Shown: positions 1-64,000 of the stretch, piece by piece | Layout: each line of letters starts with the position of its first letter | Position numbering within the stretch: the stretch's first letter is position 1 | Source of the DNA: Dipteris shenzhenensis | Lineage: Eukaryota | Length of the DNA stretch: 64,000 nucleotides | Assembly: GCA_047967505.1 (NCBI GenBank) | Contig: CM106538.1 | Reading direction: 5' to 3' (one strand) | Notes under the pieces: model-generated | The model's input: only the letters and a program-made list of their open reading frames with translations | Databases searched by the model: none | Told to the model about the DNA's origin: nothing | Program-made: the position numbers and the translations under genes

Positions 1-2599
1 CTTTTATACTAGTCACCTATTCAAGGGAGGGCCAACCATTTTCCTTATACCACTCTCTCTTCTCTCTTTTGTTACAACTGCTTGGGACCATATGGCGCCA
101 TTGAGGCTTTCTCTCAACCTCCTCTTATCTTCAAATGGCTCTTGTGTTATCCATATATGGGATCCAAATGGCTCTTGTGTTATCCTTGCCAATTTGGGTG
201 ATCTCGGTGCCTACCTCTGTCCTAAGACATTTGAGGCTCAAAACCCATAGGACTAGATCTATTTGAGCCATTTGCAGCTAAACCTCATAGGTCTAGATTG
301 ATGTTGAGCCATTTGTCTCTCAAAACCCATAGGGCCAGATCCATCACCGTGCTTCATGGGTATGGCCATTAACACCAAGACTCCTTCTGACAACAATACT
401 ACCCAGGGGCAATACAAACTGCAATGCGAGCGGGATCTAGCAAGCAGAGGATTCCCTTGAGAAGGAGAAGGTTGCTCGCCTTATGGTAGAAGGCACTAGG
501 AGACGACCAAAAAGTTAGAACACAAGCTATAATAGACGCAAGAGGCCCTTGCCACCAAAAGATCTCACACAGTAGGTAGATTTTGAGGCATTGTAGTGAC
601 AAGCTACCATAGATCAACAACAACATGCTTAGGTCATGGAGGAGAAACATGCACTAGAGCTCCAAGTCTAGCAACAACAAGCCACCCTGATTCAGCAATT
701 TATATGTAGCTACCCATCAATGAGAGTAGCAAATACTAGCACTGCAAGTGGATTTGCAGGCAACCAGCACAAGAACCAGGTCTTCTCCACGAGAGGCTGC
801 AAGAAGTGTCATCATCCTGAGCTTCCACACTCTACTTCACAATGCGCACTGTCCATGGCACCTACACATATTTTTTGCACACAGTCACCACCGCACCTTC
901 ACCGCACTTCTTTGCCACAGCATCCTTTTTGAAAATACTCTAACACTGTATGACCTCAATGAGGCATTTCGCCACTCCACATTCCAAGCACACCCACTTA
1001 TAATTATGGCATACTTCTAGGAAGATCTAGTTTTGGAACAGGCCATGGATATCCTAACACTTTATTACCATCCCATTGTATATAATTCCATCGTCTGGGG
1101 TAGAGTGCTTCACGCCACCAACTTCCTTATGACTATGCCAATACTTGAACTTGTAAAGCCTTCTACCCTAAAAGACCTCCCCTACAATCCTAAAATTCTC
1201 CAATGTAGTCTTGAATGGATGCAGGGGTGCGGTCACAATGATGTTGAATTCATTGTCCACCACCTATTTAGGGGAAGAAGTGAAAGACATCCCCCTACCA
1301 GTATCATGGTCCTTTACAATAATATTTTGAAAGCCCTTTAGAACATGATTCACACTGACGTACATCAATTTGATGATTCACATGTGGCCTACCCTATGGA
1401 AGTCCATCATGATGATATGGACTTAACTTGACTCTTTTCTAGCCGCCCCACAACCACCTCCCTCCTCACATCATGATACTACACCTAGCACAAGCCCAAG
1501 CTCTATAGTCACTGGCACTCACACAAGCATGGGCATAACCACACATCCCTCCACCTCACAACATGGAATAGGGGAAACACAATAGTAGCCTCTCAATGGA
1601 GAGGGACACAAAGACATTGGTACCAAACAGTGGTACAATATACTAAAGCCCATGCTCTTCTCTTATCTAGAAGGGCCATACAAAGAGGAGTCAAAAGAGG
1701 AAGCTTCCCAACATCCCCTAGAGAAAGAGGATCAATAGGCAACCACAAGACTCCACACCAGACCACAATACCTGATATGAGGCAATAAATTCCTTTAGAT
1801 CAGTTGAAGATATGGCAAATATGAACAAGTGGAAAGGAAAGGTGAAAAGCTTTCACCTCTCTCGGAAAGACATAATGGAAGTGAAAGCTTTAAATAAGCT
1901 CATTCAACGCAGCTTCCACAAATGGCGATGTGAACATGATCGGCGTACATGGAAATGATAGAACCAACTTGACTACAACATCATACCATAAGCCGATAAA
2001 GATACTGGTCTACAGCCTCAATGGAGAACCCATTTTTGAAACGCGCAGCATTTTGGAGGACTTAGTGATGCGTGAGGCGCAAGTGATGGATCATCCCCAG
2101 CTTCATGCCACTATGCTGACATTGGACTTGGACCGGTTTTGAGAAGCTCCTTCCTAGCTCTTGCTACCCAAATGAAGGAGTTCAACAGGACAATCGCATC
2201 CATCCCAGATCCAGCAAATGTGGCAACCATGCACTTTTTTAGCTCTACTAATTATTTTGTTAAGGGACCTCCCTGCTCTACTAGACCTACTGATGGCACC
2301 CACCAGTGCCTACAAGTGGAAATAGTGTTCAATCTCAACGAGGGCCCCTTATTCCCTCAAATACGTACGAGTCCGAAATCTTCCCAACCATCACATCCAA
2401 GCATTTGAAGACATATTCGAGACACATTTTCAGAAGCCACTACATCCCTTTTACCACATCTGCCACAAGACATACGACCACTACTGAATAATGAACAATG
2501 CCCTCAAATCCGACATCATGCACAATTATGCATAGGAAGGGGGGCATGTTAACTGCCATTTTGGTTAACAGTGAAAGAAAAAATATAGGAGAGAGCATG

Positions 2600-5321
2600 A
2601 GGAGTAGTAGGTGATAATTCCCTTGGAGCCGAATGGGCCCAAGTGGTTGTTGGAATGTCATTGTAAAGATAGGCCCCGCAAAAATTGCTCCAAGATAGGT
2701 GTATGCCTTGGTTTTGCCAAGGTTGACTGCATGAAATATCTCTCTCTACAAAATGCATCAAGAGCCTCAAAATGTTGCTATAGACCTGCTGTCGTAGAGG
2801 AAGAGAGGAGTACTATGTCATCTGCATATAATAATATTTGTATCATCAAATCTATAGGCAAGGATCCCTATCCACCTAAGCGGACAATGAACATCATAAT
2901 CTCATCAATAGAGAGCCCAAAGAGTGACAGAGAGAGAGAGGACATCATTGCTCCACTCTGATCATGCTCTCAATCTAGTTTGACAACCCACCAAGCGCAT
3001 GCACCCTCCCTCTCACAGACTCATATAGGCTCATCACACCCCAAATCATGACTCCCTATATCTTATCTCCTAAAGCCTTCGAATCATGCGAGCTCATGGT
3101 ACTGTGTGAAAGGCCTTCCACAAAGTCTACAAAACAAGCATAGACTTTCGGGATCTAGACCTTGCCTCCTCAATGACTGCCCTCAACGTGAAGATGAGAT
3201 CAAGAGTGGAATGTTGCCGTCAAAAGACCGCCTGTCCTAATGCTCTTTGTCGATGTGCCTTAGTATAAGAGCTGATCTCTTGCTCTAGCTCCGATCCATA
3301 TATCTTGGCCAACGTATGGCATATCATGAGTGTGTAGTAGTTCCTCATATCCATAGGGTCCCCTACTTTGTGTATCATACGATGGTAGTGTTGCTCCAGG
3401 TAGGAGGAAAGCCATGACATACTGCATGATTAAACATCTATGCTAGAATTAAGGCCAAGATCTCATGTCCATGTGCAAAGTATTCCGTCCTCAATCCCTC
3501 ATCATAGAACCATGGATTCTAGGGCATCTTCCTAGTTGGGAAACATGATGTAGATCGAATCGTGGGGAAGGATCTGACTACGGCATCATGTACCACTGAT
3601 ACTAAAGTGTCTGAGGCATGGGCAAGGTTGCCAAGAGAGTGTGGTAGTTCATGCGACAAGTGGCTCATGTATACTACATTGAGTGCATGATCAAAATGCA
3701 CTTGGACCCGAGTGGAGATTGGTGGATCCTTTCCTATGTGATCAGCAACAATGAAGCTGAGATGCTGAAGGTTCGATAGGAGTGATCAACACCAAGTTGG
3801 GGAGGAAGGACAATGAGATCATGTACATGTGACACAAAAGTTAGAGATCCCAAAAGGTAATCTACTCTACTTGATCCCCCTCCGTGTGGAAAGTAGGTGA
3901 ACTCTCCCAATAGTGGCCATTGAAGAAGACCATTCTATATGATCAAATTATGACCTACCCCCATATCTAGCAGCCATACCCAGTGACGTATGGCACATCC
4001 TCTAAGCATCTCTCTATCCAAAGCTCTGGCAGATCTATCTCAGGTACTCTGAGGAAATCATCGAAACCAAGTAGGCCCACTTGTCTATTCCCAATATGTG
4101 CATTAAAGTCCCCAAAAAGTAAGATTGCTCCCTGCATCGAGAACTCTAATATCACCAAATATCATCTCATATGGGCTATGACCCTCTATAGAGACATACC
4201 TATTAGTGTATGTCTCTGAGAAACCCCTTGGGTCAGACCAAAGGGTTCCATTGCAATTCCATGCAACCGTTTGTATCCTGCTTTGTGTTCTCATCTCTAG
4301 GCCTCAACACCGTCATATACTGACTATTTCACCTTCCTTCTTTGATTTTTGTTCTATCTGCTCTCACACAAATGGTGACCTTACCATCTCTATATGCAGC
4401 CCATTTCCCTTCATGTCTTGCTGCCATAACTTTCACCATTCCCTCTCTTCGATGTTCCTATTGTAGGAGGGTTAGATCATCATCTAGATAAGTCTTGGTA
4501 CCCTTCAGCGTTTCCCTCATGCTCATAAGAATAATAGATATGTCCTCTTTGGTCATGAATCTCACCACCAATGGCCTTCCTGGTGCATCCACTCTACCCA
4601 CTGTCCAAGCTGCTTCACAAATTAGAATGACTCCCATTTTGGTGAATAAGATTTTGGCGTCCGCCATTGGGGTATACCCTACTAATAGGCCTCTGACAAG
4701 TACATTGAAAGATTTGTTGTCTTGTCTCTTATCCTCTTCAAGAGCATCCTTCCATTCCATTATTTTGGCTTCCCCTTTACTTAACTACATCCTTCCATTC
4801 CATTATTTTGGCTTCCCCTTTACTAATTTGATGTTAAGTTTAGCATGCTTTCCTTGCATTATGGCTTGCATGGCTGCTATGTCTTTCCTGAGATTGGCAT
4901 TCTCAATTTTGAGCTCTTCCACCATTTTTCCTGTCCCTTCTTGAGTCCCTTTCAACTCTTTGACTTGCTGTAATTCGATCTCCAATGCATGTATTTTGTC
5001 TTGAAGGCTGGTTTTGGTAGATTCATTCTCTCTCTCACTCCTCTTTCTTAGATTTCTCCTTTCTTGCAACTTCCCTCCCTGCTTCTTCATTTCATTTAGG
5101 GCCTTATCCACATGTGTTTTCTCAGCCAACAATGCCACATCTGTGGCTTCCAAGCTCTCCACCTTCTCAATGAGGGCAATACAAATTTTATTGATGCTAG
5201 TGAGTACATTCTCCACAGCCTTACTGGTTGTCCCTGATAAATATGTTGTCATGGCATTCTCCAAAGCTTGCTTTCCCCATTTCTCTTCCACGCATCCTCG
5301 CGTAGGCATTGCAAATAACAA
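2600..5321 (-). mobile_element. Degenerate non-LTR retrotransposon (LINE): ORF1 (coiled coil + RRM-like), APE endonuclease and RT fragments
   Basis: Minus-strand fragments occur in LINE order. ORF1 coiled coil at 4803-5321 and RPLVVRF...LKGTKTYLDDDLT at 4458-4760. Endonuclease motifs IQTVAWNCNG and ILLFGDFNAHIG at 3967-4294. RT motif LYADDIV at ~2811-2832, preceded by SLFGLSID. Many stops and deletions. Confidence 0.8.
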
Positions 5322-7544
5322 CCAACACCCCTTCTATTTCCTGTGTATAATGGACCAAATTCAGAATATGACAACCACCTTCACATTTGTATATATGTTG
5401 ACAGCTCGTGGCGGTCCTCAATCAATCCTCAACTGCACTGGTATTTTTCTTTCTCCTTTTCTTGAATAATACATGTTACTACTTCTTCTTAATCAAGGCT
5501 GATCACATTCTTTTCATGGTGTCTCTCTTCTGATTCATGCTGCTTGCGATGGTCGGGAGTGCCTATCTGCTGTGTGAGGGTGCAGACCTTGTGCAGATTG
5601 GATGGGGGTAGGCTTTATGAAAGCGCAATGGGTGTGGCTCCTTGTGGCTCAAGGTGGTGCAGTAGTGAGCCCAAATTCGGCTGAGTCGTCAGATGGGGGC
5701 TAAACAGCCCGCGTACTACGATAGGTAGCCTCGACGGGGCAGCAGGCCCATTATAGAGACAATAGGCCCGCTCGAGCAGGTAAGATAGAGATGAGGGCTA
5801 TAGGCCAACCAGCAGGCCCGTCGACGGGTATGGTGGAGATGGGGGCTATAAGCCCCACGACAAGAAAGCGGGAGCTATAAAGCCTCACGAGAACAGACAG
5901 CGTGAGGACGGGGGCTAGAGAGCCCCCGTGATTCTGACGGTGTAGGTGGGTGGGCTGAGGTTGTCGAACGGAGGGACTAAGGTGAACGAATGGGCGGATG
6001 AATGATCGGCGAACGGACGGAGCAGGAGGGGTGACGATGGACGGACGAGAGGTGACGACGGATGGAACAAGAGGGTTGACAACAAACGGAATAGGAGGGG
6101 TGATGTCAAACGGAACGAACGGAAGGGGTGATGATGAAGGAGGACGACGACGATGACGAATGAGAGAGATGAGAGAGAAGAGAAGGGGGCAGGAGAAGGA
6201 GGGGGGAGATTTCCACCTTAGGAGAGAGAGAGAGAGAGAGATTATAGTTGTTATAATATGCTTAGATGAAGAGGATATGAAAGTCTCTATAAGATGTTAT
6301 GTTACATTTCATAATTTTAATTTTATTTACTTTAAAAATGTTACAAATTACCTTATATTTTTGTTTAATTTTTTCCTTCTAAAGAGTGCTTTTTCTTTTT
6401 TTTTAATTTATCCCAAAGTACTTATAAAAATGAATTTGGAGAGTGCACGAGTTCTAAAATTAATGAAATACATTTTGTCAACCTATTTTCCTAAAGGTGG
6501 AGAAGTCGTGCCATTGATTCATCCAGAAGTCCAAGGTTGAACATATGTACTATTGCGTCATGTATCATCTTGATTCATCAAAACAAGTTGCAGAAACAAC
6601 ACCCAATAGCTAAGTTGTATACACTGGGTTGTGATGCAGACTTTTACAATTTTCTCTGTGTCAGCGTTACCAAGATGAACCTTGCCTCTGGATTTTTAGC
6701 TGCGTAGTCTTCTTAGAGTCATCCTAAATGTCATGGAGTAGACTGCATATACATGTTTTGTGGCTCACAAAATATCAAAATCAAAAGTCATGCGAAAAGA
6801 GAAAACACCATGTTACTGCTTTCACGTATCAGGATATTTTCAGTAAAAGAACGTGTTCATAGATTATGCCCTTGTCCCTCATCTAAGCATAACGACATCT
6901 TTCATGAAGTGCTGAAGGGTGACCTTTTCTATCATATATGGGTCTGTCAAGTTAGAACCCAATGCCACAATATATCCCAGAGAACTAGATTTCCTTTAGT
7001 ATTCATAGAAAGTGAACTTTGGAAAGGTCGTTCTCCTCAAATGGAGAAGTCATGCCTTACGTGTTAGCACATCGAGCAAGTCTATTACTACTCTTGTTAT
7101 CTTAGACAAAAGGACAAAAAATAAGACTCCTACAAGGTGGTCAAAAAACATAATTTGTGTACCCCATTACCATAGAATAATGCCGTTCCAAAAGGGAAAT
7201 CGATAGGATGAAGTGTTAACACATGGGCAAGCAGTTTAATATCCTCCCATTTATTTACATGATATCACGATTGATAAGGAAAGCTTGGAGAGTCCTAGCC
7301 AATTTCGACAACATATTGGATGCAAAATTGCAAAATCCATGAACTTCCAAAGCTTTTACAGTCTTATGCCAAGTATTACAGAAACCTTTGTAGAAATAAA
7401 GTAGGTTCATGCATGTTAAGGGCGGTGAATTACTAGAGCTAAGGATAGGGGAAGGAGTATGCTAGTAAAGGTAGAACATTGGCCATAGTCATTGTGCATC
7501 TAATGTGCCCAAACTTGAGGATTCTTCAAGAAAGCCATGTGGGG

Positions 7545-7878
7545 AGCACAATGAGTATTTATAGTAGTAGTGCAATCTATTCCGTGGTCACACAAAGGAT
7601 GGAGTGATATCTAAGTCAAGGGAAGGAATTACCTGGAAAGAGTCCAGTGCCATCAAGGATTTTGCAATGCACAAATGCTGCTGGCTCTTCCTTTGCTTGG
7701 AGTCGGTCCCTCGATGTTGGTAGCACAATGAGTATCTATGGTAGTAGTGCCATCTATTATGTGGTCACTCAAAGGATGGAGTGGTATCTAAGTCAAGGCA
7801 AGGCCTTACCTGGAAAGAGTCAGCTGCCATCAAGGCTTTTTCCATGCACAAATGTTATTGGCTCTTCCTTTGCTTGGA
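7545..7878. repeat. Diverged tandem duplication, ~177-bp period, 2 copies
   Basis: agcacaatgagtat...ggctcttcctttgcttgga begins at 7545 and again at 7722. Confidence 0.85.
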
Positions 7879-8499
7879 ATAAGTGCCTTGGTAGTAGTCT
7901 ATCAGAACTTCCATGCATATCAGCACCAAATGTAGAATGAAGCTATAAGTTCAATATAAAAGGAATGGTAACGTAGACCTCCTAAGGTTGAGTTCACACT
8001 ACTCGTCCGATTGTCCTCCAAAAATGATGGGAAATTTCGTCATCCTACTTGGACAAATAGGAAAGACGGCGGGCCCAAACTCTAACCCAAAAAAATTGTG
8101 TCCGTCATATGCAGCCGCCCACTGAGTGAGTAGGTCAAAAATTTTGCCCATGGAGCGGATTGAGCCCATGTTGCCTAACACAAATTATTTCATCTATCCA
8201 CTACACCAATCAAACATTGGTGTAATTAAATGGCCGCCTCGTCCAAAAATCTTGACCGTTGGGTCATGTAAACCACCACACACAACGTCCATCCTCCAAA
8301 AGTGTTTCCTCCACCCATGGTTGGGCTAGGCTGGTGGTGTGGACTTGGCCTAATGTTTATGTCAGGTGCCTTAACTACTGTGCCCCCCACATCATGACTT
8401 CTTGGAACATCTAGGTTGTCTGGTGTAGTCAAGTGATGGGGGTCTAGCAAGTCCCTCTAACTGCTACCCTAGTCGCCATTTAGCAGGACATCATTCTCA

Positions 8500-10460
8500 C
8501 TTTGCAAGCCACTTGAGAGCATGGTACTCTAGGTTCGAGAATGACTGCCAAAGGGTGGGAGTGTTTCTACAAGGCTTGGCCTACATGTGTTTTCTATGCC
8601 TTCTGCGCAAAAGGTATTTGTTGATGTATAGACCGGCACCCTGGTTGTTAGCCCATGTTCCAAAGACTCCCTAGGCCGTGAGATCAATTCTTCGAAAACA
8701 GGCTGGTTTCCCTTGATAGCTAGTTTCTCATTGTACTTATGATCACTAGCCTTTCAGAAGCTGGTTTGCATGGTGTCCTTCAAGACTTAATAGAAGTTTA
8801 CTTTCTCTAGGGAAGAAAAAAAGTCTACTTCCCACAATTTAAAATCACGGTCTCATTGGTTAGAGGAAGTCTTCTCTTCTCGGTTGAAGAATAGGTATCA
8901 TTCAATATGGCTTACACTAATGGAAGCTATTGCTCCTACTTGGACTTCGCATCATGACAATATGATTAAAAGTCAATTGATTGTATACCTCTAATTGCCC
9001 GTTCGTTTGTAGATGAAAAGTACTGTCCATCTGGAGCTTGATGCCAAAGTTTTCAAACACATCCCTCCATAGATGCGTGGTGAATTTGGAATCTCTGTAT
9101 GTGGTAAACAATCCTCCAATCGGGTACCAATGCCTGATAAATAAGTGGGCTATGTCTTCTGTGTTGGTTGCATAGAATAAGCATATAGAATTCGCTAAAA
9201 CGATCAACAATGGTTAGACATTGAACCTGTAGATGCAGGAAGGGGTCCCTCAAAATGCATCGTGATGTCCTAGAAACGACCTTCGAGGATCAATAAGGGC
9301 TGACGCAATCCTGTCACCTTCAGATGGGACAATTTTACCTTTTTTGCAAATTTGGCATCTCTGCACATAGCTATATACACCCTTCCTCATTTGTCCTTTC
9401 ACTGAGGGCCATTACCCACTGGGGTTGTGGACTATTACACGGCTTTGGCTCCTGGTTTGGACTTGCTTGGGCTTTTCCTTGCTCAACATCATTTCCTGAT
9501 TCTGAGCCAGGATAAGGGCACGCTCGTAATTGAGTGGGTCAAAATTCCGAACAAGTGAATGTTGGAGTCTAACCCACTAATGAATTGCTTGAGCTTATTG
9601 GTCTCACACATGCCTAATGGTTGGACTAGAGTTATAACCTTATTACTGTAGGTTAATACGAGCAAACCATTTTGGGCAAGATGAGAAAACTCATCTTCTA
9701 GATTCAACAAGTAAGGAGGCAAAACCGAGCTTTGAGGTCAGTCACAAACATATCCCACTGGAAACTAGTGACTTGTGTGGTCAGATTATTATAATTTTTA
9801 GACCAATGCTGCCACCAGGTCAAGAGGGATGACTAGATGAGGGACCACTTGATCGGTTAGATGAGGGACGGCTAGATGGACTTTGTCATGTTCATCTTGA
9901 ATACGAGCAAGCAAAAAATGAGCTACAAATTGATGATTAAACTACAAAATGGCTAAGTGGAGTGGATCGGGTGAGTGGAGTAACCTTTGGTGTGGTCAAA
10001 GCCGAGAGGGAAGCATTGCTCATGCTAGCTTGCATAGTGGCCAACATCAGTTTGCGATGGAGCAACATGGCTTCCTAATCGAGTCGGTGTTGCTTCTCGA
10101 CTTACGGCCATCTTGTCACGCTGAAGTGCTACCTCCTGTTTGCAAAGTGCGCATCAACAAGAGCAGTTTTTCGTATTTTGAGAGTCCCTTACCTTCTTCA
10201 TGTTTTTCCTCCTGTGTAGTTTTTTTTCCTTCCAGCTGCTTATCTTTTTCTCCTACTTGCCATGAAGTTCCTTCAAGTCTATTTTGTTCCATGAGCTTCT
10301 CTAACATTGCTTGAGTGCTTGGCGGAAGCGTACTTTGTCTCCCTAGTAGTCAAAATTTTACTCTTCTTCTCTCTGCTGCTCCATGATGCTGGTCGGTGTG
10401 TCCTTTCTAGATACACTCGCATCGTCAAACTGGATTACAAACTGAAGCTCTAATACTGAT
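8500..10460 (-). mobile_element. Highly degenerate Ty3/Gypsy LTR-retrotransposon remnant (gag + integrase pieces)
   Basis: Integrase-like TIVDRFS, RDSKFT..W...F...G.KL..STFH.QT.GQ.EV.N at 8917-9253. Gag-like LKQFISGL near 9570-9600. Weak tRNA-Met PBS-like gctctaatactg at 10447-10458 next to tgtaaca. Confidence 0.6.
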
Positions 10461-11599
10461 GTAACATGCACAATTAATGATCGTGTAATGCACAGCAAGA
10501 CCTTTAAACCTTTGTGCGAGGCATATGGTATGCACCATAGAGAGATTAGGATTAGAGAGAGAGTGTAGACGACGAGATTGGGTCCCTATAACCATTGAGG
10601 GCCCCCTTCCCCAAATAGGGAAGAATTTTCTTTATACTTAGAAAACTAGAAAAGATACAAATAACACTCCTTCAGAGAGCACGGCATGCAACTTTGAGGA
10701 TGACCCTTTGACACTGAGAGTCGATCCACAAATGCTTGAGAAGCAACCCAATCTCAACCAAGACCAACGCTGCCCACACGGAAGATGTGGACCACTGTGC
10801 AAGGCTATTGAAGAGACTTGTGCTGTCCCCGAGCATGCAACGGAGCTGCATGAGTGAGAGAGATGAAGGAAAGAAGAAAATCTAAGATATGGAGCTGAGA
10901 GGTCTATATGAAAGCTGAGAGAGATGGAGCTAAAGAGAAAGAAAGAAAGAAAGTTTATTAAAGTCTTCGGAAGACCGATGGGTCTATGAGACTATAGAAA
11001 AGCCTGATACAATGAGCTGTGGTAGTGGAGCTACTAAACGAGCATCCACACCAATGGAGAATGCAAAATGGTAGTACTAAGTCGTAAGTACAACTTAGTC
11101 ATGTCGATAGTCGACTGTATATCAATCTCAGCATCATCATCATTATCATAATAATCATCATCATCATCAGCAGCAGCAGCAAGACATCAAGATGGATGAG
11201 GCAGTGGAGGTATGAGGTCAGCAATAGAGCGCTGTCGGCCCCTCAAGGTGAAGTCCTGGTACATCTTCTGGTCATAGCTCTCCGTCTAACTAGGGCCACT
11301 ATGACATCTCCTGGTCATAGCTTCTCAAGGTGCAGTCCTGGTACATCTCCTGGTCATAGCTCTCCGTCTAACCAAGGCCAATGTGACCCCCGTCAGTCAT
11401 GCTCCAACTCAAAACAAGGAGGGGATGTCCCCAAGTATGATCTGTGTGTCAACCCTCTGTCTTAGCTCTCGGTTCATAGGCTCTGGGTCACGGTCATGTC
11501 GAGGTCTCATCTCATGGGGGTCTATGTGATCTGGCTAAAAGAACTCCGTGATAGAGCTCTGAGAGGTATCGGTCGAGGAAGAAGTCTGCTCATCTCCAT

Positions 11600-13100
11600 G
11601 CTCAGAGTATCCTCTCACAGTGTCTAACACCTCATGAATGAAACCAGTCAAACACTGCTGGTCTGGGTAGGAGAGGAAACATGCCAAAACCCCATACCTA
11701 TCTTTGAAGAGACAGTGGAAACGCCCTCGGATCTCATAGTAAACATGACACCTGAAGATGAAATGCTCCTATGTCTCAACCTCTTGCATGTCACACAATG
11801 TGCATATGCACCTCTCCCTGGGTAACCGCTCTGCTCTACCGCTCTCGATACGAAGTCTGTGTGAAGAGACTTGAAATTGCCCAAGAGAGATCCTTAGCGG
11901 GTGGAGTATGTGAATCTGCGTGTATCCTGGTGGATCAATGAAACCCTCCGCTGTGATATGTAAGAAGTGATCTCTCTAAAAGCCCAATTTCACTGAAAGA
12001 TCACTCGGACCCAACTAAGTCCGGAATGTGTTAGTAGCTGTAGTAGATCCTCATGGATAACCTGGTTGACCTCGTGTGATAGGAGGAGAGAGAACAAAGC
12101 ATCCATGCTGTACTGGAATAGTGGTCTATCCATTTCGAGTCCTAGTCCCTCAAACCATCTGTGCATGCATACCAGCACCTTTGGTCTCCCCTTACTGCAA
12201 GTGCCATAGAAGAGAACAGTGCTAGCCATGGTATCTTGCTACGCCTAGAGGTGTAATCCCCATACTCCCTGACTGGGTACAGATATGTGATGACCTAAAA
12301 TGTAGCATCTGGCTGTATTGGGGGTGACCCAAACTACGCCTGAATGATCTGGTGAGGAATGGATGGCTTACCATGGATCATCTGTGATAACATGAGAACC
12401 TGTAGCAGCTCCACCCTGACCCACTCTGTATCCGACAAGTCTAGCCCCCAGCATGGACTGCCATACATCCTTGCTAGGTGGACCAAGGAGTCAAAAAGCA
12501 ATCCTTTGGTCTGTGGATCCTGAAAGTGAGAGCAAAAGCACTGCCTCTCTAGTCTAGCCAATGAAGCATATCCTCTGCTCACGCGTACATGCATCATGGG
12601 TGTCATAGTGAAGATAGGTTCAAAAAAGATGACTCCAAGATAAGTGTATGATGAAACTACCTCGACAGGGGACCATCAAATGCGAAGTGCTCTTGGCGCA
12701 TGATGGCTCGAGATGTATTGAAGATCATAACCTTGGTTTTACCCAAGTTGACCTTCAAATAATGACACTCACAAAAGGATTGTAGTGCATCAAGGTGTCT
12801 CTAGAGCCCCTCTGTTGAGGAAGACAAGAGAGCCACATCATCTACATAAAGCAATTTCCTGATCAACATGCCCACGAGAGAGCAACGTACCTCCCCTGTG
12901 TTTGCATCAATGTCGCGAGCTTGTCAATGCGGAGGCCAAACACGATAGGTAATAATGGACACCCTTGCTTGACCTCGATAGTGCTCATGATCTCGTATGT
13001 CCATCCAATTCCTGTCCGGACTCTGTTTGAAACTTGCTCATAAAGTGTCCTGACAGCCCGAATGATCTCCTGGTCGTAACCCAAATCACAAGTTGCACTA
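11600..13100 (-). mobile_element. LINE reverse-transcriptase 3' fragment (degenerate)
   Basis: STIEVKQGCPLLPIVFGL at 12863-13084, LLYVDDVALL at ~12826-12855, then VNLGKTKVMIF and the downstream RT C-terminal region at 12334-12606. Confidence 0.8.
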
Positions 13101-13923
13101 GAGTCTCAGGAAATACAATCTCCATGAAGTCTGGAACCACTTGACTATAATCCCAGAGGATCCACGCCTTCTTTTCCCAAACTCATTCCTGGCAGAGGAC
13201 AGAATAAGGAGCTATCCTCTCAATACCAGCTCCCAGTCGAGCAAGTAGACCTGGAAACTCACGGACAATCATGAAAGAGGAATCCATCAACGCTAAAGGA
13301 AGGACTCTAAGGCCAAAACCACAACACCAGCAAAAGCGCCCAACTCATTGCATATGGCCTCAGGTGCACATCAATAGGAATGCCACATTCATAAGCAAGA
13401 AACTTGTTCAGCTCCACCATTGAAGGCACTTTACCAACTCCTCTTGCAAGCTTGTCCATTGACCACTTCTAATGGGATTTCACAGATAGCTGCACTGAAT
13501 CTAGGAGTCCCTTCTTCTCTGCCTCGCTAGCCCGCTAGACCAACTCTTGTTTGAGCATCGACTTAATGTCATGATTAGATAGGGGTGAAAGCCACCATGG
13601 AAGTTATGAGATATTGCATTGGCATACGATGGGTTTCATTAGATTTACCATCCTCTCCATAAGCTATCTGTGTCTTCTCGTCAGCTATCCCATCCACTCG
13701 TTCCACTGTCTTGCTCGCACCTTGAACCAGTCCCATCTCGTTCCCTACAGCTCTTTCACTCATCAGGCTCTCCTCATGATCAACGCAACTCGTCTGTACG
13801 CAACATCTATTACAGCTCCTTTTAACTACCTCATGCACCGTTAAGGGGGACCTTTGCATACATGGCAAATGAGGATGCACACACTAGGCTCTTCAAAGTT
13901 TCAATAACATTGGAGCTCCTAGC

Positions 13924-14033
13924 ATCAAGTAATTTTTTGGCCTGCCCTAGGACGGGGAGGGCTGAGTGTCTAAAAGGGAATTGCATATATTGTTCCATGT
14001 TCAACTTACTCCATGTATTCGGCCAAGTTTGAG

Positions 14034-14065
<32 letters not shown>

Positions 14066-14342
14066 TTCCCGCGAGTCCGCTTGCATCATATCCCTTGATG
14101 CAACCAAGAAGCCACGTTGTCTCCTTGTGGTTCATGTTTTTCATCGAAAGGTGTTATTCTCTCGAAAATATCATCAAGCAATTTTTTGGTCTGCCCTAGG
14201 ACTGGGAGGGCTTAGTGCCTAAAAGGGAATTGCATCTATTGTTCCATGTCAACTTACTCCATGTATTCGGCCAAGTTTGAGTCTCTCTCTCTTTCTCGTG
14301 AGTCCGCTTGCATCATCTCCCTTGATGCAGCCAAGAAGCCAC
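13924..14342. repeat. Tandem duplication (~250-bp period) immediately upstream of EBP2, containing (CT)n
   Basis: ctgccctaggac.gggagggct.agtg.ctaaaagggaattgcat...gatgca.ccaagaagccac is present twice (~13924-14115 and ~14172-14342). Confidence 0.85.
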
Positions 14343-14489
14343 CAAACTTTTGGGCAGGTCATTCATTTCTCTCACTTGTTTCTCACTTGTTTCAATGTTT
14401 TAAACCGTTAAAACCTAAAAGGTTTAAGTTTTAAAACCTAAACTGCTGAACTTCAGGCCGTGGAAACAAGAGAGAGAAGAGCCAGCGCG

Positions 14490-15455
14490 ATGGCAGCACT
14501 TGTTAGCGAGGATGATGATCTTCAACTCCAACAGACAGACGACGACTCTGATGATTCTGATGACAGTCTTGACGAGCCGCAAGAAGTTCTGCAGCAACAG
14601 CCTCGGCCCAACGCGGTTTACAACTCGTCTGCGCTCCACGAAAAGCTTGAAGAGATTGGTTGGCCGGATGGCACTGATTGGATACAGACGCTCACAGTTA
14701 ACTATGATCAGCCTGGGGATATTGATGTGAACGATGACCTTTCTCGAGAGATGGCATTCTATACGCAAGCCTTGGAGGGCACCCGTGACGCTTATGTTAA
14801 GTTGCAGGCAATGGGTATTCCCTTTTTAAGGCCGGAGGATTATTATGCAGAGATGGTTAAGAGCGATACTCACATGCTGAAGGTAAAAGACATGCTTTTG
14901 TCTCAACGCAAACAACTTGAGGAAGTGGAGGAGCGAAGGAAGTCAAGGGAGGCTAAGCGGTTCTCCAAAGAAGTGCAAGCTGAGAAGCTGAAGGAGAGGG
15001 CCCAACAGAAGAAGCAGAATATCGACTCGGTGAAAAAATGGAGAAAGATGAGACAGGATCGGGGTTTCGCCGCAGGAGAGGAGGAGTTTCCCGTCGACTT
15101 TGACGAGCGACGCCCAAGTAACAAGAAAAGAAAGCTGGACGCAACTCCTGGGGGACGGTTTGATGGAAAGACCGGAAGAAAGTTGGATGCAACTCCCGGG
15201 GCACCGTTCGGTGGAAAGGGCAGTAAGGGTTCTGCAGGCAGCAAGAGAAATTCAGCTCCTTGGGACAGGTCCGGGGGAAAAAGTAGCAACAAGGGTGGTA
15301 AAGGTGGAGGATCCAAGAACAGGCGTTTCAGAGATGCAAAGTACGGACATGGTGGTAAGAAGAGCTTAAAGAAGAAGAATACAGCAGAGTCAGCTGGTAT
15401 GTTTGGACACAAGGGAAGATCCGACGGAAGTAGAGGGAAGCAGAAGAAAAGATGA
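14490..15455 (+). CDS. EBP2: rRNA-processing protein EBP2 (EBNA1-binding protein 2 homolog), intronless, 321 aa
   Basis: Intact ORF with Ebp2 family signatures DVNDDLSREMAFYTQAL, GIPFLRPEDYYAEMVKSDTHM, KRFSKEVQAEKLKER and RDAKYGHGGKK...KKNTAES. Acidic N-terminus and basic C-terminus. First ATG at 14490; the track start at 14460 is a GTG. Confidence 0.95.
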   Translation: MAALVSEDDDLQLQQTDDDSDDSDDSLDEPQEVLQQQPRPNAVYNSSALHEKLEEIGWPDGTDWIQTLTVNYDQPGDIDVNDDLSREMAFYTQALEGTRDAYVKLQAMGIPFLRPEDYYAEMVKSDTHMLKVKDMLLSQRKQLEEVEERRKSREAKRFSKEVQAEKLKERAQQKKQNIDSVKKWRKMRQDRGFAAGEEEFPVDFDERRPSNKKRKLDATPGGRFDGKTGRKLDATPGAPFGGKGSKGSAGSKRNSAPWDRSGGKSSNKGGKGGGSKNRRFRDAKYGHGGKKSLKKKNTAESAGMFGHKGRSDGSRGKQKKR

Positions 15456-16599
15456 ATCTTAAGTGGGCTTCTGGCTGGTGGTTAATTTGATTCAACAGCG
15501 CTCAAACTTTGGTTCTCTTCTAACGCAGTCCTCTTGGGCACTGGAGAAATGCTTTGGGCTCTGGAGCTCTCTGCCTCCTGATGCAGTATTTGATTACGTG
15601 GGTTCTGACTGGCGGACGTGGGTTCTGACTGGCGGGTCTGACCGCATGAATTTTTGCTTCTCTTGTAATGCAGTTAGAGGAGTGCTCTGATCTGGTAGCA
15701 GGGTACCTCTCGGCCCGCTGATGCAGTATTTGAAATAGACGTCTTTAAATTTTCAAGTTTGGTTGATCGATGTAGCTTAGAGTTTATATGCTTTGAGATG
15801 ATTCCTACTTCAATAGGTGAAGCTTTAGTACATGTCAGCATACTTATCACAATTCTGCTTGCTAGAGACTGGCTAGTAGTTTACAATAGAATTGTAATTT
15901 GTCTTGATCACTGGCATGATTGGATTTACATCATGACATGTATATAAGCAGCAGGGGTTGAGTAGATTGATAGGTTGAAAAAAGGTTGGGAATGAGTATA
16001 AGCTGATAAGTACCAGAGTACCCAGAGCATTTTTGAATGATTTTTGCTCTCAATGGCTATCTCCATGATTATATGCCCCATCTTTTGGGTTGGACTGGGT
16101 AGGGGATGGGCACATGACATGCACATCACCAGCGCCTACATAACGATCAGCCACTAGTTTAATCTGTAGTGGTTCAGTAGTCAGGATAGAGCGGGCATTT
16201 GCTAGGAACATGTAGAACATGGTTGCATAGGTGTAAAACTACCGGTTAGCTGGCAGTGAAGCAACTTCCAAGACTATTAAGTTACAGAACAAGAAACTCT
16301 ATTTTTGAGTACAGAAATGTGGAGGCAGGACCATGCAATCGATTTTGAAGTTTGCAAATGACTCTTACTACAGTGACCTGAACTGAAAGCCCTAGTTTAG
16401 GATTCATTGCACAGGTGTGTGGCATTAGAGCTATCTCAGCCTTGTAAATGCATGAAAACACAGCTACAAATCTAATGAAAGCTCTTTGACCATAACAGGA
16501 TTGCTTTGTATACCCATGTTTAACTGATCAGGAGGTGTTCTAACATATCTGCGTGAAGCTTGATACAATGAGAAGAGGACACGTGCTTGGGTTGCAATT

Positions 16600-16800
16600 G
16601 TTATAGAGGGGGAAAATAAGGTAACGTAAGGGGGGTCAGCTGTTATAGAGGGGGAAAAGAAGGTAACGTAAGGGGGGTCAGCTCTATTATGATAGGGGGT
16701 GTTGGGAAGTAAAAGGGTTAAAAGGGGTGGAGTGGGGGTCAGCTCTAATATGATAGGGGGTGTTGGGAAGTAAGAGGGTTAAAAGGGGTGGAGTGGGGGC
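16600..16800. repeat. Two adjacent short tandem duplications (~42 bp x2 and ~61 bp x2), G-rich
   Basis: ttatagagggggaaaa.aaggtaacgtaaggggggtcagct occurs twice, then ggtcagctcta.tatgatagggggtgttgggaagtaa.agggttaaaaggggtggagtgggg occurs twice. Confidence 0.85.
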
Positions 16801-18949
16801 ACCATGTTTCTTCGGGCATAAGAGGGCTGGAACAGTGAAATTGTTTACTATTTACTTGTCCCTGATAACAGCTTGCTGCTGTAGGCTCTAGCCTCTCTCC
16901 TTTACCTTGGCTTACTTTATAGGTAGGGTCTCAAGCTTTAGCAATTGGAAGATGCCCCACATCCAAGTTGAGTCTTGGACTCATGTCACGATATTGAGCT
17001 TATAGGCACTTCTGGAGTGAGAGAATGAGTTTGGTGGCAGTGCTCTATGACGTATGTATTAAAGAACATTTGGGTTCCCATGCAGGCTATGGTGTTGATG
17101 TGTGCACGAATGCACCTCCTCATGTTGTACAGACATGGTGTCCTAGCAGATAGTTCTAGAGATGTCACTCATGTTTCTCCCAAGAGACGTTGAAAGGGCA
17201 CACCTGTCTTTGAGCATGACGAGGAGGATGGAACTCAAGGTCACATTGTGCATGCAAAGTGGAGGTGGACCTCCTGGGCTCAAGGGAGCATGGAAAGCAG
17301 CCTTTGAGGAAGGCAGCCCATGCGAAGATTCACCAGAGATTTGTGAGATATAATCTCTATATTTTTGTGTTCAAATGTGGACATAGCATTGTCCTCAATG
17401 CTCCCTTCTCCCATACCCGTATCTCCATCCTTTGGATGTGAGGTCACCCAGTCAGCCAACCACTTGGCTCATTTATGGCTGGTTGGCTCAGCCCTACCAG
17501 CCCCACAAGCCCCCTTTTAAGGGGGGGCCTGCTGCCCTCATTTCTCATCCAGCTCCTCAGCATTTCAGCCTCCAGTCTTCAGCCCGCTGTGGCTCTAGCC
17601 CTTCCAAAAATCCCCTGCAAGACAGCCATCAGTTCATCAGCAGTCCCTAAGGGTGATCCAGGAAGCTGTCCACGCAGCACCATAGCCAGCTCGGAGTAGA
17701 GGTTTGGGATTCCTGTTTCAGCAGCTTTCTTTTACAGTTCTTAGCTCTTTTCATAGTTCTTTCACAGTTCTCTCTCTCCGCTTGCTCGCTCCTCCCCGCT
17801 TGCTCGCTGCTCCTCCCCGCTTGCTTGCCACTCCTCCCCGCCTCTGGTCGCTGCTCCTCCCCTGCTTCTGCCCGCTCTGCCCCACCCCGCCTGCTGCTGT
17901 TGCCCGCCTGCAGCTCCTGCCCTCCTAACTCCCCGCAGCTCCTCCTCTAGCCGGCTGATCCGTCCTCCCGTTGCCTCCTCCGCCCATGCAGCACCACCCT
18001 CCCACTTGGCCTCTCCCGCCTACCCTCGCCTAGGCTCGCCACTCCCAACCTCCTCTGCCTACCCTTAGCTAGCCTCGCCATTTCTCAGCCCTCCCCACCT
18101 ACCCTCAGCCTAACCCGCCTACCCTCAGCCTACCTCCACCTAGCCTTCCCACCCCTCAGCCCCCCCCCCCCCCGCCCGATTCTGCTCTCCCGCTTCCCAC
18201 CTTTTTTCAGCCCCCTGGGGATACCTCCCGTCATGGGGGGGCCGCTGCTCATGCTCCCGCTCCCGCTCTTGCACTAAGACCTGCACCGAACACGGGTCAG
18301 GCAAACGAAATGGGGAAAGGTGGCAAAGATACGAATAAAGCTGCCAAGAAAGATGACAACAAAGCCAAGAAACAAACACAGCTGAAACTCGAGGATGTGA
18401 ACACACGCTACAACCGCAGTGGACTCGGAGTCGATAGCAAAGCAAAGGCGGGGTCCACCTCTGCCTCAGCTTTAGCTTCAGTTTCAGCTTCGGTCTCTGC
18501 TACATCCTCATCCTCAGCTTCAGCGCCAGCCTCAGCGTCAGCTCCAGTTCTAGTTTCAGCTCCACTTCCGTTCACAGCCTCTATAGTTACAGCTAGTGGC
18601 TCTGATATACCCCTACCCATGACATCAATTGCTCCACCCTCCCCTAAGATATGAGGGGTTGTCACTGGCACCATCTCTTCCATCTCTCCCTTCTTCTCCT
18701 GCTACAGTTCTCTCTCCGATTATGACACCTACTTTGGAGGGTTCATACACTGTTCCGCACTACTAAACCTTTTTCTCCCCTCTACCTCTCAGTTAGTCCA
18801 CGTACCCACACCTTGTTGGGATCGCCTCCTCTAGGCCACTATCATCTCCATACCGCACCCATCTCACCCAGCCTCCAGTCTCATCCTCACACTTTCATGC
18901 TACAGTCCTTTCAGTTTTCGCTAGAGCACGGATGAGTTGACCGATCAGA

Positions 18950-20200
18950 GGCTTGGGAGAACTTGCTGATGGAGGTTCATAGCTCTACAGCCTTGAGTCT
19001 ATGCTCAAATTTCTCTTAGCATTCTTAAACCAAATTTTGAGCGTCTATTATGTGTTGCTTTTCCAAGGTTGGGTCTGGATAGGTTCCCTTATACGGAGGT
19101 GGGGATGTGAGGCCTTCAGACCGCACTGGCTGGTTTACATCCGGGTATGGAGATCTCTCTACTCCACTAAGATGGCCCCCAAAAATGTTAATCTGTAAAG
19201 GATTGCGACTCCTCCTGACCCTCAAACCCCTCCTGTATCCCTCGTCTCATCTTTGTAAATAGACTCCCATGTATACCCGCTGACTATTGGTAGTGGACGC
19301 TTTGGACTCTGATGTGTCTCTGTATAAAAGACTGTCATGACCTGTATAGGATTCCGAGAAGTTCCCTGGTTCTGACCATAAGATACCATTACAGTTCCAG
19401 ATGGTGCAAGATAGGGTCTCGGATGTTTGAGTCTCATAGATCCTGCCTCCCTATGCGGGAGGAGAGGTGGGCGCCCGATGGGGGCCTGTAAGGAGTTGTC
19501 CATCTCATACTATTGCCCACTTCCCCTCCTTGCAGGCCTGATCTCGCTGCTGCAACATCATCCATGGAGATCGCTAGTTGGTCTCGTAAGGTTGACCTAC
19601 GATGTAAAGTCGAAAGTCGTGCCTGGGCATCATGAAATCGTATAATAAGGGGCTACTCTTGATTGGGGTCCCTCCCAACCCGCCATGCTCTCTCGATCCT
19701 GTGCTCAGTCGCCCCTAGAGCAATGGCCACAAAGGCCGTCACATCTGCCATCGGTGTGGGATCCCACGTACTCTGATGTTGAGAGCCTTGCTGGCACTCT
19801 GCTGCTGCTCCAGGAGGGTAGCCGAAACAGTTACCCTTACAGCTTCCTGTTTAGCTACATCGACTCATCTAGACGTCTCCTCGATGGCAAATTGCATGCT
19901 CGCAATCTGTGCCTCCACAATTGCGATGCTCCATGGGACTGTACGTATAGCAGTGGCCTCCTTCCGGGGCTGCAAGATCTCCTGTCTGAGCCCCTGAATA
20001 AGATTAGCCTAGTCTCGGATAGCCTAAGACTGCTCCTGTATGAGACGCCCCTGCTCCTGGATGAAGCGTGTCTACTCCTATGCGAAACATGACAGCTCCC
20101 TCTCGCACTCTCGGATGGGTCGGAGGACCATCCACCCAGACCATCTGACCACTCATAGAGGGGCAAAGGCACTTAGGGTGCCAAAGAGGGTGGAAGAAGA
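18950..20200 (-). mobile_element. LINE 5' fragment (ORF1 C-terminus + APE endonuclease N-terminus), same family as 2600-5321
   Basis: The minus strand reads TIWNCNGILWSEPGNFSESY...FYTETHQSPKRPLP..SGYTWES...GSGGVAIL (19200-19405), matching the WNCNGTLWSDPRGFSETY motif at ~4250. Upstream is a coiled coil with KALNIRVRGIP. Confidence 0.75.
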
Positions 20201-20299
20201 GGAACAATCCAGCTCCGGTAAATTAAAGGCTCCAAATTTGATGCAACAAATGACCCAGTACTATAGAATCTACAAGAGGAAAGAGACATTTACGGTCTC

Positions 20300-23200
20300 A
20301 AGGATCTACTAGTAGTAGGTAGGGAGACCTCTTTGGAACCATGTGATAGCGTCAGGTTAGTAGTCTTCCTCTCCACCGAGGTTAAGATGCAAATCGTATC
20401 CCTGTTAAGAGGGAATCCTACCCTCTGGTAAGACCTCTCAAACTAGATGAATGGGCAATTCTTGCCCCCAGGACCTACCAGCCTCGAAGTGGACCAACCG
20501 TAGGAGGAAAGCCAGAACCTACCCAAGGTCCCCATCAATAAGTTAGTCCAATACTTTGAAGGTGATGATACTAATGCAGCTATCTCCATAACCTACTAGA
20601 ACCAAAAATTTGATGCAGCTATCTCCATAACCTACTAATGCAGCTATCCCCAAACCTACTAGAACCAAAAGTTTGATAACATCCTGGATGGGGGAGCGGG
20701 TGTGAGTATCTACACCAAGGAACGCTCGGAGAGGTGGGGAAAACCTTCTTTCGAGCAAACCCACCTGGTAGTGAAGTTAGCCGATGGCAGAACTGCTGAA
20801 CCCTGGGAGTCCTCAAGGGTATTAACATTAAGGTATTCGGCTTCACGTACCCTGCTAGAGTTGTAGTCATGGACTTTACCCCAACATCCTAGATATGAAG
20901 ACATCCTAGGTAGGCTTTTCTTGCTAATGTCTAGACTTGTACATGATTGGCGCACTTACAACATCTATTTATAGCATGAATAGAAAATTGTGCAAGTGGA
21001 CTTGCGAACCTACAAGACCCATCCACTATCAAGACAACTATTTGTTGCAAAATCTGACACAACCGACAGGACTACAACCCTAAAACTATTCCAAACCTAT
21101 GGGAAAGCAGATGATGTGAGAAGAAGGCAGATGAATTTTGGTATTCCCCTCTCCCCGAGCCAGATTTCTCTTAGAATTGGATGCACATATTGGCATACAT
21201 TGACGCTCGAGAGAGAATAGGGTTCCAATTAACAACCCCCAAGCACGAAGGGTTGAGCATGGTGGTTCCCCTCAGAATGTTTAACATGCTCAAACCCCGC
21301 GAGGTGAGCAAGGGGACAGTAAGGGTCAAATTCGACCTCCATTAGCAAACATATGTGGGAGCCTCTACCCCTCACTATGAGCTCTCCTCCAATTGGAGAG
21401 CAAAGCCACCTCCCTAGTCAGCTCCATAAGTGCTCTGAAGGAGCTCCCCTCAAGTCTGAAGCTCTCAACCTCCAAAATCCCGAAGGCTCTCGCCAGGCCC
21501 AAGAGGAATACCCATGAAAGGGGAGTGGAGGAGGAGGACAAAGAGAAGGAGGATCTATGACAGAAGGTACCTGCCCATTACATGGCCTACACGATCGAGG
21601 ATCTCAAGATGTTATACCAGCAGGCCAAGAGAATGTAGGAAGAAGGGTGCTTCCAAGGATACGACGGCCCAGCTAAGGTTAAGGAGGTAAACCTAGTGCC
21701 AGAAGGGGAGGACCCCCAACCAGTATTCATCGCAGATGACCTCACCCCCAAGGAGGAGAATGCTTTAATTGCTCCCCTTTGAGAGTACAAGGAAGAAATA
21801 CACAGATATGAAGGGTGTGCTTGTTGAAGTCGTGCAGCATACGATACCCATGCTAGATGATGTCAGGCCAGTGCGTCAGTGTCCCTATCCTATGAATCCC
21901 AAATATGCACTCATAGTGAGAGAGGAGATCCAAAAACTCATAGATGCAAGATTCATCTATGAGATAGAGCATATGGACTGGGTGTCACCCATCATGATAG
22001 TTCTAAAGAAGAATGGGAAGATTCGAGTTTGCATGGATCTGAAAAAAGTCAATGGTGCCACTAGGTGCGACCACTATCCCTTGCCTTTCACAGAACATGT
22101 TCTGAAAGAGTAGCCAGAAAGAAGGCATATAGATTCCTAGATGGATTCTCGAGATACAATCAGGTGTCCACCTTGCAGGATCAACATAAAACTTCCTTCG
22201 CAATTGAGTGAGGTGTGTATGCAGTGAAAGTATTGATATTTGGGCTTACCAATGCGCTCGCCACATTCCAATGGTTGATGATCACTGTCTTCAAGGAGTA
22301 CCTAAGGAACTTCATGGAAGTCTTCTTGGATGACGTGTGTGTGAACTCAACATGGGATGATCACCTGAGATACTTGAAACTGGTTGTGGAAAGGTGTAGG
22401 TTGTACCATCTATCCCAGAATCCCCTTGAGTGCCAATTTCGGGTCAAACACAGTGTGATTCTCGGACACATAGTGTCCAAAAATGGTATCTCCATGGATT
22501 ACAACAAGATCAACCTCATTTTGGAATTACCTCCCCCCACAAATGCCAAGGGCGTGAAGCGGTTTACAAGCCATATGGGCTACTATCGAATGATCATTCT
22601 GTTCTACGCATACATAGCCCGGCCATTGTACAAATGCCAAGGGCGTGAAGCGGTTTACAAGCCATATGGGCTACTATCGAATGATCATTCTGTTCTACGC
22701 ATACATAGCCCGGCCATATGGGCTACTATCGAATGATCATTCTGTTCTACGCATACATACAAGCTGTTAGTAGTCTCTGAGTGGACCAAGGAATGTTAAA
22801 AATTATTTAAAAACCTCAAGCTAGCTCTAGCCACATCATCGGTATTACGGGCCTTGGACTGGAATCTAATATTCCACGTTCACATAGATGCCTCCCATTT
22901 TCCTATCAGGTGTGTGTTAGCCCGACCAGAGGAGTATAACTTGGACTACCCAAGCATCACTAGTTGGCAATTAACAATGCCGAGGTCGATTACATGACAA
23001 TAGAGAGGGAAGGCCTAGCCATGGTCTACGCAGTTAATAAGTTTAGGCATTACTTTTAGCCAACAAGTTCGCCTTTTTTGTGGATCATCAAGCATTATTG
23101 TATTTTGGTTAACAAGACCTGCATGATGGCATGCATCACAATGTGGATGCTAATCCTTATAGAGTTCAACTTCATAGTCACAGTGCGTAACGGAAAGACC

Positions 23201-25080
23201 CACGTCCTAGCCAACCACCTATCAAGCATTCCCAATGGGGAAGCTCCGATGGGAGTCGAGGATGGTATCCCATATGCTTCCCTATTCCTCATTGGCATAA
23301 TTCTTGAATGGGCAGCCAAAATAGGCCACTATTCTAGATAAAGCCTTCAAGAGGGATAGAGCCCGCAAACCCTCCGGAAACTCATCAAGGATGCAGTGCC
23401 ATATCAGTTGATTGCAGGCCAGCTATACTGCATGGACAAGAATGGCATCATGCACAGATGCATGTGCAAGCATGAACACATCGACGTGCTCAAAGAGGCA
23501 CACTCCGAGATAGCAAGTGGTTATGGCACGTAAAGTGTTGCATGCTGGCCTTTGGTGGCTGACTCTCTTCGAAGATGCAATTGAGTTTATCAAGCGATGA
23601 GACCCCTGCCAATGAGTGCAGATCCCACATAAAGTGGACATGATGCCCTAAACAGGAATATTAACTGATTAGCCCTTTGAGAAATGGGGCATAGAATTTA
23701 TTGGACCGATAAGCCCAGTGGCTAAGGGCACAGGGGCTAGATACATTATCTTTGCCCACAGATTCCGATGTGTGATCCACTGCCAAGTTTTTATATGAGC
23801 AAGTCATCACATGGTCTGGGTGTCCCTTAGAATTGGTCAGTGACCGAGGAACTCATTTCCTGAATGAAACTATGGCAATCCTAACTAGTGACTTCATGAC
23901 CATACATAGAAAGTCGATGCCGTACTACCGAGATACTACCCCAAGGCAAACGACCTGGTTGAGAGCTTGAACAAAACGTTCTACAAGATTATAACATGCA
24001 CTGTGAAGCCACTCATACCGATTGGGAGCATACCGATTGGGAGCACAAGCTCATCGTAGCCTTGTGGGCCTACTGAACATCTTATAAAGTGGCCATAAAC
24101 TGCACCCCCTTTAGCCTAGCCTTTGAGGTGGAAGAAGTTATGCCAATGGAATATGTAGTGTTTGGCCTTCACAATACAGTCAGGGAAAGGCTCACTGAGA
24201 ATGCCTTGGCAAAGTGCTTAATTGATCTTGAATGGCTAGACGAGACAAGATTGCGTGCAGCCTATTGCCTCTAGGTGGAGAAGGCACGGTGCAAAAAATG
24301 GTTCGACCGCAACCTCAAAAACAAGGACCTCGAGGAACGAGATCCCACACTCCTCTATAGTGTCTACAATGCCAAACATAAGCTTAAATACAAGGGCATG
24401 GGTCCCTAGCACGTGGTGGATATTACTCTGCAAGGGGCATGCTGAATAGCCACCCTGGATGGAGTAGAAATGGATGACTACCTCAACAGGAGTAAATTGA
24501 AAAGATACTACCTTTGCAGACCCTCCAAGCCATCCATAGGGAAAAGGAGCTTAAGGCCGAGGTGGCCCGAATGAAACGTTAGGCCATCGAAGAAGCCAAG
24601 GCATGTAATGCCAAGATCAAACAACGTAAGCAAATGGCCTTGCTTAAGGCAACACTTGAACATCCAAGACTGATTGATGAACTAACAGTAGATCCAGCTA
24701 GATTGAATGCCCAATTGTAGGGTTCGAGGTTATGCATCCAAGCATTCGTGGATCTGGGAGCGAGTCATAACTTCTTCTCCTGCGAAGTATGGGAAATGCT
24801 GCAGGTACCCCTAAACCATACTGTGGCTTCAGTCCGTGCCATCAACTGCCAACTCTTAAGCACATTAGGGTATGTGGACTTGAAACTAATGGTTGTTTGC
24901 TACTAGGAAGTAGAGATTAATTTTTATGTTCTCCCCATAGAGGCAACCAATGAACAGATGATATGGGGAAGGACCTAGTGCTATGCCATGAATTGCCAAA
25001 TCAATTGGAGGGCTAGAACAACATCTCTCACAAATGGGGGCATTACTACAGTAATTCCACTTTGTGAACTTCATCCCGCC
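20300..25080 (+). mobile_element. Degenerate Ty3/Gypsy pol region (PR-RT-RNaseH-IN) plus a second protease-like segment
   Basis: Protease ILDGGAGVS (20681) ... ILGRLF (20903). RT WVSPIMIVLKKNGKIRVCMD, FGLTNALATFQ, FLDDVCV (21769-22736). RNase H FHVHIDAS, IEREGLAMVYAVNKFRHY. Integrase GLWWLTL, FEKWGI, LVSDRGTHF. Numerous stops and frameshifts. Confidence 0.9.
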
Positions 25081-28000
25081 TCCCCCACAGTACCAACACC
25101 CACTCGAGGCAAGGGAATTTAAATTGAAGGTGATTCCAAGTCCACATCAACCTCCAACAATCTTGGTCACGACCCTAGGAAGGAAGTCTAGATACGGATA
25201 GTACAAAGTACACATTGACAGCAGAGTCACACCGCAAGCTACTCTACCATCTCTACCGCCCACCCAAAAATGCCATGATCAATAGGTGCAAGAAGCTATT
25301 CTTTGTGCTCAACATCATTTCAATAGTAGTCGACATCCAAAAGGACCAACGTAGGAAAAGGTTCTCTGGTCCCCTCTTGGCCTACACAGATACGGGCAAC
25401 CCCATTTGAGAGACCAGCTCGACACTGCTAATCGCCTCGATTGCTAGGGTCGAATCCGCCACTCCAAGCACTATGAGTGCATCAACTGCAATGTGTCAAA
25501 GTTGTCCCTCAACATAAAATAGCATCTGTGTGCTAAACGTCCCTCAATAAAGCATCCCACAAGGCAATCTGGGCCTATCAGTGCATCCAACAAGGATCGC
25601 AATGCATCCAAATGGCCTATAAAGCATCCACTGCAACCCAATGCAAACCACGAGTGAGTGCACATGGCTTAGACTACAACTAGAGTGATCTGCATAAGGT
25701 ATATCCAAAAAATCACGGCCCCACGATAATGACCGATAGTGAAAATGAAACCTGGGATGCCTCAAAACATGGGCATCAGTGCATAATCGGACTCAGCAAG
25801 ACAATCTGAGTAGCTAGTTACTCAGTGTCTCTCTAATCGGACTCAGCAAGACAATGTGCAAATATCTCTCTTCTATTGAAACTCCAAATTCTCATCGGAG
25901 GATGGAGTAAGAGCCAGTCAATGCTTGCATTTGCTTGCAAAAATGAACCTTAAGCAGATTAAAACATAAGGGGTAGCCTTATCTGCCACATGGCAATCAC
26001 TGAGAAGGTCTTGGAACCTTTGAGAAATTTCTTGCAAAGAGACGACGGAAAACACAGAGAATCACAACTCCCAGCCCAGGGCTATTACCATGGCAAGCAG
26101 GCTGCTTGGGTCTAGAAACTACCAATGGCACCAAATACGCAAACCCAACTCGCTGAGGTTCAAAAGGTAGTAACACAAGAACCTGTGTCAACCTTAGATG
26201 CAATTCCACAAGAAGCTACCCTCAATCCCATTGCAATGGACAGGACCCCAAGCCCCTAGTGTGCCATGATTCCATGAATAGTGCAACTCAATGAGAAGGT
26301 CAGCTAGGTCATCAAGAAATCAACATAAGAACTGACCCCTAGAAAGGGTGTAGTTACACAAGAACCTTACTCTAGGTCCGTGCGCATGCCATCAAAGGAT
26401 GTCTTACTCACTAGAGCACCTGTAATGCTACCCAAGCATAACCTGCCTACTACAACAAGGGTCATGGTACCATAAGGACCTATTTCCACACAGATTACAA
26501 CCACACAAGAACCCGTGTATCCTACCTCAAAAGAGTTCCATCTAAGTGAACGCCACCGTGCCAATACACCCCTGACAACCAGGATGAGGCACAAATTATA
26601 CACATGCTCTACTTGGTTGATGACATGGTCTACGGCCACTCAACATTCGTCTCCATTCCACATAATCATCAAGTCCAGGTCTAGGCGAGTCTATATGGTA
26701 GGCATATCACCACCATGCACCAACAGCTCAGAAGTCCCTGGTATGCCAATGCACCCACTCACATTCACGGTCAGCAGTAGATGAATATGGCTAGTACCTC
26801 TTTTGTGCATTATTTTCATGTTTTGCATCCTTGCACACTGACCTCACAAGTCCACGTGACACCTAGTCCATTCACCTCATGTTGTCCAGATGGAGCTCCA
26901 GTGACTGGATGTGATGGCTCACTTCCCACAAGTGGCACAAATGATTTTGAAAAGGAGGCAAGAACATGCCTTCCAGCTATCCTCCACTCTCCTCCAGGCA
27001 CAACTCAATGCGTGTTAACCATATGCTGATGGTTGTCGCCCAAGCTACATAAAAAACCACCCTTGCTAGAGTGGAGGAGTGATGAACCAAGGTTGAAGAG
27101 CTGGAAGTCTCCATCACCAAGCTCAAGGATGAGCTTGCCAGTGAATCCTTGGTCCAAACCCTCATGGACTAGTTGGACAAGGTAGAATCTAGCCTTCGCA
27201 CTGTAGAAGAACATAGGGCGCAAGCCGAGGAGTAGCAAGCTAGACTCAATGAGGGATCCGATAAGTAGATCCAAACCCTCCAAGATCTCTTGGCATAGGA
27301 GTGTGCCCTCACCGTCACCATGCAAGCAAAAAATGAGTGCCTGTGTACCTCTCACCACCCAAAGGAATCCACATTGAAAGATAGGGAGCAACAAGAGTTC
27401 TAGATGTATCGAGAGGTCTCCGCGAAACTCGCCACATACACTCTCGCCCCATGCACAAACCCCTAAACACTATAAATGCACTTCGATGTACTCCGTGCAC
27501 AAAACCTCATTCTTCCATATAGACCTCACCACCCCCCTTTCTCCCAACTCACTCCAAATAATTCTATGCCGCAATCTCGACCATTGCCGTACCATCCTCG
27601 CCATGCCATATTTCTTGCTCGACCGCCAGCCTCTCCCTCTAACCTTCAGACCCTTGCTGCCCACCCCATCTTGCTCAACTTCCTTCATGGTGCCAAGTCA
27701 TCACCGAGTCCACCAATTATCCACATGACAATGATGTGATGCAACTAGCCAAGCCCGATGAACTCAGCCCATGGGTTTGCACTCTCGGCGGCCTCCAAAC
27801 TGATATCAACTAAGTGCAGACCTACGGCCGGGCCTCAACTATCCAAACACAAGGGCACCTAGTTGCATACTACTCTAGCGCCTACCATCCCCTTGACATA
27901 ATCATTCTCTATATCCAGGTGCTACAAGCTCTCCAAGAGTCTCTCAAGTCCTTGGTCAACAATTTTGAAACAATCCATGTAGCATACGCTGAAGAGGTTG

Positions 28001-28946
28001 CCGATGAGGAAGGGAAGGAAGTCATAGCAATCTTCAACTCCACCACTCCCCCCCCGGCCGACATCCCATAGCCACTTCACCCAACCCCCCCAGCAAACCA
28101 CCAATCTCATCCCACCCCCACTTCCCTACACAAACCTCCCTGAGTACTCCTCCAAAGCCTCCAACACAAGCTCTGCACACTCGCAGTCCATCTCCTCCAA
28201 CGCTCATGTCGAGCTTCCAGAGAAGGCACTCTTCAAGCAGGAAAATTTTCAACATATGCCCATCGATCCGTCGCCCCTCAGGGATGACTAAAGAGGAACC
28301 CATGCCTATGTAAGATGACGATGTCCTTCCAGTATCCGCCTCCTCCCCACCCGAAGATTTTTGATGGTGGCCCTATCTGCAGTCCTTCCAAGATCTGCCT
28401 GACAGCACCCTAATGCATCACTAGAAGACGCAGATCGAAGGCTCTCCCCTCCACCTCTACAAAATTATGGAAGTTCTCCCCCTTACCGAGTTTATTACCC
28501 AGTACTTCAATGACTGGCGATGGAAGACCCATCCGAAGTGTACACACGATGGGTACCACCTTGCTCCCGATGTGCGTGTCACCCTCACTGACTCCGACGC
28601 TAGTCTTCAACCTTGTTGGTGCATTCCTTTTTCAAAGAAGGAGCAATTTTGGCGCTACTATTGCAGTGCGCATGTTGACCAATGGATCCACCCCCTTTAC
28701 ATGCCCATGGAACGACGTTGGACCTGGGCCCACTTCTGCAAGCTCCAAGAAAAGGAGTCCAATATTCTGTACAACTTCTGGAAGTACATAGTTTCTAGCC
28801 ACCTCTTACATGCTTCGTGGAGTACCAGCTATAACAGTAGAAAGGGAAGACTCCATGTTGATCAATGAGCAAGATCTACAATTTTGCAAGAGTGAAGAAA
28901 CATGAAGACTTCGAATGGTAAGAGAAGAAGTCTATAAGGAGTCATA

Positions 28947-28958
28947 GCTTTGATACCA
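28947..28958 (-). promoter_or_regulatory. tRNA-iMet primer-binding-site-like motif next to a putative LTR end
   Basis: The minus strand reads ...taaca|TGGTATCAAAGC; the canonical plant PBS is TGGTATCAGAGC after an LTR ending in CA. Confidence 0.55.
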
Positions 28959-29589
28959 TGTTATAAAGTAAGGCGGACAGTGCTGAACAGAGGTGGAAGC
29001 TCACAAGAGGGATGGAGGACCACACACAATAGGAGCTAATTGGCGAGATAGATTAGCTATCACCTTCAAACAAGGATAGAATGATCCACACCATACTGTA
29101 GGGGGTGTCCACCCACTATATAGGGGCCAAGTCTCCATCATCCACATGCAACCATTATCCAATATCAACATCCTCTAGTCACATGGAAGTAGATTTAACA
29201 CTTTGATCATCCTAATGTACAAATCTCAACACTATGCAACAATCACAATGGTTATCACTATATTTACATGATTTTTCTTGATCTTGTCAAGTAAGTATAT
29301 GATGTAAACTCTGCATTGGTCCAAGACACAGAGTTTTTTCAGCTAGTCCTTTGTGACAGTGGCTCATTGATGTGGCCATCAACAATCAACATTATGGTGC
29401 TTTGTTTGAATGGTTGCCAACGTTAAGGTTCCCTTTCATTTCAAGGAAAAGATATTACTTATAAATCTCAATATCTAAATCCTTCCTAGGGATTTTTATA
29501 GTTGGATAATTGCTTTCAATTGTAGAAAAAGGTTTTTCATAGGATTGGATGCATCTCACAAACGTCTCTCTATACAAATATATATCACT

Positions 29590-29668
29590 CGCATGCATGT
29601 GCACACGTGCGCGTGCGCGCACACACACACACACATGTGTGTGTGTGTGTGTGTGTGCGTATGTGTGC
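29590..29668. repeat. Alternating purine-pyrimidine tract, (CA)n followed by (TG)n
   Basis: gcgcacacacacacacacatgtgtgtgtgtgtgtgtgtgcg is seen directly and is self-complementary. Confidence 0.9.
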
Positions 29669-29999
29669 TTGTCTATGAAAGCTATTTCCTAGAGAAGAAA
29701 AGGGACTTGATGGGAAAAAAGACTCGGAAGGGACTTCCCCCACTTTTTAATAGCTTATCATAATCTAACTTTAGCAATCTTTAAATATAGCTCCTTAAAG
29801 TCTTTAATATGCCTCCTTGGAAGCCTTTTGTAATATCATACATTATGATCAATGCTTGTAATCACATGATGAAAAAGTTGCCCTTACTCAGGTGCTCAAG
29901 GGAACTTGGAGTACTGTCCTAGGCCACTATGATTATAAACATTATTCACCTTCTAAACATTTTTACTTACAAACTAATACATCTAGATATATACATGTT

Positions 30000-30015
30000 T
30001 CTTTTCTCTTCTCTT

Positions 30016-30050
<35 letters not shown>

Positions 30051-30055
30051 GTCTC

Positions 30056-30090
<35 letters not shown>
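30000..30090. repeat. (CT)n microsatellite
   Basis: Long imperfect CT dinucleotide run. Confidence 0.9.
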
Positions 30091-30561
30091 TTGATCTCCC
30101 TTCACTCTCTCTCCCCACCTCCTTTCTCTCCCCACATGCCGCGTGTGCCACACGATGTGCGCCGAGCCACCTACTCAATTTGTGCCTCCTGCGCACCCCA
30201 CTAGGCTCCCACTTGCCTCCCTCTTGTGCCCCCCACCTCCTCGGGCATTTACTTCCCCCCCCCTAGCTTTTTGGGCTAGTCCCCTTACCTGAGCTGTACC
30301 CTAACACATTGGAGAGAGAGATAGGAAGAAGAGGAATCCAGTTCATTTGATCCAATCCGTCTCACTTGGGTGTGATCAAGTTTGGCCTACTATAGAAGGT
30401 TCTCAAGGTGCCTTCTCTCTTTCTCTCACTCCCTTTTCGTCCCCTTCGTGCTTCAATGTGTTTTTTAACATTACGATGTATTTTCATAGGTTCCAATGGC
30501 TCTAGATGTGCCCTCTCTCCTTATCTCCACTCTTCTCTCCTCCCCTCTTCATAGTTTGTCA

Positions 30562-30571
30562 TGGTATCAGA
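30562..30571 (+). promoter_or_regulatory. PBS-like motif after putative LTR end (tgtca|TGGTATCAGA)
   Basis: 10-nt match to the tRNA-iMet PBS directly after CA. No coding region is recognisable downstream. Confidence 0.4.
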
Positions 30572-32030
30572 TGTGCTCCCTACCCATTGCCATGTGGTGC
30601 GTGGCTATTCCTCTTCATGCTACACATCCTACGGGATGCGCCTCTCCCACTATGTGTTGTCCAACTTACTACCCTTTGTCATGTTATGGCCACATGTCAC
30701 TCGGTCCCCTTGCAATGACTGGTGCTCCCCTCCTCGCTTTTATCCCTCTATGCCACTTCCTCCTCGCATTTAAGCCATCTGTCCCATGCTAGCTAGAAGG
30801 ACATGCTAGCCTACATCAATGTTCCATGTGGCCATGGTCCTTAATCTCCCAACTCACACTTGTGTGAAATGGGCTCTTGGAACCTCTCTATCGTCCGAAT
30901 TGTGGTAGCCTCTTGTGCCTCTCTCCCTACTTTTTGTATAATAAGAAGATAAGAAGGGAAATATTGGCTTCCATGACTTAATTTTGAGGAGGATATTCTT
31001 GAGTCAATGGAAATCTTGCAATTTCTACAAGAACGTATTTATAGCATCATTGTTCCTTCCCTTTTCTTCTCGGTTATAAATAAAGAGGCTTTAGGGGGGG
31101 CCTTATTTCCTTTGAAATATTTGAGGCTTGTCTAGATTAAGAGGTAGATGCCACAAATTGACATGGAGGAGTTTGTGACTTTCTAATAGGAGTTACTGAT
31201 TGAGAATCCGATAACTTAGAGATGGCTTTAGTATGAATGAATCCAACTAAGTTTTCAAATCAAGTGTTTGGTTTTTGTATTTTGTCAATTCCGAGTAAAG
31301 AATCCATAATCATCGTGGTCTAGCTCCTCTAAACCATAGACACCTCCTGTGTATCCTCTTCCACAACCTTTAGTGATAATCTTTCTCTCTATGGACTTGT
31401 GATTATGAAATGAGATTTTTTAAGAAATAGTAAAGCAAAAAGCTTTATCTAAGAAATAACAATGCGATGTCCACTTCCCTGCTATCTATTCAAGGTCTTG
31501 GAATTTGTCTCTAAACTAGACCCACTCTTCTCGTAGCACTAAAGTTGATTCATTGATCCCACTCTCTAATGTTAATCCTGATCTTCAATGTTCAATCCTT
31601 TCAATCTCTTTCTCTAAACTCTAAGGTTAGCTTGCAAAAGATTTCCCAAGTTGTTGCTTTAGGAAAGGAGAGAGGTCCCTTGTGTGCCTATACAAAGGAA
31701 AGAGAGATAGAGGGTAATAAAAGGGCTATGATATGGCACTTTTACAAAGGTTTGAACTTTGTCTGACATGATTTCCTTCTAAATATCTATTTTTCTATGT
31801 TTTTTTTGTGAAGATAAGCACCAAAAAAGGGCTCTACTCTTGGTGTGTATTTACTACTGCTATATGTACACAAACATGCACATGCACATAGACATTTTTT
31901 TTGGGTGAAAATTTTGATGCTTTATATTATAGAGTAACTATCCCAAAATGGGATGTGTCCAAATACATCAAGATAAGATGACTGTATAGGACAAGCATAC
32001 ATCAGAGTCTATGTAATGAGTTTGCAGACA

Positions 32031-32033
<3 letters not shown>

Positions 32034-32069
<36 letters not shown>

Positions 32070-32152
32070 CCACACACACACACACACACAGATGCACACA
32101 CACACACACACACACGCATGCGCACGTGCACGCGCACACACACACACACACA
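32034..32152. repeat. Compound (CT)n(CA)n microsatellite
   Basis: Directly visible. Confidence 0.9.
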
Positions 32153-32399
32153 GTGGTGGGTCTCAGCGGTGACTCATGTGTCGTGGGCTGGTTGAAGACA
32201 TGTTGACGGAGCTTTCACTCCTAGCTACTCCTTGTGGGAGCAATGCATAGCACGAGTTGTTCCCACAAGTGTCACTCCAGCAGCCTCCGGATCAAAATCT
32301 ACATGCAATCTTGCATTCTCCTTTGACACTGTACCCTTCCACTCATGCAGTACACCTTCTTGCTCACACTGGACTTCCGTTGATCCTGTAAACTTACAA

Positions 32400-32917
32400 G
32401 ATCCTATTTTGCTATAGACGTGCCTACATCACGTTCGTGCTTGATACACATGCTGTCCAAGCTAGCTGAGTGCAGATTCACATCTTTGTTGGGCAAAGCC
32501 ATCTCAATCCACATCTACTCCATGAGTAGATGCAGTGAATGCCCACACCAACACTGTATTAACTTCATTGTTCGTGACTATTTTTGAATTCTAAATCCTA
32601 TAGTAAATCTTTATAAAATCATTCAACAACAATTTCTTTGGCTGACCTATATGAAAGCCACTCCAGCTCTCTTTGTCATTGTTTTCCCATATTTCTTGGA
32701 TCCAGGTGTCCAACTCCAGATATGAGTCTGGCTTCGCTCTCAGGAAAAATCTCCAACCAAGACTAACTCCAGTCGGAATTGCTATTGGTTTGCTATCCTT
32801 AGTCTTTGGCTTCTCTTTGGTTGGAGTCTTCCTGGATGGAGTGTTTCTTCTTGGAGAAAGGACATCGGGCTTCTTGGAGGCAAGAGATGTGATGCCTTTG
32901 GGCTTCCTTGGAGACAT
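32400..32917 (-). pseudogene. Decayed ORF of unknown function, probably transposon-derived
   Basis: 108-aa ORF with a basic SP/TP-rich N-terminus. The frame continues past stops (NEVNTVLVWAF...). A possible acceptor (tctttatag) lies just upstream. No family recognised. Confidence 0.3.
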
Positions 32918-33158
32918 GGCGGTCTTCAGCTACTATAAAGAGAGTAACATTTTAGTACTAGGACTCACACTAAGATGAAGTGGAGTAAAATAACAAAGAG
33001 AGAGAGAGCAACAACAAAAGCAAAAAGTTTGCATGTCGACAGAAGGAATGGCAAAAGACAATCGCATGTAGGTTCGAATATTGAATTATGGGAGGTAAGC
33101 ATTTAGAGAATGGAGGAAAAGCAAAGAATGAATAGAGAATGGGGGAAAAGAGAAGAAT

Positions 33159-33198
<40 letters not shown>

Positions 33199-34589
33199 CT
33201 CATGAGAGAGCAACCCGCATCAACGTCCTGTGAGAAAATTCGAGGTGGAAATTAGAAGTTTAAAGTTCGAAAGTGGAAGCTAGAAATCAGAAGTTCTGAA
33301 GTTTGAAAGTGGAAGTGATAGAGTGCAGGTTCAAAAGTGAAACACTTGCGAGGAGACACAGTGCATGAAAATGTGTATATGAGCATGAGAATGCATATGT
33401 GAGAATATCTTGTGCATGAGAATCTGTAATCAATAAATATATTACTGCACATCGATTCGAGAAATCTCTCCATATCACACTCTACTTAGTACTACCACAT
33501 TCTTGCCAATAGTACATACACTGTAGCATGCTTTCACCCAAGTCCATTTTTTCAAACCTTGATTAGAGATTGTGGAGGCTAGGTCTTGCTTCAATTTTCT
33601 TAAACTCTCCCTGATTGTCTTTTTTAACAATACACCCAAAAATAATAAGTAGGGAGAGTTTTTAAGGAATTGAAGAGAGACCTAGCAACCATGATCTTTG
33701 ATCAAGGTGTCTTGCAAGGATGGCCAACCCCTTTTCTTATTGTCATTCAAGCTAGATACCCCTAATAAGATAAATAAAATACCTTTCTCATTCACCACCA
33801 AGGTGTTGTCATACTATAAGTGTCTAATGTTGGTACATCCTGGGCTCAACTCTCAAAGGTGGCACCCATAGCTCAAACACACATGAGAGTTAGATAAGAG
33901 GTCTTAGGTCAAGTTTTCATAGTTCCATGACACACCAATATGTAATTTTATCTTTATTTTATCAAACACCATTTTAGAGATTCTAGTAGGAGTCAGATGC
34001 ATTACAAGATCGGTCCCCACCTATGCATGCTTTACCACCACTACCTCATGTTTGGACGAGTACCCTAGCCAAGAGCATTGTCATCTAGCGGAGCGGCATC
34101 ATCAAGTGTAGCCCATCGGGAGCACAGGCACTATGGATGGTTTTTTCAAGTTAGTTTTGTTAAGAAGCTAAACTTTTATATTGGAGTCAAAAGTTTGTCT
34201 GGTTTAATAAAATTAAAAATTTGAAACATTCGCCAGGATTTGAAAGTTTTATGCAAAAAAATTTAAAGTTTCATCAAGATTTATATTTTTCTCTTCAAAA
34301 TTCAAAAGAAAATATAAAAAAAAAAGCATGACATTCTACCAATATTGTGAAACGAAAAAAATGAGCTTGAAAACTTTTGCCAATATTTTATATTAATATA
34401 TAAGCATAGCTTCGGTAAAAACATCATTGGCAGGTGGGCATGAGGAATAGGGTGGATAGAAGGAGCATGACATGGAGCATCAAGATGAATAGGAAGGTGA
34501 GGGATGGGAAGAAGAGAAGGAACAGAATAAGGACCAAGAGCAGGAGAAGTAGGATGTGCAGGCCACTCAAGAATAGGATGAAGAAAAGC

Positions 34590-34900
34590 AACCAACATTG
34601 TATTCATTAGGCATGGCCAAAAGTAACCTGCATTAAGAATTCTCCTAGCTATGCTCGCTGAAGCAAAATGACCGAAGCATTCAGACACATTTCTAGGATT
34701 CTCCTAGTCTCCATGGGATCGACCACCTGACGGAGCACCTTATCTTTTCCAAATTTATAAAGAATGTCATCAACAATAGTATAGGGACAAGCCTTCGTTA
34801 CCAATCTCTACTTCTGTTGTGGAGTTAACCCTCAAGGAAACATGCTCTCTTCCACATATTGATGAACATCTTGCAGTTCTTGCCATCCAGTGTCTACCAA
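34590..34900 (-). mobile_element. Gypsy integrase zinc-binding-region fragment
   Basis: YTIVDDILYKFGKDKVLR and GHFASASIARRILNAGYFWP on the minus strand. Confidence 0.7.
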
Positions 34901-35776
34901 AGAAACCACCCCCCGGTCTTGTACTACAATGGCTTGAGTAGCCAACTCATCTGCTCTTTGATTTTATTTTTTGCTTATATGAACAAACTTATAAAAATCA
35001 AATTGACTACATAGTGCCATAGCCTTTTGATTAAACTCCTTCATATCTCTTGATCTAGGAAGAATTTGAGGGTGCTCCAAAAAGGAAAGTCGCTCGTTTT
35101 TTCATGCTCTACATGCTCGTTACATCACGTGCACATTTCGGCATAAGTGACACTCACATTTGAGCCTCACCAACAAAACCACTTCCTTCACGCACATTTG
35201 CCTCTACATCGATGCATCTGACCCAGCACTTAAAAAGAACAAAAGAAAAGGAATTATTTGGTGTTCTTTCATTGATCGACGGTTCGTTTAGATCTAGATC
35301 AGAGTAGACTAGATCGCCATAGAGGGGACTCTTTGAATTCCCCAAGTTGCCAATCTAAGCCATGCCCAAAATTCCCGATTAGTACCTACTCGGAGTCAGT
35401 CCATACGCTCACATCTGATTTCACATCATTGCATTACCTGAAAACTTACGTTCATCAGTTCAGTGAGCAAACTTCAGAGTTCAGAGGCATTGCAGATTGA
35501 TTCAGTGGGCAGATAGCATTTGATTTCACACACACATGCCACCATTGTAAAGCCTATTCGGCTATCCCATGGCATCATGCACATCATTTTCAGCGTTGTA
35601 AAGCCTTTTGGCTATTCCTGGCATCATTGCCACAATCCTTATAACACAGATCAGATTTTATATACTGCAGTTCTATCTTCACCGACAGTTCAGAGATTTC
35701 ACTTGGCATATTCAATGTATTTGCAGTTGATTCATACAGAGATCTTCACGACACTTTTGAGTACATTTCTTGCACC

Positions 35777-38700
35777 ATGTCGATTAGCAACCTCAATCTG
35801 GAGACATCTGCTAAGTTAGACAACTCCAATTACGGTACATGGAAATACCAAATGGAAACCATTCTTGTGCTTCAAGACAAATGGGATACGTCGATGGGTC
35901 TACACCTAGACCATTGGACAATCTAGCCACCAGTAGCTCTACTCCATCTGTTGTCACAGCACCAGCAACGGAATCTACAACGGGATCTACATCTACACAA
36001 ACAATTTCCACACCAGTAGCAGATCCTGCCATTGCCTGAGCTCAAGTAGAATGGGATAAGAAAGACAAGTATGCCTATCACCTAATCAAGCAGAATGTGC
36101 AAGATGTCATGCTAGGACAACTCAACACAGTCAAGACATCAAAAGAAGCATGGGATATGTTCGCCGCTCTCTACGAGTCCAAGAACACATCCAGGATTCT
36201 CACCCTGAGAAACCAGATCAACCAGAGTTTTCGCAACAGCAATGAAACCGGTCATGCCTATGTACTCTGCATTAAAGACTACAACAATCAACTTGCAGCA
36301 GCAGGAGAGACTATGAACCCCGCAAAAATGGTTCAAGTAATCCTAAATGGACTAGGAGAAGGATATGAGAATCTAGTCCAGAGTATTGCCATCCAACGGT
36401 AAATTCCGACACTGGAAGAACTTCAATCAGTCCTGTTTGGTGAAGAACTCAGGACTCAGGCCACTCAAGCACGTAAAGGTCATTCTAATGATCAAGCATT
36501 CACAGCTTCAGATAGAAGTAGAGGAAAAGGCAAAAACAGAGGTAGATCATATCAGAAAAGTGGTCATCATCAACAAAATCAAAGTCAGAATCAGCATCAG
36601 CATCAGCATCATCCTCAGCAACATCAAAATCCGCAAAGAGGAAATCATTCCAATCGAGGAAGATTCCAAGGATGAGGGAATGCATCCACCAATGTGTCAA
36701 ACATTCAGTGCAACTACTGTCACAAGTTTGGACACTATGAAAGAGATTGCCGCAAGAAGCAGTACGACCAAGGCGGTCAATCCAGCAGTAATCGAGGGAA
36801 TTCCTAAGGAAGAGGAAATCATCGTGGTGGACATTCTAGTCGCAGTCATTTTGCAAATGAACATGGAAATATGTTTCTTGCAAGTGAGGAATTGCATCAG
36901 ACTGATACAATGCACCTAGACAGTGATTTCAATCCCAAAGAGGATTACAATTATCAAGTCGACCAAGTGGAATAGGATCCTTAGTACATCGACAGTGGTG
37001 CATCACCTCATATGACAAATCATCAGGAATGGTTCACAGAAATGAAGCCATTAGAAGGACATAAAAATGTCATCTACACAGCAGACAATACACCGAATCC
37101 ACTTCAAGGGACAGGTGCTATCCCTATGAACAATTTCACTAATACAAAAGGATTAGTCAAAGATGTGCTCTATGTTCCGAAGCTCAACAAGAACCTTTTT
37201 TCAGTAGGTCAAATGACAGAACACAACTACAAAGTCATCTTCGACGGTGATGAATGCACTATCAGAGACAAATCCAAAAGATGTCAGCTAGTAGCAAAAG
37301 GTGTCAAGGAAGGACGCTTATACACAATGCTAGCTACAGTACCAGATAAGCATGCCATGTCAGCTCAAATGCAACAGATGCCACTATCTGCAAAATGGCA
37401 CAAGAGATATGGTCATGTCAACTTCAACTACTTGTTAGATCTTAGGAATCAGAATATGGCAATTGGGATTGTGAAGCTACAGTTTCTTGGAAAAGTTTGT
37501 GAAGCATGCTACTTTGGTTAACAAAAGCGAACCAACTTTGTCAGAAGTACCTCCCATGCACAAGGTATTTTTTATTTGATACATACAGATGTATGGGGTT
37601 ATGCCTAGACCCATAGCATCAATGGTTCACTTTATTACTTGACCTTCATCGACGACTATAGTAGATATTGTTGGGTCTACTTTCTGAAAGAGAAATCTGA
37701 AGTGTTTTCTAGATTTCAAGAATTCAAAGCCATGGTAGAAAACCAGACAGGCAGAAAGATCAAGGTCAGAGATTAGATAGAGGAGGTGAATACATGTCTT
37801 CAGTATTCATGAATTTTTGCAAAAATCACGGCATACGAAGACGATTCACATGTGCAGATACTCCTTAGCAGAATGCAATGGCTGAAATGAAGAATGGGAC
37901 TTTAGCAGACAGTGCTAGAGCAATGCTTAGTGAAAAGCATCTTCCAAATCAGTATTGGGTAGAAGCAATAGCTATAGCAAACTATTTGCTTAATTGGCTT
38001 CACAGTCATCAGAATAGAAAACCTCACCTACACAGGAGATAGAAGCATCGACTTCACAGTCATCTACAGAACAGGTTGATGAAGAAGAGCAAGAATTGCC
38101 AGCAACACCCCAAGCAGAGCCACAGCAGCTCAGACATTCTACTAGGGAAAGCAAACCACCAGTCAGATTGACATATGCTCAGAAAGGCAAAGCAATTCAG
38201 GTGGAAACCATCAACTATGCTCTTATGACTACCATCATGGCTACAGAAGAGCCAGTGTACTTCGAAGATGCAGTAGACAAGTCAGAATGGCAAACTACTA
38301 TGAATGAAGAAATGGATGCTTTGTATAAAAATAACACTTGGGAATTATGCGACCTTCCACCAGGAAAGAAGGCCATAGCAAACAAATGGGTATACAAAGT
38401 GAAGTACAATCCAGATGGCAGTATTCAGAGATATAAAGCCAGATTAGTTGCAAAAGGATTTGCACAACAATATGGTCAGGACTATCATGAGACTTATGCT
38501 CCAGTAGCAAAGATGGATTCCATACGATTCTTGATATCACTAGCGACACTCAGTAAATGGAATGTGTATCAGCTCGATGTCAAGAATGCATTTCTCAATG
38601 GTTATCTAGACGAGGAAGTCTACATGCAACAACCAGCAGGTTATGTTGAACTAGGAAAGGAGAAAAAGGTTTGAAGAAAAGTCTCTACGGCTTAAAGCAA

Positions 38701-39793
38701 GCACCCAAAAGTTGGTACAACAAAATTGACAAGTATTTTGCTGATTTGGGATACATGAAGTCCAATGCATATCATACTCTCTACTACAAAGTTCAAGGGG
38801 AAGACATTACTATTGCACTTTTGTACGTAGATGATCTGATTGTGACTGGAAGCAAGGATAGCTGCATCAGAAAACTAAAACAAGACTTATCTACAGAGTT
38901 CGACATGAAAGATCTTGGACTTATGCACTATTGTCTTGGAATTGAGTTCTGGAGAGATTCAGATAGCACATTCATGAGTCAGCTCAAGTATGTTGACAGT
39001 CTCCTGAGGAAGTTTCATATGGCAGATTGCAAGATTGTAGCCACTCCCATGGAACAGAGTTTGAAACTTACTAAAGATTCAGAAAAGCCTACAGTCAATG
39101 ACAGATACTACAGGCAACTCATCGGATCTCTTATATGTCTGACAATCACACTGCCAAATATTTGTTATGCAGTAAGCTCACTAGCACAGTTTATGGCAAA
39201 TCCAAAATAGTCTCACTGGAATGCAGCCAAAAGAGTCTTGAGATACATCAGAGGTACAAGACAGTTTGGGATAGAATATAGAGGAAGTCATCCACAGTTG
39301 CATGGATATTGTGACAGTGACTATGCCGGAGATCATGAGACCAGGAGATCGACACAGGGATATGCATTTTTCCTTGGTCAAGGTGCTACATCATGGTTGT
39401 CAAACAAACAACCAATTGTTTCTTTGTCTTCGATTGAAGCTGAATATAGGGCATTCACTACAGGTGCATGTGAGGCTATATGGCTCAGAAGACTATTATC
39501 AGAAACAAATTACTTTGATGAGTCAAAGCCAACAACAATATACTGTGATAATTAATTGGCTCAAGCATTGGCCAAAAATCACGGTATATCACTCCAGGAC
39601 AAAGCACATTGATGTCAGAGAGCACTTCATCAGAGAAAGAGTGTTACTTGGTGACATCACACTGCAGCATTGTGATAGCAAAGAAAATGTTGCAGACATC
39701 TTTACCAAACCACTCTGTAAAGAGCTATTCGAGAAACACCGACTAGCTCTTGGTTTGACGCAGAGGAAGGACATTCCCATTAAAGGGGTGTGA
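35777..39793 (+). mobile_element. Ty1/Copia gag-pol (pseudogenised)
   Basis: Gag KLDNSNYGTWKYQMETIL and SKEAWDMFAALYE; zinc knuckle CNYCHKFGHYERDC (36709-36750); protease YIDSGASPHMT (36985); integrase [51 protein letters not shown]; RNase H GYCDSDYAG, YHSRTKHIDVREHFIRE, ADIFTKPL. Copia domain order (IN before RT). Several stops and frameshifts. Confidence 0.95.
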
Positions 39794-39870
39794 TGGAATG
39801 TAATGCTCAGTCCTTCTTCGATTCCCCAGAATCATCATCTTGAGGGAAGGCCTACTTCATGATGTTGATC

Positions 39871-40030
39871 TTGAGGGAAGGTGTTGAGAGTTCACGCTCA
39901 ACATCATGTGATCATGTGTGCATAGCACCATCACGTGATCATATGTGCATAGCACTAACCTTATAGAGTGCTATAAAGGAAAGGGTTAGATCCCCTAACC
40001 CTAACCCTAAAAGGGTTTGTATATATTCTA
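39871..40030 (+). repeat. Copia polypurine tract and start of 3' LTR
   Basis: ttgagggaagg|TGTTG at 39871-39886. The right end of the LTR could not be determined. Confidence 0.6.
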
Positions 40031-40279
40031 TTTTTTCAACTAAATCTAGTGTACAGTTAGTCATTTGTGGGTGCTCACGTCAACTACAACATTAGCATGA
40101 TCTATTGTAGCTTGCTTCATCCTTGCTTTTTATCGATGCTTTCTTTTCTTTGTAGTCTCTGCTTTGACATCCTCTAGTACCAAAAAAAAATACGTTAGAT
40201 GCACCTACAAAAAAGAAACATAAAAGATCACTACGTGCCACCTTCATAGTGTCATTCTGAAATATCAATCAAGAACCAA

Positions 40280-40653
40280 AAAGCCAATGTATTTCTTGTA
40301 GCACAAGCACCTACCATTTCACTGACTAAGAATGAAGTAAGAGAAACACAAATCTTGTAAGATAGGACAGTGTAGAGTGGCACACACACACACACACAAC
40401 TTGCAACGGGCGGTCTCAAAACAGTCTCAAAGCAACAATACATTTCTTACAGTACAAGCATCTCTACCATTTCTTTGAGAGAGAAAGAAGTATGAGAAAC
40501 ATAGAGCTTGTAAGATCACACACATACACACACACACAGATTGTAGCCGGCGGTCTCAAAATAGTCTCAAAGCAACAATACATTTCTTACAGTACAAGCA
40601 TCTACCATTTCTTTGAGAGAGAAAGAAGTATGAGAAACATAGAGCTTGTAAGA

Positions 40654-40689
<36 letters not shown>

Positions 40690-40930
40690 CTTGCAACGAT
40701 CTCAAAGGTAGTCTCAAAGCAGCCAATGCATTTCTTGCAACACAAGCAATTACCATTTCGCTGATGAAGAAAGAAGTACAAGAAACACAGATCTTGTAAG
40801 ATACCACACACACACACAGCTTGTAGCAGTCTCAAAGCATTTCACTTATAGAGAAGTACGAGAAACACAGAGCCTATAAGATAAGATAGCACATGCATGC
40901 ACACACACACACACACACACAGAGCTTGCA
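40280..40930. repeat. Minisatellite of ~140-bp units, each containing a variable (CA)n tract
   Basis: gtctcaaagca.caat.catttctt.ca..acaagca...gagaaaca.aga.cttgtaagat...(ca)n recurs 4-5 times. Confidence 0.8.
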
Positions 40931-41093
40931 ACAGAGGAAGTGACACAACTGTAGAGAAAGCACGAAGGTTGGAGGTGAGGAGAGATAATAGTACAGCCAG
41001 CGGAGACACTACCGAGGGAGAGAGAGAGCAGCCAAAGAGAGTGGTTGATGGAGATGAGGTAGCTACAAGGTTGTTATGAGCCTAGACGTGGGA

Positions 41094-41874
41094 CACATTG
41101 GGAAAAAAGGGAGCTCATTTTGGGGCCCTGAGAGAAATTCACAATTTCTTCATTTTTATTTCCTCTAAAACACCAAAATACGACATAACTCCTTCGACGC
41201 ACGATGCAAAATTTGGTACTTCTGACATCACCGGCACATCCGGAGCGGGCCAAAACCCCTAGAACAACTTTTGAAACACTCAAGGGTGCTCATTTTCAGT
41301 GTTTTAAATGTCGTTCCAGGGGTTTTGGCTCGTCCAGAAAAGGCCACAAAGACCCTGCAAAGTTTTTACGGGGCCTTTTTAGCCTTTTTCAGGCCTCCAG
41401 GTGCCCGTTTTCAGAGTTTCAAATGTTGTTCTGAGGGTTTTGGCCCATGCCAGTAATGTCCAGAGCGGGCCAAAACCCCTAGAACGACTGTTAAAACACT
41501 GAAAACGGGCCTCCGGATGCTCATTTTCAGTGTTTCAAATGTCGTTCCGGGGGTTTTGGCTCGTCCAGAAAAAGGCCAAAAAGGCCCTGCAAAGTTTTTA
41601 CGGGGCCTTTTTAGCCTTTTTCAGGCCTCCAAGTGCCCGTTTTCAAATGTTGTTCTGAGGGTTTCTGCCCACGTCGATGATGTTAAAAGTACCGAATTCT
41701 GCACCGTGCGTCAGATATAATAAAGTAGCTCAAGTATCCTCGTTGAATGCAAACTTGACATAATTTCTTTTTTCTTCCTTTTTTGTGTTATGTTGGCCCT
41801 CCTTTGATTAGTGGACGGCTATTTTCCTTCCAGGCTAAAAGGCCCCAAAATGAGTTTCCTTTTATCCTAATGTG
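41094..41874. mobile_element. Non-autonomous TIR DNA transposon, CACTA/CMC-like (CACAT termini, 3-bp TSD GGA), 781 bp
   Basis: Left end cacattgggaaaaaagggagctcattttggggcc versus reverse complement of the right end cacattaggataaaaggaaactcattttggggcc. GGA flanks both ends (41091-93, 41875-77). Subterminal inverted repeat at 41197-41234 / 41675-41712 and an internal ~230-bp tandem duplication. Confidence 0.8.
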
Positions 41875-43348
41875 GGATGTTGCACATCCTTGATTTTTTA
41901 CCAATTGACCACTTGCAAGTCTACATGCGCATGCTGCTTCTACAAGCACTCAAAAAGCATTGTCCATGGACACGGCTTTTTAGTCTAACCAATGGTGCTT
42001 CCACCTAGAACCCCAATCATGCAATACCTTGGCACTTTTCAACCAAGGTCTACCCACGGAATTGGATAGGCATTCATCTCCAACATCCAAGAGCATACCT
42101 TTTGGCTCGACCGATCCACTGATCTGCCATGCATGCATGGAAGGGAGAAGGTTTTAAATTTTTGAGCTAGTTGCTTGGCCACATCTTCCGAGATGATATG
42201 GACTCCCAAGCCACCATCCTCTGCTTTGTGATTTTGATAGCACTGAATGGAACGTCTAGTGTGTCAATGACCGGAATGATATCAAGAGAATCGACAACCA
42301 GGGGTGGTTTCTCGCGGCATGGAGCTGTTGCAAAAAGAATTCGCAAAAGTACGGGGCAAGCTAAAATAATTCAGCCATCTTAAGACCAATCATCATGTTG
42401 TGGAAGGTTTCCCATGCTTAATCATCTCCAAACTTGAATACTCCGTGGCATTTGGCTCGGTCCGGGACTTGGATATGCAGGGAACTCCTAGGGAGTTAAA
42501 GTGCATATATTCGATAAATTTTCATACGTCTACATGCCCGTACAGCTCTGGATGACTGCTCATGATTTTCCTCTGTGCTTAAAGGGCGCCTCTCTGCCCT
42601 TCCTGGGTGTTTCCCCATTCACGCTTACCCAAACCCTTCTCCATATGCTCATCGCTAGGGATGCTTTGGTTGCATAAAAAGGGAGTATTTGCTTGCACAA
42701 ATATATGCTATAGCCTACAAAATAAGAAAAAAGATGGAAATTTCATTAATAATTTTCCATTTGCCATTGCCATAAGATATATTTTCTCTTTGAAAAAAAC
42801 AATACCACTTTCATAATATATTCAAGCCACTGCCAACATGAGCACATCTTGTTCTTAAATCTCTCCCTCTTTAACCCCTCCTAATGCATTCCCACCAATG
42901 ATCAACCATGCAGATACATATGAAAACTAATTCCAAATGTCTACTTAGAATACATTGCATATACAACCAGCACGTACATGGAGAACATATATTGAATGAT
43001 CAATGGACATACACAAAAGAATCCATATATTCAAAATAAATATTTGGTGCAAGCGCAATAGTTTGAAAGTATAATCATCATCGATCAAAATTGTAATTTG
43101 CAGAAATCTCTAAACTTTTGAGCTCTGCTGATTTATAAAAACTGCAGACTTTGAAATCTAAAAGTACAGCTTCAGAAATGACTCCAGCTTGTGTTTGCGG
43201 CTGATCCACCATCTTATAAAAGTAACTGACTATTACAAAAATTATAATCCAAATCATGTTCATCGTCCTCATCTGAGGACACCCCTGTTTCCATCGTTCT
43301 AGATGAAACATCCTGAATAAGAGGGACAGCAGCCACTGTAAATGAATG

Positions 43349-43646
43349 TCATAAATAGTCCCTCCAAGTACACTTTCCGTCCTTAAAAGACATGAAATTG
43401 GATTGCATCTCTGACAAGATTAGTTCACTGCTCTATCTCTGACAAGTACTGTGGCCACAAGAGCTTGGATGTATTCAATATGGCACATGTGATAGCGAGC
43501 TTCTCCCTGTGCCCACATAAAACATCATCCTTTGCATCAACAAGGGAAATTTCTAGCTTTGCATACATAGTTTGCTTTGGGAATGGCTTCCTGCCCACCA
43601 AAAAATAATGCACAATTCCACCACTGCCATTCTGTCCTGGTTTGTT
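43349..43646 (-). pseudogene. Decayed E+/DYW cytidine-deaminase domain downstream of the PPR stop codon
   Basis: In frame after TAG: NKPGQ...VHYFLVG...YAKLE...KDDVLCGHREKLAITCAILNT. After a deletion and a frameshift: VRDAIQFHV/FKDGKCTWRDYL*. The CxxC zinc ligands are missing. Confidence 0.8.
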
Positions 43647-45665
43647 CTATGCTTGTTCCTTCACTCTCCTTGCCTCAACCTTGTTCTTGTCCTCTTCCAT
43701 ACGAGCATCTGCATAAATGTTAGACATCAAGACATAAGCTGTAGCATCCTTCTCATCCAATTGCACTGCATGTTCAAATGCCCGTCTTCCAAGCTCCACA
43801 TTACCCCACTTTCTACAGGCAGCCAACACAGTATGCCACACCACAAGATTAGGATGGAAAGGCATCTTCCTCACCATTCCTACTGCCTCATCTAATTGGC
43901 CTGCTCGGCCAAGGAGGTCCACCATACAAATGTGGTGCTCAATAGTCGGAGTGACGCCATAGTCTTTGCTCATAGAATCGAAGTACGTCTGTCCCTTATC
44001 CACTAGACCTGTGTGACTGCATACAGTGAGAACACCAACAAATGTGACCCCATTTGGCTTTATGCCCTCTCCTCTCATTCTCTCAAGCATATGGAAAACA
44101 GCTTCACTTTTTCCTAGCTGGGCATACCCGACAATTAGTGCTGTCCATGAGACTACAGTTCGAACAGTAAGCTTGCCAAACACTTCCTGCGCTTCTGCAA
44201 GCAAGCCACATTTGGCATACATATCAACCAAGGTGCTGCCAACAAGAAGATCTCCTTCCAACGCCATTCCAAAAATCTTAGCATGTATTTCTTGGCCCTT
44301 GTCTAAGGCTCCTGTGCTGCCACAAGCTTTCAAGCTGCAAACTAATGAGAGCACATTTGGAGTGACACCCTCCAAGTGCATTTGTTCAAAACACTTCATT
44401 GCTTCCTCACCAAGCCCATAGTCAGCATATCCTGCAATCAGGGCAGTCCACGTCACTACATCTCGAACTGGAAGCTTGTCAAACACTTCCTGTGCTTTTG
44501 CAAGCGAGCCACATTTAGCATACATATCAACCAAGGTGTTACCAACAACAAGATTTCTTTCCAACCCCTTTCGGGCAATCTCAGCATGTATTTCTTGGCC
44601 CTTGTCTAAGGCTCCAATGCTGCCACAAGCTTTCAAGTTGCAAACTAGCGCGAGAGCATTTGGGGACACGCCCTCCAGTTGCATCTGTTCAAAACAGTCC
44701 AGAGCTTCCTCACCAAGCCCATGTTCAGCATATCCTGCAATTAGTGCAGTCCATGAGACTACATCTCGAATCGGGAGCTTGTCAAACACTTCCCATGCTC
44801 TTGCAAACGAGCCACCTTTGGTATACATATCAACCAAGGTGCTGCCCACAAAAGTCTCCCTTTCCAACCCGTTTCTGGCAATTTCAGCATGTATTTCTTG
44901 GCCCTTGTCGAGGGCTCCTACGCTGCTACAAGCTTTCAAGCTGGAAACAAACGTGACAGCATTTGGAGTAATGCCCTGCAGTTGCATCTGTTGGAAACAG
45001 TTCAGTGCCTCCTCACCATGTCCATGTTCAGCATATCCTGCGATTAGTGCAGTCCATGAGACTACATTTCGAACTGGCTGCTTGCCGAACACTCCTCGTG
45101 CTTCATCGAGCAAGCCGAATTTGGCATACATATCGACCAAGGTGCTGCCAACAAAAAGATCTCTTTCCAACCCCTTTCTAGCAATCTCAGCATGTATTTC
45201 TCGGCCTCTTTCCACATTTTTTAGTCCAATACAAGCCTTTAGTAGGGCCACAAACGTATACTCACTAGGATCTACACGATCATCTTGCATTTTTTGGTAC
45301 AGGTTGAGGGCTTGCTGTGATTCACCACGATGAATATAACCCCTGATGAGAGAATTCCACGAATACTCATTCCGATTAATCAACCCGTCAAAAACCTGCC
45401 GAGCATCGCAGATGCTTCCAACTTCCACCAACAATGGAACGAGGTGATTTCCAAGTGATCTATGAGCTTCCAGCCCATTTTTGCACATGTACTCGTGTAG
45501 GCGCTTGGCACATTGCAGATTTTTCTTTTTCCTGCAGTTCTGCAAGAGGCACGTAAAGTTCTCAACCGAAGGCGTCATGGGCATTCGCTCCAAAGAAGTG
45601 ACTGCCTCCTCGAAGGTCAGCATCTTCCAGCATGCTGTCTCACAATTATCGTGCTTTAGGTGCAT
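43647..45665 (-). CDS. PLS-class pentatricopeptide repeat protein with E1/E2 domains (organellar RNA-editing factor type)
   Basis: 672-aa intact ORF with repeated P-L-S triplets (VVSWTALIAGYAEHG / LKACGSIGALDKGQEIHAEI / VGSTLVDMYAKCG), L2/S2 motifs (VTFVGVLTVCSHTGLVDKG, HHICMVDLLGRAG) and E motifs (VWHTVLAACRKWGNVELG, YVLMSNIYA). No obvious transit peptide after the first ATG, so the true start is uncertain. Confidence 0.92.
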   Translation of the reverse strand: MHLKHDNCETACWKMLTFEEAVTSLERMPMTPSVENFTCLLQNCRKKKNLQCAKRLHEYMCKNGLEAHRSLGNHLVPLLVEVGSICDARQVFDGLINRNEYSWNSLIRGYIHRGESQQALNLYQKMQDDRVDPSEYTFVALLKACIGLKNVERGREIHAEIARKGLERDLFVGSTLVDMYAKFGLLDEARGVFGKQPVRNVVSWTALIAGYAEHGHGEEALNCFQQMQLQGITPNAVTFVSSLKACSSVGALDKGQEIHAEIARNGLERETFVGSTLVDMYTKGGSFARAWEVFDKLPIRDVVSWTALIAGYAEHGLGEEALDCFEQMQLEGVSPNALALVCNLKACGSIGALDKGQEIHAEIARKGLERNLVVGNTLVDMYAKCGSLAKAQEVFDKLPVRDVVTWTALIAGYADYGLGEEAMKCFEQMHLEGVTPNVLSLVCSLKACGSTGALDKGQEIHAKIFGMALEGDLLVGSTLVDMYAKCGLLAEAQEVFGKLTVRTVVSWTALIVGYAQLGKSEAVFHMLERMRGEGIKPNGVTFVGVLTVCSHTGLVDKGQTYFDSMSKDYGVTPTIEHHICMVDLLGRAGQLDEAVGMVRKMPFHPNLVVWHTVLAACRKWGNVELGRRAFEHAVQLDEKDATAYVLMSNIYADARMEEDKNKVEARRVKEQA

Positions 45666-47151
45666 TAACCTCTGGACCCAAAGCCCCCATCCGAAGCACG
45701 GTCTTTAGAGTTTGAGACCAAAGGCTGCTAAGACCCTCCTTTTTCTCAAGCAAGTCTTTAGCCCAACCTCGATTGTAGGAGCCTTCTATCCATGGCAATC
45801 AAATTAGGTTTGTCTAGTAAGATATACGAAGGATTCGTCAGACTTGTGTCGCACACCCTTTCGCCACTGGGGCAAAACCGTGAACTTTGACGTATTCCTT
45901 CCATAAGCCCTCGGTAATGGGCTCTGCCAACCATAGAAGAGCCAGCCGAAGAAGAAACTTCCACGACCGCTCCAGTGTTTGGGTAAATCACCCATGATGG
46001 AGCCTTGGGGGAGGCGATCGGGCCTGTGCAACGAGTAGGACGACCCGACACGGACATAGTCTATATGCACTGGTTCACTACTAACTTGGACTGCTATTTT
46101 GGATGTTTTTCATGGATGTTTTTCCCTTGGTGCATGGGATCAGGGGAAAATGAGACATGCTATAAAGGAAATGTCACATCAATGGTGTGGGAAGTAGCAC
46201 CTTGAGGTCTAGAGCATGGAGTGCTATTTCCCATGGTCCCACCCTATTTCCCAAGTATTTCCCCTTTGTTTCATCACGTGATTGTAGGTGAGGAAGGTTG
46301 AGTTAATTATGATATAAATTGGCTAAAAGTGCAAGAATGTCCTTCAATTTTTTTGTCTTGAAATGAAGCAGAGTGGTGACTAAATTAGCACAATTTTTAA
46401 TTCAAATGGTATATAGTTATCAATTACCTACTGGAAGAGCTTGGGGCCATAGCTCTAGGAATGGGCCTAAGATGATCTCAATGCGGTGGACTATTTAAAT
46501 GGGAGCAATACTTCTTACCCAATGCCAAAGGTGTATGATAGGGTGACTTTGTAGATGTTTGAGGACAAAAAGGCCCCTAGGCCAGGTTGTTAACTCCTAA
46601 TTTCTAAAAGCACTTTTGGGATATCATTGGACAAGGCTATATTGAGAGTCTGAGATGATAAGACATGCTTGTAGCCAAGGAGTTTAAGGCTCAATTAGTA
46701 ATATGGATCTACTTAGGTCTACTCATACACAATCTTTTGAGTGGTGGCCTATTATTGTTCTCGAAATATTTGCCAAAGCTTTAGTTGTCGCAGTAAAGTT
46801 ACTTTTGCAAGATTGGTTAGAGAGCAAATGGGTTATGTATATAAGGTGTACATAATGGAAAATGCTTCGGATGTGCGACTGTGGCTTTAGATTATGTGTG
46901 GCTATGGCTTCAAATTATGCCTTCAAGAATAGCATGTCTGACTTTGGAAAATACTTCGGATGTGTGATTGTAGCTTTAGATTATGCCTTCAAGAATAGGA
47001 GGAAGAACTAGAAAAGGCTTATGACTAAAGGCGATAGGATTTAAGGTGCTCTAGAAAATTAGGTTTCCTCCAAAAGAATTGTCAAATGTTAACCCCTTGT
47101 TAGGGAATGCAAGGGCACTTGTGTGCATTAAGGGATGCCAAAAGCTATTTC

Positions 47152-47276
47152 CATTGGTGATCAAGGTTATCATAAGTGGATATAAAACTTTACATTGGTG
47201 ATCAAGGTTATCATAAGTGGATATAAAACTTTACATTGGCGATCAAGGTTATTGTAAGTGGATATGAAACTTTACA
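47152..47276. repeat. 41-bp tandem repeat x3
   Basis: cattggtgatcaaggttatcataagtggatataaaacttta at 47152, 47193 and 47234. Confidence 0.9.
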
Positions 47277-48127
47277 AACTAGTTTTGAGTAAAGTACTTG
47301 CTAATGACTTCCTTGTATTTTTTAACAATTTGGTTCAAAAATTCTACTTTGTATCACGATTTGTATGCAATATAAACAAGAGTGCATGACTGCACAAAAG
47401 CACTGGCTTCGGCTACATTAAGGTTCTATCCAAAAGAAATTTAAAAACAATTTCCGCACCCATGTAGTTGAAAAAATGCATTAAGGTTACTTCAAATTGG
47501 GTAGCTTCTACTTAACCCTAAGAGACCCACACTGATGGCTCTCTAAATTTCAGAGTCCTTGGTATTTCTTTATTATTTCATTCATTGCTCACTCACTATA
47601 CTTCATAGTTCCTTCTTTCGTCATGGAGCACATAACTACTTCCTTAAAATGAAACTTGGATCTTACCTTTTAATGAAATTTTCCTAAAGGGAAAAAACTT
47701 GAGTGAAAAAAATAATGAACATGAGACATGACACAGGTTCTATCAAAAACCTGATCCTCTCTGCAAATGTCAGAGGTAACCTCTCATCGAGAACATGCAT
47801 CAAAAGAGAGGAATGTTGTAAGACATCAAATTGAAGTAACATAAAAATTATTAGGGTCCATTAGTATTACAAAGAGGTCTTTTGAATAGATGGCACGCTA
47901 GCATATTACCTGAAAATTAGTAGTCGTATTCATACTACAATTTGAAAAATCAATATCTTGCACACACCAGTCATATAGGTTTCTTTGACTTTTTACAAGC
48001 ATGAAAAAATACATTAAAAATAGAAGGTGAAAAATCGACTCTTTGGATGAACGTAGAAGTAAAACCTTTCTTAGTAAATTGAATGATTCAAAATATGCAA
48101 AGAATGAGAATAAACAATATCTAATAC

Positions 48128-50842
48128 CTAGAATGGCAAGAACCGTGGATGAGATGGCTGCCATAGATTATCAATATGTAAGTTTGCAAGGTAGTTGGCA
48201 GAATAGCTTTTTTGGCAGTATATTGTTTTGTGAACTAGCTTTTTTGGCAAAACAACTTTTGGGGGCAGAGCAACATTTTTCAATGCATCACCACCCGTTT
48301 GTATGAAAGGTAGAATGAAGCTCTTCCAATCATACATTCTTTCAAGCCTCTCACATACTGTACTTTCCTTACGACCATCAACTTGCCTGCCACATCTTCT
48401 TACCAAGTCATCTATTGTCTCCACATCCTTGCATTTAAGCTCCCTTGAGACTGTGCTAAAAACCTGATCGATATCCTCATGTGTATGCCCAACATACAAA
48501 AATCCACATTCGACCTCATTGAAGATTCGATGAGCAACTAGCATGGAGCAGAATGCAAACGTGAGTACATTCTTATTTTCTCACCAGCAATTATCAGCTT
48601 GTATTCTCAAAGTCGGTGGTAGGCAACCTTTTTCTGCATGTACATTGTGAATTGCCTTCATAATAGATGTTACAACTTGATTGCTATCATGTAGATGCAA
48701 GGAATCAATCCATATCTCTGCAAAGAACTTAATTCCATGCACTAACACTCCACATAGATGTGTCTTTAGAAAGTGCTTTCCTTGTAATTTAGGTGGAGTG
48801 GCAACAAAACGAGGCAATGTTGTTGTATTCTGATCCATGCCATCTACAATAAGGCACATGTAGTCATCGGAATGCGAAATAGCTTGCTCCTTCCAAAAAG
48901 CATATTTTTGTCTGGAATGTCGAATAAGGTCATGATGAGATTTTTGGTTTTTTTTGTATAATTCCCTTTGATTTGGACATGTTGCACTCTCAATCGCTCG
49001 CTTTAAATCATCACAGACATTGCACTTTGACATTTTTTGCCTCCTTGGGATTTTAACATATCCAAAGTTCTTCTTCCAAAGAGTATACAAAGTATGAGAA
49101 GAAGCTACGGCATCCCCTCTTTGCCTTTGCTTTTCTGCAATAGAGTCAAATACTTCGAGCTTTGTCAGGCCCATTGGAAGGTGCATTTCGGTGATCGTGT
49201 CACCGTTAGGGAGTTTGGTAGATATATGGGGTTGAGGTAAAGCATTTTCATGTATGAAGTCTTGCAAAATTGCTGCTGCCCTGACAGTTGAGATTCTTGA
49301 TTTGGACCTTCCTCTATTACCGTGAATGCTAAATTTGTTGCCGCCCTTTGCCTTGGTGACTAAATCCCAATATGTACCATGGAATAATCCAGTAATATTG
49401 TGATATGCCTTATTGGAAATCCTTTTTCCATTTACGAGAGGTTTTACCTTTTGTCTTGAACTTAGCCTTTTATTGCCATTCTGAAGAAAGCAAGAGAGAC
49501 TTGTGAGAAGGTATTCATTTCTTTTGCTTCCTCTTCTTTGCCACATGTGTCCTCTACATTCCCTGATGTCTGCAAGATCAATGAAGCGCATACATCTTCG
49601 CTTGCAACATAGATATCCCAATGCATTTAACATGTTCTCCTCCTTCATTACTCTCTTCCTCTTTGGTTGCTTTTGTGGATCTGCCTAGATTCGCTTTCTC
49701 TTCATGCATATCTATTACCGTTTTTGTTCCTCGTGCACGTTGTTATCTGTATTTATGCACTTCTTCTCCTCACATTTGTTTGTAACCAAGCATCCATGAT
49801 TGGTCGTTGCATCCTTGGCCATATCACAATCAAAGTTAAATATTGAATAATCCTCTGTTGATCTCATCCTCGTTTTTAACATACTCTTAGGACCATTCAA
49901 TGAATTCAATATTCTACGAGAGTATTGAGAACCTTGAAACTCTTCCACTCCTGAGAGAACATCACTCATTGGGACATCTTGCATGGCTTTCACAAATCCA
50001 CAAGCTTGATTGACACCAGGTTTGTTAATATGCATGAACTCATCCACACTTGACAAGACATCGCTATTGAAACCTTTGCCCTTCTCACTGTGCAAGAATT
50101 CATCCACCCCAGATAAGGCTTCGCTTCTAAAATCATTTTGTTTCTCGGAACCAATGAACTCATCCCCTCCAGATAAGATGTCACTTCTATAATTGAGTAC
50201 ATTGAAATCATGCACATTTGAAGTGATAGAGCCTACCACATGGGCATGCTTTTTAGGTCCTTTGATATTGTAGTATACCTTGTCTTTATCATTGAAAACC
50301 ACGTGCCTCTTTCTCATGTTTAAAAATTGCATGCTCCATCTCATATTCTTGTCTACCTCATAGTAGGGATCACATAAGGATATTATGTTATCAACCATAC
50401 CGTCATCAGTGACTTTTAGAATCCTCATTTGTGCAAATGACCATTGTTCCACTTGTTCAAATCCCAATACTTCACCTTCTGCTACAGTATTATTTGCAAA
50501 TGATCTCATTTGTAAAATGTCCCCTATAGTAAAATCCAAGGTGGTGCACTTTGTATTCTTGATAATGTCTGTTGCATATGTCTCATCTTTGTCCCATGCT
50601 ATAAATGATTTGTTGGATGTATTGTAGGGCATAACATCTCCAAGTGTTTCCATATCTCCACATTTATACTTTAGCTCAACATGTGCGCTAAGAATCTTTG
50701 ATACAATAACTGCCACCTTATCTTCACCAAGTCTTCGAAAGTGGCAAACTGAATTGGGATCACTATCATGGATTGTAGCAAATGCAACTACTCTTTTGCT
50801 ACATAAAATCACATCCATCCCTGGAACAAAATCTATAGCCAT
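48128..50842 (-). pseudogene. Stop-interrupted DNA transposase, Sola-like/DUF7869 DD[D/E] core with N-terminal Tnp1/En/Spm-like domains
   Basis: Track ORFs 49715-50866, 48581-49648 and 48128-48544 are all in one frame, separated only by TAA/TAG/TAG and one TGA. Core motifs: KCNVCDDL, LIVDGMDQ, THLCGVLVHG, LPPTLRIQADNCW*ENKN, FLYVGHTHEDIDQVFS. First ATG at 50842. The C-terminus after ~48270 looks truncated. Confidence 0.75.
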
Positions 50843-51374
50843 CTCCTTTGTAAGAGTCCTTCGCAAGCAAGCTGCAGTAACAACAATTACATAAATATTA
50901 GTCTCTTTTTAATAATCTACTCATTTATTATAATTCTTAATTAGTAATTAATTTATTGGTGGGAGAAGTTATCTGATCAACTACTCATTAGATGGACATG
51001 CCAAGTTATCCTTTGCATGTTCAATCGAGCATTAAATACTATTTTTGCTCTAGTGTCGTGGCAAACTGAATTGGGATCACTATCATGGATTGTAGCAAAT
51101 GCAACTACTCTTTTGCTACATAAAATCACATCCATCCCTGGAACAAAATCTATAGCCATCTCCTTTGTAAGAGTCCTTCGCAAGCAAGCTGCAGTAACAA
51201 CAATTACATAAATATTAGTCTCTTTTTAATAATCTACTCATTTATTATAATTCTTAATTAGTACTTAATTTATTGGTGGGAGAAGTTATCTGATCAAGTA
51301 CTCATTAGATGGACATGCCAAGTTATCCTTTGCATGTTCAATCGAGCATTAAATACTATTTTTGCTCTAGTGTC
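50741..51374. repeat. Near-perfect 317-bp tandem duplication spanning the transposase start and the array edge
   Basis: gtggcaaactgaattgggat...tttttgctctagtgtc at 50741-51057 and 51058-51374. Confidence 0.95.
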
Positions 51375-54300
51375 ATGCACATCCGTAAAAAAACACACTG
51401 CTAGGTATGTTATCCGATCAAGCACTTATGGGATGGGCATGCCACTTTGCATGTAAGTCAATTCCACCTAGTTGAAGGTGTGTGCAAAGTATTGTGCCCA
51501 TCGGATATGCTTTTCATTGTCCATCAAGCATAAAACACCGTTTTTAGCTTAGTGTCATGCACAACCATGAAAAAACACGGTCCTAAGTGTCTTAATCAAA
51601 CAAGTACTTATCAGATGGGGGCTCCACTTTTCATGCAAGTCCTTTTTAACTAGGTTGAGATGCATACAAAGTATTGTCACCATCAGATCTACTCTGCATG
51701 GTCGATTACGCATTATACAACGTTTTTCCCGTAGTGATATGCACATCCACAAAAAAACACGCCCTTAGGTATGTTATCTGACCAAGTACTTATCGGATGG
51801 GTGTGCCTCTTTGAGAAAATTTCAATACCACCTAGGTTAAGGTGTAGGAAAAGTATTGTTCCCATCGGATATGCTTTGCATGGTCGATCGACCATTAAAT
51901 ACCATTTTTGCCTAAGTGTCATGCACCTCCGTAAAAAAACACGATGCTAGGTGTGTTATCCGATCAAGTACTTATGCGATGGGAATGCCACTTTGCATGT
52001 AAGTCAATTCCACCTAGTTGAAGGTTTGTGCAAAGTATTGTGCCCATCGGATATGCTTTTCATTGTCGATCAGGCATAAAACACCGTTTTTGCCTTAGTG
52101 TCATGCACAACCATATAAAAACACAGCCCTAGGTATGTTATTCAAACAAGTACTTATCGGATGGGGGCTCCACTTTGCACGCAAGACCATTTCAACTACG
52201 TTGAGGTGCGTGCAAAGTATTGTCACCATCGAATATGCATTGCATGGTCGATCATGCATTATACACCGTTTTTTCCCTAGTGATATGCACATCCGCTTAA
52301 AAAAATGCCCTTAAGTGTGTTATCTGACCAAGTACTTATCCGATGGGTGTGCCACTTTGAGAACATTTCAATACCACCTAGGTTGAGGCATAGGAAAAGT
52401 GTTGTGCCCATCGAATATCCTTTGCATGGTCGATCGAGCATTAAATACTATTTTTGCTCTAGTGTCATGCACATCCGTAAAAAAACACACTGCTAGGTAT
52501 ATTATCTGAAAAGCACTTATGGGATGGGCATGCCACTTTGCATGTAAGTCAATTCCACCTAGTTGAAGGTGTGTGCAAAGTATTGTGCCCATCGGATATG
52601 CTTTGCATTGTCGATCAAGCATAAAACACCGTTCTTGCCTTAGTGTCATGCACAACCATGAAAAAACACGGTCCTAGGTGTGTTAATCAAACAAGTACTT
52701 ATCGGATGGGGGCTCCACTTTGTATGCAAGTCCTTTTCAAATATATTGAGGTGCGTGCAAAGTATTGTCACCATCAGATATGCTTTGCATGGCCGATCAC
52801 GCATTATACAACGTTTTTCCCCTAGTCATATGCACTTCCGCAAAAAAACACGCTTCCAGGTATGTTATACGATCAAGCACTTATGGGATGGGTGTGCCAC
52901 TTTGCATGTAAGTCAATTCCACCTAGTTGAAGGTTTATGCAAAGTATTGTGCCCATCGGATATGCTTTGCATTGTTGATCAAGCATAAAACACCATTTTT
53001 GGCTTAGTGTCATGCACAACCATGAAAAAACACGGTCCTAAAAGTGTTAATCAAACAAGTACTTATCGGATGGGGGCTCCACTTTTCACTCAAGTCCGTT
53101 TCAACTAGGTCGAGATGCGTGCAAAGTATTGTCACTATCGAATATGCTCTGCATGGTCGATTACGCATTATACAACGTTTTTCCGTAGTGATATGCACAT
53201 CTACAAAAAAACATGCTCTTAGGTATGTTATTTGACCAAGTACTTATCAAATGGGTGTGCCTCTTTGAGAACATTTCAATACCCACTAGGTTAAGGTGTA
53301 GGAAAAGTATTACACCCATCGGATATGCTTTGCATGGTCGATCGAGCATTAAATACCATTTTTGCCATAGTGTCATGCACATCCGTAAAAAAACACGCTG
53401 CTAGGTGTGTTATCCGATCAAGTACTTATGCGATGGGAATGCCACTTTCCATGTAATTCAATTCCACCTATTTGAAGGTGTGTGCAATGTATTGTGCCCA
53501 TCAGATATGCTTTGCATTGTCGATAAAGCATAAAACACCGTTTTTGCCTTAGTGTCATGCACAATCATGAAAAAACATGGCCGTAGGTGTGTTATTCAAA
53601 CAAGTACTTATTGGATGGGGGCTCCACTTTCCATGCAAGTCCGTTTCAACTACGTTGAGGTGCATGCAAAGTATTGTCACTATCGAATATGCTTTGCATG
53701 GTTGATCACGCATTATGCACCCTTTTTTCCCTAGTGATATGCACATCCCCAAAAAAATGCACCCTTAGGTGTGTTATCTGACCAAGTACTTATCGGATGG
53801 GTGTGCCTCTTTGAGAAAATTTCAATACCACCTAGGTTGAGGTGTAGGAAAAGTGTTGTGTCCATCGGATATCCTTTGCATGGTCGATCGAGCATTAAAT
53901 ACTATTTTTGCTCTAGTGTCATGCACATTCCTAAAAAAACACGCTGCTAGGTGTGTTATCCGATCAAGTACTTATGCGATGGGAATGCCACTTTGCATGT
54001 AAGTCAATTCCACCTAGTTGAAGGTGTGTGCAACGTATTGTGCCCATCAGATATGCTTTGCATTGTCGATCCAGCATAAAACACCGTTTTTGCCTTAGTG
54101 TTATGCACAACCATATAAAAACACGGCCGTAGGTGTGTTATTCAAACAAATACTTATCAGATGGGGGCTCCACTTTGCAGGCAAGTCGGTTTCACTACGT
54201 TGAGGTACGTGAAAAGTATTGTCACCATCGGATATGCTTTGCATGGTCGATCACGCATTATACACCGTTTTTCCCCTAGTGATATGCACATCCGCAAAAA

Positions 54301-57300
54301 AACACGCCCTTAGGTGTGTTATCTGACCAAGTACTTATCGGATGGGTGTGCCTCTTTGAGAACATTTCAATACCACCTAGTTTGAGCCATAGGAAAAGTG
54401 TTGTGCCCATCGGATATCCTTTGAATGGTCGATCGAGCATTAAATACTATTTTTGCTCTAGTGTCATGCACATCCGTAAAAAAACACGCTGCTAGGTATG
54501 TTATCCGATCAAGCACTTATGGGATGGGTGTGCCACTTTGCATGTAAGTCAATTCCATCTAGTTGAAGGTGTGTGGAAAGTATTGTGCCCATCGGATATG
54601 CTTTGCATTGTCGATCAAGCATAAAACACTTTTTTTGGCTTAGTGTCATGCACAACCATGAAAAAACACGGTCCTAGGTTTGTTAATCAAACAAGTACTT
54701 ATCGGATGGGGGCTCCAGTTTGCACGCAAGTCTCTTTCAACTAGGTTGAGATGTGTGCAAAGTATTGTCAAGATCGGATATGCTCTGCATGGTCGATTAC
54801 GCATTATACAACGTTTTTCCCGTAGTGATATGCACATCCGTAAAAAAACACGCCCTTAGGTATGTTATTTGACCAAGTACTTATCGAATGGGTGTGCCTC
54901 TTTGAGAACATTTCAATACCACCTATGTTAAGGTGTAGGAAAAGTATTGTGCCCATCAGATATGCTTTGCATGGTCGATCGAGCATTAAATACCATTTTT
55001 GCCTTAGTGTCATGCATATTCGTAAAAAAACACGCTGCTAGGTGTGTTATCCGATCAAGTACTGATGCGATGGGAATGCCACTATTCATGTAAGTCAATT
55101 CCACCTATTTGAAGGTGTGTGCAACGTATTGTGCCCATCGGATATGCTTTGCATTGTCGATCAAGCATAAAACATCGTTTTTGCCTTAGTGTCATGCACA
55201 ACCATATAAAAACACGGCCGTAGGTGTGTTATTCAAACAAGTACTTATCGGATGGGGGCTCCACTTTGCAGGCAAGTCAGTTTCACTTGCATTGAGGTGC
55301 GTGCAAAGTATTGTCACCATCGGATATGCTTTGCATGGTCGATCATGCATTATACACCTCTTTTTACCTAGTGATATGCACATCCACAAAAAAACACGGC
55401 CGTAGGTGTGTTACATTCAAACAAGTACTTGTCGGATGGGGGATCCACTTTGCACGCAAGTCCATTTCAACTACGTTGAGGTGCGTGCAAAGTATTGTCA
55501 CCATCGGATATGCTTTGCATGGTCGATCGCGCACTATACACCATTTTTTCCCGAGTGATATGCACACCCGCAAAAAAACACGCCCTTAGGTGTGTTATCT
55601 GACCAAGTACTTATCGGATGGGTGTGCCTCTTTGATAACATTCCAATACCACCTAGGTTGAAGCATACAAAAAGTATTGTGCCCACCGGATATCCTTTGC
55701 ATGATCGATCGAGCAATAAATACTATTTTTACTCTAGTGTCATGCACAGCTGTAAAAAAACACGCTGCTAGGTATGTTATCTGATCAAGCACTTATGGGA
55801 TGAGAGTGCCACTTTTCATACAAGTCAATTCCACCTAGTTTAAGGTGTGTGCAAAGTATTGTGCCCATCTGATATGCTTTGCATTGTCGATCAAGCATAA
55901 AACAATGTTTTTGCCTTAGTGTCATGCACAACCATGAAAAAACACAGTCCTAGGTGTGTTAATCAAACAAGTACTTATCGGATGGGGGCTCCACTTTACA
56001 CGCAAGTCTGTTTCAACTACGTTGAGGTGCATGCAAAGTATTGTCACCATCGGATATGATTTGCATGGTCGATCACGCATTATACACAGTTTTTTCCCTA
56101 GTGATGTGCACATCCGCAAAAAAACATGCCCTTAGGTGTGTTATCTGACCAAGTACTTATCGGATGGGTGTGCCTCTTTGAGAACATGTCAATGCAACCT
56201 AAGTTGCAGTTTAGGAAAAGTATTGTGCCCATCGGATATCCTTTGCATTGTCGATCGAGCATTAAATACTATTTTTGCTCTAGTGTCATGCACATCCGTT
56301 AAAAAAACACGTTGCTAGGTATGTTATCTGATCAAGCACTTATGGGATGGGTGTGCCACTTTGCATGTAAGTCAATTCCACCTAGTTGAAGGTGTGTGCA
56401 AAGTATTGTGCCCATCGGATATACTTTGCATTGTCGATCAAGCATAAAACACCGTTTTTGGCTTAGTGTCATGCACAACCATGAAAAAAGACGGTCCTAA
56501 GTGTGTTAATCAAACAAGTACTTATCAGATGGGGGCTCCACTTTTCATGCAAGTTCGTTTCAACTAGGTTGAGATGCGTGCAAAGTATTTTCACCATCGG
56601 ATATGCTCTGCATGGTCGATTACGCATTATACAACATTTTTCCCATAATGATATGCACATCCGCAAAAAAGCACGCCCTTAGGTATGTTATCTGACCAAG
56701 TACTTATCGGGTGGGTGTGCCTCTTTGAGAACATTTCAATACCACCTAGGTTAAGGCGTAGGAAAAGTATTGTGCCCATCGGATATGCTTTGCATGGTTG
56801 ATCGAGCATTAAATACCATTTTTGCCTTAGTATCATGCACATCCATAAAAAAACACGCTGCTAGGTGTGTTATCTAATCAAGTACTTATGCGATGGGAAT
56901 GCCACTTTGCATGTAAGTCAATTCCACCTAGTTGAAGGTGTGTGCAAGGTATTGTGCCCATCGGATGTGCTTTGCATTGTCGATCAAGCATAAAACACCG
57001 TTTTTGCCTTAGTGTCATGCACAACCATATAAAAACACGGCCGTAGGTGTGTTATTCAAACAAGTACTTATCGGATGGGGGCTCCACTCTGCACGCAAGT
57101 CCGTTTCAACTAGATTGAGGTGAGTGCAAAGTATTGTCACCATCGGATATGCTTTGCATTGTCGAACAAGCATTAAACACTATTTTGGCCTTAGTGTCAT
57201 GCACAACCGTCAAAAAATGCGGTCCTAGATGTGTTATTCGACTAAGAACTTATGGGATGGGCACGCCACTTTGCATGTAAGTCAATAATACCTAGGTTGA

Positions 57301-57374
57301 GATGTGTGCAAAGTATTGTGGTGCTCGGATATGCGTTGCATTGTCGATTAAGCATAAAACAATGTTTTTGCCTT
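51369..57374. repeat. Satellite-like tandem array: 33 monomers of 181-184 bp (mostly 182) with higher-order structure
   Basis: The anchor agtg(tc/at)atgcac recurs at 51369, 51551, 51733, 51915, 52097, 52279, 52461 ... 56829, 57011, 57193. Three monomer types cycle A-B-C. Confidence 0.97.
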
Positions 57375-58199
57375 TGAATAAAAGCACAGTTGTTGTATGA
57401 CCACAATAGGATCACTTTGACACCTGTGATTTTGCCCACATGTAAGTTTGCAAATAGTATAAAAAATAATATATTAATATATTAATAGTTTGCAAATGTG
57501 TATAGCAAGTGAGTAATGGGAAGTGAAAGTGGGAGTGAGGAGGGAGGAGTGGAATGGGAGAGGGAAGTAATAGGGGTGTCTGATAATAAGTATAAAAAAT
57601 AGTATAATAATATATTAATAGTTTTCAAATGGCAAGTGAGTAATGGGAAGTGGAAGTGAGAGTGGGGAGGGAAGAATGGAATGGGAGAGGGGAAGGTAAT
57701 AGGGGAGTAGCATAATAGGGAGTAAAATGAGTGAGGGGAGTTAATAGGGGATGAAAAAGAGGAGGGTGAGATGGGGAAATATGGGATTTTGGGAAATGGG
57801 AGGAGTATGGGATGTGGTGGAAATGTGGGATGGGAGTGGTGGCAATGGGGGAGGAAGAAGAAATGGATGGGGGGAGGGCTAATGGAAGATTGGGATGAGG
57901 GATGGGGGTCCAATGAGAGAGGGGGAGTAATGGGAGCTAATGGGAGAGGGGAGAAATGAAAAGCCGATAGGAGAGAGGGGAGGAATGGAAAGCCAATAGG
58001 AGAGGAGGAGGAAAACCTAATTTTTCTTATATATAGTCTTCCTTCTTCATTCATTCTCCCCTCATTTCATTCATTGAAGCAAGAAAGCAAGGACGAGCAA
58101 GAAAGCAAGGAAGGAAGAGCAAGAAAGCAAGAAAGAGCAAACTTACAAACTTTTTCCAGGTACTTGCAAATTTTTTTGATTCATTCTTTATCTAGATTT

Positions 58200-59620
58200 T
58201 TTTTTTAAATTTTGAAGAGAGAGAAAGAAAGAAAGAGAGAGAGGAACTAGAGAGAGAGAGGCCCCCTGACGGCCTCCAGGACGGGAGGGGAAGGAGGGGA
58301 TGGAGGGGGGGGAAGGGAGGGAGGGGCGAGGGGCGGGGTCGAGGGAGGGAGGGGGGGGTTTTCTAGCGACCGCGGCCGCCAGGACCCCAAGGAGGGGAGG
58401 GGGGGGGGGAGGGGGGGAGGGGGTTCTGGCGGCCACGGTGGCGGCCGCAAGGAGTGGATGGAGGGGGGGGAGGGGAGGGAGGGGCGAGGGGGATGTCTGG
58501 CAACTGCAAGGAGGGGATGGAGGGGGGGGAGGGGAGGGAGGGGCGGGGGGGATGGAGGGGATAGAGGGGGGGGGAGGGGAGGGAGGGGGTGGGGGGGAAG
58601 GGAGGGGTTCTGGCAACCGCAGCCGCTAGGACCCTCCCCTCCCCTCCCCCCCTGGAAGGGTCCTGGCGGCCACAGCCACCAGAACCCCAAGGAGGGGGGG
58701 GAGGGGAGGGGGGGGAGGGGAGTCGGGGAGGGAGGGAGGGGAGGGGAGGGAGGGGTGAGGGTGGGGTTGAGGGAGGGAGGGAGGTGGGGGGGTTCTCGCG
58801 GCCGCGGCTACCAGGACCCTCCCAGGGGGGGAGGGGAGGGGAGGGAGGGGGTGGGGGGGGAGGGGAGGGAGGGGGTGGAGGGGGGGGGTTTCTGGCGGCC
58901 GTGGCTACCAGGACTCTCCCAGGGGGGGAGGGGAGGGAGGGGGTGGGGGGGGTTCTCGCGGCCACCAGAACCCCAAGGAGGGGGAGGAGGGGAGGGGAGG
59001 GGGGGAAGGGGAGCCGGGTAGGGAGGGGGGGGTTTCTAGTGGCCGCGGCCGCCAGGACCCCAAGATGGAGGGGGGGAGGGGAGGGAGGGGCGAGGGCGGG
59101 GTCGAGGGAGGAAGGGAGGGAGGAGGGGGTTCTGGCGGCCGTGGCCGCTAGGACCCCAAGGAGGGGATGGAGGGGGGAGGGGCGGGGGGGATGGAGGGGA
59201 TGGAGAGGGGGGGGTTCTAGTGGCCGTGGCCGCCAGGACCCCAAGGAGCGGAGCGAGGGGATGAGGGAAGGGGGGGGTAGAGGGAGGGGATGGAGGAAGG
59301 GAGGGGATGGAGGGGGAGGGGCGTCCTGGCGACCACGGCCGCCAGGACGAGAGGGAGGGGAGGCGAGGGAGAGAGAGAGGGGAGGGGAGGGAGAGAGAAA
59401 GGGAGAGGAGGGAGGGGAGAGGAGGGAGCGGAAGGAGAGAGAGGGAGACAGAGAGAGGGAGGGGAGAGGAGGGAGTGGAAGGAGAGAGAGGGGAGAGGAG
59501 GGAGGGGAGGGAGAGAGAGAGTGAGGGGAGGGAGAGAGAAAGCAAGAGAGAGAGTGAGGGGGGAAGGTATGGGAGAGAGAGAGAGAGTGAGGGAGAGAGA
59601 AGCGAGGGAGTAGAGGGAGT
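58200..59620. repeat. G/A-rich low-complexity tract punctuated by GC-rich palindromes
   Basis: Runs of G3-G9 separated by A, interrupted about 11 times by variants of ggggt(t/c)ctggcggccgtggccgccaggacccc. Confidence 0.9.
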
Positions 59621-59639
59621 AGAGGGAGAGAGGTCGAAT

Positions 59640-60100
59640 TCTTATAAGAGCGACAAATAAGATTTGACTTAGGAAAAGAATGAAAGGGACTTACGAGAAG
59701 AAAGTATCAAGAAGAATGTTGAACACAAATTTGAATTCTTACAACTAAGAGTAGAACTATCACGAGCTCTTCAATACAAATTTGAATTCTTACAACTAAA
59801 AGTAGAACTATCACGAGCAAGAGCGACAAATAAGATTCTTGCTCAAGTAAGATTTGACTTATTATCATGAGCAAGAGCGACAAATAAGATTTGACTTACT
59901 ATCACGAGCAAGAGCGACAAATAAGATTTGACTTACTATCACGAGCAAGAGCGACAAATAAGATTTGACTTACGAGAAGAATGAAAGGGACTTACGAGAA
60001 GAAAGTATCAAGAAGAATGTTGAATACAAATTTGAATCCAAAAGGAACGTACGAGAAGAAAGTATAAGAAGAATGTTGAACACAAATTTGAATTCAAATT
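59640..60100. repeat. Nested short tandem repeats (37-bp ctatcacgagcaagagcgacaaataagatttgactta and related units)
   Basis: The unit is repeated 3-4 times at 59808-59972, with flanking duplicated acgagaagaaagtatcaagaagaatgttgaa.acaaatttgaat. Confidence 0.85.
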
Positions 60101-60469
60101 TATAATGAATTCAAATTTCCCTCTCTTTTTTGAAAATTCAAATTTATGCATGGGAGGAGTGGGCTAGTTTTTCTTATATATACTTTTTCCAGGTACTTGC
60201 ATTCTTTTTCATTCGTCTTGTAATTCTTTTTCCTTACTTACAATTCTTTTTCAATTAGTTTCTTGTTAATGTTTTTGAGTTCTATTTCTTAAAATTCGTC
60301 TTGTAATTCTTTTTCTTTACTTACAACTCTTTTTCAATTAGTTTATTGTTAAAGTTTTTGAGGAGGGGGGTTTTTAAGAAGGCATTATAATTCTTTTTAA
60401 ATTAGTTTCTTATTTGAGTTTTTGAGTTCTATTTTAATTAGTTTCTTATTTATATTTGAGTTTGTAAAT

Positions 60470-60823
60470 TTGAGAAATGAGAGAGAATAGGGAGGGAGAG
60501 AAAGAGAGAGGAGAGAGGGAAAGAGAGAAATTAAGAGAGAGAAGAGGGGCTCTTGGCGGCCGTGGCCGCCAAAGGGAGAGAGAGAATAGAAATGAGAGAG
60601 AGAATGAGAAATGAGAGAGGAGTAGGGAGGCAGAGAAAGAGAGAGAGGAGAGAGGGAGAGAGAGAGAGAGATTCACAGAGAGAAGAGGAGATTCTTAAAT
60701 GAGAGAGAAGAGTAGGGAGGGAAAGAAAGAGAGAGGAGAGAGGGGGAGAGAGATTAAGAGAGAGAAGAGGGTCTCCTCGCGGCCATGGCTGCTAAAGGGA
60801 GGGAGAGAGTAGGGAGAGAGAGG

Positions 60824-60867
<44 letters not shown>

Positions 60868-61369
60868 TAGGGAAAGAGAGAGAGGGAGAGAGAGAGAAAG
60901 AGAGAGAGGGAGAGAGAGGGAGAGAGAGAGAAGTTTAAGAGAATGAATCTTGGCGAGAGGAGAGAGGGAAAGAGAGAAATTAAGAGAGAGAAGAGGGGCT
61001 CTTCGGGGCTGTGGCCACCAAAGCGAGAGAGAGAATGAGAAATGAGAGAAAAGAGTAGGGAGGGAGAGAAAGAGAGAGAGGGAGAGAGACAAGAGATTAA
61101 GAAAGAGAAGAGGGGCTCCTTAAATGAGAGAGAAGAGTAGGGAGGGAAAGAAAGAGAGAGTCGAGAGAGGGAGAGAGAGAAGAGAGTCTCCTGGCAGCAA
61201 TGAGAGAGAAGAGTAGGGAGGGAAAGAAAGAGAGAGTTGAGAGAGGGAGAGAGAGATTAAGAGAGTCTCCTGGCGGCCGTGGCTGCTAGAGGGAGGGAGA
61301 GAGTAGGGAGGGAGAGGGAGAGAGAGAGAGAGAAGAGAGGAGGGAGACTTAGGGAGAGAGAAAGAGAGA

Positions 61370-61426
<57 letters not shown>

Positions 61427-61535
61427 AGAGAGGGAATGAAACTTCTGTGCTAGAGGGAGGGAGAGAGTAGGGAGGGAGAGGGAGAGAGAGAGAGAGAGAA
61501 GAGAGGAGGGAGGCTTAGGGAGAGAGAAAGAGAGA

Positions 61536-61572
<37 letters not shown>

Positions 61573-61850
61573 GAGAGAAGAGAGGAGGGAGACTTAGGGA
61601 GAGAGAGATAAAGAGAGAGGGAGAGAGAATGAAACTTCTAGCAGCCGTGGCTGCCAAGAGAGGGAGGTAGAGAGAGAGAGAGAGAGAGAGACTTCTCGTG
61701 GCCATGGCCGCCAAGGGAGGGAGGGAGGGGGAGGGAGGGAGGAAGATTGAGAGAGATTAAGAGAGAGAATTTAGAGAGAGAGAGACATAGAGAGGGAAAG
61801 AATGACAAATCCTAGCGGCCAAGAGGATAGAGGTAGGGAGGTAGAGAGGC

Positions 61851-61901
<51 letters not shown>

Positions 61902-62173
61902 GAAGAGGAGAGAGAGAGAGAGAGGAGAGAGATGGAGAGAGAGAAATAATTACAAATCCTAGGGAGAGAGAGAGAGAGAGAGAGATAAAGAGAGAGAATG
62001 AAAAATGTTAGCCCCCATGGGAGGGAGAGAAAGAGAGACTTGAGATAAACTAAGAGAGAGAATGAGTGGGATGAGGACAGAGAGGGAAACACATAAGAGT
62101 TGTTAGAGAGAGAGAGAGAGATTAAGAGAGAGAATGAGGTGTCTTGACTATGGCTACAGAGAGAATTAGGAGT

Positions 62174-62215
<42 letters not shown>
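60470..62215. repeat. (GA)n-rich low-complexity region with further degenerate palindromes
   Basis: The plus strand is almost purine-only. ggcggccgtggccgcc variants occur at ~60555, 60780, 61005, 61272, 61640 and 61700. Confidence 0.9.
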
Positions 62216-63371
62216 TAAAAAGAGGGTTTTATATATTTACATGTTTTATATTATACTTTTAAAAAATTATAAAAGAGTGAATTTATGGTTTGTTTTGAAG
62301 GTGAGATAATATTTTTATATATATTCATCTTTTAAGTTGAAAAATGTTAACTTTTCTTTAGATACTTGTTCTTCATTTCTCTCACATGCAGGTTTAGCCT
62401 CTACATCAAAACCCCTTCTTTTGCATATTTAAGCCTCTTAAATCCCAGCACATTAAAATGAACACAAAAAAATAAATTATTTATTCCTTTTCTTCGCTTC
62501 GACGGTTGGTTTAGCATAGTTTAGCATAGAGATTGCCTTAGAGGAGAGACAATTCTCCAAGTTGCCAATCGAAGCCATGCTCAAATTTTTCTAACTAGTT
62601 CCTAATCGTTGTCAGTCCCTTCGCTCACATGCAGTTTAACACTCATAACATGCTATTAAATGAGACCTTTTACCATTTACCAAGAAGTTTATCAGTGGGC
62701 AGATTGCATGAGCAGATATCAGTGGACAGATTACATATATCAGTTGACAGATTACATGTCATGGGACATATTGGAGCTTGATGATTATTGGTTATTTTTA
62801 TTGCATTTGTATAAATATTTAAGCTCATTTATTGTCATAAAAAACCTTGTAAAGCCTTCTATGCTATTTTTTACATTTATTGTCATATGAAGCGCCTTGT
62901 AATAAACCCAACCATTCACTATTTAACGAGTATTAGTGGGCTGCATAAGTGGATATCATGTGGGCTGCATAAGTGGATATCAGTGGAACAATTTTTAGTG
63001 TGGGTAGATTGCATCAGTTGGGTATCAGTGCACAGATATCAATGGATGGATAGATTACATGTCATCACGAAGATTGAAGCTTTATGACTAGAGGGCAAAT
63101 CAATGGATGGACAGATTACATGTCTTCACGAAGATTGAAGCTTTATCACTAGACGACATTTTATATTATTGTAAAGCTTTATTGGCTAATTTTTTACATT
63201 TGTACAAATATTTAAGCCTTGTAAAGCCTTCTAGGCTATTTCCCACATTTATTGCCATATGAAGCCTTGTAAAGCCTTTTGGGCTATTTCCCACATTTAT
63301 TGTATCAAGCGTTGTATATTCTACTTTACTTGTATGTATCTAAATTCTTCATTATCTTTTCTTGTACGATT

Positions 63372-63995
63372 ATGGAGTAATCAACTAATGTGGGGGCTAT
63401 CCTAAATGACTCTGAGATCAGAGAATGGGTCTCTGATGTCACTTTGAATTTGAAAGGAAAGGAGTATAGCCCCAATGGCTTTAGTGGGTGGACTCGATAT
63501 CACATGGACAGAAGAGCTTGGTTTCGTCATCAAAAGGAAAAGAGACTCTTTCTACTTATGTCAAAAAGGGAGTTCACTGATGTTGAAGATCCATGGGATG
63601 CTACTTTCTTCAAAAAAGATATGACTTCAAGCCTTGTAGTAGGCATAATGATAGAGCCAAAAGAGACTTTTATGGATATTTTTACAAAGAGTTCAGATCC
63701 TGAAGTTGGCGGTCTTCATTTTGTTGTGTCAAGGAGAGAATCAAAGACCTTTGTGATGCCTCCTCCTCAACCATCAAAGTTTCCAGAGCTGCAAAGTGCA
63801 TTGGAGGCTCTTTCATATACTTGGGAGCAATTTCCTAGTGTGGGGGCAAAAAGGATGCATGCAAAGATAATGTTTGAGTACTTTCAAGATGCACAAAATC
63901 TCCTCATATTCAAGGATCTTCACATGAAGGAGATCAAAAAGCTCATACTTCAATGCAGGGACAAGAAGAACAGGCACACTGTCACAAACATGTAG
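63372..63995 (+). pseudogene. ORF of unknown function (probably transposon accessory gene), possibly continuing beyond the window
   Basis: 201-codon open frame with protein-like composition. An in-frame ATG GAG TAA lies 18 nt upstream of the GTG track start, suggesting a CAA>TAA lesion. No family recognised. Confidence 0.45.
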
Positions 63996-64000
63996 GACAT

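Follow-up and report, generated by a model that had tools for sequence, protein, structure and literature searches.

The 16-kb block at positions 48,128–64,000 of the window, a 64,000-nucleotide stretch of Dipteris shenzhenensis DNA (GenBank assembly GCA_047967505.1, contig CM106538.1), is probably a mosaic, made of three or more independent repeat units, and not one giant transposon, with a 182-bp satellite that stands in a Tetris-like relation to a transposase family. All four parts named by the initial annotation, namely a minus-strand transposase gene, an array of hairpin monomers, purine tracts with palindromes and a plus-strand open reading frame (ORF), are present in this block. Direct reading of the frames bore out that the parts are contiguous and that both frames are oriented outward from the repeats. 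The claim that the parts form one mobile unit did not hold: the module upstream of the ORF recurs before a Copia gag gene without transposase, satellite or purine field, and no termini were found. Since the reading as a giant composite transposon fails, our finding is mainly a correction of annotation. The coordinates of the features are given in Table 1.

Table 1. Features located in the block, from left to right, with the analyses on which each is based.
Feature	Coordinates	Strand	Basis
Open but non-homologous frame tail, left of the cut at 48,280	48,128–48,279	−	Profile HMM, Pfam, run contigs, pLDDT
DUF7869-type transposase pseudogene, predicted DDE class	48,280–50,908	−	Pfam, 101 homologues, motifs, fold, run contigs
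Tandem duplication, 317 bp × 2, 99% identity	50,741–51,374	.	Tandem-repeat and self-comparison searches
AT-rich 5′ leader of the transposase gene, transposon-specific	50,843–50,957	−	Direct reading; bridged by X1 record 6 and X2 record 14
Edge monomer, a diverged satellite monomer without hairpin core	50,958–51,057	+	Direct reading, monomer comparison, run contigs
Satellite array, 33 monomers of ~182 bp, one orientation	51,353–57,372	+	TRF, unit comparison
Purine-strand-biased low-complexity field, tandem units of ~57–97 bp	57,373–62,240	+	GC skew, TRF, inverted pairs, palindrome count
Dispersed-repeat module	62,380–63,380	+	blastn, alignments A2 and A3
Orphan open frame, 204 codons stop to stop	63,381–63,995	+	ORF list, homology searches, simulation

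Identity, truncation and decay of the transposase copy

The identification of the left-hand gene as a transposase is supported by a Pfam match, the fold of its predicted core and invariant acidic motifs. A minus-strand frame with in-frame stops spans 48,128–50,908, with a probable ATG near 50,842. It matches Pfam DUF7869 (PF25273) twice (E 9.6e-28 and 3.3e-13; 97.5 and 50.1 bits), both matches lying above the gathering cut-off of 26 bits and covering profile positions 3–69 and 71–162 of 192; the truncation of the copy accounts for the absence of the final 30 positions. In the Pfam scan (E ≤ 0.1), DUF7869 was the only family on the catalytic part, where no CMC/CACTA transposase domain appeared, and the N-terminal part matched no family above cut-off. 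The transposase has 101 homologues (best identity, 53%), and the named organisms among them are all aquatic invertebrates, with no plants. An intact 367-aa piece fell only into unnamed eukaryotic clusters of the Protein Atlas, one of which carries DUF7869 in 11% of its members, and no mention of DUF7869 was found in the literature searched.

Three motifs, DGMDQ, DN..ENKN and GHTHEDID, are invariant or nearly so among the relatives. Across 14 sequences, Asp281, Asp284, Glu403 and Asp404 are invariant and Asp364 and Asp406 nearly so; Asp281 and Asp284 are still invariant across 48 sequences. In the predicted model (pLDDT 81), the catalytic core (residues 259–441 of P0001, corresponding to 48,362–48,910) aligns to the Mos1 catalytic domain with a Z score of 10.4 and an rmsd of 3.2 over 166 residues, and to retroviral integrase cores with Z scores of 9.5–10.3; it also aligns to IstA, TnsB and Sleeping Beauty. 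A Foldseek search of the model against the PDB gave no match at E ≤ 0.001. Judged by its motifs and predicted fold, the gene is a DDE-type transposase with an RNase H-like catalytic core and three conserved acidic residues.

The minus-strand frame is present as annotated, but homology to the family ends at 48,280 and not at 48,128, the last ~50 codons being unrelated. A profile HMM built from 47 relatives aligns residues 5–470 to nodes 59–504 of 688, and ~180 C-terminal profile positions, together with the element's 3′ end, are gone left of 48,280. Supporting this boundary, the matches of nine of 11 relatives stop at 48,263–48,293, with no match further left, and contigs from two public runs (X1 and X2; comparison over 45,700–51,057) part from the window at 48,280 and 48,285, respectively. 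Past the cut, the next in-frame codons of these contigs fit the family's next conserved motif, G-x-T-x-P-H-x-F-R. The tail itself has a pLDDT below 50. The notion that it is still homologous, raised by a seemingly invariant W508 in alignment A1, was ruled out by the profile HMM. We also observed that no run has contig cover of 45,700–47,668, nor X1 of 48,027–48,205; these gaps were not counted as evidence.

The same transposase family is present in the contigs of both runs at ~98.5% identity to the window. All four stop positions (49,715–49,717, 49,712–49,714, 49,685–49,687 and 48,581–48,583) are sense codons in the contigs, in which the gene also runs on past 48,280. Compared with the family contigs, two stops arose by C>T changes (CGA>TGA and CAG>TAG) and the other two by transversions (TAC>TAG and TCA>TAA), so that the initial explanation of the stops by C>T holds for only half of those in the transposase. 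Among the 34 listed contig differences inside the frame, 25 are non-synonymous and nine synonymous. The window copy is a dead transposase fragment that has undergone mostly non-synonymous drift. To judge from the contigs, better-preserved copies of the same family exist elsewhere, and one of the runs may be the window's own source.

The satellite array and its junction with the gene

Upstream of the gene, a 6-kb array of 182-bp hairpin monomers had been described. The period of 182 is correct (TRF: 33.2 copies, 74% matches, 51,324–57,374) and hairpins occur in many monomers, but the real unit is a trimer of ~545 bp. Three monomer types, A, B and C, make up these higher-order units, with monomer identities of 0.88–0.89 within and 0.72–0.76 between types, and the 545-bp copies are 88–96% alike in register and 73–79% off register. 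The monomer order is ABCABCABABCABCABCABCABBCABCABCABA. Most monomers hold an imperfect internal inverted repeat of ~29 nt, and the strength of the hairpin fold varies with monomer type (mean z −1.9, best −6). From its gene-side border on, the array occupies 50,958–57,372 and shows the behaviour of an ordinary higher-order satellite. A search of Rfam at E ≤ 0.1 returned 15 rows, all below the gathering score and none on the satellite, and a tRNA search found none; the roles that the initial annotation proposed for array and palindromes, as cis sites or a structured-RNA cassette, stay conjectural.

The array does not begin with an ordinary monomer. At its gene-side border, ~115 bp from the probable ATG, lies an edge monomer that is 59–69% alike to the array types, and so more diverged from them than they are among themselves; its hairpin core is deleted, with one copy of a 9-nt direct repeat on either side of the deletion. 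The 317-bp duplication runs from ~168 bp inside the gene across the leader and the edge monomer, which is thereby repeated at 51,275–51,374. Records from both runs (X1 record 6, 50,766–51,057; X2 record 14, 50,773–51,019) span the junction from the 5′ end of the gene to the edge monomer at ~96–97% identity. Contigs that match satellite only diverge at 51,007, and the left half of the edge monomer occurs only in gene-bridging contigs and is absent from satellite contigs.

The association of transposase and satellite is accordingly not peculiar to this locus. Because contigs of two runs join the gene's 5′ end to the same degenerate monomer, the transposase–satellite link is, on this contig evidence, a family trait; and because better-kept copies join the same hairpin-less monomer, the 182-bp repeat appears tied to the transposon family. 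The two runs are not fully independent as support, since one of them may derive from the source of the window itself. A block of transposon plus satellite that was copied by segmental duplication could likewise explain why several copies have this junction. Moreover, an array may lie inside every copy of the family, since the bridging contigs (~290 bp) reach no further than the first monomer.

The purine field and the right-hand end

Purine tracts with repeated palindromes are present as initially described, the tracts lying at 57.4–62.2 kb. The GC skew of the field reaches +0.69, and a 20-nt GC palindrome core is found 11 times where 0 are expected, each time between 58,363 and 61,714. An AT-rich tandem-repeat island interrupts the field at about 59,640–60,470. 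As a tandem low-complexity block, the field is genuine. Fourteen of the 15 sub-threshold Rfam rows are miRNA-like hairpins at a switch between G-rich and C-rich sequence (58,575–58,716).

The block had been described as free of retroelement remnants, which is doubtful at its right end: 62,380–62,760 and the motifs that follow are homologous to 35,150–35,640, upstream of a Copia gag. The homology takes in the first ~400 bp of the module (35,150–35,540), after which the same series of short motifs is found at both sites; in blastn, 62,444–62,630 matches 35,222–35,414 at 74.5%. At 35 kb, the module lies directly upstream of the gag, with gag and zinc-knuckle frames from 35,777 on, and has no transposase, satellite or purine field nearby. 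When 62,380–64,000 was compared with the rest of the window by tblastx, only the non-coding module matched. No 3′ LTR copy of the module was found, and a primer-binding-site motif occurs at chance level (5 matches against 6.3 expected). The module is putative retroelement sequence, and its only tie to Copia is the copy upstream of the 35.15-kb gag.

The stop codon of the orphan frame, a TAG, lies five bases short of the window end. Its 204 codons exceed all frames in 300 of 300 simulations of 1.75 kb and of 16 kb, a length reached in two of 100 simulations of 64 kb. The ORF matched no Pfam family and no gag/pol domain; no homologue was found among 49 word-sharing candidates, nor any in 1.84 billion representatives. 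Bacterial sensor-domain clusters of the Protein Atlas, which have 120–138 of 256 features in common with the ORF, were read as chance. The plus-strand ORF of unknown function is present and longer than chance, but with a dispersed repeat upstream its inclusion in a unit with the rest of the block is not supported.

Origin of the block and related systems

We propose the following history. The first unit is a dead copy of a cut-and-paste DNA transposon, encoding a transposase of Pfam DUF7869 with an RNase H-like DDE core, from which a rearrangement at 48,280 has taken away the C-terminal third of the transposase and the element's 3′ end. A few subterminal 182-bp monomers would have been part of the transposon, and unequal exchange in situ would have turned them into the 6.4-kb higher-order (ABC) array, the direction thus running from transposon to satellite; the 317-bp duplication across the gene/array border, with its 99% identity, may be a recent trace of such exchange. 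The array would then be a by-product of the transposon rather than a functional cis component of any 16-kb mobile unit. The second unit, the purine/palindrome field, is presumably a separate decaying tandem repeat, independent of the other units. The third may be the 5′ part of another repeat, in which a module in common with a Copia leader or LTR region is followed by the orphan ORF.

A search for terminal inverted repeats in the window yielded no such pair, and there are no termini to define a unit because the transposase copy is cut at 48,280. In the inverted-pair search, no inverted repeat paired the left flank with anything to its right. The only pair reaching outside the block, a 27-nt, 74% purine/pyrimidine inverted pair, was rejected as a terminal inverted repeat for its low complexity.

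It seems unlikely that a single element of 9–14 kb or more, which has lost its 3′ end and excludes the ORF, comprises the gene, the 182-bp array and perhaps the purine/palindrome field as well. The array would in that case sit between a 5′ terminal inverted repeat and the gene and travel with the gene, as the gene–monomer junction common to family copies would allow; the ~115 bp from the ATG to the first monomer leave little room for a separate 5′ terminus. Element size would be no obstacle if the family belongs to Sola, whose members are 2–9 kb and sometimes exceed 15 kb, with terminal inverted repeats of up to 1,124 bp, according to the passages on Sola in PMC10741241. In X2, the junction contig has a depth of 11.6, much like the gene-body contigs (8.1–12.8), contig depth not being a measure of copy number; run contigs also lose rare variants. 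By the same weak measure, satellite-only contigs are far deeper than those of the gene (953.7 against ~60 in X1 and 493.1 against ~15 in X2), which tells against an array that travels with the gene. The ABC structure and the 88–96% unit identity are typical of free satellite evolution, and no terminus was found right of the array. Loci of transposase relatives bear on this reading in both directions. We compared 80 metagenome loci, all distant (27–42% identity). One of them, L016, has a transposase fragment flanked on both sides by tandem repeats of ~147–150 bp, with an inverted array upstream, which speaks for this reading and for the Tetris-like one alike. Tandem repeats of at least 150 bp occur in only 13 of the 80 loci (seven upstream, six downstream), which counts against the Tetris-like reading, and the largest block, 1.3 kb, is far below the 6 kb of the array.

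A pure juxtaposition, in which the satellite came first, the transposon landed in or beside it, and the common junction arose by site-specific insertion or segmental amplification, we consider decidedly unlikely. The much greater depth of satellite-only contigs (a weak measure) and a higher-order structure independent of the transposon are in keeping with it, and the 317-bp duplication shows that local duplication copies the junction. However, the monomer joined to the gene is diverged and has lost its hairpin, whereas fresh insertions would be flanked by an ordinary A, B or C. Other copies are also more complete than the window copy; because their stops are open and their C-terminus continues, they are not duplicates of the window fragment. 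That the four parts together make a single giant transposon of at least 16 kb, as the initial annotation had it, is highly improbable: the parts are contiguous, both frames run outward from the repeat block, the length of the ORF exceeds chance and large Sola elements exist (PMC10741241, in its passages on Sola), but the ~1 kb before the ORF is a dispersed module whose other copy lies upstream of a Copia gag without the rest of the block, the ORF has no homologue although the transposase has 101, there are no termini, and no such ORF was noticed in passing at the 80 relatives' loci.

Returning to the mosaic with a transposon-derived satellite, it is conceivable, if rather doubtful, that this fern-grade plant has a still-intact multi-copy DUF7869 family, possibly Sola, every copy of which has 182-bp hairpin monomers, and possibly whole higher-order arrays, lodged between the element's end and the gene, and that its transposition seeds the abundant satellite; an autonomous DNA transposon would then be the vehicle of a higher-order satellite. 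For a transposon-to-satellite relation of this kind, the documented cases come mainly from insects and bivalves. Should the link hold throughout the genome, a plant autonomous DNA transposon family would supply the building block of an abundant higher-order satellite, and a concrete, apparently intact DUF7869 transposase could be studied in a plant lineage.

Higher-order-repeat satellites have the alpha-satellite type of organisation. The array resembles them in its single orientation, in monomers ~72–76% alike within units ~88–96% alike, and in irregular units (AB, BBC) typical of unequal exchange; it differs in the internal inverted repeat of each monomer, and the likeness is one of sequence organisation only. 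CACTA/CMC elements are large DNA transposons with subterminal repeat blocks and a second ORF. The transposase described here, in contrast, has DUF7869 as its sole Pfam match, and the analysis found no CACTA termini.

The closest analogue is Tetris of Drosophila virilis, a transposon whose terminal repeats give rise to satellite DNA: repeats inside its terminal inverted repeats can seed kb-size satellite arrays (excerpts of PMC4079207). In Tetris/TIR-220, as those excerpts describe it, ~200-bp tandem repeats of the transposon's terminal region likewise make kb-size satellite-like arrays; here, several family copies have a monomer attached to the 5′ end of the transposon, and the 6.4-kb array adjoins the window copy. 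Whereas Tetris is described there as non-autonomous, with its repeats inside defined terminal inverted repeats, the element here encodes its own transposase, and the satellite has a three-monomer higher-order structure in a fern-grade plant host.

The likeness to the Sola superfamily (Sola1, Sola2 and Sola3; Bao et al. 2009, as cited in portions of PMC10741241 and of the Repbase paper PMC4455052) is that of a eukaryotic cut-and-paste element with an acidic-triad transposase, the Sola label being that of the initial annotation and membership putative. Set beside the DDD triad that PMC10741241 gives for Sola in those portions, GHTHEDID keeps Glu403, Asp404 and Asp406, so that the third residue may be Asp or Glu by sequence alone. 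Elements of Sola size, with variable and at times very long terminal inverted repeats, would have room for terminal tandem repeats. In ferns, the sections on repeats list 2,739 Sola elements (0.06%) in the Ceratopteris annotation (PMC6890710) and describe Sola as commoner in Azolla than in Salvinia (PMC6786969). Sola makes 4-bp target-site duplications, and the window copy has no termini at which to look for them.

Several candidates at the relatives' loci were set aside: the 87-bp repeats of L046 are coding repeats and not a non-coding array, a 27-nt pair 9.3 kb apart in L044 is too weak to be termini, and the palindromes of L052 occur also inside the coding match and are not end-specific. 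At L030, the inverted ends of 34 nt lack a clean duplication. In L015, a distant relative, AAAA adjoins each of the 22-nt inverted ends, a weak observation that fits a 4-bp duplication.

A truncated DDE/D transposase gene

The transposase frame is matched in its middle part by Pfam DUF7869 in two pieces (97.5 and 50.1 bits; cut-off 26), separated by a TGA at 48,581–48,583. A word-indexed search with 5,019 candidates recovered 101 homologous proteins at E ≤ 1e-5, the best of them with 53% identity across 64% of the query. The closest (37–53%) come from metagenome or ENA contigs, and all those with a named organism belong to aquatic invertebrates (bivalves, amphioxus, sea urchin, acorn worm, and coral). 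None of the 101 is a plant protein, which could reflect either horizontal transfer or the removal of transposons by masking ahead of gene annotation in plants. Alignment with 13 relatives showed D281, G282, M283, D284, Q285, N365, E369–N372, and H400–I405 to be invariant; D281 and D284 are also invariant against 47 relatives. The AlphaFold model generated from the alignment with these 47 relatives has a mean pLDDT of 81. Foldseek returned no match to this model at E ≤ 0.001, while a structural search against representatives aligned residues 259–441 with the catalytic domain of Mos1 (Z 10.4, rmsd 3.2, 166 residues), as well as with retroviral integrase cores (Z 9.5–10.3), IstA, TnsB, and Sleeping Beauty. 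These results identify the predicted product as a DDE/D transposase with an RNase H fold, for which no close relative has a solved structure.

Coordinates of features in the window
Feature	Coordinates	Strand	Basis
EBP2 frame, intronless, uninterrupted, 337 codons	14,442–15,455	+	Pfam E 1.9e-60
Decayed Ty1/Copia element	about 35.8–39.8 kb	+	coding domains
Intact PPR gene, 685 codons, E motif	43,647–45,704	−	frame
Transposase frame, single, four internal stops	50,908 to 48,128	−	
Edge monomer	50,958–51,057		
Satellite array	51,353–57,372		
AT-rich island in the purine/palindrome field, own 37–56-bp repeats	about 59,640–60,470		
Right-hand ORF, 204 codons	63,381–63,995	+	open frame

Evidence on other copies of the gene comes from one read comparison and from distant relatives. 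Four public sequencing runs were compared with 45,700–51,057 at 80% likeness, among them X1 and X2, the two runs in which 0.30 of the words sampled from 46,000–52,000 were present and one of which may be the window's own source. Contigs from X1 and X2 span 48,280–50,792 with 14–15 differences per ~930 bases (about 98.5% alike), and a second set over the transposase region is about 85% alike. Sense codons (CGA, CAG, TCA, and TAC) stand in the contigs at all four positions where the transposase frame of the window has a stop. The attribution of the stops to C>T changes in the initial annotation holds for two of the transposase stops; the other two are transversions relative to the contigs. Among 34 listed in-frame differences (210 further differences lie outside the table), 25 change a residue and nine are silent, a split that neutral decay of the window copy would predict. 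The N-terminal part (49,870–50,200, minus strand) encodes four acidic repeats of ~20 residues with the form S-D-x-L-S-G-V-D/E-E-F; the run contigs break off or turn unlike the window at 49,869–49,971, an indication that copies differ in how many of these repeats they carry.

Several lines of evidence place the end of homology at ~48,280. Contigs of both runs at 48,280, and one of X1 at 48,285, continue for 110–114 letters unlike the window, and their first unmatched codons, translated in frame, give G-H-T-N-P-H-Y-F-R, in agreement with the conserved block that comes next in the relatives, G-x-T/S-x-P-H-x-F/M-R. The alignment of the window protein to a profile HMM of 47 relatives goes no further than residue 470 (node 504 of 688; the codon of residue 469 is 48,278–48,280), and the DUF7869 match ends at profile position 162 of 192. 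In tblastn with 11 relatives, nine matches end within 48,263–48,293, with no match to the left of these ends, and the last 50 residues of the structural model have pLDDT <50. Thus, the window copy has lost the gene's C-terminal portion together with the whole 3′ end of the element, which explains why no termini had been identified. Position 48,128, previously taken as the start of the block, is merely the first stop in unrelated sequence. Judged from these comparisons, the window copy is dead and truncated; the transposase family itself does not appear to be.

The satellite array and its junction with the gene

Tandem Repeats Finder reported for the array a period of 182, as initially described, with 33.2 copies and 74% matches. 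Identities of the monomers to one reference monomer follow a period-three cycle, and a 545-bp probe matches the array at 88–96% in register and 73–79% off register. The 33 monomers fall into three types in the order ABCABCABABCABCABCABCABBCABCABCABA, with identities of 0.88–0.89 within a type and 0.72–0.76 between types. The array is a higher-order satellite with an ABC unit of ~545 bp, moulded by unequal exchange. Many monomers contain an imperfect inverted repeat of ~29 nt with a 23-nt loop. With mononucleotide shuffles as the reference, DNA folding gave a mean z of −1.9; several monomers of types B and A fold strongly (to −6.0), and those of type C fold weakly. An Rfam scan of the array found no family at its threshold.

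Between the likely ATG, near 50,842, and the edge monomer lies an AT-rich leader of only about 115 bp. The edge monomer is a diverged satellite monomer without the hairpin core; its deletion is flanked by a pair of 9-nt direct repeats present in full monomers, and its identity to the array types is 0.59–0.69. One contig per run bridges the junction, reaching as far as the first monomer: record 6 of X1 (50,766–51,057; 10 differences, three gaps) and record 14 of X2 (50,773–51,019) both span the 5′ end of the gene, the leader, and the edge monomer. In contigs matching 51,007–51,057 alone, the sequence left of 51,007 is that of an ordinary monomer. The junction is thus common to the better-preserved copies of the family, and the edge monomer's left half is specific to the transposon, which argues against a chance landing here as well as against fresh insertion, time and again, into ordinary monomers. 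In addition, 50,741–51,057 and 51,058–51,374 form a 317-bp tandem duplication of 99% identity, through which the array has gained a copy of the first ~168 bp of the gene together with its leader and edge monomer. This duplication is a very recent event of unequal exchange and shows this process to be active at the gene/array border.

For the array, a narrower relation replaces the single unit initially envisaged: a satellite monomer carried by the DUF7869 transposon family, or joined to it. Similar relations between transposons and satellites have been published (PMC4079207, PMC5932611, PMC12628747), and 'Sola' already appears in fern repeat tables (PMC6890710, PMC6786969). The term DUF7869 was absent from the literature searched. 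Sola, to which the transposase was initially likened, is defined in PMC10741241 by a DDD transposase and 4-bp duplications, with terminal inverted repeats that span 11–1,124 bp and element sizes of 2–9 kb or >15 kb.

Composition and origin of the block

The four parts of the supposed giant transposon are real, with the corrections given here, but a single unit that includes the ORF is not supported. We favor, as the somewhat better-than-even reading, a mosaic whose array arose as in Tetris, the foldback transposon that seeds a satellite in Drosophila virilis. A large transposon that includes the 182-bp array is a distinctly less probable explanation. Slightly behind it stands pure juxtaposition of transposon and satellite: contig depths in X1/X2 (24.9/11.6 at the junction, 44–61/8–13 in the main contigs of the gene, and 953.7/493.1 summed over satellite-only contigs), which are not copy numbers, hint that the satellite is far commoner than the gene, as juxtaposition would have it, but the junction shared by better-preserved copies, with its transposon-specific half monomer, speaks against it. 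A full composite of transposase, array, purine/palindrome field, and ORF is very improbable, given that the kilobase upstream of the ORF belongs, on alignment, to a different repeat family.

That kilobase contains a dispersed module. The sole recurrence of 45,700–64,000 elsewhere in the window is 62,444–62,630 versus 35,222–35,414 (74.5%); by alignment, homology covers about 62,380–62,760 and 35,150–35,540, with sharp starts at 62,380 and 35,150, followed by a common series of short motifs. At 35 kb the module precedes a typical Copia gag, which starts at 35,777 and has a zinc knuckle, and then pol domains; neither the transposase nor the 182-bp satellite nor the purine field accompanies it there. 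Neither a second module copy after the Copia element nor a primer-binding site was found, and the module may be an LTR/leader or a separate small repeat; in either case, the upstream kilobase is part of a repeat family other than that of the transposase.

The ORF itself is longer than every frame simulated in 1.75-kb and in 16-kb sequences (300 of 300), and its length was matched in two of 100 simulations of 64 kb; it is probably coding, or was so recently. It has no Pfam family, no homologue among 49 word-sharing candidates, and no match at E ≤ 0.001 in 1.84 billion representatives; its Protein Atlas rows are apparent chance matches.

Between array and module, from 57,373 to about 62,240, purines prevail on the plus strand (GC skew up to +0.69), and the sequence is composed of many short-period repeats that overlap. 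The palindromes reported in the purine tracts were recovered, with a 20-nt GC core at 11 sites (≤3 mismatches; 0 expected) across 58,363–61,714. Units of ~85–97 bp, each a purine run plus a palindrome, occupy 58.7–59.3 kb and decay rightward into GA-rich sequence. The only switch from a G-rich to a C-rich strand, at 58,632–58,655, has long G/C hairpins, which caused spurious sub-threshold matches to animal miRNA models at 58,575–58,716. No evidence connects this field with either the transposon or the right-hand unit.

Distant relatives and genomic setting

A metagenome scan for relatives of the transposase yielded 80 loci, all with 27–42% identity. Tandem repeats (period ≥20, length ≥150 bp) occur in 13 of these, seven upstream and six downstream of the match. 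The sole suggestive analogue is locus L016, whose transposase fragment (2,666–3,601) lies between same-orientation blocks of ~147–150-bp tandem repeats (1,696–2,211 and 3,725–4,160), with a third, inverted block at 104–553; in this protein family it is a possible case of terminal inverted repeats made of tandem repeats. The 87-bp repeats of L046 are coding and resemble the four N-terminal repeats of ~20 residues in the window transposase. Two loci have candidate inverted ends: L015 (22 nt, AAAA at either flank) and L030 (34 nt, without a clean duplication). The contig of a further relative, L052 (1–4724), has a 17-nt GC-rich palindrome at 10 sites (0 expected), two of them within the coding match, and an adapter-like 19-mer inverted at both ends.

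By its gene content the window is plant DNA. The best named relatives of the frame for EBP2, an rRNA-processing protein, are from ferns and a lycophyte (Adiantum, 62% and 56%; Diphasiastrum, 62%); identity to fern and lycophyte proteins is alternatively given as 62–67%. Either a processed retrocopy or a gene without introns could account for the frame. The end of the PPR gene lies ~2.6 kb left of the transposase truncation point, and a 303-bp 'tandem repeat' called within it (44,132–45,206) is its PPR motif array. Directly 3′ of the Copia pol region, in the expected place of a 3′ LTR, are tandem-repeat blocks at 40,280–40,830 (138–148-bp units with CA microsatellites) and 41,239–41,671 (a ~220-bp pair).
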